A stretch of DNA of 58,427 bases from an uncultured Alphaproteobacteria bacterium (GTDB lineage: Bacteria; Pseudomonadota; Alphaproteobacteria; CAAHEQ01; UBA3637). The notes beneath the pieces are model-generated. The model did not search any database and was not told the DNA's origin. It was given only the letters and a program-made list of their open reading frames with translations. Shown here in pieces: positions 1 through 58,427 of this stretch; within the stretch, counting starts at the first letter, position 1; each line of letters opens with the position of its first letter. The stretch is taken from positions 1 to 58,427 of the forward strand of contig CALXXA010000002.1 of the NCBI GenBank assembly GCA_944392585.1. Reading direction: 5' to 3'. Position numbers and translations under genes: made by a program.

Positions 1-448
1 TATCTCAAGTCTTTCCTTAATTTCTTGTACACTAATGCACAAAACAACGTCGCCTGTCTCTTCTTATAACAGATCAACTACCGTCCGTGCATCTATTCCT
101 TCCTTCTATACAACTCTAACAACTTATCTGATCATTCAATTTAAAATTGAATGCCGTGGATGTTATAGAACATCTTTAAAATTGTCAACATCTTTTTTAA
201 CAATCTTAAAACTTCTTTAACCCATCGCTTTTATTGAAATTATCAGATTCGATACTGCTTGTCAATAAAAAAATTAATTTTTTATTAATTTCTATCACTT
301 AATTCTTTCTCACATAATTTATTTGTTGCAAAAAAATACCTCCCTCCTTATCTTTTTCAGAAGATAAGTCCTTTTTCCTTGACATTCTTAATTCTTTATT
401 TTAATTAAGAAAAGGAATTTAACTTTAATACTTCCTAAGGAGACAATC

Positions 449-874
449 ATGCCTAACATTATCTTACCACCAGATTACAAGCCTTCCAAAGATGAAGAAT
501 ATATGAACCCTATGCAATTAGAGTATTTTCGTCAGAAATTAATTGAATGGCGTGAAAGTTTATTAAAAGAAACTGGAATCACTATTGAAGATCTAAGAGA
601 AAGCGGATTAAATGAGCCGGATTTAAATGATAGGGCTTCTAATGAGACCGAAAAAGCTCTGGAATTAAGAACTCGTGACAGAATGCGCAAGTTAATAAAA
701 AAAATTAACCAAGCTCTCGCCAGAATTGATGACGGAACTTACGGGTACTGCGAAGAAACCGGAGATCCTATCGGAATCGATCGCTTAGAAGCTCGCCCCG
801 TAACTACCTTAACTATTGAAGCTCAGGAACGTCATGAACGTTTGGAAAAAACACACACTGACGATACTATCTAA
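449..874 (+). CDS. dksA: RNA polymerase-binding transcription factor DksA (one-Cys form)
   Basis: 141 aa. C-terminal GTYGYCEETGDPIGIDRLEARPVTTLTIEAQERHE is the DksA/TraR finger region with only the first of the four canonical Cys retained, as in many alphaproteobacteria. AAGGAG lies 6 nt upstream of the ATG. Confidence 0.9.
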   Translation: MPNIILPPDYKPSKDEEYMNPMQLEYFRQKLIEWRESLLKETGITIEDLRESGLNEPDLNDRASNETEKALELRTRDRMRKLIKKINQALARIDDGTYGYCEETGDPIGIDRLEARPVTTLTIEAQERHERLEKTHTDDTI

Positions 875-1843
875 ATGTTTCGGGCTCAATCTTCTTTTTT
901 AAACGAAACAAAGGTTGTTCTTTTAGATTCCAACGAGCAACCTTTCACTTTTGTCATCCAAAGAAATGAAGACATTAATTATAAAGACATTTATCAAGGA
1001 CGAATCTTAAAAAAAATCTTTTCTTTAAAAGCCTTTCTTGTTGACATCGGGAAAGAAAATCCTGTCTTTATGGCATCATCTCATCCCTTAAACGAAGGAG
1101 ATCCCGTTATCGTTCAAGTCATTAAAGAAGCTCGAATCGGGAAAGAAGCTCAAGTTTCTCTATTAAATACACTTCAAGAATCCGATATCGGTTTAATAAA
1201 AAAAGGGGAAATACTAACAAAAGAACAATTATCTCTCCCGGAAATCCCATGGAATGATATCTGGGACGAATCTTTAGAAAATGCCCTTGAACCTATTATC
1301 TCATTCGCTGATGGAGCTCACCTCATCATCGAACGAACTTCCGCTTTCTGGAGTTTAGATGTCGATAGCGCCTCTAGCTCTATGTCTTTCTCCGATATTA
1401 ATGAACAAGTTATCCCTCTCATTGTTCAAGAGATTATTAAACGAAATCTAAATGGAAATATCTTAATTGACTTAATCGGTCATAAAACAATAAAATCCGT
1501 AACTCCTTTATTAAATAAAATGGAAACGCTCTTCTCCTTAGATCCTGTCCCTACGCGAATCTTAGGATTATCTCGCTTAGGAAACATCGAAATACAGAGA
1601 AATCGTTATAGAAGCGCCTTAACCGATATTTTAAATTCTTTAAATTCACAAGCCTATTTCTTATTTAAAAGCATCCTAAATAATCCTTCTCCCTTTCTAA
1701 TAATAAGTGTTTCTCTTCGTCTTTATAAACATATTATGGGACCTTTAGCAGAAACATGGAAGCTTGTTCAAAATAAAAAAGGAACTAGAATTCTGTTAAA
1801 AGCAAACCCAACAGAATCTTCTTTTACTCTCATGGAAAAATAA
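875..1843 (+). CDS. short ribonuclease E/G family protein
   Basis: 322 aa. S1-like YQGRILKKIFSLKAFLVDIGKENPVFMA, then FWSLDVDSASS and NGNILIDLIG, which resemble the RNase E/G catalytic-core Asp motifs. The start abuts the dksA stop and yacG follows, a common alphaproteobacterial neighbourhood. Confidence 0.6.
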   Translation: MFRAQSSFLNETKVVLLDSNEQPFTFVIQRNEDINYKDIYQGRILKKIFSLKAFLVDIGKENPVFMASSHPLNEGDPVIVQVIKEARIGKEAQVSLLNTLQESDIGLIKKGEILTKEQLSLPEIPWNDIWDESLENALEPIISFADGAHLIIERTSAFWSLDVDSASSSMSFSDINEQVIPLIVQEIIKRNLNGNILIDLIGHKTIKSVTPLLNKMETLFSLDPVPTRILGLSRLGNIEIQRNRYRSALTDILNSLNSQAYFLFKSILNNPSPFLIISVSLRLYKHIMGPLAETWKLVQNKKGTRILLKANPTESSFTLMEK

Positions 1844-1844
1844 A

Positions 1845-2051
1845 ATGTCTGATAATAAAGAAAAAAAAATCTCCCCTTTCAAAAACCACTGTCCAATATG
1901 CGGGAAAGAACCTGTATTTCAGTTTAAACCCTTTTGTTCTAAACGGTGTGCCGACATAGATTTAAATCGCTGGCTTTCCGGAGTTTACAGAATTGAAACA
2001 AATGAAACGCCTCAAACAATTAACTCTGAAGTTGAAACCGAAGAAAAATAA
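1845..2051 (+). CDS. yacG: DNA gyrase inhibitor YacG (zinc-finger protein)
   Basis: 68 aa. CPICGKEPVFQFKPFCSKRCADIDLNRWLSG matches the YacG CxxC...CxxxC zinc ribbon plus the DLxxW motif. Confidence 0.85.
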   Translation: MSDNKEKKISPFKNHCPICGKEPVFQFKPFCSKRCADIDLNRWLSGVYRIETNETPQTINSEVETEEK

Positions 2052-2079
2052 AAGGTAAGTTAAAAACTTACCTTTTGTC
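2052..2079. terminator. bidirectional rho-independent terminator between yacG and the ankyrin gene
   Basis: aaggtaagt (2052-2060) pairs with acttacctt (2066-2074) around a 5-nt loop. A run of A precedes it and a run of T follows it, and it sits between convergent stop codons. Confidence 0.6.
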
Positions 2080-2080
2080 T

Positions 2081-3103
2081 TTAATATGTTTTACTTATTT
2101 TACTCTTTACATATGAAACATCTGATATTTTGAAATCCGGTTGAGATTTCTTTTCATTTTCACGTAAAAATTTCTTCATCTTAAAAGTATTCTTAACGCT
2201 TTTTTTATTATTTAAATGAGAATATCCTTTCTCTTTAAATAAAGAAACGATATCTCCATATCCTTCCACAAAAGCTCCTTGAACCGGAGAGAGACCTTTT
2301 TTATCTATGACATTGGTTTTAATTCCTTTTCTACTCATCAACATTTTTGTCATTTCATATCCATTCCTAGGATTTTTTGCAGCCTCATGCAGTGGAGTAC
2401 GCCCATTTTTGTCCACCGCGTTCAGGCGAAGGCCTTTTTGCGCTAGTAAATCTTTTAACATTTCTTTACGACCATACATAACCGCATAATGAACTCCGGT
2501 ACGACCTTGCGCATCAACAACATTAAGATTAATATCTTTTCTGGTAAGCAATTTATCAAAAGTTTCTTTATCTCCTAGCATAATTGAGGTATGCAACAAA
2601 GATGGCGTCCCTTTTTGACAAGCGTTAACATTCAGTTCTTTCATATCAAGAAGTTTATTAACAATATCCTTATTTTTTAAGCTCGCCGCCAATTGTATCG
2701 GTGTATAACCATTCATATCAACGGCATTGATATCAGCTCCTTTTTGAATTAAAAGATTTGTCACATCATCATATTTTTTTTCTATTGATAGATGCATAAG
2801 AGAGCGTCCATTCATATTTTTAGTATTAACATCAGCTCCGCGTTGAATTAACCGCTTAGCAAAATTTTTGTGCCCATTCTTAATAGCCCAAAAAACAACA
2901 TCTTGTCTACGAATATGCGGTGCATATACGACATTATCCACTTTTTCCATGACTTTGTCATATGCCTTACCGATGCCATCCTTGATTTTTTTAGAAAAAT
3001 TACTTGTAAAATCCTTTATTTTCCCAAAAAAACCTCTTGTTTCTTTTTGCGGGGCAGAGACTGGTCCCTCCATATGATATTTACCTATACTCATATTTTT
3101 CAT
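2081..3103 (-). CDS. ankyrin repeat protein
   Basis: 340 aa. About six consecutive roughly 33-aa ANK units (GRSLMHLSIEKKYDDVTNLLIQKGADINAVD, GYTPIQLAA..., GRTGVHYAVMYGRKEMLKDLL..., GRTPLHEAAKN...). Confidence 0.85.
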   Translation of the reverse strand: MKNMSIGKYHMEGPVSAPQKETRGFFGKIKDFTSNFSKKIKDGIGKAYDKVMEKVDNVVYAPHIRRQDVVFWAIKNGHKNFAKRLIQRGADVNTKNMNGRSLMHLSIEKKYDDVTNLLIQKGADINAVDMNGYTPIQLAASLKNKDIVNKLLDMKELNVNACQKGTPSLLHTSIMLGDKETFDKLLTRKDINLNVVDAQGRTGVHYAVMYGRKEMLKDLLAQKGLRLNAVDKNGRTPLHEAAKNPRNGYEMTKMLMSRKGIKTNVIDKKGLSPVQGAFVEGYGDIVSLFKEKGYSHLNNKKSVKNTFKMKKFLRENEKKSQPDFKISDVSYVKSKISKTY

Positions 3104-3257
3104 CCTTTTCTCTCAATATTTTAATTTATTGTTAAGGCACACCACTCACTTATTAAAGTTTATCATATGTTCTTTTTAAAGTCAACAATATGTAAAAACA
3201 TTTCGACATAGAAAAAAAACTTGCTTTTTATTCATATGCTTCATATACTGCTTTATC

Positions 3258-5246
3258 ATGACAGATTTGTTTAATAAAGTAATAAAAGACACCGGATATT
3301 CGGCTAAAGATATTGAAGTTTTGGAAGGGTTAGAGCCTGTTCGCCGTCGTCCAGGTATGTACATCGGAGGAATTGATGAACGCGCTTATCACCACTTAGC
3401 TGCCGAAATCATTGATAATTCCATGGATGAGGCCGTTTCCGGACATGCCTCCGTCATAACTGTTGATTTAACCGCCGATGGGAAAATATCAATTTCCGAT
3501 AACGGAAGAGGAATTCCCATAGATCCTCATCCGAAGTACCCGGACAAATCCGCTTTGGAAGTCATTACAACAACACTCCATTCGGGAGGAAAATTCGGAG
3601 GGAAAGCATACGCTGTTTCAGGAGGATTGCATGGCGTCGGGTTATCCGTTGTAAATGCATTATCCAGCGAAATGACCATTGAAGTCGCACGGGATAGAAA
3701 GCTATATAGACAAAGCTATTGTCGTGGAGTTCCTTTGGCCCCCGTAGAATATGTCGGAACAATAAATAACAGACGCGGAACGACCGTCACATTCATGCCA
3801 GATAAAGAAATTTTCGGAGAAACGACACGATTCAAACCCGCAACGATTTTTAGAGCCGTCAAAACAAAAGCCTTCTTATTTCGAGGCGTCGAATTACGTT
3901 TTTCTTGCGCTCCGGAACTTATCACAGACGGAGATCCAACCCCGACACAAGCTGTTTTAAAATTCCCCAACGGGATTGAAGATTATTTATCTGTTCTAAC
4001 AAAAAATACTCCTGTTATTACACCTCGCCCTTTCACTGGACGATCAGAATTGGGAGACAATAAAGGGCATGTCGAATGGGCAATCACATGGCTTCAAGAC
4101 GGCTACGATCCGTTCCTTTACTCGTATTGCAATACCATCCCGACTCCTCAAGGAGGAACTCATGAAACCGGCCTGCGTGCAGGACTAACAAAAAGCCTCC
4201 GAAGTTATGCGGAAATGGTAGGATCCAGAAAAGCCGCCGATATCACTGCAGATGATATTGTCGGTTCAGCCGGAATCATGTTGTCCTTATTCATTAAAGA
4301 TCCTCAATTCCAAGGACAAACAAAAGAAAAACTAGCCTCGCCGGAAGCAACTCGCTTAATTGAAACCGCGATCAAGGATCCTTTTGATCATTGGCTGTCC
4401 GGAGATACAAAAACAGCAAATCTCTTGTTAGAGCATATCATTGAACGTGTTGAAGAACGCAAACGTAAAAAGAAAGTGCAAGAAACTGTCAGAGCCTCCG
4501 CAACAAAACGATTACGGCTACCGGGGAAACTAGCCGATTGCTCTCATAAATCAAGTATGGGAACAGAAATCTTTATCGTAGAAGGAGATTCCGCAGGCGG
4601 CTCCGCTAAACAAGCTCGGTTTAGAGAAACTCAAGCTATCTTACCCATTCGCGGTAAAATATTAAATGTCGCCAGCGCTTCTCGTGACAAAATTTTAAAT
4701 AATCAAGAAATTAATGACATAACGGAAGCTCTTGGATGTGGAACCAAGGCAAAATATGATGAAAATGCTCTCCGATATGAAAAAGTCATTATCATGACAG
4801 ATGCCGATGTAGACGGAGCTCATATAGCTTCTTTATTAATGACGCTGTTCTATCAAGAAATGCCGGATTTAATAAAAAACGGACACGTTTATTTGGCAAT
4901 GCCTCCTCTTTACAGGCTAAAGCAAGGAGATAAATCCGTCTATGCTTTTAATGATGAAGATAAAGAAAAATTATTACAAACTGTTTTTAAAAATGCTAAA
5001 AATGTAGATATCAGTCGATTTAAAGGACTCGGAGAAATGTTGCCTTCTCAATTAAGAGAAACAACGATGAATCCTAAAACAAGAACTCTACTGCGAGTGG
5101 TCTTACCTGATGCCAAAAACGAACAAGAACAAGAAGAAGCTCTATATACGGCTCAAATCGTCAAAGATCTTATGGGAACCAACCCGGAAATGCGTTTCAG
5201 ATATATACAAGAACATGCAAAATTTATAGAAAATTTAGATATTTAA
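3258..5246 (+). CDS. parE: DNA topoisomerase IV subunit B
   Basis: 662 aa. N-terminus IEVLEGLEPVRRRPGMYIGG, GHKL ATPase motifs, Toprim EGDSAGG and the IMTDADVDGAHI motif. Both the length and the LEPVRRRPGMY signature fit ParE rather than the longer GyrB. Confidence 0.9.
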   Translation: MTDLFNKVIKDTGYSAKDIEVLEGLEPVRRRPGMYIGGIDERAYHHLAAEIIDNSMDEAVSGHASVITVDLTADGKISISDNGRGIPIDPHPKYPDKSALEVITTTLHSGGKFGGKAYAVSGGLHGVGLSVVNALSSEMTIEVARDRKLYRQSYCRGVPLAPVEYVGTINNRRGTTVTFMPDKEIFGETTRFKPATIFRAVKTKAFLFRGVELRFSCAPELITDGDPTPTQAVLKFPNGIEDYLSVLTKNTPVITPRPFTGRSELGDNKGHVEWAITWLQDGYDPFLYSYCNTIPTPQGGTHETGLRAGLTKSLRSYAEMVGSRKAADITADDIVGSAGIMLSLFIKDPQFQGQTKEKLASPEATRLIETAIKDPFDHWLSGDTKTANLLLEHIIERVEERKRKKKVQETVRASATKRLRLPGKLADCSHKSSMGTEIFIVEGDSAGGSAKQARFRETQAILPIRGKILNVASASRDKILNNQEINDITEALGCGTKAKYDENALRYEKVIIMTDADVDGAHIASLLMTLFYQEMPDLIKNGHVYLAMPPLYRLKQGDKSVYAFNDEDKEKLLQTVFKNAKNVDISRFKGLGEMLPSQLRETTMNPKTRTLLRVVLPDAKNEQEQEEALYTAQIVKDLMGTNPEMRFRYIQEHAKFIENLDI

Positions 5247-5264
5247 TTTTTATAAGGAGGCATT

Positions 5265-5810
5265 ATGGCTAGATCCATTACTATCACAGGAGCATTAGGA
5301 AGCGGGAAGTCAACAATTGCTAAAATGTTAGCTCAAAAACTCGGGTATACCCACTATTCAACAGGAGATGCTCAACGTCAAATAGCAGATTCTTATCATA
5401 TGACAACACTGGAATTAAATCAACTCGCCGATACAGAACCATCTATTGACCAACAAATAGATTCCATTTTTAATCAATTAGAAAATTCCGGCAAACTTTA
5501 TGTTATCGATTCTAGAATGGCGTGGTTCTTTATGCCCAGATCTTTTAAAGTAAAATTAACCGTGGAACCTAAAACAGCCGCTTTACGTATTTTAAATGAC
5601 ACCTCCAGGTCCGGAGAAAAAAAATACAAAACCATTGATGACGCTTTAGATGCAACAATGAATCGGCGTTCCAATGAAATTGAACGATTTAAAAAAACAT
5701 ACGGTGTAGATATAGAAGATCAAAACAACTATGACATCACTATTGATACAACAGATTTGTCTCCGGAAGAAATTTGCCGAATTATTTTAAAAGAATATAA
5801 TAATAAGTAA
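5265..5810 (+). CDS. cytidylate kinase-like family P-loop kinase
   Basis: 181 aa. Walker A ITGALGSGKSTIAKMLAQKLGY, with the small nucleoside-monophosphate-kinase-like layout. AAGGAGG RBS upstream. Confidence 0.6.
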   Translation: MARSITITGALGSGKSTIAKMLAQKLGYTHYSTGDAQRQIADSYHMTTLELNQLADTEPSIDQQIDSIFNQLENSGKLYVIDSRMAWFFMPRSFKVKLTVEPKTAALRILNDTSRSGEKKYKTIDDALDATMNRRSNEIERFKKTYGVDIEDQNNYDITIDTTDLSPEEICRIILKEYNNK

Positions 5811-6449
5811 TTACTTTAAATAAGATAAAACTTCTTTTACTTGATTTAAATCTTTACAATCAAAATCAATATGAACGTCTTTAAATTCTGATTGATCCGG
5901 AGGTTCTTTTCGAACAAAAACAGATATGGCTTGTAGATTTTTTGCTAAGCGCATATCAGATATTCCATCTCCGATTACAATCAATCGCGTGTATGATATT
6001 CTTTTTAGAACAGAAAGAGCCATTTCTTTAGATGGTTTCTCATAAAAAGTATCTTCTGCTCCGACCAAAGCTTTAAAGTAACAATTCCATCCTAATTTCT
6101 GACATTCTTCTTTTAAAATATCTCCTCTTTTATTGCTATCCACAATACTCACAAACCCCTGTTTTTCTGCCCATTTTAACAAATTTTCAGCTCCTTTAAC
6201 GGGCTTTATTATTTGAGCATTTTTTCTATAAACCTCCCAATACTTATCAGAAATTTTTCCTATTTTAATTCCAAATCTCTTAAGGAAAAAACGACGCCCT
6301 GAACTTCCTATAATATATAAGCTTTCCGAATGAGAAAGATGCGGCTTTCCATAAAAATCACATAATTCGTTTTGAGATTTATAAATAATCTCTCGTGTGT
6401 CAACTAATGTATTATCCCAATCCCATATTAAAACTGACTTGTGCATCAT
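5811..6449 (-). CDS. HAD family hydrolase
   Basis: 212 aa. Motif I DWDNTLVDT near the N-terminus and motif IV-like GDGISD near the C-terminus. Confidence 0.75.
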   Translation of the reverse strand: MMHKSVLIWDWDNTLVDTREIIYKSQNELCDFYGKPHLSHSESLYIIGSSGRRFFLKRFGIKIGKISDKYWEVYRKNAQIIKPVKGAENLLKWAEKQGFVSIVDSNKRGDILKEECQKLGWNCYFKALVGAEDTFYEKPSKEMALSVLKRISYTRLIVIGDGISDMRLAKNLQAISVFVRKEPPDQSEFKDVHIDFDCKDLNQVKEVLSYLK

Positions 6450-6818
6450 TTATTTCCTTTTCTCCTTAGATTTTTCCATTTTACATATTAAAATATAAAA
6501 AACAACTCTCTTATTAAAAAGAAATTGACTTTTCTATTTTTACGTGTATCTTCAAAAAAGAAATACTCTTATTTTTTATAAGGAATAAAAATGCAAAAAG
6601 AAACTTATGTTTATTTAAAAGATCTTATTTCTTTTTTAAAACAAAATTCTCCGGCAGAAGATAGAAATTCTAATCGAAAGAAAGAAATTATACCTATTCA
6701 CACGGTAAATAAAAATCCAATTTTCTTAAAAGTTCATTTTTTATCTCATAAGACTTCTAGTTGTCATCTAAATAAAGATTAATTCATTTTGGATTAATTT
6801 ATATACTACATATAAGGT

Positions 6819-8060
6819 TTAAATTATTTTTTTACGGGCAACAGATAATACAGGTAATTTTTCCAAAAGTTCTTCCGGCATAGGAATTCGAACGGCTTGT
6901 TTTAAATGGCCGGAGGATACTGTTTCCAGCAAAGAGCCATTACGAGTATCATAAAATTCTTGTAATCTCCAAACGATTGGTTCAAATTGGAAAGGAGATA
7001 AAAACTCTATAACATCTCCTTTTTGAATTTTATGCTTTATTTCGAAAATAAGGCTATCTTTTGTTTTATTTTGAACAAGACCTGCGTATCTCCAACTTCC
7101 GGAACTTGCCGAAATCTCATAGTTATGGCTTTCCGGTCCGGCATTACCATCCAAAAAGCCTAAGGTATAACCTCTATTTTGCAAGGTATCCAATTCTGAG
7201 AGATATATTCGAGAGTCCCATATATCAGGATTTTCGAAATAATCATCTATTGCCTTGCGATAAGCTCTTGCTGTAATTGCGACATAATACTCTGATTTAT
7301 TCCGCCCTTCGACTTTAAAAGAATCGATTCCCAGATCTAACAATTCATTTAACCTCGGCATCAAGCATAGATCTCTGGAATTCATAATATAAGTTCCTTT
7401 AGCATCTTCTTCCAGCTCGAAAAATTGTCCTGGTCTTTGTTCTTCCTCTAAATAGACTTTATATTTCCAGCGGCAAGAATGAGCACAATTTCCTTTATTT
7501 GCACTTCTTCCCGTCATAAAGTTTGATAATAAACATCTTCCGGAATAACTAACACACATCGCTCCATGTATAAACGTTTCCAATTTTACATCCGGACATA
7601 ACTTTCTAATTTCACGCATTTCCGTCAAAGAAACCTCTCGTCCTAAAACACACAACGAAGCTCCTTGTGATTGCCAATATTGAACAGTTAAAGAAGAACA
7701 AACATTTGCCTGTGTTGAAATATGACGTGGTAAATTCGGACACATTTGACCTATGTATGAGAAAACACCCGGATCAGCAACAATCACTCCGTCTGGTTTT
7801 AACAACTTTAACATTTGCACACACTCAGATAATCTCGGAAGATCTGCATTATGTGTAAATAAATTCATTGTTAAATAAACTTTTTTCCCTTTTTCATGAG
7901 CATATAAGATACCTTCTTTTAAATCCGCCATAGAAAATGTACTTTTAGCGCGTAAAGAGACACTTGGAAGGCCGCAATAGACAGCATCGGCACCGTACAT
8001 AAAAGCAGTTTTCAAACGGTCAAGAGAACCTGCTGGCAATAATAGCTCCGGTTTTTTCAT
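6819..8060 (-). CDS. peptidase U32 family protein (YegQ/TrhP-like)
   Basis: Start MKKPELLLPAGS is typical of U32 proteins, and the conserved E..RG.C..SYSGRCLLS region is present. I chose the ATG at 8060, which has GAGAGGGAG upstream and avoids overlap with polA. The longest ORF runs to 8111. Confidence 0.8.
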   Translation of the reverse strand: MKKPELLLPAGSLDRLKTAFMYGADAVYCGLPSVSLRAKSTFSMADLKEGILYAHEKGKKVYLTMNLFTHNADLPRLSECVQMLKLLKPDGVIVADPGVFSYIGQMCPNLPRHISTQANVCSSLTVQYWQSQGASLCVLGREVSLTEMREIRKLCPDVKLETFIHGAMCVSYSGRCLLSNFMTGRSANKGNCAHSCRWKYKVYLEEEQRPGQFFELEEDAKGTYIMNSRDLCLMPRLNELLDLGIDSFKVEGRNKSEYYVAITARAYRKAIDDYFENPDIWDSRIYLSELDTLQNRGYTLGFLDGNAGPESHNYEISASSGSWRYAGLVQNKTKDSLIFEIKHKIQKGDVIEFLSPFQFEPIVWRLQEFYDTRNGSLLETVSSGHLKQAVRIPMPEELLEKLPVLSVARKKII

Positions 8061-8070
8061 GCTCCCTCTC

Positions 8071-10851
8071 TTAATGTGCTTGAGTCCAATTGTGTCCTGT
8101 TCCAATTTCAACCTCTAAGGGAACAGATAATTCGGCAACATTCTCCATTAAATCTTTAATCAAAGAAGAGACTTTTTCTATTTCATCTTCCGGAATTTCA
8201 AAAATAAGCTCATCATGTACTTGTAAAATCATTTTTGCCTTAACGTTTAATGTTTTGAAAGCTTCGGATATTTTATACATTGCCATTTTTATCAAGTCTG
8301 CAGCCCCTCCTTGTATTGGAGCATTTATTGCAGCCCGGGAAGCGAAACCTCTTGTTGCCGCATTGTCAAAGCCCCCAATAAAGCATTTACGACCAAAAGG
8401 AGTTAAAACATATCCATACTCTTTAGCAAACTGAATAGTCTTATCTATGTATTTACTAATTTCCGGATATCTCATCATATAAGAATCTATATACTTTTTT
8501 GCCTCTGTTTTGCTAATCCCTAACTGACGAGATAGTCCAAAGGGGGAAATTCCATAGATAATTCCGAAATTAATTGCCTTTGCTCTGCGCCGAATTTGAG
8601 GATCCATATTCTCAATAGGAATATCAAAAACTTGTGAAGCTGTCGCCGCATGGATATCAAGCCCTTTTAAAAAAGCTTCTTTTAACCCTTTTATATTCGC
8701 CACATCTGCAATCAATCGTAGTTCTATCTGAGAATAATCCGCAGATAGGAAAACTTTCCCCTTTTCCGCAATAAATGCGGAACGAATTAACCGACCGGCT
8801 TCTGTTCTGATAGGAATATTTTGTAAGTTCGGATTATTAGACGCCAGACGTCCTGTTGAAGTAATTGTTTGAGAAAATGTCGTATGAACTCTTCCTGATT
8901 TAAGATTTATAATTTTTGTTAATGCATCCGCATACGTTGTTTTTAACTTACTATATTGACGATAATCTAACATCTTTATAGATAACTCATTCCCTTGAGA
9001 AGCTAGTGTCTCCAAAATTTTTTGGTCGGTTGACCAGTATCCCGTTTGAGCGTTTTTTTTACCCCCTTCTAACTTCATTTTTTCAAATAAAATCTCCCCT
9101 AGTTGAATAGGCGAATTAATATTAAACCTCTCCCCCGCCAGTTCATAAATTTCTTTTTCTAATTGATCTAATTTTTCAGAAAATTTTAAACTTAATTGCA
9201 TTAATGTATTTTTATCTACAAGAATACCATCTCGTTCCATTTGCGTTAAAATTGTTACCAACGGTCTGTCAATATCTTGATATACGGTTTTGACTTTTTC
9301 TTTTTCCATTTTTTCTTTAAAGAAATAGTATAGCCTCATTGTGACATCCGCATCTTCCGCAGAATACGCAACTGCTTTTTCAATTGGAACGTACTTAAAT
9401 AAAATAGCCTGTTTCCCTTTCCCACACACATCCTCATAATGTGTTGTTTCAAGATTCAAATGTGTTTTAGCTAAAACATCCATACTCAGTCCGTGAGACG
9501 GACCATATAAATCATACGCCATTACAATAGTGTCTTCAATCGGCTCCATTTGGAAATCATCCCCAAACTCCGTTTTAAATACTTGTAAATCAAATTTTAT
9601 ATGATGCCCGACTTTAATAACATTCGTATCTTTCAGAACTGGAAGCAAAATTTCTTTTATATCGTCTATGGTCACTTGTTTTATTTTTTCAGGAGTCGGC
9701 AATTTTTCGAAATTAAATAAATCGACGTTACTTAAGTTCGTTTGAGAAAGCTTCTCATGTCTCAATGGAATGTAACAAGCATATCCTTCTTTAACGCATA
9801 AAGAAATCCCCGCCATTTGAGCCTCAAAAGGATTAAGAGAATCTGTTTCCGTATCAACGGACACAATCCCTGATTTTTTAATCATATCCGCCCATTTTTG
9901 CAGAGTATTTTTATCTTGAACGGCTTCATAAATTCCATCTCCGGGATGATTTTCCTGAGGAAGTGAATCATTTTTTTGTCCGCTCATAAAACCATTTAAT
10001 CTGACTAAAAGACTTTTAAAACCATTTTCTTCTAAAAAAACACGGATATTATGCTCTTCTATTTTTTTAGAATAAAAATTATCGATGGGTTCTGGTAGAG
10101 GAACATTTTCATCCAATGTAACTAATTTTTTAGAAATAAGAGCCATTTCTTTGTCTTTTTCTATTAAATCTCTACGATGTATTTGAGGAATTTTATCTAT
10201 ATTTTCTAATAAGTTTTCAAGAGACCCGAACTCACGAATTAATTCTGCCGCCGTTTTTATTCCAATTCCTCTAACTCCGGGAACGTTATCGGAAGTATCT
10301 CCGGCAAGAGCTTGAACATCAACGACTTGAGCGGCGGAGACACCAAATTTTGCCTCTACATTTTCATTCCCCAACATTTGTTTTTTCATAGGATCATATA
10401 TAGCGACATGCGGTCTCATAAGCTGCATCAAATCTTTATCTGCGGAGACAATAACAACTTCCATTTCTTCGTCCAAAGCTTTTTTCGTGTAACTTGCGAT
10501 TAAGTCATCTGCTTCAAAGCCTTCTTTTTCAACGCCTATAACATTAAATGCTTTTACGGCTTCTCGGATAATTGGAAATTGAGAAATAAGTTCTTGAGGT
10601 GTTTTACGACGTGTTGCTTTATAATCCGGATAAATATCATTTCTAAAATTATGTCTTTGAGCATCAAAAACAACTCCCATATAATCATATTGATTTTCCT
10701 TAAAAAACTGCATCAACATGGAAGTAAAACCATATACGGCATTAATCGGCATTTGATCCTTCGGACGTGTCATCGGGGGAATAGCATAAAAAGCCCGATA
10801 AATATATCCAGATCCATCAATTAAACAGATTTTTTTCCCTAGTTTACTCAT
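8071..10851 (-). CDS. polA: DNA polymerase I
   Basis: 926 aa. It has a 5'-3' exonuclease N-terminus (LIDGSGYIYRAFYA), a 3'-5' exonuclease domain, and the polymerase motifs DYSQIELR, RRRAKAINFGIIYG and QVHDEL. Confidence 0.95.
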   Translation of the reverse strand: MSKLGKKICLIDGSGYIYRAFYAIPPMTRPKDQMPINAVYGFTSMLMQFFKENQYDYMGVVFDAQRHNFRNDIYPDYKATRRKTPQELISQFPIIREAVKAFNVIGVEKEGFEADDLIASYTKKALDEEMEVVIVSADKDLMQLMRPHVAIYDPMKKQMLGNENVEAKFGVSAAQVVDVQALAGDTSDNVPGVRGIGIKTAAELIREFGSLENLLENIDKIPQIHRRDLIEKDKEMALISKKLVTLDENVPLPEPIDNFYSKKIEEHNIRVFLEENGFKSLLVRLNGFMSGQKNDSLPQENHPGDGIYEAVQDKNTLQKWADMIKKSGIVSVDTETDSLNPFEAQMAGISLCVKEGYACYIPLRHEKLSQTNLSNVDLFNFEKLPTPEKIKQVTIDDIKEILLPVLKDTNVIKVGHHIKFDLQVFKTEFGDDFQMEPIEDTIVMAYDLYGPSHGLSMDVLAKTHLNLETTHYEDVCGKGKQAILFKYVPIEKAVAYSAEDADVTMRLYYFFKEKMEKEKVKTVYQDIDRPLVTILTQMERDGILVDKNTLMQLSLKFSEKLDQLEKEIYELAGERFNINSPIQLGEILFEKMKLEGGKKNAQTGYWSTDQKILETLASQGNELSIKMLDYRQYSKLKTTYADALTKIINLKSGRVHTTFSQTITSTGRLASNNPNLQNIPIRTEAGRLIRSAFIAEKGKVFLSADYSQIELRLIADVANIKGLKEAFLKGLDIHAATASQVFDIPIENMDPQIRRRAKAINFGIIYGISPFGLSRQLGISKTEAKKYIDSYMMRYPEISKYIDKTIQFAKEYGYVLTPFGRKCFIGGFDNAATRGFASRAAINAPIQGGAADLIKMAMYKISEAFKTLNVKAKMILQVHDELIFEIPEDEIEKVSSLIKDLMENVAELSVPLEVEIGTGHNWTQAH

Positions 10852-11309
10852 CTTGCCTTAAAAACACCTGAGTAAGCGATAGCACAATGTTCCTCACAAT
10901 AAGCCTTTCCCGGGACAGCTTCTTTCCCGCAGAAATGGAAATCAGGATCTTTAGGATCCCCTTCTGGCCAACGACAAGAGGTTGGTTTTAAATCAACGAG
11001 TTTAACTCCTTTATTTTTATCAGTTTTATTTTTTTCGACTGTTTTTACAAGTTTTAAAACTTTTTGAACACTTGCAGATTTTTCTTTCTTTATAGGCGAT
11101 TTATTTTTTTTCTTAACAGGCTGTTTTTTTTCTTTTTTACAAGAAGTTTCTCTTTTTATGGGAGACGGACGACTTTCTAGACCCAACCGATGAGCTTTCC
11201 CCACAACTGCATTTTTACTTATTCCAAGAATTCTTCCTATTTCCCCTGTTGTTAAGCCTTTTTTCCATAGCTTTTTTAGTTCTTTTATTAATTCCGGTGT
11301 CCAACTCAT
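10848..11309 (-). CDS. gcrA: cell cycle regulator GcrA
   Basis: MSWTPELIKELKKLWKKGLTTGEIGRILGISKNAVVGKAHRLGL together with the C-terminal CRWPEGDP..FHFCG....YCEEH is the GcrA signature. I chose the ATG at 11309, which has GGAG upstream. Its stop overlaps the polA start (ATGA). Confidence 0.85.
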   Translation of the reverse strand: MSWTPELIKELKKLWKKGLTTGEIGRILGISKNAVVGKAHRLGLESRPSPIKRETSCKKEKKQPVKKKNKSPIKKEKSASVQKVLKLVKTVEKNKTDKNKGVKLVDLKPTSCRWPEGDPKDPDFHFCGKEAVPGKAYCEEHCAIAYSGVFKAR

Positions 11310-11350
11310 TCGTTTTCTCCTTACTTTTCTCATAAGATACAAGAAAATTT

Positions 11351-12412
11351 TTAAAAGTCAAGAAAAAGCGGTGTCCCCAACATAAAATAGCGTGGTCTTA
11401 ACAAGACATCTAATTTTCCTCTTTGATTTTTTACCGCATCCACATCAGCAGGGTTCGTCTCAAACATCTTTATTGTCGTTTCCCATGCTTGTTGTGTCAT
11501 GGGGTCTAACTTATTAACCATCATAGGATAAGACTTTTTCTTTACAAGAATATCTTGAACAATTGTCGGCGGTGTTTTTATAAGCCTAAAAGCCTTAATC
11601 ATCCGATCGCATTTATTTGTAAACTCACTTCGTGTCATGTTGACTTGATAAAGCTCATTTTCCACAAAGACGCTATGTCCTGTTTGATACATACGCTCAA
11701 CTAAAGACGTACAAGGATTCTGCATTGCCAGAAAAATTTCTGTTCGCGGTAAAGCTAATGCTATCTGCATAATACGTTTTTCCCCTTCTTTCCCCTCCCC
11801 GAACTTTTTAAACGATTCTATAACTTTCATAATTTTTCCGACATCTTCTTTGGTCATACTCCCAACTGCTTCATCTCTCGGCTTTAAAGGATAAATATTC
11901 CTTTCTTCCAACGTCTTGAATTTAGGTTTAAAAACTTTAAAAAAGTCTTTGTTATCCAGACTCATTTCCTGAGGAATAATTTTCTTCTGAGGACTATCTT
12001 TGTCTTTATAAAAAGATAACCACATCTCCGGCATCAAATACGGATACATAAACGGGGATAAATATTCTAAGTGCTCCTGAGCAAATTCCATTACCTCGGG
12101 GGCCAATCGAGTCGGTAATTTCCCTCGCCATTCTATGACACCAGGCATGGTTCTGGTCTTATAAGAAATTCCTCGTGTTTTATGCAATGCAGGGAAAACA
12201 TACTGCCTATATTCAAAAGGCAAGGCAAAAAACTGCTCCATTAGCTTTTGCTCATTTGCTTCTGAGCTCTGCATCTGAAACATTAATGCATTGACATTAT
12301 TCTGCGAATCTTTTTGTAACAATGACGTTAAGTCCTGAAACGAATTCCGTGCCCAAGAAATATCTTGAATTTGAATAAAAAGACATATCAATGCAATATA
12401 AAAAAACCGCAT
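11351..12412 (-). CDS. hypothetical secreted protein
   Basis: 353 aa with an N-terminal signal-like segment (MRFFYIALICLFIQIQDISWA). I recognise no family. It is tightly packed in the leftward gene array. Confidence 0.5.
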   Translation of the reverse strand: MRFFYIALICLFIQIQDISWARNSFQDLTSLLQKDSQNNVNALMFQMQSSEANEQKLMEQFFALPFEYRQYVFPALHKTRGISYKTRTMPGVIEWRGKLPTRLAPEVMEFAQEHLEYLSPFMYPYLMPEMWLSFYKDKDSPQKKIIPQEMSLDNKDFFKVFKPKFKTLEERNIYPLKPRDEAVGSMTKEDVGKIMKVIESFKKFGEGKEGEKRIMQIALALPRTEIFLAMQNPCTSLVERMYQTGHSVFVENELYQVNMTRSEFTNKCDRMIKAFRLIKTPPTIVQDILVKKKSYPMMVNKLDPMTQQAWETTIKMFETNPADVDAVKNQRGKLDVLLRPRYFMLGTPLFLDF

Positions 12413-12426
12413 ACTTTATTTGTCTC

Positions 12427-13851
12427 TTACTTTTTATTTATTTGAACCGTAAAAGTTAAAATAGTTTCTCCTTGAGCTGGAATTTCTACGTCCCAATAAA
12501 CAGTATTAGAATTTTCTTTCACACTCTTGCGGCTTTCTGACAACATCCTCCAAAAATCAGGAAAATATTGCTCAAACCGAACTTGTGTCAGAGTATTCAT
12601 TGCATTACTAAACTTTACTTCAAACCCGACTTCATATACGTCTTTCCCTATTTGTTTATACGTTATCCTCTTTGCTTGAGCCGTAATATCAAATGCCTGT
12701 CCTAACATTAACCTAACTTCTTGTTGAACAGCCGTATGATTAATATTATCTTCTCCGACAAAAACTAATCTATCATTTTGATCTTTTTTATAAACTCTTA
12801 CTGTTCCCTTAGGTAGCGGAAGGCCCAATCCATCTTCTTTTTTATTTTCAAATATCAAAAAAACAAACGGTTTTTTCTCTTTGACCTCTGTCGTATATGC
12901 GACATTTATAATTCCTTTAAATCTATATTTCTTTTGGACTTTTACATTCTCGCTGTTCAATAAAGATACTTGCTTCGTTTGATTAGACATTATATCTGTT
13001 GGTCTATCTAATGTATATAAATAATAATCTCCTAATTGTTCTGTCCCCATTGATGAGCTAGCAACAGTACTATCCATTGACATCATATTTGCCGTTTTCC
13101 TCGCAAATCTTTCAACTCCAACATTTACAGTCCCAGCTACTAATTGTAATGTCGCATCCTCATAACTGACTTTCGTATCATTGGTTAACGTCACCAAGCC
13201 GTTTAAATCCATTTTATTATTTTGATCATTTAACACCGCTACATAATCTGCTTTCCAATTAATTCCTTGTGATAAATACGATATTCCTATTTTTTCTTCT
13301 GAATCTTGTTTACTCTCTAAATCCAAAATCAATGTCGGATTAGACCATAAATTTTTAGGAATTTGATTAAATAAAATACGCCCTGGATATTTTGTTTCGA
13401 TTTTATTCCCTACTTTAAGTACCGGCTCTCCATCGTTAAACGCTAAAATCTGAGCCTCCTGCATCTTCATCTCTCCGGTCGCGGGATTCGTCCACTCTAT
13501 ATCCACCGTAGAGCCAATAGCTTTTCGCATCATATTATCATGCGTTAATAAATCATAATTAAAATTCTGTTCTAATACAGCTATCCCATTTCCTGAAACA
13601 AAAACTGATTCTGGTATCATTTGATTTGAAATGTCCGAGAAAGCTATGCTATTTCTGCCTTTCTTTAGAGGCACTTTACGCTCATCTTTTATTAAGCCTA
13701 TTCCTTGATTGTAAATCGTTACCGTCAAATTATCTCGGCTCACAGATGTAACCGTCTCTATCTCTTGAGCATTTAATACAGAAATTTGTAGAGCAAACAC
13801 AGACCCCAACAATATTTTATAAATCATTTTTCCCCATTTCCTTCGATACAT
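12427..13851 (-). CDS. DUF4139-like (MuiA-type) secreted protein
   Basis: 474 aa. Signal peptide, then LTVTIYNQGIGLIKDERKVPLKKGRNSIAFSDISNQMIPESVFV, a pattern typical of DUF4140/DUF4139 proteins. An alternative start at 13827 (MIYKILL...) has a better RBS. Confidence 0.55.
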   Translation of the reverse strand: MYRRKWGKMIYKILLGSVFALQISVLNAQEIETVTSVSRDNLTVTIYNQGIGLIKDERKVPLKKGRNSIAFSDISNQMIPESVFVSGNGIAVLEQNFNYDLLTHDNMMRKAIGSTVDIEWTNPATGEMKMQEAQILAFNDGEPVLKVGNKIETKYPGRILFNQIPKNLWSNPTLILDLESKQDSEEKIGISYLSQGINWKADYVAVLNDQNNKMDLNGLVTLTNDTKVSYEDATLQLVAGTVNVGVERFARKTANMMSMDSTVASSSMGTEQLGDYYLYTLDRPTDIMSNQTKQVSLLNSENVKVQKKYRFKGIINVAYTTEVKEKKPFVFLIFENKKEDGLGLPLPKGTVRVYKKDQNDRLVFVGEDNINHTAVQQEVRLMLGQAFDITAQAKRITYKQIGKDVYEVGFEVKFSNAMNTLTQVRFEQYFPDFWRMLSESRKSVKENSNTVYWDVEIPAQGETILTFTVQINKK

Positions 13852-14296
13852 ATAAAACCATACCGTCTACTTTAGACACTGTAACCATTTCCCCTGTTCG
13901 CATGTTTTCTTCTGTTCTTACAGGCCACACACTATCTCCTATTTTAATTTGAGCTTGTCCATTTTTCACATCAGAAATCAAAGGATATTTTTTCCCTATA
14001 AATTCTTTCGTCCCTTGGTTTAAATCAGAATATTCTTCTTTTTGAGATTTTCCAAAAACTCTCCCGTAAATGAACCATCCGAGAAAAACGGAAATCATAG
14101 AAAAAACAGCAAAAATCAACAATTGAACAGAAACAGACAAGTCTGGAAGAAACATACATATTATTCCAGTTAACACAGCCCCTATTCCAATCCATATCAT
14201 AAAAATCCCGGGAATAGCAAATTCTGCCATCATCATAAGAATACCGCAGATAACCCACCCCCAATCACTCAAAAAAGATATTCCTAATTCATTCAT
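13817..14296 (-). CDS. NfeD family membrane protein
   Basis: 159 aa. Three N-terminal TM helices plus a C-terminal OB-like soluble domain. It overlaps the stop of the upstream SPFH gene by 8 nt, which is the classic SPFH-NfeD pairing. Confidence 0.75.
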   Translation of the reverse strand: MNELGISFLSDWGWVICGILMMMAEFAIPGIFMIWIGIGAVLTGIICMFLPDLSVSVQLLIFAVFSMISVFLGWFIYGRVFGKSQKEEYSDLNQGTKEFIGKKYPLISDVKNGQAQIKIGDSVWPVRTEENMRTGEMVTVSKVDGMVLYVSKEMGKNDL

Positions 14297-15245
14297 TATT
14301 TTTCAGACCTTTCTTTTCTTTATTTTTTCTGTCCTCATGGAAAACCTCTTTAGTCAACTCGGCAATCCCGGTTAAACTACTGACAAGTCCACTTGTCTCG
14401 AACGGAAGCATCAATAATTTTTGATTAGGCGACTGAACAATTTGTTGTAAGGCTTCTACATATTTTTGACCTAAAAAATAATTTAATGCTTGAATATTTC
14501 CTTTTGCGATCGCTTCCGAGACCATTTGAGTTGCTTTTGCTTCCGCTTGAGCTTCTCTTTCTCTGGCTTCCGCATCACGAAAAGCGGATTCTTTACGACC
14601 TTCTGCAGATAAAATAGCCGATTGTTTTTCTCCATCTGCTTTTAAAATAGCTGCTTGTTTAAAACCTTCTGCTTCTAATATATTTGCTCTTTTTTCTCGT
14701 TCCGCTTTCATTTGCCTCGCCATTGCATCAATTAAATCTCTTGGAGGCGAAATATCTTTAATTTCAACACGTGTAATTTTTGTCCCCCATGGAATAGTCG
14801 CTTCATCCACAACAGTTAATAAACGTTGATTAATCACATCTCTTTGACTGAGCAACTCGTCAATTTCCATTCCTCCTATGACAGTCCGAATGTTTGTCAT
14901 AACTAAATTTAACATTGCTGCATATAAATCATGAATTTGATATGCTGCCTTAGCAGATTCTTGAATCTGGAAAAAGACAACTCCATCCACACGAACCATT
15001 GCATTATCTTTAGTAATAACCTCTTGAGACGGAACATCTAAGACCTGTTCCATTTTATTCACTTTATTTCCAATTTGCTCTATAAATGGAATGAGGATAT
15101 GAAATCCGGGGCGTAATAACCTTGTAAAACGACCTAAATTCTCAACCGTGTATTCATATCCCTGAGGCACAATAACAATACATTTTGCCAATATAATAAT
15201 AACCGCTATTGCCAATACAAGTGTAAAACCTAAAAATCCTGACAT
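14289..15245 (-). CDS. SPFH/band 7 (stomatin-like) protein
   Basis: 318 aa. N-terminal TM helix, a band 7 core (QEVITKDNAMVRVDGVVFFQI...), and a C-terminal Ala/Glu-rich coiled coil. Confidence 0.9.
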   Translation of the reverse strand: MSGFLGFTLVLAIAVIIILAKCIVIVPQGYEYTVENLGRFTRLLRPGFHILIPFIEQIGNKVNKMEQVLDVPSQEVITKDNAMVRVDGVVFFQIQESAKAAYQIHDLYAAMLNLVMTNIRTVIGGMEIDELLSQRDVINQRLLTVVDEATIPWGTKITRVEIKDISPPRDLIDAMARQMKAEREKRANILEAEGFKQAAILKADGEKQSAILSAEGRKESAFRDAEAREREAQAEAKATQMVSEAIAKGNIQALNYFLGQKYVEALQQIVQSPNQKLLMLPFETSGLVSSLTGIAELTKEVFHEDRKNKEKKGLKNNE

Positions 15246-15270
15246 TTTCTTTCCTCCTTATATGGAACAT

Positions 15271-17034
15271 TTATTTATTAAAAACAGCTTTTTCTATAAA
15301 AGTCAAGGGAATAAACTCATGTTTCTCCCCCTCAAAAGAAAAGGGAGAGTGAACTATTTTCATTTGAGCATATTCAGAACGCCTAATACAGTCTAAGGCT
15401 ATTAAAACAGGAATGTTTTTTTCTAAAATCGTTCCCTGAGTTTGTTCCTTCTCATTTAATAAGGCGGTTAAATGTTGTTCTCTTTTTTCATAAGCTTCTC
15501 GAATAAACATTTGATAAGGGCTCTTATAGACAAACAACATTGTTCCAAATAAAACAGCACACACCATCAAAAATAACATCAAAACTAATGACAGTGCAGA
15601 AATGCCGGAAAACGACAGCCCTATCAAACAAAGCCCCATTAAAATCCACCCACTTCCAAGTTCTTGGATTGTTACTTTAATATATTGTTTTACATATTCT
15701 TGATAAACCAGCTTTGTTAAAACAGAATCGTTTTGAAACTGGTGTGAATCCCATACGCATAGTTCTTGTTTTGAAGAAAATAATTTCCTTAATATATATT
15801 TTTGAGCTCTTGATATAAAAATTTTTCGTTTGTTTTGACGTTTTATATAAATCACGCCGTCTGATTTTGCTATTAGCTCAATCACTCCTTTATTTACCAA
15901 AGATAAAAGTATCCCGGCAGCCGATCTGGCATCCGCCCTTTTATATAGCACATACCGCATTACTTCCGGAATATAAGATAGTTTTTTTGCCACTTTTTCC
16001 TTTATTTTTTTCTGTATAGGAATCGTCGTTTTAAAATATATTTCAATTATATAATATCCAATAATCAGACAAATTCCTAAGAAAGATACCCATATTAAAA
16101 AGCTATTATAAAAAAAGTCTACCAGACGCATTGTTATTGGCAGAGTCACCTCCGGTATTTTTTCTATTTTGAAATCAAGCCGAATATCTGTTTTCGGAGG
16201 TAATAAATGAGTCGTTTTAAATACGATTTGCCCCATACCATCTTCCGCGGTTTCCCACATTTTATCAATAGGTTGGTTATTGTCTCCGAAAAAAACCTTT
16301 TTATCAAGCACTCTCACAAACTTAGGGAGTGTCACTAAAATACCCATTCGCTCTATTGAATATGGCAAAGAATGCCCTAATAAACTTAAAAACAACTCAT
16401 CAAATTCTTCTCCGGAAATAAGGGCTTGTGGAAGAAAATACGCAATTTTAAATAAATGTAATCCTGGTTCCAGTTTCTTTAATTCCGGGAAAGTAAGAAC
16501 AACACTGTCTTCTCTCTTCCCTACATCAACAATAAAGGGCGTTGGCTGATAGTTATGTTCGACACTAACGAAAATACGTTCGATCTCATGACTCCCCACT
16601 TGCGGAATCATTACCTTATTTCCGTATCTACGAGATAATGATTGAGACTCTCCTTCTGGAGTTATAATCAACCAAATATTTTCAAATACTAAAAGCTGCC
16701 CATTCGACAATAATTGCACGTTAATGAAAAAATAAGGAATATGCTCGATATACGGAACGGAAAAAGTTTCTCCAAAAAGCGTCTGTATGGATATTTCTTG
16801 TTCTTTCTGCTCCCATTTAAGAGGAGTTGGAATAAACGTATCCTCTTTTTTTTCTTGCTCTTTCGGATGAACTGTTTCTCCTATTAAAAAAACAGGATCG
16901 TTATTAAACGGAATGATTGTTTCTCCAGATGTAGGCAGGCGATACTTTAAAGCAGATGAAAACTCTTGAGCATAGACTACGCTACTTATTAAAAATAAAC
17001 CTATAAGAAATAAAACTGTCCGTCCCCTAAACAT
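15271..17034 (-). CDS. DUF2207-like membrane protein
   Basis: 587 aa. Signal peptide, a roughly 300-aa exoplasmic domain, a TM helix, a cytoplasmic segment (MRYVLYKRADARSAAGILLSLVNKGVIEL) resembling the DUF2207 winged-helix-like region, then further TM helices. Confidence 0.5.
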   Translation of the reverse strand: MFRGRTVLFLIGLFLISSVVYAQEFSSALKYRLPTSGETIIPFNNDPVFLIGETVHPKEQEKKEDTFIPTPLKWEQKEQEISIQTLFGETFSVPYIEHIPYFFINVQLLSNGQLLVFENIWLIITPEGESQSLSRRYGNKVMIPQVGSHEIERIFVSVEHNYQPTPFIVDVGKREDSVVLTFPELKKLEPGLHLFKIAYFLPQALISGEEFDELFLSLLGHSLPYSIERMGILVTLPKFVRVLDKKVFFGDNNQPIDKMWETAEDGMGQIVFKTTHLLPPKTDIRLDFKIEKIPEVTLPITMRLVDFFYNSFLIWVSFLGICLIIGYYIIEIYFKTTIPIQKKIKEKVAKKLSYIPEVMRYVLYKRADARSAAGILLSLVNKGVIELIAKSDGVIYIKRQNKRKIFISRAQKYILRKLFSSKQELCVWDSHQFQNDSVLTKLVYQEYVKQYIKVTIQELGSGWILMGLCLIGLSFSGISALSLVLMLFLMVCAVLFGTMLFVYKSPYQMFIREAYEKREQHLTALLNEKEQTQGTILEKNIPVLIALDCIRRSEYAQMKIVHSPFSFEGEKHEFIPLTFIEKAVFNK

Positions 17035-17085
17035 TATTCCTCCTTTATCTTTACATATATAGGAAATAAAAATAGATGGAAAGAA

Positions 17086-17718
17086 TTAATTTATTTTTTC
17101 CACTGCTCGACATACCTCTTTAACAGGGCATATATAACATTTGGGATGCTTAGCCGTACAAATATATCTGCCCAGTAAGACCAACCAATGTTGAGCATCC
17201 GATTTAAATTCTTCCGGAACGACTTGTGCAAGTTTTTTTTCGACTTCCAGAGGTTTTTCCCCTGGGGCTATTTTTAGTCTGTTTGCCAAACGAAACACAT
17301 GTGTATCTACAGCAATTAACGGACGATGTTCCAGCACATTCAAAAAAACGTTTGCCGTTTTTCGTCCAACTCCGGGAAATTTTTGCAATTCAGCAACATC
17401 TCTAGGAAATTGTCCTTTGTATTTATTCAACAACATTTCTGTCATTCCCATAATATGTTTGGTTTTATTGTTATAATAATTTAAACTTTTTATATATTCA
17501 CGCAAGCCTTTTTCTCCCAAATTTAACATTTGCTGGGGAGTATAAACATTTTGAAACAAACTTTTTGTTGCTTTATTAACGCCCTTATCCGTTGATTGTG
17601 CCGATAAAATAATTGCAACCATTAAAGTATATTCATTTTTAAAATTCAACTCGCATTTAGGATGCGGATTGTTTTGACGTAATAATTCAAAAAAAACTTG
17701 TATTTCTTTTTTTGTCAT
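17086..17718 (-). CDS. nth: endonuclease III
   Basis: 210 aa. HhH-GPD motif (FPGVGRKTANVFL), catalytic-region VDTHVFR, and the 4Fe-4S cluster loop CTAKHPKCYICPVKEVC. Confidence 0.9.
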   Translation of the reverse strand: MTKKEIQVFFELLRQNNPHPKCELNFKNEYTLMVAIILSAQSTDKGVNKATKSLFQNVYTPQQMLNLGEKGLREYIKSLNYYNNKTKHIMGMTEMLLNKYKGQFPRDVAELQKFPGVGRKTANVFLNVLEHRPLIAVDTHVFRLANRLKIAPGEKPLEVEKKLAQVVPEEFKSDAQHWLVLLGRYICTAKHPKCYICPVKEVCRAVEKIN

Positions 17719-17859
17719 ATCTGCACTTTCATTAACAAAAAATTTCTTTAACTCCGCGTTTCTCTAACTTTATTCATAAAAACATCCTTTACAACAAAAA
17801 TCTTTTGTTTTTATCCAATTTCTTTTATTTTCAGATGATTAAGCCTTGTATACATATTT

Positions 17860-20325
17860 TCACAGATGACATTTTCTATTTCTTTCTTGTAAAAAAGCCG
17901 TCGCTTCTTTCTCATTTAACGGAACGCTTAAGAAAAATCCCTGGACAAAATCACATCCAAGTTTTTTTAATACGCGAAGTTGAGTTACATTTTCAATACC
18001 TTCAGCTACAACTTGAAGTCCTAAAATATGTCCCAAACTAATAATTGCTTCAACGATAGCCTTATTTTTCTGAGATGCATCGACATCTTTAATAAAAGAT
18101 TTATCTATTTTTAGCTTATTAACAGGAAGTCGCCGTAAATAATTAAAAGAAGAATATCCGGTTCCAAAATCATCAATAGCGATACAAACGCCATTATCTG
18201 ATAACGTCGTCAAAATTTCTTGAGTTTCTCGATCCTCTTTCATCAACAAAGATTCTGTTAATTCTAGTTCAAAAGATTTTGTTGTTATATGATATTTTTT
18301 TAAAACATCTTGTATACTTTTTTTAAATTCCGGATTTTCAAACTGAATAGCGGAAACGTTCACCGCCATTTTTATATTATTATATCCCATTTTATTCCAT
18401 TTTCGTAACTGCCTTGCCGCTTCTTTCAAAACAAATTCAAACAAAGGAATTATTAAACCAGTATCTTCTGCGACAGAAATAAACAAGTTTGGAGAAATCA
18501 ATCCTTTTTGAGGATGTTTCCACCTTATAAGAGCTTCCCAACCACTAACACATCCTGTTTTTAACTCTATTTGAGGCTGGAAATTTAAGAAAAACTCTTT
18601 TTTAGAAAAGGCTTTTCTCAGATCCTGCTCTAGTTCTAGCCGTTCCTCCATTTCCTTATTTAATTGAGGAGAAAAGAAAAAATAAGAATTCTGAGCTGTT
18701 TTTTTAGCTTTAAATAGAGTCATGTCAGCATAATTTATTAATTTATCCGGATCAGTCGTATCATCCGGAAATAAAGCTATCCCAACATAACTTCCTAGAA
18801 CAATTTCATTTTTATCCACTCGTATTGGTTCTTGAATCGCATGAATTATTTTCTGTGTTATTCTTCCGGCATCATCTGGTTGTTTTACATTTCTTAAAAT
18901 AACCGCAAACTCATCCCCATTAATCCGAGCTATCACATCATTAGGAGTTATACATAGTGAAATTCTATCTGCCATTATCTTTAGAATCCTATCTCCGATT
19001 ACATGGCCTAATGTATCATTAACACAAGAAAAATTAGAAACATCTATAAATAAAACCGCCACGATTTCATGAGATTCGGCAGTCTTTAACAAAATCTGTT
19101 TTAATTTTTTATGGAAAAAATGTCTGTTCGGCAACCCGGTTAGTTGATCATAGTTTGATACATACGTCATTTCTCTTTCTTCATCTTTATACACCGTCGA
19201 TTTATCATATAAAACAACATAATGCTCTATACAACCTTGCCCGTCTAAGACAGGAATAATCATTTGTTCGATTGTAAATAAAGATCCATCTTTGTTCCTT
19301 TCGACTGTTTCTCCTCTCCAAGTACATCCTGCTTTTAAAGCACGTTGCATTTCTTTATTCAAAACAGAACGGGAAAAACGTGTTTTCGTTCCAATAAGCT
19401 CGTTCAAACAATATCCAGTCAGTCTCAAAAAAGCCTCATTAACCCAAATAATATCTCCATTTCGATCTGTAATAAAAACCGCCCCCATAGCCGATGAAAC
19501 AGCTGTACTCAATAATCGCGAGAATTTCTGTTCCTCGGATATTTTCAAAATCTTTCCAAGATGACTCGTTACTTTTTCAAAATACTTTAAAATAATACTT
19601 TTAAATTGCTTATTCGGAACAAGAACATTTAAAACCCCCATTACTTTGTTCTCTGACAAAATAGGAAATGCCATCATCTTATATAACTCCCCTTTTTTGT
19701 CTTTGACATCATCAGAAACGACTTTCTGTCTCTCGCAAGCCAGAACACACGGATGTGTTATTTTTCTCGAATGCCCAAACAACGTTTTAGGAGGAGCCAA
19801 ATAAGAAGCTTCACCTGCTGAAAATAGAACTAGAACGGCTTTTTCTTTTTTTTCATATTGTCCCATCCATATTAAAGGGAATAAAAAAATTTCTTTCAAA
19901 TAGTCTAAAATAAGCTCTGAAAATTGTTCAAATTTTTCTCCTTGTAAGATTTTTTGCAAGACAGCATTTGTCATTGTCTCTATTTGTTCTTTAAAATATT
20001 TTTCTGTATTGTCCCTAACAATAAAGGAGTATGTTCCATCTTCATTTGAAGAAATCAATAAATCTATCGGGAAAAGTAAGCCACTTTTTTTTAATCCTTT
20101 TTCGCAAGAACTATTTTTAGAATCATTCAACGCTTTTAAAACAATTCTCTTTCTTTTATTAAACCTCCCGCATAAAAAAGGCAAAATATCTTGAATCTTA
20201 TGTCCTATCAATTCCTTACACGTATATTCAAACAAGTCTGCCGCTTTAGAATTGATTTTTAAAATAACAGCCGATTTATCTATGACAATGACGGGCTCAG
20301 AAATATCATTTACTTTTCGTAACAA
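17860..20325 (-). CDS. PAS/GAF-like sensor protein with degenerate GGDEF and intact EAL domains
   Basis: 821 aa. The GGDEF position reads NGDEF (ARINGDEFAVIL). The EAL domain has EALIRW, ELELTES, DDFGTGYSS and EGIE motifs. Confidence 0.85.
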   Translation of the reverse strand: MLRKVNDISEPVIVIDKSAVILKINSKAADLFEYTCKELIGHKIQDILPFLCGRFNKRKRIVLKALNDSKNSSCEKGLKKSGLLFPIDLLISSNEDGTYSFIVRDNTEKYFKEQIETMTNAVLQKILQGEKFEQFSELILDYLKEIFLFPLIWMGQYEKKEKAVLVLFSAGEASYLAPPKTLFGHSRKITHPCVLACERQKVVSDDVKDKKGELYKMMAFPILSENKVMGVLNVLVPNKQFKSIILKYFEKVTSHLGKILKISEEQKFSRLLSTAVSSAMGAVFITDRNGDIIWVNEAFLRLTGYCLNELIGTKTRFSRSVLNKEMQRALKAGCTWRGETVERNKDGSLFTIEQMIIPVLDGQGCIEHYVVLYDKSTVYKDEEREMTYVSNYDQLTGLPNRHFFHKKLKQILLKTAESHEIVAVLFIDVSNFSCVNDTLGHVIGDRILKIMADRISLCITPNDVIARINGDEFAVILRNVKQPDDAGRITQKIIHAIQEPIRVDKNEIVLGSYVGIALFPDDTTDPDKLINYADMTLFKAKKTAQNSYFFFSPQLNKEMEERLELEQDLRKAFSKKEFFLNFQPQIELKTGCVSGWEALIRWKHPQKGLISPNLFISVAEDTGLIIPLFEFVLKEAARQLRKWNKMGYNNIKMAVNVSAIQFENPEFKKSIQDVLKKYHITTKSFELELTESLLMKEDRETQEILTTLSDNGVCIAIDDFGTGYSSFNYLRRLPVNKLKIDKSFIKDVDASQKNKAIVEAIISLGHILGLQVVAEGIENVTQLRVLKKLGCDFVQGFFLSVPLNEKEATAFLQERNRKCHL

Positions 20326-20449
20326 ACAACTCCTCCTTAATTATAAAGTTTATAATAAGAAAGTTTTTCTATTTTAAGCGACTTTTATAACAATAGTGTA
20401 ACAAATTTTTTGATATATGAAATAAATATTTAACATTATATATAAAAAA

Positions 20450-22273
20450 TTATTTTGATTGAAACAAGAGATGTTTGTTTGTATTAATCGGAGGTAGTCC
20501 TTTTTCAATTTTTTCATCAATTTTTGATTTTAAAAAGTCATTATTAGACTGTTTTAAGCTCCGCGCGTGAGACCACTGAAATCGAGCTTCTCTAAAACGC
20601 CCCAAACGCCAATAGAGATCTCCCAAATGATCATTAATGATAGCGTTTCCTGCTTCTTTTTCCACAGCTTTTTCCATAATCGGCAAAGCGCTCTGATAAT
20701 CTCCGATCATATAATAAGCCCATCCAAGACTATCTAAAATATTTCCGTCATCAGGCAGTTGTTTAACTGCATCTTGAATCATTTTGATAGCTTGAGATAG
20801 ATTCTTATTTCGTTCGATCCAGACATATCCTAGGTAGTTAAGATAAATAGGATTTTGAGGATTTAAAGAGACCGCTTTTTGTAATAACTCATCAGTTTTA
20901 TCCAACTGATTTAAGCGTTCGTAACAAACGCCCATATTAAAGTATAAAATAGCTACCTGAGGATCTTCTTTAAGTTTAAAGGTCTGTAAAGAAAGTTCAT
21001 AAGAATCTAAAGCCTTTTGATATTGCTGCATATCTCTAAATAAATCTCCCTGCGTCATGTAATAAATAGGAATATTAGGAAATTCATCAATCAAACGCGT
21101 CAATTCTTTTTGAGCATCTTCAAAACGTCCCATTTTATGTAAACTTAAAATCAACCTTAGTTGCATAGATCGATATAAGTCTTTATCCCTTGGAACAGAT
21201 AAGTAAACTTCGTTAGCCATTTCTTGTTGCCCCATAGCTTCTAACACTTCAGCTAAGAATAACTTATGAATGGAAGAATCGGGAGTAAGATATAACGCTA
21301 ATTGAATTAAATAAAGAGTGACCTCATAATTATCCACCTGACTGATCAAACTTCCTATATCAAAGAAAACCATGGAAACGCCATCGTCCGCGCTTAAAGC
21401 ACGGTATTTCTCCTGAGGATTAGTCATCATATCTTTAGAAACAAAACTTACATTCTGCATTTCCTCATAAGTTTTAAGGAAATCTGAATGAGAAGATAAT
21501 TGATTTGTACGTTTAAAAAAACTATAAATAACCAACATACTTTGCAAAGAAGGTGTTTTTTCTAAATGAAGGAGCTGTTCAAAAGCCTTTGTTGCTTTAG
21601 CATTTTCTCCGAAATAGTCTAGTATCAGACCTTTATGGAGAAAGTAATAGATTTCAAAACCTTGAATTTTCGAAAGAGGTTCCAAAGCTGTTAAAGCTCT
21701 TTTTTTATTATTTTCACCCACATAAGTCCATGCTTCAAGCAACGGGAGTAAAGAGATTTGAAAAAACTCATTTTTCTTATCACTTACCTTTTGAGCAAGT
21801 AAATTTCTGGCCTCTTTATACTTTTTTTGTTTAATTAAATCCGAAAATAAAACGAGCCTCGGTAAAATATCTTCATGATTTTGTTCACAAGCCGTTATAA
21901 CATACGGGACGGCCTCTTGAACATGCCCTGACAAAACATACATTAGATAAGTATTCGTAATCAAATCGGAACTTTCCGGATCATTTTTTAACGCTTTTGC
22001 GTAAAAATCAGCTGATTGATTAAAATCATTTTGTGTCTTTGCAACCAAAGCCGCCAAGAAAGATCCGAAATCTGCGGTACTTGGAACTTCTCTATATTTT
22101 CTATTACCTATTGCATTATAAAAAGCTTGATCCATTTCGCTCATTGTGTTTCCAGTTTCAGGTGAAAGCGTCTCCTTTTTTTCATGCGGAACAGAAAAAT
22201 AAACACATGCTGATAAGATCACACTTATCAGCACAAACAAACAAACAGTTCTTTTTTTCATTTCATAAAACAC
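20450..22273 (-). CDS. TPR repeat lipoprotein
   Basis: 607 aa. Lipobox-like VILSAC near the N-terminus, and many TPR-like units in the C-terminal half (e.g. AILYFNMGVCYERLNQLDKTDELLQKAVSLNPQN). Confidence 0.75.
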   Translation of the reverse strand: MFYEMKKRTVCLFVLISVILSACVYFSVPHEKKETLSPETGNTMSEMDQAFYNAIGNRKYREVPSTADFGSFLAALVAKTQNDFNQSADFYAKALKNDPESSDLITNTYLMYVLSGHVQEAVPYVITACEQNHEDILPRLVLFSDLIKQKKYKEARNLLAQKVSDKKNEFFQISLLPLLEAWTYVGENNKKRALTALEPLSKIQGFEIYYFLHKGLILDYFGENAKATKAFEQLLHLEKTPSLQSMLVIYSFFKRTNQLSSHSDFLKTYEEMQNVSFVSKDMMTNPQEKYRALSADDGVSMVFFDIGSLISQVDNYEVTLYLIQLALYLTPDSSIHKLFLAEVLEAMGQQEMANEVYLSVPRDKDLYRSMQLRLILSLHKMGRFEDAQKELTRLIDEFPNIPIYYMTQGDLFRDMQQYQKALDSYELSLQTFKLKEDPQVAILYFNMGVCYERLNQLDKTDELLQKAVSLNPQNPIYLNYLGYVWIERNKNLSQAIKMIQDAVKQLPDDGNILDSLGWAYYMIGDYQSALPIMEKAVEKEAGNAIINDHLGDLYWRLGRFREARFQWSHARSLKQSNNDFLKSKIDEKIEKGLPPINTNKHLLFQSK

Positions 22274-22368
22274 TTTTTATATTTTAGACTCGTCATTTTC
22301 CTGAAAACAGTGTATAGTATAGTAAAAAATAAATAGAAATACAGCCTTTTTTAATTAAACCGACAAAA

Positions 22369-23151
22369 ATGAACTTAAAAAAAGAAATTTTAGAATGGTA
22401 CGTAACGGCCGGAGTAACCGAAACAATAGGAGAATATCCTCTTAATCGTTTGACACCGCCTAAAGAAAAAGTTCTTTTACCCCCCCCTTTACCCGAACAA
22501 GGTTCCTCTCGAAAAACAAATTTAGAATCTGACAATTTTTTGCAAGATGCCATTGAGCTGGCGAAATCAGCTCAAACTCTAGAAGAGCTCCATCGAATAC
22601 TTATGAATTTTAATGGATGTACATTAAAAAAGACGGCTAAAAATACTGTCTTCGGAGAAGGGCCTCAAAACGCTCCCGTCATGTTTGTCGGAGAGGCTCC
22701 GGGAGCCGATGAAGATCGTTTGGGAAGACCTTTTGTCGGAGTCAGCGGTCAATTATTAGATAAAATCATGGCCTCCGTCGGATTAGATCGTAAGAAAAAT
22801 GCTTATATTTCAAACATTATCCCATGGAGACCCCCTGGAAATCGTAGTCCTTCCGATTCTGAAATTTCTTTATGTATGCCCTTCATTGAACGACATATTG
22901 AGTTGTTATGTCCTAAAATTCTTGTCTTAGTCGGAGGCGTTTCAATGAATGCTCTACTCAGACAAAATTCCGGAATTATGAAAGTACGTGGAAATTGGAC
23001 ATCTTATCAAACATCCCGAATGAAGCATCCTATCCCTGCTATTGCTATTTTCCATACCGCTTTTCTTCTAAGGAATCCCATCCAGAAACGCTTGATTTGG
23101 AAAGATATCTTAACCATTCGTCAAAAAATGGAAGAGCTTGGTATCGTATAA
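22369..23151 (+). CDS. uracil-DNA glycosylase, family 4
   Basis: 260 aa. Motif GEAPGADEDRLGRPFVGVSGQLL and the C-terminal HTAFLLRNP motif, with the N-terminal extension common in alphaproteobacteria. Confidence 0.85.
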   Translation: MNLKKEILEWYVTAGVTETIGEYPLNRLTPPKEKVLLPPPLPEQGSSRKTNLESDNFLQDAIELAKSAQTLEELHRILMNFNGCTLKKTAKNTVFGEGPQNAPVMFVGEAPGADEDRLGRPFVGVSGQLLDKIMASVGLDRKKNAYISNIIPWRPPGNRSPSDSEISLCMPFIERHIELLCPKILVLVGGVSMNALLRQNSGIMKVRGNWTSYQTSRMKHPIPAIAIFHTAFLLRNPIQKRLIWKDILTIRQKMEELGIV

Positions 23152-23265
23152 TATCTCCCGATTCCATATAAATTAGACCAGCCATAAGAAGCTCTTAAAA
23201 AATTCCCATTGAAAAAAAAAGAAACTTTCGTTATCTTTAAATAAAAAAGATGAAAGAAATATGTT

Positions 23266-23454
23266 ATGAAAACTTTTAAAACAGCATTAGAATCTTTAGA
23301 TTTATCTCTTCAAAAACTGGAAGATGCTGTCGTGCTTGTCAAAAACAAACGTATTGAAGACTCTGAAAAAATAACTTCTTTACATGAAGTCATCGTAAAT
23401 ACCTATACTCAAATAGATCATGCCCTTTCTCACCTGAAAAACGGAGACGGCTAA
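23266..23454 (+). CDS. small coiled-coil protein (DUF4164/ZauP-like ZapA partner)
   Basis: 62 aa, predicted coiled coil. Its stop overlaps the zapA start (TAATG). The position matches the alphaproteobacterial ZauP-ZapA gene pair. Confidence 0.5.
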   Translation: MKTFKTALESLDLSLQKLEDAVVLVKNKRIEDSEKITSLHEVIVNTYTQIDHALSHLKNGDG

Positions 23455-23768
23455 TGGCAGTCGTGACTTTCAAAATAGCCGGACGCCCTTATAAAATCGC
23501 TTGCGCCGACGGACAAGAAAATCATATTTTAGAATTAGCTCGTTTTTTAGACTCTAAAGCAAACACTTTAATATCCAATATTGGATTTATTCCTGAAGGG
23601 CAACTCCTCGCCATGGTCAGCATTTTAATTTCCGAAGAACTGATTAACGAGAGAAAAAAAACAGAAATTCCTCCATTCGATTCGGAAAAGGAAAATCAAC
23701 TCACCCAGCACATCAATAATTTGGCTATTCGTATTTCTGAGCTCGCAGATATTTTAAAAAAGATCTAA
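23454..23768 (+). CDS. zapA: cell division protein ZapA
   Basis: 104 aa. N-terminus VTFKIAGRPYKIACADGQENHILELARFLDSK fits the ZapA fold signature. Confidence 0.75.
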   Translation: MAVVTFKIAGRPYKIACADGQENHILELARFLDSKANTLISNIGFIPEGQLLAMVSILISEELINERKKTEIPPFDSEKENQLTQHINNLAIRISELADILKKI

Positions 23769-23904
23769 TTAAAATCATTCTTTTCAAAACTTAAGAATCA
23801 TGAAAATTTAAAATTCTCTTAAATAATCTCCTATAAATACCTTATGGAATAAGATAGTCTTACTCAGAGAATCAATAATTTTCCTTTATGTTTTTTAACT
23901 CGTT

Positions 23905-25185
23905 TTATGATTTTTTCACTCTTTTCGTCTTTTTTAAAACAGCATTTTCTTTTTCTTCCAACCAAAAGAAACATTTACCTTGAACAACAGAGCTGGCAAC
24001 ACACGCTCCCACAAATAAAACACTTCCGACAAAGAGCCATAAATACATAGGGAAAACCTCAATAATGATTTGTCCGACGACGCCCCATACTTGTCCTAGG
24101 AAAAACATAACGCCCACTATAATCAACAATGGCTTAAACTGTCTTTTTATTAAACTCGATATTTCACCAAAGCGGAGAAAGGAACGAATTTGCCATGTTT
24201 TTAAAAAATAGTAAACAGCGGCTTGATTATAAAGGAGAAGAGTTAAAAACGCCCCTACAAAAGCACATATTCCCAGAAACACCTGCGCAAAAATAACAAC
24301 CGGTTTAATAAATGGGATAAAATACAACACGGATAAAAGAACAATCGGCAATGCAAATAAAACAAATATTCCTACATAAACCATCATGCTTATAATAAAA
24401 ACGCCAATATATTTAAAGACTAACATTAAAATTGTCTTAAAGTCAGCCATCTGATTAGGAAGCCATGACTTCCCATTTTTAAAATCCATTACTCCTGATG
24501 AAAATTTCATTGTTTTTTGAACAAGCAACCATTGATATCCTTGAAAAAAAACAAAACCCACTAAAGCCGAAAAAACCAACCATCCCCAATTCCAAGAACT
24601 TTCTCCATAATCTCGGAAGCTTTGAACAATCAAACTTACATTTGTTCCCTCTTTAGGATAATACAATGAAAAATAAAGGAAAAACACATCTAATAGATGA
24701 CTTATCAAAATAGCAATCGGACGAATTGCAATAATCGGAACTAAAATCCACCAAGAAAGAAAAATCTTTAAAAAGCTTTTTAAATCAACGTCTATTCCAT
24801 TTTTTCTTTTTTTATTTAAAGGTTTATTTAATATATTAGGTTTCCCAAAACGATTTTCCTTTTTAGATCCTTTCTGAATAAAGAAAACAAGTAAGACGAT
24901 AAATCCGATCAAAGGAAGCAAAAAGATTAAAATCCACCACGCAGATCTATCTGTATCATGCAAGCGCCTGGCTGAAAGCGCCAAGAACGGCAAAAAAACA
25001 GCTATTGAATAAATACTTAACAACACCGGAAGATAAACAATAGACGCCAAAAAACTAACGAAACTCGTGACAAAGAAATTCATCAAAACAAAAAGCCAAA
25101 ACTCCGATCGTGCGGCACGCCCGGTAAAGGTAACATAATTTCTTAAGACATTCACATAATTTTGAGTAATACTTTGTTTTATCAT
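23905..25185 (-). CDS. DUF805 domain membrane protein with long polytopic C-terminal extension
   Basis: 426 aa. The N-terminal roughly 115 aa carry the DUF805 pattern (GRAARSEFWLF...ARRLHDTDRSAWW). They are followed by about 300 aa holding some 6-8 further hydrophobic helices. Confidence 0.7.
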   Translation of the reverse strand: MIKQSITQNYVNVLRNYVTFTGRAARSEFWLFVLMNFFVTSFVSFLASIVYLPVLLSIYSIAVFLPFLALSARRLHDTDRSAWWILIFLLPLIGFIVLLVFFIQKGSKKENRFGKPNILNKPLNKKRKNGIDVDLKSFLKIFLSWWILVPIIAIRPIAILISHLLDVFFLYFSLYYPKEGTNVSLIVQSFRDYGESSWNWGWLVFSALVGFVFFQGYQWLLVQKTMKFSSGVMDFKNGKSWLPNQMADFKTILMLVFKYIGVFIISMMVYVGIFVLFALPIVLLSVLYFIPFIKPVVIFAQVFLGICAFVGAFLTLLLYNQAAVYYFLKTWQIRSFLRFGEISSLIKRQFKPLLIIVGVMFFLGQVWGVVGQIIIEVFPMYLWLFVGSVLFVGACVASSVVQGKCFFWLEEKENAVLKKTKRVKKS

Positions 25186-25247
25186 TTTTCATCCATTAAA
25201 GGTTTAAGTGTATCTAGTCCTTATAACATAATCAAAAATATTTGCAA

Positions 25248-25282
25248 GAAAAATAAAAACCCTCCTTTCTGAGGAGGGTTTT
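25248..25282 (-). terminator. rho-independent terminator of groESL
   Basis: aaaccctcct / aggagggttt stem (25256-25282) with a 5-nt loop, followed on the minus strand by a T-rich run. It lies 16 nt downstream of the groEL stop. Confidence 0.75.
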
Positions 25283-25297
25283 ATCAGATTTGTTTTT

Positions 25298-27245
<1,948 letters not shown>

Positions 27246-27307
27246 TTTCTTTCCTTTCTTTTATAATTAATCAACTTGTTTACCTTATAGCTAAAGGTAG
27301 TAGTTAT

Positions 27308-27336
27308 CAAATAGTATGATTTTATCTTTTCGTCAA
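27308..27336 (-). promoter_or_regulatory. candidate groESL promoter
   Basis: On the minus strand, TTGACG (27331-27336), a 17-nt spacer, then TATTTG (27308-27313), about 60 nt upstream of the groES ATG. No CIRCE inverted repeat is visible. Confidence 0.3.
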
Positions 27337-27440
27337 GAGAAGCCTTCAAAAAAAAACAAAATATTTTTAAAAAGCCCTGGATTTTTTTATTTTTCTTATT
27401 TACCATAGTCCATTATCTTATTTTTAGGGAGAATTTATTT

Positions 27441-28358
27441 ATGTTAGAAAATATTGAATTTATTATTCCTTGCGCCGGGAAAAGCACCAGAAATTATCCT
27501 CAGTCAAAAGGAATTGCTCATAAGTCGTTGTTACCTTTCGGTTCCATTAGGCTCATTGATCATGTTCTCAAACAAATTTTCGAGGCCGGAGGACGTTATA
27601 TTACAATCGTTTGTTCTAATCAAGAAACAGTAGATAATTTCAAAGACGCTTTAGCTCCCTGTCCTGACATAGAAGCAAAGCTTCGAGAAAAAGGACGTAT
27701 TGGAATCGCTGATGCTCTTAAATCGACCGAAATTCCTCAAGATGCTCGCATTCAATATGTCATACAGAAAAAACCTCTCGGAACATCTCATGTTCTAGGA
27801 CTGGCTCACAAACTTTCTAAAGACAAACATGCCTGTATGATTTTCCCTGATGATATTTATATCGATAAAGATCCTACAAACAGCCATTTAAAAAAAATGA
27901 TTGATACTTTTTTAATTGATGAAAAACAAATCCTGCTAACGGGTATTTGGCAAGAGGATGTTCGTAATAATGCTATCATTGACAATGGTCGTTTAATTGA
28001 AAAGCCTTTAAATCCGACAAATAATATCGGCGGCTTTTCTCCGATGATGATACCGAAACCTATTTTAGACTATATGGAAAGTAAAGTCGAAGGATTGGAA
28101 AACGGAACATTCAAACCATTTCTTGTCAGCAACGAATGGGTTTATACGGATGGAATTAATCGTTTCCTGGATATGCAAGAAGGTTTGTCTTCTTATGAAC
28201 TTCGTATGTTTTTAAAAGACGAAGACGACTTGTTTATGGACACAGGAGCATTGCCGTTATATGAGCATGCCCTATTGCATTCGTTGCTCTTTGTATCCGT
28301 TTATAAAGAAAAAAACATGAAGTATATTAAAGATATATTAGGGAAAGATCTTTCTTAA
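27441..28358 (+). CDS. sugar-phosphate nucleotidyltransferase (GalU/GlgC-like fold)
   Basis: 305 aa. N-terminal IIPCAGKSTRNYPQSKGIAHKSLLPF matches the NTP-transferase G-x-G-T-R loop region. Confidence 0.7.
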   Translation: MLENIEFIIPCAGKSTRNYPQSKGIAHKSLLPFGSIRLIDHVLKQIFEAGGRYITIVCSNQETVDNFKDALAPCPDIEAKLREKGRIGIADALKSTEIPQDARIQYVIQKKPLGTSHVLGLAHKLSKDKHACMIFPDDIYIDKDPTNSHLKKMIDTFLIDEKQILLTGIWQEDVRNNAIIDNGRLIEKPLNPTNNIGGFSPMMIPKPILDYMESKVEGLENGTFKPFLVSNEWVYTDGINRFLDMQEGLSSYELRMFLKDEDDLFMDTGALPLYEHALLHSLLFVSVYKEKNMKYIKDILGKDLS

Positions 28359-28464
28359 CAACTAAAAAAAGAAAACACCTTTTAAATCTTTTTTTATGTT
28401 CTTGGAGTAAAATTCGAAAGATGTTAATCAAAAGAGTAAAATCTTTTGCTTTCAAAAAGATTAT

Positions 28465-29370
28465 TTAATAACCTTTTAATCTTTCTTCAAAAGATCCTGG
28501 TAAAAAATCGATCAAAGGACGTTCTATAAATGTAAAGGCTCCGTATTGAGCATTTTGTTTTGCACGATATGCTGCACGAGCGGAAGCTATTAAAACATTT
28601 GCCGTCATCATAGGATTTATACCCTCAACAGAATATGCCTGCCGAATATTACGAGTCAACCGCTCCAATTCTCCGCCATGATTCATAGTATCAAAAAGAC
28701 TAATGTCTTCAACGGCGGTAACACTTGTATCATCATGGACAAAATAAGGATCTTGACAAATTTGATTTTTAATTTTCTCGAAATCTGCTCCCGGCATAAG
28801 CTCGATATAAACCTTCCGTTTATGACATCCTGCTCCATTTGGTAAAGTTAACGACACGGCGTTTTTCACTCCGTCAATAGCTTTAACGGCAGCGGTATGT
28901 CCCATACTGCGTCCGCCTTTAGTTCCGCCAAACGTCGTTGTTGTCTGTCCGTCTGGAGAAATTAAACGCAAAATAGTTCGAATAGCAGAATCTGTTCCGG
29001 GATCCCACCCTGCTCCGAAAATAGATACTGTTTTATATTGAATAGCTAATGGATGTAAGTCTTTTTTTACTGCTTGTATATGATCATGAACATCAAAACT
29101 ATCAACGGTTGGGATTCCTTTTGAAATTATTTCTTTAACTTTCCCTGGAGCCTCTCTACTGGGAACGGAAACGACAGCAACATCTATGTCTTTTAGGGCA
29201 TCAATATCTGTTACAACACAAACACCCTTTAACTCATCTTTGTCTTTATCGACGGATTGAAGACGTCTAACAACGCCCGACAGTTCTACATCTGGAGCGT
29301 TCTCAACAGCTTGTTTACAAAAACGACCTACATTACCCCATCCAATGATTGCAATTTTTATTTTTCTCAT
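28465..29370 (-). CDS. ddh: meso-diaminopimelate D-dehydrogenase
   Basis: 301 aa. IKIAIIGWGNVGR Rossmann start, GAGWDPG, HKRKVYIEL, MNHGG and GAFTFIE all parallel motifs I recall from the Corynebacterium Ddh sequence. Confidence 0.8.
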   Translation of the reverse strand: MRKIKIAIIGWGNVGRFCKQAVENAPDVELSGVVRRLQSVDKDKDELKGVCVVTDIDALKDIDVAVVSVPSREAPGKVKEIISKGIPTVDSFDVHDHIQAVKKDLHPLAIQYKTVSIFGAGWDPGTDSAIRTILRLISPDGQTTTTFGGTKGGRSMGHTAAVKAIDGVKNAVSLTLPNGAGCHKRKVYIELMPGADFEKIKNQICQDPYFVHDDTSVTAVEDISLFDTMNHGGELERLTRNIRQAYSVEGINPMMTANVLIASARAAYRAKQNAQYGAFTFIERPLIDFLPGSFEERLKGY

Positions 29371-29373
29371 AAT

Positions 29374-30831
29374 TTACCTTTTTGTCGATTGATATAAGCT
29401 TAAATAAGCTCTTGCAGAACGTCCCCATGAAAAATCTTGATTCATTGCTTCTTTAATCATACCATCTATATGTTCCGGACGATCATAGTATGTTGAGTTT
29501 GCCCAACCGATTGTATTATATAAAGCTGAAGCCGAAATATCATAGAATTTAAATCCAGTCCCTGTCCCGTTTACCTCATTATAATTTTGAACAGTATCCG
29601 CCAAACCTCCGGTTGATCTTACTATAGGCAACGTCCCATATAATTGACTATACATTTGTTTCAACCCACATGGTTCATAAATAGAAGGAATAAGCGTAAA
29701 ATCACTTCCCGCATCTATTAAATGTTCTGTTGCCCCATGAAATCTACTGACGCTAATCTGCCCAGGATAATAATTAGGCAAATTCCCTAAATAGGCCTCT
29801 GCCCACAACTCTCCATCGCCCATAACTATGAATTGCGCCTGCATATTTTTTAAAACACCTTCTATACACTCGGTAAACATACGAATGCCTTTTTGTTCAG
29901 ACAACCGAACAACCATTGAAAATAAAGGCATATTATTATGAGAAAGACCAAATTTATCTCTCAGTACTTTTTTATTTTCCTGCTTCCCTTGCTTATATGT
30001 CTTAATGTTATATGGATACGCTATATGAGGATCTTGTGCAGGATCCCACAAATCCACATCGATTCCATTTAGTATTCCCGACAAATCACTTTGACGTTCT
30101 TTCAACAACCAATCTAAACCCGCTCCTCCCATTGGCGTTAAAATCTCTCTCGCATAATTCGGGCTGACTGTTGTTATTTTATCTGCGAATCGAATTCCGC
30201 CTTTTAACAAATTAACACGACCATAATTTTCGAAAGCCTCCATATTAAAATCCGCCCAATCTATTTTAGCATATGGAATAACCTCCGCATCATAAATCCC
30301 TTGATAAGGAAGATTATGTATTGTCAAAACACTTTTAGTCCCTTCAAAAAAAGAATCATGATCTTTTTTCAAATAGTATGGAATCAATGAGGTTTGCCAA
30401 TCATGCACATGGACAATGTCCGGCTTATAATTCATATCCTTTGCTAATTGTAACGCGGCTCTGCAAAAAAAAGCATACCGAAATGCGTTATCACGATATT
30501 CTTCGTGTGAATTTTTATCATCATAAACACCATATCTATCAAAGTATTTATGAAACTCAATAAAATATGCATCATAATGGCAGGGCGTTTCCGCATAATA
30601 CACACTATAAAACTCTTCACAATTACCCATCTTGACACAAGAACCGTCATACATCTTTGTCAAGTGATACTTTTCTCTGTTTATTAATGAATAAAGGGGC
30701 AAAATCAACTTAACTTGAGCCCCTTCTTTTTTCAAATACTTCGGTAACGCGGCAACAACATCTCCCAAACCGCCGGTTTTAATAAAAGGTGAAGCCTCGC
30801 TCCCTACAAAAAGTATCTTCATTTTTTTCAT
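29374..30831 (-). CDS. glgA: glycogen synthase (GT5)
   Basis: 485 aa. MKILFVGSEASPFIKTGGLGDVVAALPK, HDWQT, and the C-terminal PSIYEPCGLKQMY and TGGLADTV motifs. Confidence 0.9.
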   Translation of the reverse strand: MKKMKILFVGSEASPFIKTGGLGDVVAALPKYLKKEGAQVKLILPLYSLINREKYHLTKMYDGSCVKMGNCEEFYSVYYAETPCHYDAYFIEFHKYFDRYGVYDDKNSHEEYRDNAFRYAFFCRAALQLAKDMNYKPDIVHVHDWQTSLIPYYLKKDHDSFFEGTKSVLTIHNLPYQGIYDAEVIPYAKIDWADFNMEAFENYGRVNLLKGGIRFADKITTVSPNYAREILTPMGGAGLDWLLKERQSDLSGILNGIDVDLWDPAQDPHIAYPYNIKTYKQGKQENKKVLRDKFGLSHNNMPLFSMVVRLSEQKGIRMFTECIEGVLKNMQAQFIVMGDGELWAEAYLGNLPNYYPGQISVSRFHGATEHLIDAGSDFTLIPSIYEPCGLKQMYSQLYGTLPIVRSTGGLADTVQNYNEVNGTGTGFKFYDISASALYNTIGWANSTYYDRPEHIDGMIKEAMNQDFSWGRSARAYLSLYQSTKR

Positions 30832-30959
30832 CTTTCTCCCCTTGTCAACATTATTTTACTTATAACCGACTTTTTTTTTAAGAACAAGTATAAAAATTAA
30901 TATCTTCTTTATTTTTTTGCTTGTATGTAAAAATATTCTTTGTTATACTCCGCCCCTTT

Positions 30960-32006
30960 TTATGTACTTTGTTTTTCTTCCGAACTGATTTCCTCCTCAT
31001 CAAGCAGATCCTGTATAGAAAGACCTTCCGATTCACCTTTTAATCCTTGAAATTGATTCCTCAAAAAATCTTCTAAATCAGAATCTTTTAAAACAAAACC
31101 GTTTTCTTTCTCTTGCTCTTCTTTAAGAGTATCCGCATTTAATAACTCTCCTCCTATAATTAACAAAACAGGACAAACAAATGCCCCCTCTTCCTTCATT
31201 CTCAAAACATGTGCCGCCTTACATAGCTGGTGAAAAGGTGATATAATTTGATCTTCCGCAGAATACCATTTTGGCAGTTCACTTTTTTTAAAAGAAGTAT
31301 CTTCTACAATCCATTCCGTTCCCGGTTTATCAAAAAAATCAAAAAGAAATGCTTTTGTATCCGTTGCTAAAACAATCGGAACAATATAACCCTCTAAAGC
31401 AACATTTTTAAAGACCTCTACCCCATATTGCTGTGCTTCTTTCTCTAAATAATTCATCCTTTCTTGGATACTTGTCTGATCGGAAGAATCCTTCTCTTTC
31501 TGATCCGATGATTTATCTTTAAAAGACTGTACAGGAGACACCGGAACAAAAGATCCACGCCCTGTCATAGGCATCGCTCTTGGTCGGAGCATTTTTCTCT
31601 CAGAAATGAGGGGACTTTTATCTCCCTTTTGCTCTGATTTCCTTTTTATCCTCCATTTAATCCGGCACAATTTATACCAACCCCACGCACAAATAGGAAA
31701 AAATAAAAAGAAACAACTTAATATTGAAAAATCATACAAACTGTTAATTGTCCAATTTTCAAACATAAACGCTTTATATAATTTTATCCAATCCTCAAAA
31801 GGATTGTATAGAACCCATCCTTGCTGTCCTACATGGATAAAAAAAAGATTAAAAGGTGTAACACCATATAACTTACAAACAAAACCGCCGACCAAAATAG
31901 TATAAATAATAAACCATACAATCCCTATGGCCAGTCTTGATATAACTCTCATAAGCACATCCCTCCCATTTTTTTTTAATATATCAGGCGGCTTTAAAGA
32001 GTACAA
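30960..32006 (-). CDS. hypothetical membrane protein
   Basis: 348 aa. About three N-terminal TM helices, a Ser/Asp/Lys-rich linker and an acidic C-terminus. No family recognised. Confidence 0.5.
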   Translation of the reverse strand: MYSLKPPDILKKNGRDVLMRVISRLAIGIVWFIIYTILVGGFVCKLYGVTPFNLFFIHVGQQGWVLYNPFEDWIKLYKAFMFENWTINSLYDFSILSCFFLFFPICAWGWYKLCRIKWRIKRKSEQKGDKSPLISERKMLRPRAMPMTGRGSFVPVSPVQSFKDKSSDQKEKDSSDQTSIQERMNYLEKEAQQYGVEVFKNVALEGYIVPIVLATDTKAFLFDFFDKPGTEWIVEDTSFKKSELPKWYSAEDQIISPFHQLCKAAHVLRMKEEGAFVCPVLLIIGGELLNADTLKEEQEKENGFVLKDSDLEDFLRNQFQGLKGESEGLSIQDLLDEEEISSEEKQST

Positions 32007-32012
32007 GTTCTT

Positions 32013-33791
32013 TTATAAAGAGTTCCCTCTCTCTTTCAATTCCTTGTTTACTTGTTTGTTTTCCTTGTTCGATGTTTTTTCTGTATTTTGCTTCATATTT
32101 TCTAACACTAATGTAACTGAAGTCAATTTTTCCTTTGTTTTTTCAAGCTCCTTAATAACTTTTGCCAAAGTTCTCTTTTCATTTTTCATTGTAAGAACAT
32201 TTCCTTTTTTATTCAAATCATCACAAGCGTCCTTCAAACTGCTTTTTTTCCTTGTAACCTTTGTACCTGTAGTAGATTTTCTACCTCTCTTCTTCTCTGT
32301 CTCAGGAATAACCGAAACCTCTTCTGTCATCTTCTGACTTGCCTCAGGACTTGCCATTCCTTCATTTTTTTTCATACTTGAAATATTCTCATTCTTTATT
32401 TCTTGATTTTTATTTGTTTCATAAAAAGCTTCCATATCTTTTTGAGTAAGATCATACGTCTTTGAAAAAGCTCCTTTAGGCATGTTAAATACCCCGGGAA
32501 TAGTTTGTGTAGACATATTACCCCTCGGCACAGCAGGAGTAGTTTTTAAAGAAGCGCTATTAGAAAGACTTGGCGCTTTGGGAGTAGACCAAAGAGGAAC
32601 GTTATTAGAAGGATCCGGTGCCTTGGGAGCAGACTCTGAAGAAGCGTTAGTAGCAACATTTGGAGCCATAGAGGTATATTCTAAAGGAACATTAAATAAT
32701 GTTGCCATCTGCCTATAACTATCCTGCATCTGAGTTACAGCAGGTTGAGAATTCTGACTAGTATAAGTGGCCAAGAGGCTATCAATCGCCGTAGGAATTT
32801 CAACAGAAGCTTTTTCTTTACCTTTTGTCATTCCAAAAAAATTCTTTCCTGTTTTCAAATTATCCCACGCATTTTTAAAATCATTTGTAATAGAGTGATG
32901 GAGTTTATTTTCTAGACTTTCTAATTCTTTTATTCCAAGTCTCAACCCATAAATTCCTTTTTGAGCCGGAGCATACATAATTATTTGGTCTGTTTTTGTA
33001 AATCCGCCTATTAAACCTTTTCTTTCGCGAACAGTCGGCATCCGTTCATAAATCACTGCGAAATTTTTTACTAATAACCGTTCTTTAAATAAGTTAATAT
33101 CCGATTCAGAATATTTCCCTTTTGGATCTTTTTGAATTCCTGATAACAAATCCGGATGCATATACATTAAATATCTTATTCTAAAAACTTCTGCATCTGC
33201 TTGAGAGTAAACTCCATTAGCATTTGGAAACAAATCTTTAAATAATTCTGGATTTGTCTGACGTAAACTATTTTCTTTATCTGCTATTCTTTTGGAAAGA
33301 ATTACCTCTTGCTGTCCCGTGTAACGTCCGTTATCAGAGGTTAATCCTTGATAAACATCTTCATTGTATCGTGCGATTAAACCTTGGGGACTATACAAAA
33401 AATCTCCTTGTATAGCTTGTAAAACATCCGACTCTGACAGCCCTTTTAACTTCCGCATGGAAGCGTTCCATAAAGCCGCTTTTTGATCTATATATTTAAT
33501 TTTTTCTTTTTTCTCTTCAAGGTACAAATCTGTCGTATATGCCGCATATGCAATGGGGAAAACCAAACATGCCATTAACAAAACATCCATTGCTTTATCT
33601 GGAGTTCCTTGTTCTAAAATATTTTTTATGATTTCTGCCCAAGAAGCCTCTGGATAATTTTCAGATTTCATTTTATCTTTATCGATTTTAGAAACGTATC
33701 CTTTCAACAAGTTTTCTTTTTCAATTTTCGGAGCACTCGGTAAAATACTGGCCGGAATTGAATTATTTGGGGTAACTTTTGTGTCTGGCAT
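32013..33791 (-). CDS. hypothetical protein with low-complexity and Lys-rich C-terminal half
   Basis: 592 aa. One hydrophobic helix near aa 70-90, a Ser/Pro/Ala-rich middle and a Lys/Glu-rich coiled-coil-like tail. No family recognised. Confidence 0.5.
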   Translation of the reverse strand: MPDTKVTPNNSIPASILPSAPKIEKENLLKGYVSKIDKDKMKSENYPEASWAEIIKNILEQGTPDKAMDVLLMACLVFPIAYAAYTTDLYLEEKKEKIKYIDQKAALWNASMRKLKGLSESDVLQAIQGDFLYSPQGLIARYNEDVYQGLTSDNGRYTGQQEVILSKRIADKENSLRQTNPELFKDLFPNANGVYSQADAEVFRIRYLMYMHPDLLSGIQKDPKGKYSESDINLFKERLLVKNFAVIYERMPTVRERKGLIGGFTKTDQIIMYAPAQKGIYGLRLGIKELESLENKLHHSITNDFKNAWDNLKTGKNFFGMTKGKEKASVEIPTAIDSLLATYTSQNSQPAVTQMQDSYRQMATLFNVPLEYTSMAPNVATNASSESAPKAPDPSNNVPLWSTPKAPSLSNSASLKTTPAVPRGNMSTQTIPGVFNMPKGAFSKTYDLTQKDMEAFYETNKNQEIKNENISSMKKNEGMASPEASQKMTEEVSVIPETEKKRGRKSTTGTKVTRKKSSLKDACDDLNKKGNVLTMKNEKRTLAKVIKELEKTKEKLTSVTLVLENMKQNTEKTSNKENKQVNKELKERGNSL

Positions 33792-33882
33792 GTTGAGCTC
33801 TCCTAATGTTTAATGTTTTTATATATCAATAAATTAATTTTATCATAAAAAAGATATTTTGTCTATTTCTTTTTGCCCCTTC

Positions 33883-34533
33883 TTATGCTTTTAGATTTTT
33901 TAAAAATTTTGCCAATTTTTCATTCTGTTTTTTTGCCTCTGCCGGAGATAAAATATTTTTTCCCTGGGAATCTGTCGTTATAATCGGAGAAAAATACGCT
34001 GGATTTGTAACTAAAACACTCCACGCCTCTTGCGGATTTTCATCAGCCATATTTAAGTAATTAGAAAGAAGCTTTTGAGCATTCACTGGAAATTTTTCTT
34101 TTTCAATTGCCGCAGCGAAAGAAAGAATAATTTCTTTTCTCTCCTCTGAATAAGAGTTAATTTTATTTTTAAAAGAGAGAAGTTGTTGTTCCAGTTTTTG
34201 CTTTTCTTCTTGAAAGGCTGAAATATCTTTATTGTGAATCGCTTGTACATATTCTATAAGCAATTTTCTCCAAAAATCGTCTTTTTGGTAATGTTTTTCA
34301 ATAGCTGCAATCATAGACGTCGTAGATATTTCTTTGACTTGAATTCCCAATAAGTACCCGATAATTTCCTTTGTATTGAAATCTATTTGAGGCATTAAAA
34401 CTTTTTCTGTTTCTTCCGTCACCTGTGTCGGATCTACTTTAAATGCAGGAGCTCCCTTTAAGACATCCTTATAACGCCATAATTGTGAATAAATCTCTAA
34501 GATTTGATTATTATAAATAGATTGTTCTGACAT
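33883..34533 (-). CDS. hypothetical protein
   Basis: 216 aa, helical/coiled-coil character. It is divergently transcribed from the VirB6-like array. No family recognised. Confidence 0.5.
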   Translation of the reverse strand: MSEQSIYNNQILEIYSQLWRYKDVLKGAPAFKVDPTQVTEETEKVLMPQIDFNTKEIIGYLLGIQVKEISTTSMIAAIEKHYQKDDFWRKLLIEYVQAIHNKDISAFQEEKQKLEQQLLSFKNKINSYSEERKEIILSFAAAIEKEKFPVNAQKLLSNYLNMADENPQEAWSVLVTNPAYFSPIITTDSQGKNILSPAEAKKQNEKLAKFLKNLKA

Positions 34534-34564
34534 TTTTCCCTCTTTAATAAAAAAACTACAAAAT

Positions 34565-34597
34565 ATTATAGACGAATGTTATTTTTAAGTCTATAAT
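34565..34597 (+). promoter_or_regulatory. candidate promoter with overlapping 9-bp inverted-repeat operator upstream of the VirB6-like array
   Basis: attatagac (34565-34573), 15 nt, then gtctataat (34589-34597), a perfect inverted repeat. The right arm contains TATAAT (34592-34597). TAGACG (34569-34574) sits 17 nt upstream as a -35 candidate. The ATG is at 34631. Confidence 0.4.
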
Positions 34598-34630
34598 TAA
34601 TGCAAAAATATTTTTAATTAAACGAGGCTG

Positions 34631-36334
34631 ATGATGAAGAAATTTTCTTATCCCGTTATTGCTTTTTTTATTGCTCTGCTGATTTTCCCGTCTATTGCAT
34701 TAGCCTTTGAACCTCTCTCCGCGGTACTTTTTACTCTAACAGGGGGTGCTGCCGTAACTCTTTTCGGAGCTATTTTAGTCGTTTATATCAATACAGGAGG
34801 ATCCGGATGTTGGTTTTGTCCGATATTTACCTCTGCCTTTGATACGATTAATGAAATTGCAACGACTCTTTTCCAAAGGTTAAGTATATCTTTTATGCCT
34901 TTCCTTGCGATAGGAGGTGCTCTTTGGATTCTTTTTATTGTCCTACGCTACGTCACAACTTTAAATGTACCTAACACCGGAGCTTTAATTCAATCGCTTT
35001 TTAACGTTCTCTGGAGAGTGGCCGTTGCAAGCATCATTCTAACGACTCCATTCACACTGAGAAGTGCTTCCATATTCGATTATACAATTAATCCTGTTAT
35101 TTCCTTTACCGGAGGTTTATCTTCCGAAATATTAAACGCTGCTGGATTAGGTAACGGATATGTTATAGAACGTAATAAAAATGATGAAGAGAAAAAACAC
35201 GAATTATGTGTACCATCTTCTGTTTCGGATCCTCGTTTTTTCCAAAACACCTTTGGAAATTACTTTAAAAGAAAAGCCTTAAACCAAGATGCTTATGACA
35301 GCATGTTATGTATGCTGAGAAAAATGAGCCTGGAACTTATTTTTGGAATTGGAATGGGATCAACTTTTATAATATCTGCTTTTACAACTAATTCTTCTCT
35401 TTTCTTTATTCCGGATTCTTCTTTGCTCATCTCCGGATTTGTCATATTTTTTAGCTACTTTGCTATGTTCATAATGTTCCCTTTTAAACTTATTGATATT
35501 TTAATTCGATTGGGCTTTGTTATTTCTTTAACCCCATTATTTGTTCTGTTCTGGACATTCCCTATCACTCGAGAATATGTTAAGAGAGGATGGGATATGT
35601 TTATTTCCTCAATGTTTACTCTTATCGCTTTATCTATTTTAATGGTTATTGCCATTCGGCTACTTTCTCAACCGGTGGCGGGAGGGAACATTCAAACAGT
35701 CGTAAAACTTTTAGCAGAAGGGAACGTATCAGAAGCAGGAGCAATCCTTTCAATTAGGGGAACAAGTCTTTTCATTATATTTATAGCAGCTTTCCTGTCT
35801 ATCAGAATTATAAGCATGGCTCCAGCCTTCGGCGCCTTGTTTGGAGGGGCAAGCATAAATAATACGCTTGGTAATGCATTATGGGAAACGACGTCTGGAA
35901 CAATTAAGACAATTTATAAAAACAGAAATATTGGGAGAAATCTCTATTCCTCTTTAAAATTAAGGAAAGGCGGAAACATTAACTCTGCTCCCAATCTAGA
36001 CTCAAAATCATCGAGAAGATTCCCAAGAAGACCCTCAGGAGGATTTGGTCCCGCAGGAACAAGAAATTTAGATACGCCACCGAGTACTCCGCCAACCAAA
36101 CCGTCTAACCTTTCTGAGACGACGCCCCCGAGTGTTTCGCCGACTGTAGGATCGACCATATCACTTACCCCGCCGCCTAGTATCTCTCCTAGTGTTTCTC
36201 CGAGTCTTTATAGTTCGAGAAATGCGGCAAGATCGAGAAAGAACGGGAGACTCCATGAAATGCGCCGCAACAATCTCTCTTCGGCTTCTTTAAGTCATAA
36301 CTTATCCTCTAGAAATAAAAGAAAGAAAAAATAA
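34631..36334 (+). CDS. VirB6/TrbL-like polytopic membrane protein, paralogue A, with Pro/Ser/Thr-rich basic tail
   Basis: 567 aa. FTSAFDTINEIATTLFQRL...GGALWILFIVLRY and LIRLGFVISLTPLFVLFWTFPITREYVKRGW parallel the Agrobacterium VirB6 N-terminal helix/LWI region and the GPLILVGYIFDRTRDIAAKW region as I recall them. CWFC motif at aa 60-63. Confidence 0.6.
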   Translation: MMKKFSYPVIAFFIALLIFPSIALAFEPLSAVLFTLTGGAAVTLFGAILVVYINTGGSGCWFCPIFTSAFDTINEIATTLFQRLSISFMPFLAIGGALWILFIVLRYVTTLNVPNTGALIQSLFNVLWRVAVASIILTTPFTLRSASIFDYTINPVISFTGGLSSEILNAAGLGNGYVIERNKNDEEKKHELCVPSSVSDPRFFQNTFGNYFKRKALNQDAYDSMLCMLRKMSLELIFGIGMGSTFIISAFTTNSSLFFIPDSSLLISGFVIFFSYFAMFIMFPFKLIDILIRLGFVISLTPLFVLFWTFPITREYVKRGWDMFISSMFTLIALSILMVIAIRLLSQPVAGGNIQTVVKLLAEGNVSEAGAILSIRGTSLFIIFIAAFLSIRIISMAPAFGALFGGASINNTLGNALWETTSGTIKTIYKNRNIGRNLYSSLKLRKGGNINSAPNLDSKSSRRFPRRPSGGFGPAGTRNLDTPPSTPPTKPSNLSETTPPSVSPTVGSTISLTPPPSISPSVSPSLYSSRNAARSRKNGRLHEMRRNNLSSASLSHNLSSRNKRKKK

Positions 36335-36345
36335 ACAGAACAACC

Positions 36346-37602
36346 ATGAAAAGCATATTAAACTATATTTTAAATAAAAAAATATTTTATGCCTTTCTTA
36401 TCTTGGTTGGGTGTGTTTTATTATCTGCCTGCGAATTCAAAGATTCCTATAACGCCGAAAAAGTTGCCGATGAAATGAGATCTATTCGCGGATGTTGGTC
36501 TTGTCAGGCATTTAGAACAGTTTACGACGCTGTCGGATCGGTTGCAAAAAGTGCCTACGAAAATATGCGCGTAATTGCTTTAAATCTTTTGGCAATATTT
36601 CTTGCTCTTTGGCTGCTTTTTAAAACTCTTTCTTTTATTACAATTATGAATATTCCGAATTATTCCAAATATTGGGTTGATGTTGCCAGGCGTATCATGC
36701 GTGCCGTTTTTGCCGGAGCCATTTTAATTAACACTCCTGTCATGATAAAATTTATAAACTTTATTGTTGAGCCTGTTTTCTTATTATTTATTTATCTTTC
36801 CATGCAAATAGTAAATGCAAATGATAACGCTTTTGCAGTTGGAGCTCTCATGGATGTCGGCTCTCAATTTCAAACAGACACTCCCTTCCCCGCGGGCGTA
36901 GGGAATCAACTTGAAAATTTGATTTATCGAATTCAGGTTGCTTTGGATATCGGTCGTTCTTTAGGTTTACGTATGATTATTCTCTCTGATTTCTCTGGTA
37001 TTTTTATTGGATTTTTTATTTTGATTATGTTCATTTCCTTATCAATCTTTTTCCCCTATTATTTTATAGATTCTCTTATACGGTTAGGATTTGTCATTAT
37101 TTTGTTTCCTCTTTTTGTTGTCGCCTGGGTATTCCCTAAAACAGTTATCATGTCTTTACTCGCCTGGAAAATTTTCTTTGCAGGTCTTGTCCAAATATTA
37201 ATCGGCTGTATATTTGCGGCTCTTTCTGTTTCTATTATTGAAGCTTATTCTCAATTACGCGGATATAATTTACTTCTAAATCCTATTTATCAAGATGCCA
37301 GCACAGAAACCATTCGTGAAATGACCCGAATGTCTGTATCATCTATATCTTTCCTGGTTCTATGTTTTTATATCAGTTTTCTTGCTATGAGAACTCAAAA
37401 GATAGCCGGATTTTTAACAGATTTACCAGCCACTTCTGTTCTGATTGGGATGATGGAAAAAGTAAAAAGTATCATGAAAGCCCTCCTTTATGCGGCCATT
37501 GCTACTGTTGCCACCTATTTTAGAATTCTTCCCATCGCAGCTGTTATGAAAAAGAAGGCATGGAAAGAGGCAAAAAACGCTATTATAAAAAATAACGGAT
37601 GA
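36346..37602 (+). CDS. VirB6/TrbL-like polytopic membrane protein, paralogue B (lipobox at N-terminus)
   Basis: 418 aa. Lipobox LLSAC, CWSC at aa 50-53, and LALWLLFKTLSF plus LIRLGFVIILFPLFVVAWVFPKT, all collinear with paralogues A and C. Confidence 0.6.
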   Translation: MKSILNYILNKKIFYAFLILVGCVLLSACEFKDSYNAEKVADEMRSIRGCWSCQAFRTVYDAVGSVAKSAYENMRVIALNLLAIFLALWLLFKTLSFITIMNIPNYSKYWVDVARRIMRAVFAGAILINTPVMIKFINFIVEPVFLLFIYLSMQIVNANDNAFAVGALMDVGSQFQTDTPFPAGVGNQLENLIYRIQVALDIGRSLGLRMIILSDFSGIFIGFFILIMFISLSIFFPYYFIDSLIRLGFVIILFPLFVVAWVFPKTVIMSLLAWKIFFAGLVQILIGCIFAALSVSIIEAYSQLRGYNLLLNPIYQDASTETIREMTRMSVSSISFLVLCFYISFLAMRTQKIAGFLTDLPATSVLIGMMEKVKSIMKALLYAAIATVATYFRILPIAAVMKKKAWKEAKNAIIKNNG

Positions 37603-37609
37603 GGGAAAA

Positions 37610-40435
37610 ATGATAAAGAAAACATTCTATCTTCTCATTCTTTTCCTTCTGGTTTTTTTAGCGGCTCATATTAACACTCAGTATTTTCCTTACATTGGAA
37701 TTACCGCTGTTTTTATCATTATCCTGTGCCTTGGATATGCCATTCATAAAACAAAATTATTTTATTATTCTAAAAAAGTTATTGTGTTCTTATTATTTTC
37801 TCTTTCCTTTTTTTACTTAACCTCGGCGTCTCCTGTTCTTGCACAAACATCAGAAACAACTCAGTCTGGGGGAACATTTTTTAAAAGTTTATTTTCTCAA
37901 GATGCAAAGCCATCTTTGGAAGAACAAATTCAAAAAGTTGGAAACGAGTTCCATAAAATATGGCGAATTTTGCCTGAAACCAGGACAGAAGAACAACAAA
38001 AAAAATATGATCAACTCAAGAAGCAATTAGAAAATCTTCTAAAGAAAAAAGCGAAAGAAGATAAAAAAGAAAAAGCAAAAACTCAATGTAAAACACCGCA
38101 TGAACTCTTGAGAGAAGTACAAAACGATTGTTGGTCTTGTGATTTAACTTATATAATTATTGAAGCTATAGATGGCGTCGCCACTTCCTTTTTTAATAAG
38201 GTTCAAGAAAATAACTACGCTTTAATCATCCTGGGTCTTGGATTTGCTTTTTGGTTATTATTCAATATCTTAAAATTTTTCACCTCTTGGCTTTTGACAG
38301 ACTTAGGAGAAGTATGGACAACGATATTTCGAAAACTTATACTCGTTATTTTCGCGGCGGCTCTTCTTATTTCTCCAATACGTCAAGTTTTTGATTGGAT
38401 ATTAACCCCCTTCTTTTCTTTTTCCGCTGCTATCAGTATGGAAATAGCAAACATCTCCACATTTGGGAATAACGTTTCTAAAATTGATGAATCGCTTTCA
38501 AAAACTTTAGAAGTTAACCCTATTGAATGTTCTTACTGCACAGCCATGAAAAAATCAGACGCAGCAGTTCCCTCTCCTAAAAACATAGAGAACGTTGATG
38601 TTCTAAACGCCCCTTCCATTCAAGACAGAGTTTTTTCATCTCAAATAAAAAACTCTATGTTATGTATCGTATGCTCGTTATATCGAACTATCTCGCCTCC
38701 TATTATTATCGGACAATCATTACTATGTTACTCCACTACCGAAGGAGCCTATTCTTTCCCTCCGAAATGGATTATCGGAGTTCCTGTCAGATTACAAATT
38801 CCCAACATGCTGATGTATACAGCGGGAATTGTCATTATTATCGTATTTATTCTTATAACCATTTTATTTCCACTTTTTTTAGTTGATGCCTTCTTTAGAA
38901 TAGGGTATGTTGCGACATTAATGCCCTTTTTGATTGTTGCATACGTTTTTGAATCAACTCGTATATATGCCAAAAATTCATTTAGAATAGTTCTACACGC
39001 TTTAAGCACCTTTTTATTTGTATCGATTATGTTTACTCTGTTGGTTCAAGTATTCTATACATCTTTAAGTTCCGACACACAAGCCATTACAAACGCGCTG
39101 GCCAGCAATGATATAAAAAGCTTATTTAACATATTTGTCCTTAATTCAGGATTTTTCCCTCTTTTAATGTGTATTTTTATTGGTTTTTTAGCCGTAAAAA
39201 TGATGTTTTTAATGGACGAGATAAGTAGTGAGTTAACAGCTATTAACCTGGAGAGCACTGGTGGAATTGGAGCCCTTATATCCGCTATAGATGTTATTAA
39301 ATCCCCAATGCCCGTAGTCAGTGAAATTTATGATGAAACCTGGGGATATGTCGGTTCGAAACGTGTCCCTCTTAACGCTCCGGAACTTCCCAAATATCAC
39401 AGTGCGGAAGCAAAATCTCGCCTTATTCGTTTAAAATCATATCAGAAATTTAACAAATATGCGGACAGCGTTGTTTCCTTCGGAGCCTCTCCGGCTCTTT
39501 CTGTTGAAGAAGAAATTCAAGCCACCGGAAATGTTTTTTCTAATAAAATTTACAATTTTAGAAGATCTATCATTCACAAAATTAATGAAATCGGTAAAAA
39601 TTCCACTGAAGGATTAAAAAGAACTGGGACAGAAATTAATTCTTTATTATCTAATATCTTTGGTCTGAACAATGTTTCTAAGACACCTTATTCCCAAAAC
39701 AAAGATCAAAAAACAAACAAAAAAGTTCAAAATATCTTCAAGCATCAAGGCTCCTCGAATATATTAAATAAAATACTAAACCTTTTTGCTCTCGGTAGTA
39801 ATGTTATCATCCTCCCTTTAATCGTACTAACCAAAACAGTCCAATTTGCTTCTTTACTTTCCGTTAAAGCCTTATTTGGAGTAATTTCCTTTGTGACACG
39901 CAAAGGAACTTATGTAACGCAAAAGACAGCTTCAGCGGCTATATCACTTCCCGGAAGATTAACTGCTTTAGGCCTCCAAAAAGCCGGTAAGTTAATTGCT
40001 CAAAACAAATACTTCACCAAAACAGCCGGAGCTACAAATAGTCTTGTTCTTGGAGCCATCGCCGGGACTGTTTTGGGAATTGCTCATTTCGCCTCCGGAC
40101 TAGGCAGTCTTGTTCCGGGATCCTCTCGTTCCAAAAAAGGTTTTTCTTTGGAAGGGAGAGATTTATCTTCTAAAGAAAATGAACTTCGAGTCGCTCGAAT
40201 TAAATTACAAGATTTGCATGATAAACGCCGCTCTATAGAAGTCAAACGTTATCTCTTGCTCGGTAAAGGGGTCTTATCTGAGAAAGACACTGCGGAATTA
40301 GCGTCAATAGAATCCGATTGGTCTCAAATGCTGAGCGAAATTACTTATTTTGAATCTATTGTAGCTTCTTTAGAATCAGAAGTATCCCACTTAAAAGAAA
40401 ATATTAGAAAACATCACAACGAACAGAAATCTTGA
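37610..40435 (+). CDS. VirB6/TrbL-like polytopic membrane protein, paralogue C, with long N- and C-terminal extensions
   Basis: 941 aa. CWSC at aa 174-177, FAFWLLFNILKF, and FFRIGYVATLMPFLIVAYVFESTRIYAKNSF (compare the VirB6 YIFDRTRDIAAKW region). A C-terminal extension of about 400 aa ends in a coiled coil, an architecture like the enlarged VirB6 paralogues of Rickettsiales. Confidence 0.6.
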   Translation: MIKKTFYLLILFLLVFLAAHINTQYFPYIGITAVFIIILCLGYAIHKTKLFYYSKKVIVFLLFSLSFFYLTSASPVLAQTSETTQSGGTFFKSLFSQDAKPSLEEQIQKVGNEFHKIWRILPETRTEEQQKKYDQLKKQLENLLKKKAKEDKKEKAKTQCKTPHELLREVQNDCWSCDLTYIIIEAIDGVATSFFNKVQENNYALIILGLGFAFWLLFNILKFFTSWLLTDLGEVWTTIFRKLILVIFAAALLISPIRQVFDWILTPFFSFSAAISMEIANISTFGNNVSKIDESLSKTLEVNPIECSYCTAMKKSDAAVPSPKNIENVDVLNAPSIQDRVFSSQIKNSMLCIVCSLYRTISPPIIIGQSLLCYSTTEGAYSFPPKWIIGVPVRLQIPNMLMYTAGIVIIIVFILITILFPLFLVDAFFRIGYVATLMPFLIVAYVFESTRIYAKNSFRIVLHALSTFLFVSIMFTLLVQVFYTSLSSDTQAITNALASNDIKSLFNIFVLNSGFFPLLMCIFIGFLAVKMMFLMDEISSELTAINLESTGGIGALISAIDVIKSPMPVVSEIYDETWGYVGSKRVPLNAPELPKYHSAEAKSRLIRLKSYQKFNKYADSVVSFGASPALSVEEEIQATGNVFSNKIYNFRRSIIHKINEIGKNSTEGLKRTGTEINSLLSNIFGLNNVSKTPYSQNKDQKTNKKVQNIFKHQGSSNILNKILNLFALGSNVIILPLIVLTKTVQFASLLSVKALFGVISFVTRKGTYVTQKTASAAISLPGRLTALGLQKAGKLIAQNKYFTKTAGATNSLVLGAIAGTVLGIAHFASGLGSLVPGSSRSKKGFSLEGRDLSSKENELRVARIKLQDLHDKRRSIEVKRYLLLGKGVLSEKDTAELASIESDWSQMLSEITYFESIVASLESEVSHLKENIRKHHNEQKS

Positions 40436-40464
40436 AAATTACATTTTCAATTAACTCTAACGTT

Positions 40465-40491
40465 CTTTAAAAGAGCTTTCTCCTTTTAAAG
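40465..40491 (+). terminator. weak AT-rich hairpin after the VirB6-like array
   Basis: ctttaaaag (40465-40473) pairs with cttttaaag (40483-40491) around a 9-nt loop, 30 nt after the stop of paralogue C. The stem is AT-rich and the T-run is poor. Confidence 0.3.
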
Positions 40492-40591
40492 AAATAACTT
40501 TTTCAAAAAAAAATTCATTTTTTTTATTTTTTGTCTATTTTCTCATGAAAAAATCTGCTATAAAGAAATACGATAAAAAGGAGGTAAATCT

Positions 40592-41563
40592 ATGGAAGAA
40601 ATTATTTTCCCTAATCAAATTCGTATGATTCGCCGAACACGCGGTAAAACGATGAAAGAAATTGCCAGCATTTTGAATGTTAGTTTATCTGCCATCAGCA
40701 AAATAGAAAAAGGATATCGACGTATTGATGATAAACAATTGACACAAATAGCTCAATTTCTAGCATGTCCCAAAGAAAGTATTTTTGTTGTGGAACAAAC
40801 CTCTCAACCGGAAGTCTTACAGGCTTGGCAAAGGGAACAAAACCGGCGGAAACAAATTAATGAAAAAAGTGGTTTAAAGACATTAGGTGCCGGATTAAGG
40901 TACATTCGCGGAGAAAAGATGCTTACATTATATGATGTTTCTAAGAAAGCTGGAATGACTCTTTCCGTATATCATAGAATAGAGATCGGACAACGTGAGG
41001 TTACAGAGGAACAATTAAATAATATTGCTCATGCTTTAGGTTATACTCTAGAAACACTCCAGATAAGAATTTATGAGTTGGACATGGCCGGCTCTTTACA
41101 GGAATTTAAAAAAATAGGGAAATCCGGAATTTTCCACCCTAAAGGAGGATATAATGATCTACCCGTTACTTCTCTCGCTATGCATTTCTATCAACGAATC
41201 CCCGTTATAGGAATATGTGAAACAAACGGAACTGTTATCATTCCAGATCAAACATCTCTCCCACAAATAGAACCTAGTTTCATAAATAAAGAATCTCTTT
41301 ATGGTATTCAAATTAATTCAACCTGTCTTGGCTTCTCATTCCCACAACATCGAACCACTCTTATTGCCGATAAAAGCCAACGCCCATCAGATGGAGATAT
41401 AGCTCTATTTCATAAGGGAACACAATCTATTGCGGTTGGAATATGTAAAAAAGAAAATAATTCAGACATCTTTTTTATTCAGAAGAATCCAGATCGCAAA
41501 ATAAAATTATCCAGATCGGAATTGGAAAAATTAGATAAAGTAACTTATATTCAAATTACGTAG
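40592..41563 (+). CDS. XRE-family regulator with two HTH domains and a C-terminal S24/LexA-like domain lacking an obvious catalytic Ser
   Basis: 323 aa. HTH 1 is IRMIRRTRGKTMKEIASILNVSLSAISKIEKGYR. HTH 2 is LRYIRGEKMLTLYDVSKKAGMTLSVYHRIEIGQR. The C-terminal roughly 130 aa begin IPVIGICETNG and end with a beta-rich region like CI/LexA C-domains, but I see no GDSM-type Ser motif. AAGGAGG RBS. Confidence 0.75.
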   Translation: MEEIIFPNQIRMIRRTRGKTMKEIASILNVSLSAISKIEKGYRRIDDKQLTQIAQFLACPKESIFVVEQTSQPEVLQAWQREQNRRKQINEKSGLKTLGAGLRYIRGEKMLTLYDVSKKAGMTLSVYHRIEIGQREVTEEQLNNIAHALGYTLETLQIRIYELDMAGSLQEFKKIGKSGIFHPKGGYNDLPVTSLAMHFYQRIPVIGICETNGTVIIPDQTSLPQIEPSFINKESLYGIQINSTCLGFSFPQHRTTLIADKSQRPSDGDIALFHKGTQSIAVGICKKENNSDIFFIQKNPDRKIKLSRSELEKLDKVTYIQIT

Positions 41564-41586
41564 CTATAATGGACAAAGGGTAAATA

Positions 41587-42384
41587 ATGGCTGATATTAA
41601 AACATGGAAAAAAGATTTCCTCGCTGAGCGTAAGAAAAAAGAAGAAGCTCCTTCTTCCATTGCTCAACGTTTTATCAATATCTACCGCCAGCTCCCAATC
41701 CTAGGAGAAGAAGCTGTTAAAAAATATAATGACTTATTAATATCACAAACAACCGCAGAAGTTTTAATCGCTCTAACAAACTTACCAGGCGGGGAAGAAA
41801 TCAGAGAGTATATCAATTTTTTAAAACATAAGAATTTAGAAGAAAGAGAAGAACTGGAATCGAGTCAAAAAGCAAACTTATCTCTCCCCAAAGCAGAAGA
41901 ATTATCTCCTTTGTGGGAAACATTGGGAATAAATTCCGTTTCTCATGTAAATGCACAAACGGCCGTCAATGATGTTGTTCAAACTGTTATTTCGATAGGG
42001 AAAAAAGATATTGAAAACCTAAAAAAACAAATTCTTCCTTTTATTCATCGACAAAATGAAGACGTTTCCAACATCTTAAAGTATATCATCGTTGATTCTG
42101 ATATAGAAAAAATGCAACAGACTCTAACCCAGGCTATAAAGAAAATATCTTCCCTTCAAGAAAATAATGAACGCATTTTGAATTCTTTATTTGAACAAGC
42201 GGAAGTTAATCGTCTTTTTTCTCAAGAAGATATAATTTCCTCAAAGGAGAAACAAGAAAATAATATAAATACGCCTAAAAAATCTTCTCCGTCAAAAGCT
42301 GTTTTTACAGCGACAACAAAAAATAAACGGCTTCATCCATTACCAAAATATTCCGTTGATTTAATAGAGGAGGAAGACAGCTGA
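41587..42384 (+). CDS. hypothetical coiled-coil protein
   Basis: 265 aa, Glu/Lys-rich helical, starting 23 nt after the regulator gene. No family recognised. Confidence 0.5.
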   Translation: MADIKTWKKDFLAERKKKEEAPSSIAQRFINIYRQLPILGEEAVKKYNDLLISQTTAEVLIALTNLPGGEEIREYINFLKHKNLEEREELESSQKANLSLPKAEELSPLWETLGINSVSHVNAQTAVNDVVQTVISIGKKDIENLKKQILPFIHRQNEDVSNILKYIIVDSDIEKMQQTLTQAIKKISSLQENNERILNSLFEQAEVNRLFSQEDIISSKEKQENNINTPKKSSPSKAVFTATTKNKRLHPLPKYSVDLIEEEDS

Positions 42385-42445
42385 TTTTAAGCAATCATTA
42401 ACCTTCTTATTTTATATATAAATATAGTTTTTATGTGAGGAAAAA

Positions 42446-43951
42446 ATGCCAACCCAGGAACAACTAAAACCACTAATAGAAGCTTTAACAGCATACAAAC
42501 AAGATCAACAAACGTTACAACCTGTCGTAGATACGGCTTTGACTATTTATGGGCAAGATTGGACAACTGCTTTAGCAAACGATCTAGAAAATTTACAAAA
42601 CGTTGACACGACAACCTTAACATTTTTAAAAGAAAAAGCAAATCATGCTATTTATTACTATGGAGCCCTGACTGCTTGGGAAGAGGCTCATCATTACTTA
42701 AATTCAACAAATCCTATTGATCCAAACTTATTAAAAGAACGCTTGCCTATTTTAGAATATTGGTTATCTTTATTCGGAGATGAAGGAAACAAGGTAAATG
42801 GAAAATTAAAGCAACTTTTTGTTAATATTTCTCCTGTACAACCGGGGGAAACTTCTTCACTGTCTTCCGAAACATTGAAGGGGGATTCGGATATCTCTGC
42901 AGACAATCAAGAGACTTCCTCTATTCAACAACTACATAATGACCGATCCGAAGTAGAACCGGTTGCGGAAATGACATCTTCTTTTGAAACCTCTGACAGT
43001 TCTTCCCCCGCCGTGAAATTAGAGGAGAAAGAATCCTTACCCCAAAGCTCCCTTTCGGAGGAGTCCGCTCCTTTTTATCCAGCAAATATTTCCGAAGATA
43101 CTCGTTTAAGTGAAGAAGATATACTAGAAGCAACCGCTTATTCTTCACAACCTGAATTGGGAAATATAGAAAATCAAGAAGAAAATACAAGTTTTCCAGT
43201 CCAAGAAGAACCGGATTCGGAATATCCGCTAGAAGAACAAAATACTTCTTTTAACGAAACAGAACCTTTAGAAGATGAGTTGATAGAAACGTCTGAACAG
43301 CCGACAGTTTCTGTTCCAGAAATCGTTCAGGAAGATCTAAATGTGGTTCCATCGCAAGAGATATCCGAAAAAGGAGATTCTTCAAAGAATTGGGAAATAA
43401 ATAATTATTTAAAAGAAAAAGAACTATATGAACAAGTTGTCGCATGGGTTACGGCGAAATGTATTCGCATGGGAAATATTGAATTAACAGCCTATCCACA
43501 TTATGGTTTTATTGTCGATTTAATGCAATCTTTAAAAGAGAATATCCAAAATTTATTAAGCAACCCACTACTTACCGAGATTATAGAAACACAGTTAAAA
43601 GAAGGTCGTAAAGGATTAGAAGGTTTTTTAAAAGTTCTTGAAACGGAATTAGCACACTTACCCGAGATAGAGAGTCAACCTTCGGATGCGATTATAGAAG
43701 GAATAGATGCGCGCTCTATTCTAGGGCAAATAGACACCAGCAATAAAAAAGAATATTTAGGTCCGGCTCCAGATGGATTTGAGTTGATTGAGGATCCTTA
43801 TGAGAAAAAAGAAGATATCGCCAAAGAAGATCTCTTAAAAGCATATGAAAAAGCCGAAGAAGATACGGGAGATTCAATAAACCATTTAAATATTCTGGAA
43901 GAAGAAACTTCACAATCTCAAGAAACCCAAACAACACCACGGAAAGGATAA
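42446..43951 (+). CDS. hypothetical highly acidic protein
   Basis: 501 aa. The central roughly 200 aa are extremely Glu/Ser/Pro-rich and look disordered, flanked by helical N- and C-terminal domains. No signal peptide seen. Confidence 0.5.
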   Translation: MPTQEQLKPLIEALTAYKQDQQTLQPVVDTALTIYGQDWTTALANDLENLQNVDTTTLTFLKEKANHAIYYYGALTAWEEAHHYLNSTNPIDPNLLKERLPILEYWLSLFGDEGNKVNGKLKQLFVNISPVQPGETSSLSSETLKGDSDISADNQETSSIQQLHNDRSEVEPVAEMTSSFETSDSSSPAVKLEEKESLPQSSLSEESAPFYPANISEDTRLSEEDILEATAYSSQPELGNIENQEENTSFPVQEEPDSEYPLEEQNTSFNETEPLEDELIETSEQPTVSVPEIVQEDLNVVPSQEISEKGDSSKNWEINNYLKEKELYEQVVAWVTAKCIRMGNIELTAYPHYGFIVDLMQSLKENIQNLLSNPLLTEIIETQLKEGRKGLEGFLKVLETELAHLPEIESQPSDAIIEGIDARSILGQIDTSNKKEYLGPAPDGFELIEDPYEKKEDIAKEDLLKAYEKAEEDTGDSINHLNILEEETSQSQETQTTPRKG

Positions 43952-43956
43952 ACAGA

Positions 43957-45450
43957 ATGCATATGAGATATATTTTAATGACTTGCATTTTAGCTTCTAC
44001 AAGTCTCGCTTTATTAGCGTGTCAACATCGAACAGCATCTTTACCTTATATGACAAAGGCTTCTTATATATCCTCTCCGGATTTTTCGAAGTCTGAAACA
44101 GGATTTTTATCGTCTCCGAGTTTAGAAAAACAAAACCCACTTCAAACTTCATCATCTTTTTATACTCCGCAAAGAAATTCTTCATACAAAGGAGTAAATA
44201 ATGCGGGAATAGTTCCTGTTATTAAGGGGAAAGAAGATTCGATCCATCCGCAAGGAGAGAATAATTATTATAGCTCACGACAGACTCGGTCGGCAGAGTT
44301 AACGCCTCAGGATATAAGAACGTCGCCACAAAAGCAGCTGCCTTGCACTCAATCGAAAGTTCCCCCTATGTTGCAAGGACAAACTTCAACGGACATGGTT
44401 AATATAGAAACGCCAATGCGCTGTCGTGTTCCGGAGCCGACATCTCGCATTATTTCAGATATTCCTTTAACACAGGGAGATTTTGAACTGACTCGAGTAG
44501 AAGAAAATGATGCTCTGCCACGTTATGAAGTCAATGGATATACCTTTGATAATCAACCTTTAGATATGGCGATTCAAGTTCTTGTATCCGAAGCAGATAT
44601 AAATGTCTATTCAGATGATGGCTTATTTCCCGATATGTCGGCACAAGATATCAGAGGAGAATTATCAGCTGTTATAGAAGAACTGACAGATTCGGCAGAT
44701 GCCTATGCTCATTATGACGCGAGTAAAAAAAGGTTGTATTTGTCTCACTGGGCTCGGTTTAGATTAAAAGTCCCCGGAGGATATATAGGAATGTATGCAG
44801 TTTTAGACGCCTTAAGAGGAGCTAATATTACGAACGTACAACCTGATTGGGGACAAAATGAACTTTATTTCCGTGTGACGAAATCACAAGAAGCCATTAT
44901 TCGCCGTTTAATTTCTTATTTGAAAGAAGATCCTCGTCTTTTAATGCTTGACATAAACGTTTATAAAGTTTACCCCAAAGGGGGTGCAAATATCTCATGG
45001 AGAAACGTTATTCAAAGCTTCGGAGATTATAAAGTGAATATGTCCATAAACGGTCTGCAAGGACGAATGATTATAACCGATCATCAAGAAGAGCAAAATT
45101 CATTTTTAAATAATCTAAAAGCATACGCTCAAGTTGATTTAGTTTCAAAAGGCGTCGCTGTTATGCCTAACGGATGGAAAGTTCGTTTTGACATAGGTCA
45201 GTGTTCATTTACAAACACTCCAGAAAAAGATTTATCTCTGCTATTACAGAGCAAAATACAAAGCACAGACCGCATAGAATCGAACATTGCGTTAGATACA
45301 GTGAATGGAGAAGTAACATCTTTTTACTCATTTTACAGTATAGATGATGATTTAAATATTGTCGGTATCCCCGGCACAGTTTTCAATCAAAGCACCGTCA
45401 TAGAGTATTTCATTACGATGAAACCTCGGATTATGCGTCTTATAAAATAA
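43957..45450 (+). CDS. outer-membrane lipoprotein with secretin-like N0 and C-terminal domains (type IVb PilN/BfpB/TcpC-style)
   Basis: 497 aa. Lipobox SLALLAC and a disordered Ser/Pro/Gln linker. FDNQPLDMAIQVLVSEADINVYSDD...LSAVIEELTDSADAYAHYDASKKRLYL resembles a secretin N0/NolW-like domain. LMLDINVYKVYPKGGANISW ... FLNNLKAYAQVDLVSKGVAVMPNGWKVRFDIGQ ... NIVGIPGTVFNQSTVIEYFITMKPRIM follows the order of the secretin-domain consensus. Recognition is by eye only. Confidence 0.5.
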   Translation: MHMRYILMTCILASTSLALLACQHRTASLPYMTKASYISSPDFSKSETGFLSSPSLEKQNPLQTSSSFYTPQRNSSYKGVNNAGIVPVIKGKEDSIHPQGENNYYSSRQTRSAELTPQDIRTSPQKQLPCTQSKVPPMLQGQTSTDMVNIETPMRCRVPEPTSRIISDIPLTQGDFELTRVEENDALPRYEVNGYTFDNQPLDMAIQVLVSEADINVYSDDGLFPDMSAQDIRGELSAVIEELTDSADAYAHYDASKKRLYLSHWARFRLKVPGGYIGMYAVLDALRGANITNVQPDWGQNELYFRVTKSQEAIIRRLISYLKEDPRLLMLDINVYKVYPKGGANISWRNVIQSFGDYKVNMSINGLQGRMIITDHQEEQNSFLNNLKAYAQVDLVSKGVAVMPNGWKVRFDIGQCSFTNTPEKDLSLLLQSKIQSTDRIESNIALDTVNGEVTSFYSFYSIDDDLNIVGIPGTVFNQSTVIEYFITMKPRIMRLIK

Positions 45451-45466
45451 AATAAAAGGGAAAGAA

Positions 45467-46138
45467 ATGACTATAGAAAAGAAACCTATATTAAAAGCAC
45501 CGATGCCTCCTTCTGGAATAAAGTCTCCGGCGGAAGCGAAGATATCCGCCTATACTCCAAGCATGAAAACAAATTCATTACCGAATGAAGTTGCATCAGG
45601 GAATCCGGGACAAAATACATCTATGCCACAACCTTCGTATGGATTAAGGGGAGAAGATTCTTCTGGGAATAAGCCGGAGAATTTTTCAAAGAATCAATTG
45701 ACGGAGGAACAACCCTCTGTATCGCCCGGTTCTGGTCTATATGATAATAATTTTGCGGCTCAATTTAATTTACCGCCCTCTATATTGACGACCAAAGCGA
45801 TGAGTTTTATTCTTGCGGGAGTATTCTTTTTTGGGATTATATTTGGAGCGAATGTTTTCGGAACCAGTACAACGACACATGGTCTACAAGGAGTTATTTT
45901 GAATCCTGGAGTTCCAGAAGGAAGGAAGCGCTGTGGGATAGCCGAAAAGACAGAAGGATGTGTTTTATTTATGATGAATGCATCACAACGGGACAGAGAA
46001 GTTCGTTCATTTTATGAACAAGCAGCGGCGATAACGAATGTTCCGGCGTATACCATAGAAATGGGAAATATCACATATGCGTCAACAATTATTCGTCCTG
46101 GCTATTTTGCACAAATAAATATTCCTCCGATACGGTAA
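45467..46138 (+). CDS. bitopic membrane protein (disordered N-terminus, one TM helix, about 90-aa C-terminal domain)
   Basis: 223 aa. Single TM helix MSFILAGVFFFGIIFGANVF. It starts 16 nt after the secretin-like gene and is the last gene of that operon. Confidence 0.45.
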   Translation: MTIEKKPILKAPMPPSGIKSPAEAKISAYTPSMKTNSLPNEVASGNPGQNTSMPQPSYGLRGEDSSGNKPENFSKNQLTEEQPSVSPGSGLYDNNFAAQFNLPPSILTTKAMSFILAGVFFFGIIFGANVFGTSTTTHGLQGVILNPGVPEGRKRCGIAEKTEGCVLFMMNASQRDREVRSFYEQAAAITNVPAYTIEMGNITYASTIIRPGYFAQINIPPIR

Positions 46139-46160
46139 CGCATTATATTTTAAGATAAAA

Positions 46161-46196
46161 AAAAATATAATCTCTTTAAAAAGAGATTATATTTTT
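46161..46196. terminator. bidirectional terminator between convergent operons
   Basis: aaaaatataatctc (46161-46174) pairs with gagattatattttt (46183-46196) around an 8-nt loop. An A-run flanks one side and a T-run the other. Confidence 0.65.
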
Positions 46197-46227
46197 ATGG
46201 ATATAGGCTTCAAATTATTAACTTTTA

Positions 46228-46983
46228 TTACTCACTGGTAAATTTGCGACAAAATGCCTTACCTTCTGAAACAATCTTGAAACGCTGCGGATAACATACC
46301 TCGGCGGTTACACCATTACCGCCTGCCATTTCAAATAAGCGTAAACCTTCACACTTCAATAAAGATTCTTTTCTTTTTGACCAATCACACTCTTTTTTCG
46401 CAACATCCGTGTTCCCCAAATTCTTTTCACACGAAGAACTTTCCTGCCCATCGATCTTCTTCTTCTCATAGTAAGAAGGCCTCTCGGCCTCATGAGCACA
46501 CCTACAAAAAGGCAAGTTATATCTCGTTACATTTTGTCCACTTCCTTCACAATCCCAACCATCCTCATTATATCCTTTTATATTAAAACACGTCTCATTC
46601 TCCATAGAAAAATCCGGGGTAGCCGTAAATTTTATCTCTAAATAACCTGTTCCAAGCGGATCGGCCGTTACAATCCCTCCATTATTTATATCGTCAAAGG
46701 GGAACGCAAGCAAATTGTCCCTATTACCTTTCGCCCATTCTTCCACATCATGTTTATAAATCTTATGGATTAAATCTGGAGTTATCTCATCTGCCGTTAA
46801 CAATTTTGCACCAAAAGAATTACACCATGATGCTCTGTTTTTCGCATCTAAACTTATTGTGCTTACATAATAGATATAACCATCTATTTCTGCTGTTTTA
46901 TATGCAAGTACACCATTATTATCTGCAAGTACACCATTATTATAAGAAAAGAACAAAAGTATCAGTAAAAATATTTTTCGCAT
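46228..46983 (-). CDS. secreted Cys-containing protein with lectin-like W-C-x3-G motif
   Basis: 251 aa. Signal peptide MRKIFLLILLFFSY and 10 Cys. IDGYIYYVSTISLDAKNRASWCNSFGAKLLTADE resembles IGGYVEEGKYIRSDIMLNWWSAGAWCLANGKKWASIGD in the C-terminus of the 709-aa pilin-like protein. GGGAGG RBS lies 18 nt after the stop of the 955-aa gene, so the two are probably co-transcribed. Confidence 0.55.
   Translation of the reverse strand: MRKIFLLILLFFSYNNGVLADNNGVLAYKTAEIDGYIYYVSTISLDAKNRASWCNSFGAKLLTADEITPDLIHKIYKHDVEEWAKGNRDNLLAFPFDDINNGGIVTADPLGTGYLEIKFTATPDFSMENETCFNIKGYNEDGWDCEGSGQNVTRYNLPFCRCAHEAERPSYYEKKKIDGQESSSCEKNLGNTDVAKKECDWSKRKESLLKCEGLRLFEMAGGNGVTAEVCYPQRFKIVSEGKAFCRKFTSE
46903..46944 (-). 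repeat. 21-bp tandem duplication in the 5' coding region of the 251-aa gene
   Basis: (a/c)tgcaagtacaccattattat occurs twice in tandem (46903-46923 and 46924-46944). It encodes NNGVLAD-NNGVLAY directly after the signal-peptide hydrophobic core. Confidence 0.9.
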
Positions 46984-47001
46984 ATTTTGCCTCCCACGGC
47001 T

Positions 47002-49869
47002 TTAATAATTATTAGTTTGATTCACACATTTCCCCACAAACTTCATTTGCTTGCCTTCATTTTTCATGATAAATCCCTTTGCCAAAGATGCTATACTACA
47101 TACTTGCCCTTCATTACACTTGGTGTCGGAATCATCTCCTAAAGTTACCTTTGATTCACCATCCTCCTTATCCGTACCAATGGTAAGGTTTTTTAAATTA
47201 TCCTCATTCTCATTCACATCTGCCCACTTTCCTATATAAAGAAGTCCGCTAGAATTTTTAGTCGGGGAATCTTCCCCAAAATACGCTGCAAGAGTCTTGA
47301 CAAGATAACAAAATTTTAGGGGTTTGCTTTTCGCTGCTAGTTGAGCTTTTGCTTTTTCTTCTCCACTCGCCCTTATCGAGAAAGAATTACTCGGGCTTCC
47401 CCATCGTACACATTGTTGTGGGAATGGGTCTTTGAAGTATGTATTAGTCGAGCAATAACATCCTACACCCGGACATTCACTAAAAAAGAACTCTCGATAA
47501 CACTCACCAGCTGCATCAAGACTACATTCTTTTTCTGCTGGATAATACCAGGGTACATTCGTTTCCTTCCCACAAGCTACTCCGATATTGTTTTCATGGT
47601 ACCCTTCTCTATACTGTAAACACGCTGGATAATAACCGCTCTTCTGTGTATTATACACATCGTCGTACGTAGTCTTCTTTAGGTTACTAATTCCGCCATT
47701 AATGGCAGATATACAATAACCCAAATCCGTCGGTATAGTCACGGTTAAAGTACAATCATAATCTCCGGAAGCCTCTTCTAAACAAACTTGACTTTCATCA
47801 TCCCAATAATATCCTGATTTCGTACAACAGCTATCTGTGTTATAATATATCATTTCTTCAGAACAACATTTATTTTCACCAGGTATCCATGTTCCTCCTG
47901 CCTCTATACACCCGTCTTGAGTAGTTATTGACGTACACCCCTCTTTTTCCGACCATTTTCCCCCGGTTTTAGAACAACACGCATTTGTATTCGTCTCAAT
48001 TAATGACGGGGTACAACATTGATTTGACGCACCAATCCAAATTCCTCCCAAAGCAGAACAATCCTCTTCATTATCAGGAATATCAGTATCCAAATCAAAA
48101 CTACATCTCTGATCTAGATTAGGTTTGTCACAACATATAGTCTCTTCTTCTCCAGTATCTGTATCTTGAACAACTTTAGTTATTGTACAACACTCCCCAT
48201 CAACAACACCTGTCGCAGTAGAAGGACAACATGTTCCATTAATAACATTTTTCCTGTCAGCAGGGCAACAAACAATGTCACTATCAACGATTACAGGCTC
48301 TGTATCTTTTTCACAGCACTTAAAATTTTCTTCATTAATAAACGCCCAATTTCTACCCGCCGCCTCACAACATTCTTCTTTCTTCTCAATAGTACTTTCT
48401 TCCGAAAGAGTCTCATAATCTTTCGGACAACAATAGTTGTTCACAGCTTGATTCAGGTTTTGATTCAGGTTACAGCACATATTGTCTTTGCTTGTAAAAA
48501 CATACTCAGAACTGTTGATACAACACATTCCATTAGCATCGTCTGTTTTAACCATTGTCACCTTATCAACCCATACGCCTTTCTCATGCCCATCATAAGC
48601 GTTTTCACAACAAACCTGTGTATTTATGTTGCTCGGATCACAACATTGTTCACCCACCCAATGATAACCATTCGCTTCACAACACATTCCATTAGCATCG
48701 TCTGTTTTAACCATTGTCACCTTATTAACCCAATGATGCTTATTCGCTTCACAACATGCCTTTGAATCCGTTTTCCAAGTTTTATTATCATTTGTACAAC
48801 ACTCTCCATTTTTAATAAACTCACTATGGCAACAAAAAACTTGATTTCCTGATCCTGAAGGCTGATCGCCTTTATTACAACAAATCCCCTCATCATTAAA
48901 CCATTCATACAACCCTATACAACACATTCCATTAGCACCGTCTGTTTTAACCCCATCCTCATCGACCCAATGATAATTATTCGCTTCACAACATGCCTTA
49001 GTATCTGTGTCGTCCTTAGCACAACATGTCCCCTCAGCCCATACGCCTCCGTTTGCTTTACAACATGCCTTAGTATCTGTGTCGGCCTTAGCACAACATA
49101 TTCCATTAGCATCGTCTGTTTCAACCCCATTCTCATCAACCCAAGAACCTGCCTCATCATGCCCATTATAGGTGTTTTCACAACAAACCTGTGTAGTTAT
49201 GTTGTTCGGATAACAACATTGTTCACCCACAGCATAGCTACCCTCCGGACACTCAGAAGGAGGATCAATAGGATCAATAGGAACAATAGGATCAGGATTC
49301 GGTGTCGTAGGATCCGGGAAAAGATCCGAAACCGATGTATCATACGCAAAAACAAATGTATTCCTCTTTCCTTCCGAACACTCTGTAACTGTAAGAGATC
49401 CCGTACACTCTGAAATCCCTTTATCCCCTTGACATAAAAAAACTTCTCTTTTTATCGGAAATTCTTCTCTAACCATCTCTTGCAACCTCTTGCAAGCTCG
49501 ACCGGGAACTTCCTTAACTATAACATAAAATCTATTCCCTTTCCCCTTCTCATGCGCATAGTTAAAACCTCCTTGGTTCTCTTTGAAACCAACCAAATTA
49601 TACTTTTCCCCTGTCTCATAATTCTTCAAAGCCGGATTACTAAACGATTCCACGGCTCTTAAATCCACTTGCTTATATATCTGATTCGCTTGGTGCTTGG
49701 ACATCGCATATGCATATGCAACCAAAAAAAGAATACTCAATATCGCTACAACAGCTAAAACACCTAATATCTCTATAATGCTCCGCCCTTTTTCCGACTT
49801 GACAAAATGTCTCTTAAAATATGATAAATGACGATTCTGTTCCAATTTTTCCTTCAAATGTCTAAGCAT
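47002..49869 (-). CDS. giant Cys-Cys-repeat protein with type IV prepilin-like N-terminus (paralogue 1)
   Basis: 955 aa. A 28-aa basic leader ends in Gly, then RSIIE (Glu at +5) and a roughly 22-aa hydrophobic helix (ILGVLAVVAILSILFLVAYAYA), which is a class III/prepilin signal. There follow a small pilin-like domain, the Pro-rich linker PDPTTPNPDPIVPIDPIDPP, about 490 aa holding 27 CC dipeptides, and a unique roughly 265-aa C-terminal domain. AGGAGG RBS. Confidence 0.7.
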   Translation of the reverse strand: MLRHLKEKLEQNRHLSYFKRHFVKSEKGRSIIEILGVLAVVAILSILFLVAYAYAMSKHQANQIYKQVDLRAVESFSNPALKNYETGEKYNLVGFKENQGGFNYAHEKGKGNRFYVIVKEVPGRACKRLQEMVREEFPIKREVFLCQGDKGISECTGSLTVTECSEGKRNTFVFAYDTSVSDLFPDPTTPNPDPIVPIDPIDPPSECPEGSYAVGEQCCYPNNITTQVCCENTYNGHDEAGSWVDENGVETDDANGICCAKADTDTKACCKANGGVWAEGTCCAKDDTDTKACCEANNYHWVDEDGVKTDGANGMCCIGLYEWFNDEGICCNKGDQPSGSGNQVFCCHSEFIKNGECCTNDNKTWKTDSKACCEANKHHWVNKVTMVKTDDANGMCCEANGYHWVGEQCCDPSNINTQVCCENAYDGHEKGVWVDKVTMVKTDDANGMCCINSSEYVFTSKDNMCCNLNQNLNQAVNNYCCPKDYETLSEESTIEKKEECCEAAGRNWAFINEENFKCCEKDTEPVIVDSDIVCCPADRKNVINGTCCPSTATGVVDGECCTITKVVQDTDTGEEETICCDKPNLDQRCSFDLDTDIPDNEEDCSALGGIWIGASNQCCTPSLIETNTNACCSKTGGKWSEKEGCTSITTQDGCIEAGGTWIPGENKCCSEEMIYYNTDSCCTKSGYYWDDESQVCLEEASGDYDCTLTVTIPTDLGYCISAINGGISNLKKTTYDDVYNTQKSGYYPACLQYREGYHENNIGVACGKETNVPWYYPAEKECSLDAAGECYREFFFSECPGVGCYCSTNTYFKDPFPQQCVRWGSPSNSFSIRASGEEKAKAQLAAKSKPLKFCYLVKTLAAYFGEDSPTKNSSGLLYIGKWADVNENEDNLKNLTIGTDKEDGESKVTLGDDSDTKCNEGQVCSIASLAKGFIMKNEGKQMKFVGKCVNQTNNY
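48125..48838 (-). repeat. segment shared with the second pilin-like gene (copy in paralogue 1)
   Basis: 48125-48565 aligns by eye to 55618-56067 with about ten substitutions, one 3-nt indel and one 6-nt indel. 48725-48838 continues the match to 56068-56180. Paralogue 1 carries one extra unit of about 159 nt in between. Confidence 0.85.
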
Positions 49870-49980
49870 TCAAGCCTCCTATATTTACACCTATTGTACA
49901 ACATACACCATATTTCCATCCAGATGTCAAGCAATTTTAAAAAAAAATTCACTTTTACAATTCACAATAAACTATGAATT

Positions 49981-50022
49981 TAAAAAGAAAGAGAAGGTTT
50001 TAAAGACCTTCTCTTTTTTTTC
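49981..50022. terminator. rho-independent terminator downstream of tuf (copy 1)
   Basis: aaagagaaggt (49988-49998) pairs with accttctcttt (50006-50016) around a 7-nt loop. T-runs lie on both strands. It is 31 nt past the tuf stop. Confidence 0.8.
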
Positions 50023-50097
50023 TAAGTTATCTTGAAATAATTTTAGGTTACTTCAATATCTTGGAGACAACTCCAGCACCAACCGTGTGACCCCCTT
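49981..50097 (-). repeat. direct repeat copy 1: tuf 3' end plus terminator
   Basis: Identical base for base to 58311-58427 (offset 8330 nt). The match runs to the window edge, so its full length is unknown. Confidence 0.95.
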
Positions 50098-51238
50098 CCC
50101 TGATCGCAAACCTTAGTCCTTCATCCATCGCTACAGGAACTATCAACTTCACCGTCATCTTCACATTGTCTCCGGGCATCACCATCTCTACTCCCTCAGG
50201 CAACTCTATCGTCCCCGTCACATCCGTCGTCCGAAAGTAAAATTGAGGCCGGTAATTACTGAAAAATGGCGTATGACGTCCTCCTTCCTCTTTCGTCAAT
50301 ATATAACATTCCGCCGTAAACTCCGTATGCGGCGTTATCGTCCCAGGTGCCGCCAATACTTGGCCCCTCTCGACTTCTTCCCTCTTCGTGCCTCTCAATA
50401 ATACTCCAACATTGTCCCCGGCTTCCCCTTGGTCCAATAACTTCCGGAACATCTCTATCCCTGTACACGTCGTCTTCTGCGTCGGCCTTAAACCTACTAT
50501 CTCTACTTCATCTCCAACCTTTATTACTCCTCTCTCTATACGTCCCGTCACTACCGTCCCTCGTCCCGATATGCTAAAAACATCTTCTATCGGCATCAAA
50601 TACGGCTTGTCCTTCGGACGATCCGGTTGCGGAATATATCTATCAACCTCTTCCATCAACTTCACTATCGTATCATGCCCTATCTCCGGACGCGTCCCTT
50701 CCAATGCACATAACGCTGAACCTTTCACTATCGGTATCTCATCCCCAGGAAATTGATATGAACTCAATAAATCCCTAACTTCCATCTCTACCAATTCCAA
50801 TAACTCTGGATCATCTACCTGATCAACCTTGTTCATATATACTACCAACGCAGGAACTCCTACCTGCCTCGCTAACAATATATGCTCCCGCGTCTGCGGC
50901 ATCGGACCATCCGCCGCACTCACTACCAATATCGCTCCATCCATCTGCGCCGCACCAGTTATCATGTTCTTTACATAATCCGCGTGACCAGGACAGTCTA
51001 CATGCGCATAATGCCTATTCTTCGTCTCATACTCTACATGCGACGTGCTTATCGTTATCCCTCGCGCCCTCTCCTCTGGCGCCTTATCTATGTTCGCATA
51101 ATCTACAAACGAGGCTCCTCCCTGCTCCGACAATACTTTCGTTATCGCTGCCGTCAACGTCGTCTTCCCATGATCAACATGTCCTATCGTCCCTATGTTG
51201 CAATGGGGTTTAATCCTCTCAAACTTTTCTTTTGCCAT
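50048..51238 (-). CDS. tuf: elongation factor Tu
   Basis: 396 aa. Canonical EF-Tu ([25 protein letters not shown]). Confidence 0.97.
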
Positions 51239-51299
51239 CTCTCTATCTTCCTTCTCAAAAAAATGCTGCTCCTCTTAAAAGAAGAGCAGCTTATTTTAA

Positions 51300-53378
51300 T
51301 TAACCATTCATTTTTGCTTTAATTTCATCAGCAACTGCTTGTGGTACTTCAGCATAATGATCAAAGACCATAGTGTACTGTGCACGACCTTGGCTCATTG
51401 AACGCAAAGTACTGACATATCCAAACATGTTTGATAATGGAACTGTCGCATCTATTACTCGTGCATTTCCTCGCTGATCCATCCCGGAAACTTGACCTCG
51501 CCGACTATTTAAGTCTCCAATAATGTCTCCCATATAGTCTTCCGGTGTCACAACTTCAACTTTCATAACAGGCTCCAATAAAACCGGCCTGGCTTTCGCA
51601 ATTCCCTCACGGAAAGCTGCTCTTGCCGCGATTTCGAAAGCCATTGTTGACGAGTCAACATCATGATATGCCCCATCATATAAAGTCGCTTTAAAGTCTG
51701 TACACGGGAAACCTGCTAATACACCAGTTTCTTTCGCTTGTATCAATCCTTTTTCCACGCCGGGGATGTATTCTTTCGGAACATTTCCACCGACGACTTT
51801 ATTTTCAAATTGATACCCGGATCCTGCCGGAAGAGGTTCAAATAAAATTTTTACACGAGCAAATTGCCCGGCTCCTCCAGATTGTTTCTTATGCGTATAA
51901 TCACAATCATAGTTCTGTGTAATAGTCTCACGATACGCCACTTGAGGAGCTCCGACAATCGCATCTACACCAAATTCACGTTTCATACGATCAACAATAA
52001 TTTCCAGGTGTAATTCTCCCATTCCTTTAATAATGGTTTGCCCTGTTTCCGTATTCGACGTAACTCGAAAAGATGGATCTTCTGCCGCTAATCGACTTAG
52101 AGCATTCCCCATTTTTTCAATATCTCCTTTTGTCTTCGGTTCAACGGCGATTTCAATCACAGGCTCCGGAAATTCCATTTTTTCCAAAATAACTGGATGC
52201 GTTGGACTACATAAAGTTTCTCCTGTCGTCGTCATTTTTAAACCACATAAAGCGACAATATCTCCCGCACGAGCTTCTTTAATATCTTCACGATGGTTAG
52301 CATGCATTAATAACATGCGACCAACACGTTCTTTTTCGCCTTTAACAGAGTTTAAGACATAAGAACCACTTTCTAACACACCTCTATAAACACGCATAAA
52401 AGTCACAGAACCAACAAAAGGATCTGTCATAATCTTAAAGGCCAAGCCGGCAAAAGGAGCATCATCTTTAGATGCAACTTCAACATCTGAACCATCTTTT
52501 TCTGAAATTGCATGAGCCGGTGGAATATCTATCGGCGAAGGTAAATAATCTACAACTGCATCCAATAAAGGTTGAATCCCTTTGTTTTTAAAAGCCGTAC
52601 CACAAAAAACAGGAACAAATTTTTGTTCAATAGTTCCTTTTCGGATACACTTTTTCAAAGTCTCCATATCGGGTTCATTCCCTTCCAAATAGCTTTCCAT
52701 AGCAGCATCATCCATTTCAACTGCCATTTCAACTAATTCATTATAATACCGCTCTGCTTGTTCTTTAAGCTCAGCAGGAATCTCTTTTTCTTCAAAAGAA
52801 GCTCCTAAATCTTCGGAATGCCAAATAATCGCTTTTTTCTTTAAAACATCAACAATCCCGACAAAATCTGCTTCTGCTCCGATTGGTAAAGCCATCACCA
52901 TCGGTTTGGCTCCCAACCGCTCTTTAATCATATCTACGCAACGGAAAAAGTTTGCTCCGGTACGGTCCATTTTATTAGCAAAACAAATACGCGGAACACG
53001 ATATTTATCCGCTTGTCTCCAAACGGTTTCAGATTGAGGTTGAACTCCGGACACACCGTCAAAAACAGCAATGGCTCCATCAAGAACGCGTAAACACCGT
53101 TCAACTTCTACGGTAAAATCCACATGTCCCGGCGTATCAATAACATTAATACGATGCCCTTTCCAAAAAGCCGTCGTAGCTGCAGAAGTAATTGTAATTC
53201 CACGTTCCTGCTCTTGTTCCATCCAATCCATAGTAGCCGCACCATCATGGACTTCACCAATCTTATGAGACTTTCCCGTATAATACAAGATACGTTCTGT
53301 TGTTGTTGTTTTACCAGCATCAATATGAGCCATAATCCCAATATTTCTATATAATTCAATTGGAGTTGTTCGTGCCAT
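51300..53378 (-). CDS. fusA: elongation factor G
   Basis: 692 aa. Canonical EF-G ([28 protein letters not shown]). Confidence 0.97.
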
Positions 53379-53396
53379 AACCTAAAATCCCCCTAT

Positions 53397-53867
53397 TTAC
53401 CACTTATAATGAGAGAACGCTTTATTCGCTTCGGCCATTTTATGAACATCTTCGCGTTTACGAATAGCATTTCCCCTATTATTAAAAGCATCCATTAATT
53501 CGCCAAATAATTTTTCTTCCATTGTTTTCTCGGAACGTTTTCTGGCTGCCTCTATAATCCACCGAATAGCCAAAGCTTGTCTGCGATCCGGACGAACTTC
53601 AACAGGCACCTGATAAGTTGCCCCGCCCACTCTGCGAGATTTGACTTCAACCACAGGCTTAACATTTTCCAATGCATTATGGAAAATTTCCAATCCATTT
53701 TGCTTTGATTTTTCTTCTAACCTGGCGATAGCGCCATAAACGATGCGTTCAGCTGTACATTTTTGGCCTCGCATCATAACACTATTCATAAACTTAGCGA
53801 CAACTTTATCTCCGAATTTAGCATCCGGATTAATTTCGCGTTTTTCTGCTGCGTGTCTACGTGACAT
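53397..53867 (-). CDS. rpsG: 30S ribosomal protein S7
   Basis: 156 aa. [12 protein letters not shown]...[11 protein letters not shown] is the canonical S7 sequence. Confidence 0.97.
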
Positions 53868-53879
53868 TTTTTACTCCTT

Positions 53880-54251
53880 CTATTTAGGCCGTTTCGCTCC
53901 GTACAAGGATCTGGCTTGCTTACGATTAGCAACCCCTTGAGTATCCAACGTACCGCGAATAATATGATAACGAACACCGGGCAAGTCCTTGACACGTCCG
54001 CCACGAATCAGGACGACGCTATGTTCTTGAAGGTTATGACCTTCCCCCGGGATATAACTGGTAACTTCAAAGCCATTTGTCAAACGAACACGTGCGACTT
54101 TACGCAAAGCGGAGTTTGGTTTCTTTGGCGTTGTAGTATACACACGCGTGCAAACGCCTCTCTTTTGAGGACAAGCCTGCAACGCCGGAACTTTATTTCT
54201 TTTAACAGAAGCTTTTCTAGGCTTTCTGGTTAACTGATTAATAGTAGGCAT
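53880..54251 (-). CDS. rpsL: 30S ribosomal protein S12
   Basis: 123 aa. [12 protein letters not shown]...[16 protein letters not shown] is the canonical S12 sequence. Confidence 0.97.
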
Positions 54252-54420
54252 ATTATTTCCCTATAAATAAAAATTAAAAAAATCTTTGAACGACCTCTTT
54301 CAGGCAATTCAAAGCACCTATCCCGACTCACTGCTCAGATAAATCCGACTGGCCGGGGACTTTCTATCAAAGCCGTTAGCAAAGTCTTCATTACTTGCCC
54401 AACTTCGGAAAGCTGAGTGT

Positions 54421-54449
54421 ATGTAAACATAGTTTTCATCTTATGTCAA
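54421..54449 (-). promoter_or_regulatory. candidate str operon promoter
   Basis: On the minus strand, TTGACA (54444-54449), a 17-nt spacer, then TTACAT (54421-54426). This would give a leader of about 170 nt before rpsL. Confidence 0.3.
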
Positions 54450-54607
54450 GATATTTTTATAGCTCTATTGTCTTTTTATAAAATCTTCCTCTTCCCCAAA
54501 AGCTTTTTTATATCATAATCAACATGGATATTTTTACACCTTTATCTTTAAAAAAAACACCCTGTAAACACATAAAGCCTCATTATTTCGTTAAACACAT
54601 CATGTTT

Positions 54608-54629
54608 AAGGGGTGCCTAAGCACCCCTT
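54608..54629 (-). terminator. GC-rich hairpin directly after the 709-aa gene
   Basis: aaggggtgc (54608-54616) pairs with gcacccctt (54621-54629) around a 4-nt loop, 3 nt past the stop codon. It is an unusually GC-rich stem for this genome. The U-tract on the minus strand is poor. Confidence 0.55.
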
Positions 54630-54632
54630 CCT

Positions 54633-56762
54633 CTATTTTACACAAATCGCGCGACCTCCTGAACTTCTAGATCCTAAAAAAGTCTCCGAATCACTTATTA
54701 TTTCTATTATTTTCCCGTTTTCTTCTATATATCCGCCTCCTTGTACTTGATATGCAACACCCTCCATTGAAGCAGTTGACGTCCATCCACTTATCTGAGC
54801 AGAAAATTCAGAACATTTTGAGTCTGCTATTTTTTTACATGCATCATCTTCAGTCAAACCCTCCCCTGTAGTTAAGCGCGTATAACATCCCAGATCCGTT
54901 ACAGATCCTCCCGCCCAATTCGGGCAAAGATCATCTCCGATGGATGCCCACTTTTTCCCGTTAGCAAGACACCAAGCTCCGGCACTCCACCAGTTCAACA
55001 TTATATCAGAGCGAATATACTTACCTTCTTCAACATAACCTCCTATCTGCTGACACGTACCATACAATGCTTTTGGGGTATCCGTTGTTAGCTTTTTTTT
55101 ACGATTTCTATCTTCATATTGTGCATTACAAAATGTATTTGGCGGGCAAGGAACCTGATAGCTTAACGCAAGTACGTTATTATGACTTGCTTTAGAACAA
55201 ACCGGAGCAGCAGAACTATTTACTTCCCCACCTTCACACCCTGTACTAAAGAACGGACCATTATCATATCCGTAGCTTGGACGACAATTAGTATTAAGTG
55301 CCGAGCAATCCTCTCCTGCACATTGCGGATCCATTGATGATACCCAACATATAGTTTCTTTTGTATTTAACTTACCAATAATACGACAGCTTGTTTCTGC
55401 AGTACATTTATCTTCTTCTTTTTCTCCGTTCCATGTATAGCCTGCCGCCTCACAACACATTTGAGTGTTCCGTATTCGGGTAAGAGTACAACAATATGGT
55501 GTTTCATTTTCCTTTTGAATCCATTCTCCATCTTCGGAAATACATGTTTCTTCATCTGTGGGAACAGGATCTTCTAAATCATTTTCTCCTTCATCTGTAC
55601 ACCGAGGATCCAAGGGATTGTCACAACATATAGTCACTTCTTCTCCAGTATCTGTATCTTGAACAACTTTAGTTATTGTACAACACTCCCCATCAACAAC
55701 ACCTGTCGCGGTAAAAGGACAACATGTTCCATTAATAACCTTTTTCCTGTCAGCAGGGCAACAAACAATGTCACTATCAACGATTACAGGCTCTGTATCT
55801 TTTTCACAGCACTTAAAATTTTCTTCATTAATAAACGCCCAATTTCTACCCGCCGCTTCACAACATGCTATTTTCTTCTCAATAGTACTTTCTTCCGAAA
55901 GAGTCTCATAATTTTTCGGACAACAATAAAAGTTGTTCACAGCTTGATTCAGGTTTTGATTCAGGTTACAGCACATACTGTCTTTGCTTGTAAAAACATA
56001 CTCAGAACTGTTGATACAACACATTCCATTAGCATCGTCTGTTTCTGTTTCAACCATTGTCTCCTTATTAACCCAATGATGATATTTCGCTTCACAACAC
56101 GTCTTTGAATCCGTTTTCCAAGTTTCATTATCATTTGTGCAACACTCTTCATTTTCAATAAACTCATTATGGCAACAAAAGCTCCCAAACATTTTGCCGT
56201 TAGGACAAGGATCAGGTTCTGGATCAGGGTCTGGAATATTTAAAGTCCCCCGAACACCTATGTCATACGCAAACACAAATGTATTGTTTTCTCCTTCTTC
56301 ACACTCGGAAACGGCTCCCATACATTCAGTGGCGTTCAAGTCTCCCTGACATAAGAAAACTTCTCTTTCTATCGGGAAATCTTCTAGGACCATTTTTTGT
56401 AACATTTTACATACTCTCACAGGAACCTTCTTAACAATCACATAAAATTTCTTATTAAACCCTTTCTCTTGTGAATAGGAAATATTACTCAGCTCCTTTT
56501 CAAATCCGATCAAATTATATTTTGCCCCAGGCTCATAATTCATCAAAGCCGGATTACTAAACGATTCCACTGCTCTTAAATCTACTTGCTTATATATCTG
56601 ATTCGCTTTATGCTTGGAAATCGCATATGTATATCCTGTAATAGCGGCTATGCTCAATATACCAATAATCGCTAAAACAGCTAATACCTCAAGCATACTT
56701 CGTCCAGTATCCGCTTTAGTCTTGTATGTTTTAACATAATTTTCTTTTAGATTCTTGAGCAT
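54633..56762 (-). CDS. giant Cys-Cys-repeat protein with type IV prepilin-like N-terminus (paralogue 2), lectin-motif C-terminus
   Basis: 709 aa. A 20-aa leader ends in Gly, then RSMLE (Glu at +5) and the hydrophobic helix VLAVLAIIGILSIAAITGYTYA. The same pilin-like domain as paralogue 1 follows (ANQIYKQVDLRAVESFSNPAL, FYVIVK, REVFLCQGD, NTFVFAYD), then the linker PDPDPEPDP and 14 CC dipeptides. The roughly 330-aa C-terminal region is unrelated to paralogue 1 and contains NWWSAGAWCLANGKKWASIGD. Confidence 0.7.
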   Translation of the reverse strand: MLKNLKENYVKTYKTKADTGRSMLEVLAVLAIIGILSIAAITGYTYAISKHKANQIYKQVDLRAVESFSNPALMNYEPGAKYNLIGFEKELSNISYSQEKGFNKKFYVIVKKVPVRVCKMLQKMVLEDFPIEREVFLCQGDLNATECMGAVSECEEGENNTFVFAYDIGVRGTLNIPDPDPEPDPCPNGKMFGSFCCHNEFIENEECCTNDNETWKTDSKTCCEAKYHHWVNKETMVETETDDANGMCCINSSEYVFTSKDSMCCNLNQNLNQAVNNFYCCPKNYETLSEESTIEKKIACCEAAGRNWAFINEENFKCCEKDTEPVIVDSDIVCCPADRKKVINGTCCPFTATGVVDGECCTITKVVQDTDTGEEVTICCDNPLDPRCTDEGENDLEDPVPTDEETCISEDGEWIQKENETPYCCTLTRIRNTQMCCEAAGYTWNGEKEEDKCTAETSCRIIGKLNTKETICWVSSMDPQCAGEDCSALNTNCRPSYGYDNGPFFSTGCEGGEVNSSAAPVCSKASHNNVLALSYQVPCPPNTFCNAQYEDRNRKKKLTTDTPKALYGTCQQIGGYVEEGKYIRSDIMLNWWSAGAWCLANGKKWASIGDDLCPNWAGGSVTDLGCYTRLTTGEGLTEDDACKKIADSKCSEFSAQISGWTSTASMEGVAYQVQGGGYIEENGKIIEIISDSETFLGSRSSGGRAICVK
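55618..56180 (-). repeat. segment shared with the first pilin-like gene (copy in paralogue 2)
   Basis: Aligns to 48125-48838 (see that feature). It encodes MCCINSSEYVFTSKD.MCCNLNQNLNQAVNN..CCP..YETLSEESTIEKK..CCEAAGRNWAFINEENFKCCEKDTEPVIVDSDIVCCPADRK.VINGTCCP.TATGVVDGECCTITKVVQDTDTGEE.TICCD. Confidence 0.85.
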
Positions 56763-56890
56763 TGTGGCCTCCTATGTTTTACACTTTTACAAGGATATAC
56801 ATATTTTAAAAATTAAATCAATACAAATTGTATATTTTCATAATAATTCTTAACTTTATTATCAAAAATTAATGAATACGCCTTAAATAT

Positions 56891-58201
56891 CTACCTGTCA
56901 AATTGCCTTTCCTTTAATCTCTTCCTCAAGGCAACCGAAAGTTTCTCTGGAGCATTTTTCCCTATTCGCTCTTTCCCAAACAAGGATCTCCGTAAAGAAT
57001 GATCTACATATTTCCCTCTTTCATCCGCACTCATTAAACGAATTTCTTTCGCTTTTTTAGAACGTATGCGAGATATTTCTTGCGCTCTCATAGTTTCTTC
57101 ATTTTTTTCAGTCAAAATTCGTTCCGTTTCAGTATATCTTAATACCTCTGCCCACTTTTGAGCCGAACGATTATATCTATCTTTGACCAGTATGTCCGAT
57201 TCATTATCCACCAACAACTGCACCATGTCAGAATCCCCTCTTTTAACAGCTTCAATTAATCCTGTGCTGTTATCATTATTAAAATCATTTATATTTGCTT
57301 TTTCTTCAATAAGTCTTTGGACCATATTTTTATTCCCTGTCCTACACGCTTTTATAAATAACGTTTCTCCCTTCTTGTCTTTTATATAAATATTTGAATT
57401 TCTTTCTAATAAGATACGAAATAAACTTTCATGTCCTCTCTCTACAGCATACATCAAAGACGTATATCCTTCTTTATCTGTCGCATTCACATCCGCCCCT
57501 TTATTAATCAATAAAAGAGCAATATCCTTATGCCCGTATTTAATTGCTTCCATCAAAGAAGTGGTTCCATCTTTATCCTTTTTATTAATATTCTCTTTTC
57601 TTTCCAACAACAATTCAACAATCTTAAAATAACCTTTTTGAGAAGCTCTCATCAAAGATCCTCTTTTATTGATATCTTCACACTTGACATCCGCTCCCTT
57701 CTCAAGAAGCATCTGGACAATTTTTAAATTACCGGTTTCTACCGATTTCATTAACACCGTACGATTATTTTGATCTTTAGCATTTACATCAGCTCCTTTT
57801 TCTAAAAGTATCTGAATGGTTTCTTCAAAGCCTCCTTTAATAGCTTCCATTAAAGCCGTAATTCCATACTTGCTTCTATTGTTAATATCAGCCCCTTTTC
57901 CAATTAATACTTGTAATATATTTGTACGACCTGCTCCCGCAGCTTTCATCAATATCGTATCTCCATATTTATCTCTCGTATTAATATCTGCCCTTTTTTC
58001 TATTAATTCATTGACTTTCTCCAAAGAAACTTTTCTCCAATCAAGTGAAAGTAATTCTTTTGTCGCCTCTTCACGACACTTATTATTCCTTGGCATCATC
58101 AAATAGGCTTTTTTAAGAATCTCATCCGAAGCACCCGCATATTGAAGTTTTTCCAAATCTTTTTCCGTATACACATGTTCTAAGTCAAATTTTTGTAACA
58201 T
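56891..58201 (-). CDS. ankyrin repeat protein
   Basis: 436 aa. About nine tandem ANK units (GDTILMKAAGAGRTNILQVLIGKGADINNRS, GITALMEAIKGGFEETIQILLEKGADVNAKD, and so on), followed by a basic helical tail. Confidence 0.9.
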   Translation of the reverse strand: MLQKFDLEHVYTEKDLEKLQYAGASDEILKKAYLMMPRNNKCREEATKELLSLDWRKVSLEKVNELIEKRADINTRDKYGDTILMKAAGAGRTNILQVLIGKGADINNRSKYGITALMEAIKGGFEETIQILLEKGADVNAKDQNNRTVLMKSVETGNLKIVQMLLEKGADVKCEDINKRGSLMRASQKGYFKIVELLLERKENINKKDKDGTTSLMEAIKYGHKDIALLLINKGADVNATDKEGYTSLMYAVERGHESLFRILLERNSNIYIKDKKGETLFIKACRTGNKNMVQRLIEEKANINDFNNDNSTGLIEAVKRGDSDMVQLLVDNESDILVKDRYNRSAQKWAEVLRYTETERILTEKNEETMRAQEISRIRSKKAKEIRLMSADERGKYVDHSLRRSLFGKERIGKNAPEKLSVALRKRLKERQFDR

Positions 58202-58241
58202 ATCAAAACTCCTTTATTTACATTTTTGAGTTAATATATGT

Positions 58242-58269
58242 ATAATACAGATTTGTATATTTTTGTCAA
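58242..58269 (-). promoter_or_regulatory. candidate promoter of the ankyrin / pilin-like paralogue 2 unit
   Basis: On the minus strand, TTGACA (58264-58269), a 16-nt spacer, then TATTAT (58242-58247), about 40 nt upstream of the ATG at 58201. A homologous TTGACA (49925-49930) lies upstream of paralogue 1. Confidence 0.4.
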
Positions 58270-58310
58270 TTTTTTTATAGAATAATTTAACAATTCAATG
58301 ACTTTTTTAA

Positions 58311-58352
58311 TAAAAAGAAAGAGAAGGTTTTAAAGACCTTCTCTTTTTTTTC
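58311..58352. terminator. rho-independent terminator downstream of tuf (copy 2)
   Basis: Identical sequence to the terminator at 49981-50022. Confidence 0.8.
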
Positions 58353-58377
58353 TAAGTTATCTTGAAATAATTTTAGG

Positions 58378-58427
58378 TTACTTCAATATCTTGGAGACAA
58401 CTCCAGCACCAACCGTGTGACCCCCTT
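58378..58427 (-). CDS. tuf: elongation factor Tu, second copy (3' end only; gene continues beyond the window)
   Basis: The last 16 codons plus the stop are identical to 50048-50097 (...[14 protein letters not shown]). Confidence 0.85.
   Translation of the reverse strand, partial: GGHTVGAGVVSKILK

Follow-up and report, generated by a model that had tools for sequence, protein, structure and literature searches.

The window, a stretch of 58,427 nucleotides from an uncultured chicken-gut alphaproteobacterium, carries two paralogous genes, here termed A and B, that lie 7.5 kb apart in direct orientation (Table 1). Both are complete ORFs, each equipped with an AGGAGG ribosome-binding site. Both were intact in all strains compared, and their N-terminal domain showed the signature of purifying selection (dN/dS 0.13-0.31); they are therefore real genes and not silent cassettes.

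In the N-terminal domain of A, the leader ends in Gly, position +5 is a Glu, and a hydrophobic helix is present. Both proteins display a class III signal (…EKG before RSIIEILGVLAVVAILS in A, …DTG before RSMLEVLAVLAIIGILS in B, each followed by a hydrophobic helix of ~20 residues), although the Arg found in both as the mature +1 residue is unusual for such a signal. Within the window the leader motif occurs at the A and B loci only, and the motif GRSM.E is invariant across the family and in relatives bearing PilS_N. A profile search with the N-terminal domain brought up proteins carrying PF05307 and PF08805, and hhalign against PilS_N/Bundlin-bearing proteins gave a probability of 99.1% (E = 7e-19, 119 columns), in an alignment that goes beyond the hydrophobic helix up to the conserved Cys of the globular part. 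The gathering thresholds of the curated Pfam models were not reached: B matched PilS (PF08805) at E = 0.023 (15.2 bits vs a cutoff of 22) and N_methyl (PF07963) at only E = 0.063, below threshold, and A matched neither PilS nor N_methyl. The AlphaFold2 model of the B domain (pLDDT 84.8) consists of a long helix (residues 23-69) followed by a four-stranded sheet; a Foldseek search of the PDB with the N-terminal domain model returned no match at E <= 0.001. Among the neighbouring proteins scanned against Pfam and NCBIfam, none matched a pilus-machinery family.

Scans of A and B against Pfam and NCBIfam gave a single borderline match, of A to a Galaxin-like di-Cys repeat (27.5 bits vs a cutoff of 28), and a sequence search of the PDB with both proteins gave none. 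A C-type-lectin-like match lies in the C-terminal domain of B (motif NWWSAGAWCLANGKKWASI). Diversifying selection acts strongly on the C-terminal tip domains, with a dN/dS of about 4 for A and about 2.6 for B. We infer that both proteins are exposed at the cell surface.

The region holds a second direct-repeat pair, formed by two tuf copies 8.3 kb apart; the contig end falls inside the tuf repeat, and tuf is present at double depth in Logan contigs. This pair shows that homogenising recombination acts here as well. Elsewhere in the window, an adjacent ankyrin gene (56891-58201) and an HTH protein (40592-41563) match known families in Pfam/NCBIfam.

Table 1. Features of the A/B region, in coordinates of the window
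Feature	Coordinates	Strand	Description
Gene A	47002..49869	-	955 aa, from the ORF list and module dissection; pilin-like N-terminal domain, Pro/Asp linker, 27 Cys-Cys-ending modules, ~270-aa C-terminal domain; probable acceptor of the block
Gene B	54633..56762	-	709 aa, paralogue of A; same type of N-terminal domain as A, 14 Cys-Cys modules, C-terminal domain unrelated to that of A; probable donor of the block
A, N-terminal type IVb-pilin-like domain	49330..49869	-	~79% nt identity to B, dS 1.14; 99.5-100% conserved between strains
B, N-terminal type IVb-pilin-like domain	56238..56762	-	assigned by hhalign and AlphaFold2 model
A, probable recent conversion tract	48125..48573	-	95.4% identical to 55618-56075 (blastn)
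B, counterpart of the tract	55618..56075	-	presumed donor copy; blastn and alignment with alleles
A-only insertion	48574..48732	-	159 nt, three Cys-Cys modules; splits the homologous region
A, older shared segment	48733..48837	-	modules HSEFIKNGECC / TNDNKTWKTDSKACC; ~90% identical to B
B, older shared segment	56076..56180	-	blastn and allele comparison
A, post-block part	47002..48124	-	hypervariable between strains, dN/dS ~4
B, post-block part	54633..55617	-	dN/dS ~2.6 between strains; C-type-lectin-like motif NWWSAGAWCLANGKKWASI
tuf copy 1 and terminator	49981..51252	-	1272-nt direct repeat; second copy starts at the window end
tuf copy 2, last 117 nt (3' end and terminator)	58311..58427	-	100% identical to 49981-50097

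A near-identical tract within diverged paralogues

An earlier note, made by eye, had described a near-identical block at 48125-48565 versus 55618-56067, with about ten substitutions and two short in-frame indels, and a match resuming at 48725-48838 versus 56068-56180. These coordinates proved right to a few bases, and the substitution and indel counts were borne out: blastn aligned 48125-48573 with 55618-56075 (458 columns, 12 mismatches, 3 gap openings, 95.4% identity), and MAFFT gave 13 substitutions in 449 ungapped columns together with one 6-nt and one 3-nt in-frame indel. The second match was recovered by blastn at 48679-48837 versus 56016-56180 (89.7% over 165 columns). The tract in A comprises the tail of a 'TDDANGMCC' module and then the modules from INSSEYVF… through …TGEEETICC; the block keeps the reading frame and the spacing of its Cys-Cys pairs. 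The A-only insertion that separates the two matches is bounded by a repeated module tail, VTMVKTDDANGMCC (repeat family D3).

Both flanks are homologous and far older. The 5' flanks are more diverged than the block, as had been claimed, with 78.8% nucleotide identity between 49426-49717 and 56344-56634 (blastn) and a dS of 1.14. The 3' parts, described earlier as unrelated, gave no nucleotide match between the two coding sequences by blastn; the description holds for the last ~250 residues and fails for the first ~80 post-block residues, which are homologous (38% amino acid identity, BLASTP E = 1e-7). Because old homologous flanks lie on both sides (79% nucleotide identity on one, 38% amino acid identity on the other), we conclude that the patch replaced sequence inside pre-existing paralogues.

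Identity along the alignment was the opposite of the uniform profile that would speak against a patch. In sliding windows, the N-terminal domain scored 55-80% apart from a single 90-nt peak of 92-93%. Identity rose to 87-100% across the block; past 48125/55618 it fell sharply to ~50-58% and finally to ~35%, which is the random level. The maximum chi-square was 143, with a breakpoint at A codon 345, and none of 2000 permutations was as high (the largest gave 24.9). The longest stretch of identity between A and B was 116 nt, as compared to a permutation 99.9th percentile of 52 nt. Between the two genes, synonymous divergence in the block (dS 0.037-0.099, about 0.05; 0.037 over A codons 442-583) was 20-30 times below that of the N-terminal domain. 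Block dN was 0.045, giving a dN/dS of ~0.9, versus 0.25 in the N-terminal domain.

Alleles from other chicken-gut assemblies

Alleles for comparison were taken from other chicken-gut metagenome assemblies. The sample comprised ~5 A alleles (the window, L001, L034, L004, and L005) and 4 distinct B alleles, all from short-read metagenome assemblies at a depth of 3-10x. The B-type sequences compared were those of the window, L003, L002, and L035/L036/L037 (the last three by near-identity); L005 and L035 represent the A and B alleles of the same sample, and L007, the companion contig of L001 in an independent assembly, holds the B version of the block. The L001/L007 contigs come from ERZ24773416 and the L034/L006 contigs from ERZ28613582. 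Searches of JGI metagenomes by protein pattern or exact DNA match yielded no extra alleles, a search for Nanopore, PacBio, or RNA runs listed none, and among 5.8 billion proteins searched the block had no holders besides A- and B-type genes.

The earlier note had held that a lack of variants among related genomes would count against exchange; such variants are present, and the A module chain differs between strains whereas B is constant. Every B-type sequence compared shows the same module order; among A alleles, modules have been gained, lost, and moved. The full block is found in the A genes of the window, L001, and L034; L004 has just three of its modules, located elsewhere in the chain, and L005 is without most of it, its last sub-block being 7% from every B and from the A of the window. 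In length, the window A differs from those of L001/L034 by 237 nt, or five modules (955 vs 1034 aa), in strains that are otherwise almost identical. L035/L036/L037 differ from the window B by 37-40 substitutions and 6 nt in length.

The phylogeny of the block is incongruent with that of its surroundings. Across the block core, A and B of the window differ at 13 of 449 positions, whereas the B alleles of the window and L003 differ at 27 of 446; in a central 111-nt sub-block, A and B from the same genome show no differences, compared to 6 differences and a 12-nt indel relative to the B of L003. The relationship is reversed in the 105 nt upstream of the block (the older shared segment, dS ~0.10), where A and B differ at 10 positions and B alleles at 1, and where A alleles group together, as do B alleles. 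This reversal was significant by Fisher's exact test on the few alleles at hand (p = 0.0012). Paralogues in related metagenome-assembled genomes (MAGs) also contain high-identity patches: L023 and L024 are 97.5% identical over 279 nt versus 85% in the N-terminal domain.

The low dS, the incongruent phylogeny, and the permutation tests support the earlier reading of the patch as gene conversion or recent recombination. We consider it highly probable that A and B are old surface-protein paralogues, and that ectopic, non-reciprocal gene conversion moved a patch of ~450 nt from B to A. The most likely direction of copying is from B to A; parsimony over few alleles favors it because the B module order is constant while A alleles vary. 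The same contrast would fit B as an unaltered donor in a putatively non-reciprocal event.

Under this explanation, homologous recombination between the loci would have written eight B modules, ~450 nt in all, into A at a time about as remote as the divergence of strains within the species. Flanking homology could have been provided 5' by the repeated '…TDDANGMCC' module tail and 3' by the conserved '…TICCD' junction. The ~90% identical stretch located just 5' of the block may be the trace of an older exchange. Since a crossover between A and B would remove rpsL-rpsG-fusA-tuf, the only products expected to survive are those of the patch (non-crossover) type. The exposed stalk of A would thereby be re-tooled with modules kept in B, and conversion would add to the module duplication/deletion and diversifying selection that already vary A between strains. 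We infer a RecA-type mechanism and a selective reason for the conversion. The earlier suggestion that the two loci exchange repeat cassettes is upheld on an evolutionary, between-strain timescale, mostly in the direction from B to A; for fresh exchange, the chimeric contigs are ambiguous.

Alternative origins of the block

An assembler that threaded B reads into A could create a patch of this kind, and assemblies of the region do contain all four flank combinations around tuf as well as a chimeric contig (L002). However, threading would give a block identical to B, where 13 substitutions and two indels are seen instead, and the independent assembly L001 has an identical A-specific block with the B version alongside on L007; we give this reading almost no credence. 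It is just as implausible that no transfer occurred and that the block is merely under much stronger purifying selection. Its reading frame and preserved Cys-Cys spacing would suit that idea, but a dS so low means that protein-level constraint cannot explain the patch: dS in the block is about equal to dN, whereas the N-terminal domain combines a high dS with a low dN/dS, which refutes it. In addition, the block is absent or rearranged in other A alleles, and orthologous B blocks differ more than the paralogues within one genome. There is a slight chance that the block reached A from outside, through ectopic recombination with DNA that had been taken up and came from another strain's B or from a third paralogue. 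In its last 125 nt, the A of the window is closest to the B of L003 (1 difference, vs 4 to its own B), and in its first 222 nt the alleles form a star without A or B clades. The layering in the last 125 nt implies more than one event, or between-strain recombination of B, or donor DNA from another strain. Yet the central 111 nt of the A block equals B of its own genome, the protein search placed the block only in A- and B-type genes, and the same two gene types would still be recombining, such that the donor would change and not the kind of event.

Programmed, high-frequency cassette exchange of the pilE/pilS or babA/babB kind, with B as an archive and A often rewritten within one population, is also unlikely. 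It would accord with the five-module difference in A among otherwise almost identical strains, with the strong diversifying selection on the tip domains, and with the 12 differences between the A alleles of L034 and L001, all of which lie in the block and all of which change to the B state. However, these 12 'converted' sites in L034 are exactly those that form closed de Bruijn graph bubbles, and at those sites the Logan contigs from runs X1 and X2 show two further mosaics whose depth is summed, as expected when bubbles between two 97%-identical copies are popped. The L034 'fresh conversion' and the X1/X2 contigs are indistinguishable from bubble collapse and were excluded as evidence. Moreover, no silent partial copies, G4 motif, or inverted repeats were found, no recombinase was identified among the neighbouring proteins scanned (part of the window ORFs), both genes are complete and under selection, and the A and B blocks have come to be 13 substitutions apart since transfer, so exchange has not been frequent in this lineage. 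We find no evidence for a programmed, high-frequency switch. In a broader proposal, to which we likewise assign a low probability, A and B would be the two loci of a variation system, and their products would represent a new class of giant adhesins, type IVb-pilin-like and encoded by uncultured gut Alphaproteobacteria. B, constant in module order, would be a living archive, and the exposed Cys-Cys chain of A would be repeatedly rewritten by patch conversion within host-associated populations. Were it true, crossovers would be forbidden by loss of the ribosomal str operon between A and B, and the differences between L034 and L001 would be real conversion products.

Several further candidates were rejected. 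A diversity-generating retroelement does not fit the tip domains, which change between strains in several scattered clusters and not in one variable repeat, and there is no template-repeat copy near the genes. As to a shufflon or other invertible segments, 45000-58427 has no inverted repeats other than terminator hairpins and chance matches of 20-27 nt, and A and B are in direct orientation. G4-initiated pilin variation was set aside because neither strand of the window contains a G4 motif. The contig L002 reads fusA-tuf-ank, then the B N-terminus, B block, and A C-terminus, then the sequence downstream of A, and was rejected as a recombinant in favor of a probable double wrong turn at repeats. 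A real deletion of this form would lose rpsL, rpsG, and fusA; in Logan contigs, tuf is at 2x depth and fusA and rpsG are at 1x. The fusA-tuf-ank join of L002 passes through the 1272-nt tuf repeat, which assemblers have resolved in all four ways. We regard assembly artefacts as the probable source of the contigs that look chimeric or 'converted'.

Relation to known systems and significance

In Helicobacter pylori, interlocus (ectopic) gene conversion takes place between babA and babB, full-length paralogous adhesin genes. A and B resemble this pair in being two complete, separately transcribed paralogues at different chromosomal sites, in combining old divergence with patches of near-identity from homologous recombination, probably non-reciprocal in A and B, and in the outcome: surface proteins that are mosaic or chimeric and vary from strain to strain. 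Unlike babA/babB, A and B keep the pilin-like N-terminal domain unexchanged and exchange a middle run of Cys-Cys modules, and their family is unrelated to the Hop outer-membrane proteins.

The Neisseria pilE/pilS system employs promoterless, partial silent copies and a G4 initiator near the acceptor, and its product is a fibre subunit of ~160 aa. By comparison, A and B have no promoterless partial silent copies, both genes being complete; their window lacks a G4 motif; their products are far larger (955 and 709 aa); and the one recent tract has already accumulated 13 substitutions, so that a high frequency is not indicated. What they share with the pilin antigenic variation described for Neisseria (PMC3899283) is a pilin-type gene whose N-terminal part is conserved and whose remainder varies, and variant sequence that moves, for A and B probably, in one direction from a donor to the other locus by conversion.

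The tuf pair of the A/B region, so similar that its flanks are joined by assemblers in four combinations and 100% identical over the 117 nt visible, invites comparison with tufA/tufB. Those genes exemplify concerted evolution by gene conversion in bacteria. Conversion of tuf keeps an essential gene uniform; that between A and B, by contrast, comprises one patch and brings more variety to A.

Type IVb pili of the R64 type contain the PilS pilin and a PilV tip adhesin with shufflon-switched C-termini: Rci, a tyrosine recombinase encoded adjacently, inverts 3' segments of pilV between inverted sfx-type repeats. The N-terminal domain of A and B is homologous to PilS_N/Bundlin proteins, and the two genes likewise combine a constant N-terminal part with alternative C-terminal parts. 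Unlike in the R64 shufflon, no invertible segments or inverted repeats occur at A and B, no Rci-type recombinase was identified among the neighbouring proteins scanned, the alternative C-termini sit in two separate genes, and variation arises by homologous and not site-specific recombination.

Copying of patches between A and B is an ordinary bacterial way of reshuffling surface proteins and is not new as a mechanism; the block itself belongs to a previously undescribed gene and protein family. The locus provides a clean, statistically supported case in which a surface protein of an uncultured gut bacterium has been shaped by ectopic gene conversion. Movement of modules between loci also bears on strain typing and on the quality of MAG assembly in this region. 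The newly found family, with 3-9 or more copies per genome in three related MAGs found, joins a pilin-like anchor to a shuffled chain of di-cysteine modules and to tip domains with a dN/dS of 2.6-4, and proteins of this type are likely to be contact points with the host, phages, or other microbes.

Identity and divergence of A and B

The pilin-like gene A and its paralogue B share a near-identical block set within otherwise diverged sequence. Alignment with blastn gave 95.4% identity over the main piece of the block, where MAFFT placed 13 substitutions and in-frame indels of 6 nt and 3 nt, 89.7% over an older upstream piece, and 78.8% over the N-terminal domain; 3' of the block, blastn found no nucleotide match between the two genes. 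The match is interrupted in A by 159 nt, which comprise three extra modules (short units each ending in Cys-Cys) with a repeated module tail at the bounds. A codon-based sliding window revealed not uniform identity but a sharp-edged plateau of 87-100%, and the maximum chi-square (143) put the breakpoint where the shared region begins, at its first codon, with 0 of 2000 permutations near that value. These four analyses confirmed the block's location and near-identity as proposed in the earlier note; its description of the 3' parts as unrelated did not hold throughout, since about 80 residues past the block remain homologous (38% amino acid identity).

Features of the A/B region (forward-strand positions)
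Feature	Positions	Strand	Remark
Gene A	47002-49869	-	955 aa
Gene B	54633-56762	-	709 aa
Block, main piece (A / B)	48125-48573 / 55618-56075
Block, upstream piece (A / B)	48679-48837 / 56016-56180
SKH stretch (A / B)	49615-49701 / 56532-56618		29 codons
Region containing A tip	47002-48124
Region containing B tip	54633-55617
B tip with lectin-like motif	54636-55478		residues about 560-630
Region duplicated in other A alleles	48679-48999
Segment of raised depth in A	48743-48962
tuf repeat, first copy	49981-51252
tuf repeat, second copy	58311-58427		runs past contig end
Genes syntenic with A	34631-46138	+
Genes syntenic with A	46228-46983	-
HTH protein	40592-41563

Nei-Gojobori estimates for A versus B gave dS 1.14 and dN 0.285 in the N-terminal domain, 0.05 and 0.045 in the whole block, and 0.037 and 0.027 in its main piece. 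Synonymous divergence in the block is 20-30 times lower than in the N-terminal domain and block dN/dS is ~0.9, a combination for which protein constraint cannot account and recent transfer can. Within the diverged N-terminal domain, the SKH stretch (SKH.ANQIYKQVDLRAVESFSNPAL) has only three synonymous differences between A and B. This motif is the best-conserved part of the entire family, and the stretch is either a second, older and small conversion patch or a product of nucleotide-level constraint.

A protein search returned six relatives, whose contigs, together with cluster members, supplied five A-type sequences, six B-type sequences and one chimera, the alleles coming from independent assemblies. 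In the block core, A and B of the window differ at 13 positions, whereas the window's B and the B allele of contig L003 differ at 27. Over 105 nt upstream of the core, the alleles group by gene, A with A and B with B (10 differences between A and B, one between B alleles). Across the central 111 nt, A and B of the window are identical, and six sites differ in B of L003; in the last 125 nt, A of contig L005 is 7% from every other sequence, and the window's A falls among the B alleles. Paralogues of the window are closer than orthologues in the block core and more distant upstream of it, a significant reversal (Fisher p = 0.0012) that, with the low block dS, upholds the reading of gene conversion or recent recombination between A and B.

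Module chains, copying direction and mechanism

In each protein, a Pro/Asp linker joins the N-terminal domain to a chain of modules, each 9-27 residues long, and a tip of ~270 aa forms the C-terminal end. When proteins were cut after each Cys-Cys, an identical eleven-module order emerged in all B-type sequences dissected; the other B alleles (L035, L036 and L037) share 98% identity with B of the window, from which they differ in length by just 6 nt. The whole block is present in A of the window, L001 and L034. A of L004 carries only three block modules, at another place in the chain, and A of L005, a contig whose sample also yielded B allele L035, lacks most of the block. Because the B order is constant and A alleles vary, B appears to keep the block stably and A to have received it, and copying probably ran from B to A.

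In the A alleles of L001 and L034, five modules are additionally duplicated in tandem, almost perfectly and over 237 nt, making A 79 aa longer. A Logan contig from run X1 has a depth of 12.9 over part of the corresponding region in the window, versus 6.2 in the flank; the window's 955-aa A may therefore be a collapsed copy instead of a true shorter allele. In L005 (250-3290), a frameshift within a repeated ENTY..HE module, not a homopolymer, divides A into ORFs of 350 and 663 aa; the cause could be an assembly join inside repeats or genuine recombination out of frame. Against the Pfam model of Galaxin-like di-cysteine repeats, residues 310-411 of A scored just below the cutoff (27.5 bits, cutoff 28); the fold of the module chain may resemble that of the di-Cys repeats in coral galaxins.

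The proposed mechanism is RecA-type ectopic gene conversion between A and B as direct repeats 7.5 kb apart, with flanking homology that would be supplied by the repeated module tail on one side and by the last module's conserved end on the other. A crossover would remove rpsL, rpsG, fusA and tuf1, which would explain why only patches are observed. A programmed switch between A and B is improbable. Apparent fresh events occur in three data sets: L002, a chimeric contig with a B front and an A end; A of L034, whose 12 differences from L001 all lie in the block and are all to the B state; and collapsed Logan contigs of runs X1 and X2. These signals match assembler behaviour at repeats and bubbles. 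As a real recombinant, L002 would be missing essential genes, and the contig runs through two repeats; the changed sites of L034 coincide exactly with closed de Bruijn graph bubbles; and X1 and X2 carry other mosaics at the same 12 sites, with summed depth in the pattern of bubble popping.

Gene order and the tuf repeat

The sequence of the window, a complete NCBI contig of 58,427 nt, is present in chicken-gut and other bird-gut metagenomes, and three related MAGs were found (label 'uncultured Alphaproteobacteria bacterium'). A and B flank rpsL-rpsG-fusA-tuf, an ankyrin-repeat gene (ank) lies upstream of B, and the final 117 nt exactly repeat the tuf 3' end and terminator. Since other contigs place the second tuf copy behind tRNA-Tyr and tRNA-Gly, the coding-strand order is tRNA-Tyr, tRNA-Gly, tuf2, ank, B, rpsL, rpsG, fusA, tuf1, A. 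An rlmB-like (SpoU-family) gene precedes tRNA-Tyr (the order past the contig end comes from L008 and L011). In the usual arrangement, secE-nusG-rplKAJL-rpoBC separates tufB from rpsL and the S10 operon comes after tufA; here neither occupies its usual position. It is as if the pilin-like genes were placed at old rearrangement points beside the tuf repeats.

The direct repeat at tuf measures 1272 nt and comprises the gene itself, 14 nt before it and 67 nt after it that include the terminator; Logan depth is 2x over tuf versus 1x for rpsG and fusA. Among public contigs, the upstream flanks (fusA; tRNA-Tyr/tRNA-Gly) and the downstream flanks (A; ank) occur in all four pairings, so the copies must be near-identical end to end: the tuf pair is itself homogenised. 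The fusA-tuf-A join in the window, like other assemblies of this region, is inferred.

Most genes in the block syntenic with A in other strains had no Pfam or NCBIfam match, the HTH protein being the sole family match. This gene block also encodes three multi-pass membrane proteins in tandem, of 567, 418 and 941 aa, that have a CW(S/F)C motif in common; a lipoprotein of 497 aa; and a Cys-rich 251-aa protein that contains a 21-nt tandem repeat and varies in length by strain (251, 259 or 267 aa).

Protein family and tip domains

Neither A nor B matched a curated family above threshold; B had sub-threshold matches to PilS and N_methyl. A class III signal layout is evident at both N-termini: Gly, then RS(I/M)(I/L)E, then a hydrophobic helix. 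Proteins with Pfam Bundlin and PilS_N were retrieved by a profile built on the N-terminal domain, and hhalign gave 99.1% probability across 119 columns. This evidence supports 'pilin-like' in the sense of homology to type IVb pilins, short of curated-family membership. As modelled by AlphaFold2 (pLDDT 84.8), the N-terminal domain comprises a long helix and a four-stranded sheet; Foldseek found no significant match to it in the PDB.

In the B tip, motif NWWSAGAWCLANGKKWASIGDDLC matched (E = 2.7e-8) a protein of 1190 aa in which Pfam marks seven C-type lectin domains, and it also matched several proteins of ~130 aa that lack annotation, making this tip a candidate C-type-lectin-like binding domain. 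Between strains, N-terminal domains are 98-100% identical (dN/dS 0.13-0.31), and tip dN/dS is ~4 for A (47 non-synonymous versus 3 synonymous, ~4.2; 75 versus 4.8, ~4.1) and ~2.6 for B, with changes spread over several scattered clusters. The tips of both genes are under strong diversifying selection between strains, and the contrast with the N-terminal domain is the usual signature of what would be an exposed, contested surface.

The three related MAGs each encode 3 to 9 or more paralogues; the GRSM.E leader motif is invariant among them, and cysteine makes up 7-12% of their residues. In some pairs, a 3' patch is much more alike than the N-terminal domains (97.5% over 279 nt versus 85% in L023/L024), which suggests that patch exchange is general across the family. 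The protein family is undescribed; the phenomenon, diversification of a surface protein by interlocus gene conversion, is well known.

Follow-up and report, generated by a model that had tools for sequence, protein, structure and literature searches.

The stretch of 58,427 nucleotides that was analysed (the window) comes from an uncultured gut alphaproteobacterium of low GC content. Its open reading frame P2, of 709 amino acids (aa), probably encodes a surface protein that is modular and type IV pilin-like, with a C-type-lectin-like (CTLD-like) domain at its tip. An N-terminal pilin module is followed by unrelated modules, which is the make-up of a modular pilin. A paralogue, P1 (955 aa), has a signal, pilin module and hinge as in P2, a longer di-cysteine (CC) stalk, and an unrelated tip of about 250 to 300 aa that ends in ...KCVNQTNNY. 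P1 and P2 go back to a duplication that placed each of them behind a tuf copy; they have since exchanged stalk sequence, probably by gene conversion, and their tips are unrelated. Under the proposed mechanism, P2 would be cleaved after Gly20 by a prepilin peptidase, and its N-terminal helix would dock it into a type IV filament or a short pseudopilus, most likely at the tip, where a rigid, disulfide-bonded stalk would keep the CTLD-like domain off the cell for a gut ligand, glycan or protein. Differences in tip and in stalk length, together with rapid change of the tip, would then diversify binding specificity or antigenicity. The features of the locus are as follows.

46228-46983, minus strand: Sec-secreted 251-aa protein directly downstream of P1 (hhalign to the tip family)
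47002-49869, minus strand: P1, 955 aa, paralogue of P2 (ORF map and comparison with P2)
54633-56762, minus strand: P2, 709-aa ORF (ORF map)
54636-55067, minus strand: CTLD-like tip of P2, residues 566-709 (homologues, AF2, Foldseek and profiles)
54933-54995, minus strand: core motif NWWSAGAWCLANGKKWASIGD, residues 590-610, equivalent of the CTLD alpha1 WxxAxxxC and G..LASI strand
55068-55397, minus strand: unique Cys-rich middle region, residues 456-565, with 9 Cys (jackhmmer)
55398-56201, minus strand: CC repeat stalk, residues 188-455, with 31 Cys and 14 CC dipeptides
55615-56075, minus strand: stalk segment with DNA 95-98% identical to P1 48122-48573 (300 nt at 97%, 122 nt at 98%)
56202-56237, minus strand: Pro-rich hinge, residues 176-187, IPDPDPEPDPCP (sequence)
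56253-56702, minus strand: pilin-like module, residues 21-170, a hydrophobic helix (RSMLEVLAVLAIIGILSIAAITGY...) and a small alpha/beta globular domain (AF2, profile)
56703-56762, minus strand: leader peptide, residues 1-20, MLKNLKENYVKTYKTKADTG, basic, 20 aa, with the Gly-1 of a class III signal
58311-58427, minus strand: copy of the tuf 3' end with hairpin, upstream of the ankyrin gene, 100% identical to 49981-50097

The tip of P2 is homologous to about 126 small secreted proteins that make up an unannotated family, with no NCBI names recorded for the stand-alone proteins. The compact form of the domain is about 110 aa long; P2 carries a lineage-specific insertion of about 40 aa and ends in ...GGRAICVK. 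In an alignment of 113 tip-family sequences, NWWSAGAWCLANGKKWASIGD was the best-conserved block, with W591, W592 and C598 invariant and N590, S593, A594 and W597 conserved in at least 90% of sequences, and by this alignment the block is a family signature and no chance pattern. W591..A594..C598 and C707 were (nearly) invariant, which gives the WxxAxxxC and the Cys pair of CTLDs, and a disulfide would join the alpha1 Cys to the C-terminal strand. The motif aligned with NW..A..C...G..LA.I of solved C-type lectins and of a eukaryotic multi-CTLD protein, and when the tip profile was compared with the PDB, the best matches were all C-type lectins (mosquito C-type lectins, CD69 and CLEC2D), with E values of at least 0.0018. 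Profile similarity to canonical CTLDs was limited to about 30 to 40 N-terminal columns, the N-terminal third of the domain. An hhalign comparison of the tip family with one canonical CTLD repeat of the eukaryotic protein covered 30 columns at a probability of 15%, which confines the sequence link to canonical CTLDs to the beta1-alpha1-beta1' segment.

Structure comparison pointed to the same fold. The AF2 model of the tip had a moderate pLDDT of 73.8, with the insertion poorly modelled, and the top 50 Foldseek matches in the PDB were all CTLD folds (probability of at most 0.98, E values of at least 0.033, TM scores of 0.35 to 0.53), the best being the C-terminal domain of Bd2740 (probability 0.98, E 0.033). 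In BFVD, essentially all of the top 50 were CTLDs, and the best was a C-type lectin (probability 0.99, E 0.006). A lectin-like motif had been said in the preliminary description to recall C-type-lectin or DUF1566-like folds, and the PDB profile matches and both Foldseek searches support its being the mark of a CTLD-like domain; membership of DUF1566, Lectin_C or FGE-sulfatase was not supported. Among the 113 tip members, the Pfam matches were sub-threshold (31 to Xlink, with a best E of 0.0027, 3 to Lectin_C, 2 to Lcl_C and 1 to FGE-sulfatase), none reached the gathering score of a CTLD-clan model (Lectin_C, Xlink, Lcl_C/DUF1566, FGE-sulfatase or Intimin_C), and P2 itself matched none. The tip thus appears consistent with a CTLD fold, if weakly so, all of its matches being sub-threshold. 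That the CTLD evidence is sub-threshold throughout, together with the pLDDT of the tip model, speaks against reading P2 as a pilin adhesin. Lectin activity was not supported: neither the EPN/QPD nor the WND Ca2+/sugar motif was seen by eye in the P2 tip or in the family consensus sequences, so that carbohydrate binding by the tip is not implied, and the similarity to canonical CTLDs is short.

Stand-alone copies of the tip, small and Sec-secreted, adjoin pilin-like genes at five of the loci gathered. In the window, the 251-aa protein downstream of P1 may correspond to the P2 tip in stand-alone form. Its N terminus matched the first half of the tip family marginally (hhalign E 2.3e-4, probability 44%, 38 columns), and the match of its L004 orthologue to the tip family was likewise marginal (hmmsearch E 7e-4).

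Such secreted relatives bear on what the tip does. Rather than a ligand-binding adhesin, the CTLD-like tip might act as a cap, structural or for oligomerisation, or as the site at which a secreted partner docks, which we consider a serious if somewhat unlikely reading; nothing directly opposes it, and it would refine rather than replace the interpretation of P2 as a modular pilin-like protein. The Ca2+/sugar motifs not seen by eye, the secreted homologues encoded beside pilin-like genes and the secreted protein with a weak tip match directly after P1 all favour it, as do the lectin fold of CofB, which has been repurposed for protein binding through the docking of CofJ (PMC6048534), and the trimeric, Ca-free CTLD of Bd2740 (PMC10769870). 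A purely structural cap is harder to reconcile with the rise in pN/pS from 0.63 in the N-terminal half to 2.5 in the C-terminal half (Fisher P 0.025, for a single pair with small counts), which better fits an exposed surface that faces ligands or the immune system.

At its other end, P2 has the geometry of a class III (prepilin-like) signal as judged from the residues around the predicted junction, ...KADTG|RSMLEVLAVLAIIGILSIAAITGY, with Gly at -1 and Glu at +5, followed by a hydrophobic helix of about 22 residues. The leader is 20 aa long in P2 and 28 aa in P1. Across 113 family members, G20, R21, S22 and M23 were conserved in at least 90% and E25 was invariant, and Arg rather than Phe or Met was found at +1 in 114 of 118 relatives, a pattern that includes P2. 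Arg at this position is unusual among prepilin peptidase substrates. The Pfam model N_methyl (PF07963) scored only 10.8 to 13.4 bits, below its gathering cut-off of 21.2, and PilS was sub-threshold on P2 (E 0.021; 15.3 bits, cut-off 22). The AF2 model of the N-terminal module (pLDDT 84.9) consisted of a 47-residue helix (residues 23 to 69) and four strands. When the family profile was compared with the PDB, the top match was the type IVb pilin TcpA (E 1e-4, 113 positions), with similarity that reached into the globular domain, and other type IV pilins followed at E values of 0.01 to 0.1. Some of the 640 relatives had Bundlin or PilS matches in Pfam (PF05307/PF08805) and names such as "PilE" or "GspH". 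The globular module of P2 looks most like those of type IVb pilins. A Foldseek search of the N-terminal model against the PDB retrieved zero pilins, its top matches being a PilO model and Arp2/3 p34; this search was judged to carry no information, probably owing to the long helix that sticks out of the model.

The pilin-like module was found in more than 567 copies, nearly all in metagenome-assembled genomes (MAGs) of gut Alphaproteobacteria and several per contig. Family members number dozens per genome, range from 120 to 1101 aa and have many different C termini; the short ones (120 to 210 aa) resemble ordinary pilins and are clustered. A P2-type tip was present on about 17 to 20 of 90 pilin-like ORFs (roughly 20%). 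A constant anchor with a variable tip, proposed initially for P1 and P2, thus turned out in the survey of related genomes to be the design of the whole expanded family.

Pilus machinery was not found next to these genes. No pilus or type II secretion system (T2SS) assembly genes were detected in the 30 ORFs of the window that were scanned with Pfam (6819-20325 and 32013-46138), the window representing 58 kb of the genome, and none lay beside pilin-like genes at three further loci scanned with Pfam or around two others with precomputed Pfam annotation. Scanning all loci gathered for the signature motifs of PilD and GspE revealed no machinery, and a search of the literature on pili of RF32-type gut Alphaproteobacteria returned nothing relevant. 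The sole find was a Peptidase_A24 gene in a related MAG (L047:2975-3679, E 1.6e-14). The lack of adjacent machinery, the sub-threshold N_methyl and PilS scores, Arg at +1 and the Foldseek result without pilins count against a pilin adhesin. So do the dozens of copies per genome, which are atypical of minor pilins.

It is accordingly conceivable, although we think it unlikely, that these proteins are not pilus subunits and that the class III-like N terminus is only a signal or anchor for lineage-specific envelope or secreted Cys-rich proteins whose display or release would need no type IV filament. Expanded families of prepilin-signal proteins in Planctomycetes and Verrucomicrobia offer an analogy. 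The absence of assembly machinery beside any family member examined, the number of copies and their range of lengths, Arg at +1 with an N_methyl score under the cut-off, and the failure of Foldseek to retrieve pilins would all be in keeping with such an anchor. It is opposed by the strict conservation of Gly-1, Glu+5 and the hydrophobic helix, the extension of the TcpA profile similarity into the globular domain, the clustered short members that look like ordinary pilins, and the A24 peptidase in a related MAG. In a broader reading, which we put forward tentatively and likewise regard as unlikely, the family would be a lineage-specific system of surface display whose anchor is prepilin-like but atypical (G|RSMVE, with Arg at +1), with dozens of paralogues per genome, interchangeable disulfide-rich stalks and binding tips (among them a CTLD-like family not described before), recombination between paralogues and small secreted CTLD-like partners, perhaps without canonical co-encoded pilus machinery.

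With P2 taken again as a modular pilin-like protein, its comparison with P1 indicates how such proteins diversify. The two genes flank rpsL-rpsG-fusA-tuf, both being complete, on the same strand and 4.8 kb apart, with rpsL beginning 381 nt 3' of P2. The order ank-P2-rpsL-rpsG-fusA was also found in three independent assemblies. A tuf copy lies upstream of each of the two paralogues, the mark of a segmental duplication of some age. Searches of P2, P1 and the 14-kb block beside P1 with Pfam, NCBIfam and PADLOC gave no significant families. By BLASTP and DNA comparison, P1 and P2 are paralogues with a common signal, pilin-like module, Pro-rich hinge and part of the CC-repeat stalk, as first described. 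The proteins were about 61 to 65% identical over residues 1 to 180. P2 187-385 paired with P1 337-585, with near-identity at P2 241-385 and with one 45-aa repeat unit inserted in P1 within the aligned stalk. Past residue 385 of P2, a weak likeness of Cys motifs continued to about 458, after which nothing aligned to P1. At the DNA level, identity was 73 to 78% between the N-terminal modules and 89 to 91% between 56016-56180 and P1. The segment 55615-56075 is likely a gene-conversion tract, because its identity of 95 to 98% contrasts with that of the N-terminal modules. The similarity ended at a sharp 3' edge at 55615, which is the paralogue breakpoint; it had initially been placed at 55617. The common part is, by these alignments, a mosaic of about 54% of P2 and not the N-terminal two-thirds first claimed, and of the C-terminal 330 aa or so once considered unrelated, this proved true of the last 250 aa or so, the preceding 70 or so having a weak CC-type likeness to P1.

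The stalk and the middle region also varied. The hinge of P1 is coded partly by a 9-nt tandem repeat of 3.8 copies (49261-49294), and the number of stalk repeats differs by strain, counterparts of P1 being 1034 and 976 aa long versus 955 aa. The Pfam family Galaxin_repeat (PF24748) scored 27.5 bits on P1, against a cut-off of 28, and did not match P2. The middle region of P2 had relatives only in the window and in L003 when all loci gathered were searched with jackhmmer, and none outside the species; its pN/pS relative to the L003 orthologue was 1.46. On a contig from another sample (L001, sample ERZ24773527), the protein P0002 joins the N terminus of P2 to the tip of P1. Both switch points (about 2621-2737 and 4973-5428 of L001) lie inside repeats at 3.3x coverage, and for this reason P0002 may be an assembly chimera. 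The conversion tract and P0002 together suggest module exchange between paralogues, and variation appears to arise through recombination between paralogues, gain or loss of repeats and rapid evolution of the tips.

That the C termini of P1 and P2 are homologous and too diverged to be detected is very improbable: both are Cys-rich and the weak CC-type likeness runs about 70 aa beyond the DNA breakpoint, but the tip-family profile matched the P1 tip at an hhalign probability of 0.2%, BLASTP was empty beyond P2 residue 458 or so, the P1 tip had no PDB matches and, in jackhmmer searches of all loci gathered, no relatives outside the species, and none of the more than 100 relatives of the P2 tip was P1-like. 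Tip homology was rejected on the hhalign, jackhmmer and PDB searches, in agreement with the original view that the paralogue tips are unrelated. Programmed switching of tips by a shufflon or cassettes, as in R64 PilV, might account for the common 5' part, the different 3' ends and P0002, but is extremely improbable for complete, same-strand genes separated by essential ribosomal genes, with no inverted repeats of at least 40 nt in 46000-58427 (a single imperfect 20-nt pair lies inside P2), no silent cassettes downstream or recombinase-sized ORF beside either gene on the ORF map, and an order that three other assemblies keep, unlike the possibly chimeric L001; the shufflon mechanism suggested at first is largely refuted by the inverted-repeat search and the ORF map.

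Humans and animals commonly host uncultured Alphaproteobacteria in the gut, and to our knowledge nothing is known of how these attach to their surroundings. The present family is a large set of pilin-like carriers invisible to standard pilin signatures, so that a census of modular pilins built on InterPro would overlook it. The locus also reveals an unannotated CTLD-like domain family, whose more than 100 members occur alone or as fusions, and tips that appear to diversify by paralogue recombination and fast evolution. If adhesins, these proteins would be candidates for what determines host or mucus specificity, and P2-type genes might serve as strain-typing markers in metagenomes.

Among known systems, PilV of R64 is a minor pilin of the type IVb kind in which a constant N terminus carries alternative C-terminal segments that set binding specificity, and the R64 shufflon consists of invertible segments with sfx-type inverted repeats and the recombinase Rci. 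P1 and P2 resemble PilV in their constant N-terminal part and alternative C termini. They differ in that each variant is a full-length gene of its own, and these genes diversify through duplication, conversion between paralogues and point substitution; at their locus, the inverted-repeat search and the ORF map revealed no invertible segments, sfx-type inverted repeats or Rci.

The tip shares with the CTLD superfamily (Lectin_C, Link/Xlink, Lcl_C/DUF1566 and Bd2740) the WxxAxxxC helix followed by a G..LASI strand, and the Cys at the alpha1 helix and the C-terminal strand. It differs in the extra Cys pairs of the tip family (CPNW...C), in the insertion of about 40 aa that P2 adds, and in that none of the clan's Pfam families matches it above threshold. 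Bd2740, a Bdellovibrio MAT fibre with a CTLD tip, is alike in having a compact form without a Ca site and in carrying the domain at the far end of a long adhesin that resembles a fibre (PMC10769870).

Similar in overall layout are two minor pilins of type IVb, CofB in CFA/III of enterotoxigenic Escherichia coli (ETEC), whose tip has a lectin fold, and TcpB in the TCP of V. cholerae (PMC6048534). The likeness extends to a type IVb-like pilin module, TcpA being the solved structure that best matches the family, to the succession of a long leader, pilin domain, linker, beta-rich domains and terminal lectin-fold domain at the pilus tip, and to small secreted proteins encoded nearby (PMC6048534). 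In contrast, CofB has an H-type lectin fold rather than a CTLD and is present as one copy inside a pilus operon with machinery (PMC6048534), whereas P2 has no adjacent operon or machinery, many copies and a Cys-rich stalk.

The modular type IV pilins, such as S. sanguinis PilB with a vWA module and PilC with a ConA-like lectin module (Raynaud et al. 2021, PMC8179133), share with P2 a pilin module, a linker and a grafted C-terminal functional or adhesive module, the use of one carrier for many architectures, and a proposed display at the tip (PMC8179133). A C-type lectin does not appear in the main text of that study, which includes its 15 most frequent architectures. The P2 family differs in a signal that escapes the standard signature (sub-threshold N_methyl, Arg at +1), a linker that is a long CC repeat stalk, a grafted CTLD-like domain absent from Pfam, and many copies per genome. 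The design of P2 falls within that of the known modular pilins and does not amount to another kind of system.

The ORF map placed all genes of the region holding the 709-aa pilin-like protein P2 and its 955-aa paralogue P1 on the minus strand, in the following gene order:

56891-58201, minus strand, ankyrin-repeat protein, 436 aa (first in gene order)
54633-56762, minus strand, P2, 709 aa (after the ankyrin gene)
54608-54629, GC-rich hairpin with a 9-bp stem, AAGGGGTGC-TTAG-GCACCCCTT, 4 nt past the P2 stop codon
50048-54251, minus strand, rpsL, rpsG, fusA and tuf (between P2 and P1)
47002-49869, minus strand, P1, 955 aa (after tuf)
46228-46983, minus strand, 251-aa ORF (after P1)

The hairpin lacks a U-tract on the coding strand and is followed by a 381-nt spacer up to rpsL. 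Upstream of the ankyrin gene, the window closes with 117 nt (58311-58427) that match 49981-50097 exactly, a stretch comprising the tuf 3' end and a hairpin; this repeat implies a second tuf copy just beyond the window edge, and each of P1 and P2 therefore has a tuf copy upstream. The P2 gene arrangement was found again in three other assemblies (L003, L090, and L091) and that of P1 in L002, L004, and L005; the L002, L090, and L091 contigs all end at the tuf 3'-end repeat.

The paralogy proposed in the preliminary description was borne out by BLASTP and by DNA identities of 73-98%. The proteins are ~61-65% identical over residues 1-180, and P2 187-385 matches P1 337-585, where P1 has an extra repeat unit of 45 aa inserted and the two are near-identical from P2 residue 241; weak similarity of the di-cysteine (CC) type extends to P2 ~458, with none further on by BLASTP. 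At the DNA level, identity was 73-78% in the N-terminal module, ~89-91% at 56016-56180, and 95-98% in the stalk segment 55615-56075, and similarity ended at 55615, only 2 nt from the breakpoint first proposed. Such a mosaic points to an ancient duplication, with gene conversion acting on the stalk more recently. The C-termini are indeed swapped and unrelated: the P1 tip did not match the profile of the P2 tip family (hhalign probability, 0.2%), and it had no relatives beyond the species and no PDB match.

Repeat searches and the ORF map revealed no shufflon features, and the shufflon logic initially suggested was abandoned. Variation was traced to other sources. The conversion tract at 55615-56075 shows exchange between P1 and P2, and stalk repeat number varies by strain, P1-type proteins measuring 955, 976, and 1,034 aa. 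In L001, a contig from another sample (BRZ_RE NODE_7261; gene order fusA-tuf-ank-P0002-267 aa), the protein P0002 (4286-6562) combines an N-terminus and stalk of P2 with a tip of P1; relative to the window, both switch points fall within repeats (tuf, and 55615-56044 versus 48122-48548) at 3.3x coverage, and P0002 may have arisen by natural recombination or by chimeric assembly. Between P2 and its L003 orthologue, residues 386-709 carried 40.7 nonsynonymous and 4.3 synonymous differences (pN/pS, 2.5), compared with 28 and 11 in residues 1-385 (pN/pS, 0.63). This contrast (Fisher P, 0.025), in one sequence pair, suggests that the distal half of P2 may be under diversifying selection.

P2 begins with a basic 20-aa leader whose last residue is Gly (position -1); next come RSMLE, with its Glu at +5, and a hydrophobic stretch. 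In Pfam, the matches of P2 to N_methyl and to PilS were both subthreshold. Arg occupied +1 in 114 of 118 relatives; Arg at this position is unusual and is probably the reason that standard signatures miss the family. A scan for this N-terminal carrier module, with each GTDB species represented by one genome, gave at least 600 stretches (567 of the listed 600 were confirmed), and the 80 loci kept came nearly all from uncultured alphaproteobacterial MAGs, from guts of humans, ruminants, rabbits, and others, often with several on a contig; a GcrA gene in the window is consistent with Alphaproteobacteria. These loci yielded 102 signal-bearing ORFs (90 complete) of 120 to 1,101 aa (median, 443), with 0-17% Cys. 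Some were short, ordinary-looking, clustered pilins, and many were long and Cys-rich with varied C-termini; therefore, the "constant anchor, variable tip" arrangement first suggested for this gene pair is the design of the whole carrier family.

The main rival explanation is that the N-terminus serves just as an anchor or signal in a family independent of pili. In its favour, pilus or type II secretion system assembly genes were absent from the scanned parts of the window and from the vicinity of the family members examined. On the side of a pilin, a Peptidase_A24 gene occurred in one related MAG (L047:2975-3679), and among solved structures the carrier profile matched TcpA, a type IVb pilin, best (E, 1e-4; 113 positions), reaching into the globular domain, followed by other type IV pilins. 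The 640 relatives found in the protein collection included some with Bundlin/PilS Pfam matches and some named PilE or GspH by their sources. An AF2 model from 113 sequences was confident (pLDDT, 84.9) and showed residues 23-69 as a helix, together with a sheet of four strands; Foldseek with this model was uninformative. Of the readings of P2, that of a modular type IV(b)-like pilin has the best support.

An exhaustive phmmer search with P2 residues 455-709 matched the orthologue P0001, a eukaryotic protein with seven bona fide Lectin_C domains (P0007), and eight small bacterial proteins. The tip-family profile retrieved 126 small proteins (~125-135 aa), none with a Pfam domain or a name, which align to P2 residues ~566-709; those inspected had Sec signal peptides. 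W591, W592, and C598 were invariant and the C-terminal Cys almost so. PDB sequence matches were C-type lectins only: mosGCTL-6 (E, 0.0018), mosGCTL-3, CD69, CLEC2D, and PLA2R. With the AF2 model of the tip (pLDDT, 73.8), the best 50 Foldseek matches in the PDB were all C-type-lectin-like domain (CTLD) folds, with Bd2740 (a fibre tip of Bdellovibrio), LLT1, EMS16, NKR-P1, and LYVE-1 at the head of the list, and in BFVD C-type lectins of viruses matched best (probability, 0.99; E, 0.006). All CTLD scores were weak, likeness to canonical CTLDs was confined to the first 30-40 columns, and no Ca/sugar motif was found when the sequence was read by eye; a CTLD-like fold, in a new family of the C-type-lectin-like superfamily, is therefore probable. 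The lectin-like motif noted in the preliminary description thus held at the level of the fold and not of specific lectin families. Recurrent Pfam matches among 113 members (Xlink, 31; Lectin_C, 3; Lcl_C/DUF1566, 2; FGE-sulfatase, 1) also pointed to the C-type-lectin-like superfamily but were subthreshold, leaving Lectin_C or DUF1566 membership unsupported, as was lectin activity, given the lack of a Ca/sugar motif on reading.

When the 90 pilin-like ORFs of related MAGs were compared with a local HMM built for the tip family, ~17-20 matched at the C-terminus, two of these carrying two copies. Stand-alone copies with signal peptides directly adjoin pilin-like genes in four loci (L006, L034, L038, and L052) and likewise in L092, which was fetched via the tip family and not via the pilin module. 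The N-terminal part of the secreted 251-aa protein matched the first half of the tip-family domain marginally. Its gene contains a perfect tandem repeat (21 nt x 2; 46903-46943) that duplicates NNGVLAD at the signal-peptide end, of which the L004 orthologue has a single copy. Three unrelated loci encode ankyrin-repeat proteins (window 56891-58201, L080:4755-7184, and L092:7750-8092) next to genes of the pilin-like or tip families; these ankyrin proteins scored far under the cutoff of Legionella Ank effector models, indicating repeat-only matches. In L080, from a gut alphaproteobacterial MAG, one protein has a serum amyloid A domain (PF00277; E, 6e-17), and a phage large terminase gene stands amid short pilin-like genes (L080:171-830 and L080:2244-3632).

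Within the ~14-kb block that adjoins P1 (32013-46138), a double-HTH regulator (40592-41563) was the one product assigned to a family. Among the others are a predicted lipoprotein of 497 aa (43957-45450) and acidic proteins rich in Ser and Glu. Polytopic membrane paralogues of 567, 418, and 941 aa, three in tandem (34631-40435, plus strand), share the motif FPxxLID.LIRLGFVI.L.PLFV and had no Pfam or NCBIfam match, the sole hint being an insignificant PDB match of the 941-aa protein to the VirB6 homologue TrwI (E, 0.32).

In the modular-pilin reading, the carrier of P2 leads through a Pro-rich hinge to a CC-repeat stalk that is presumably disulfide-bonded (residues 188-455; 31 Cys, CC dipeptides numbering 14), and then come a Cys-rich region unique to P2 and the CTLD-like distal domain. 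The protein would presumably be cleaved and incorporated into a filament, where it may act as an adhesin or a ligand-docking tip with a putative ligand. The nearest precedents are provided by modular pilins (PMC8179133), by CofB, which is a minor pilin of type IVb and whose lectin-fold tip docks a secreted protein (PMC6048534), and by the Bdellovibrio fibre Bd2740, which has a CTLD at its tip (PMC10769870).
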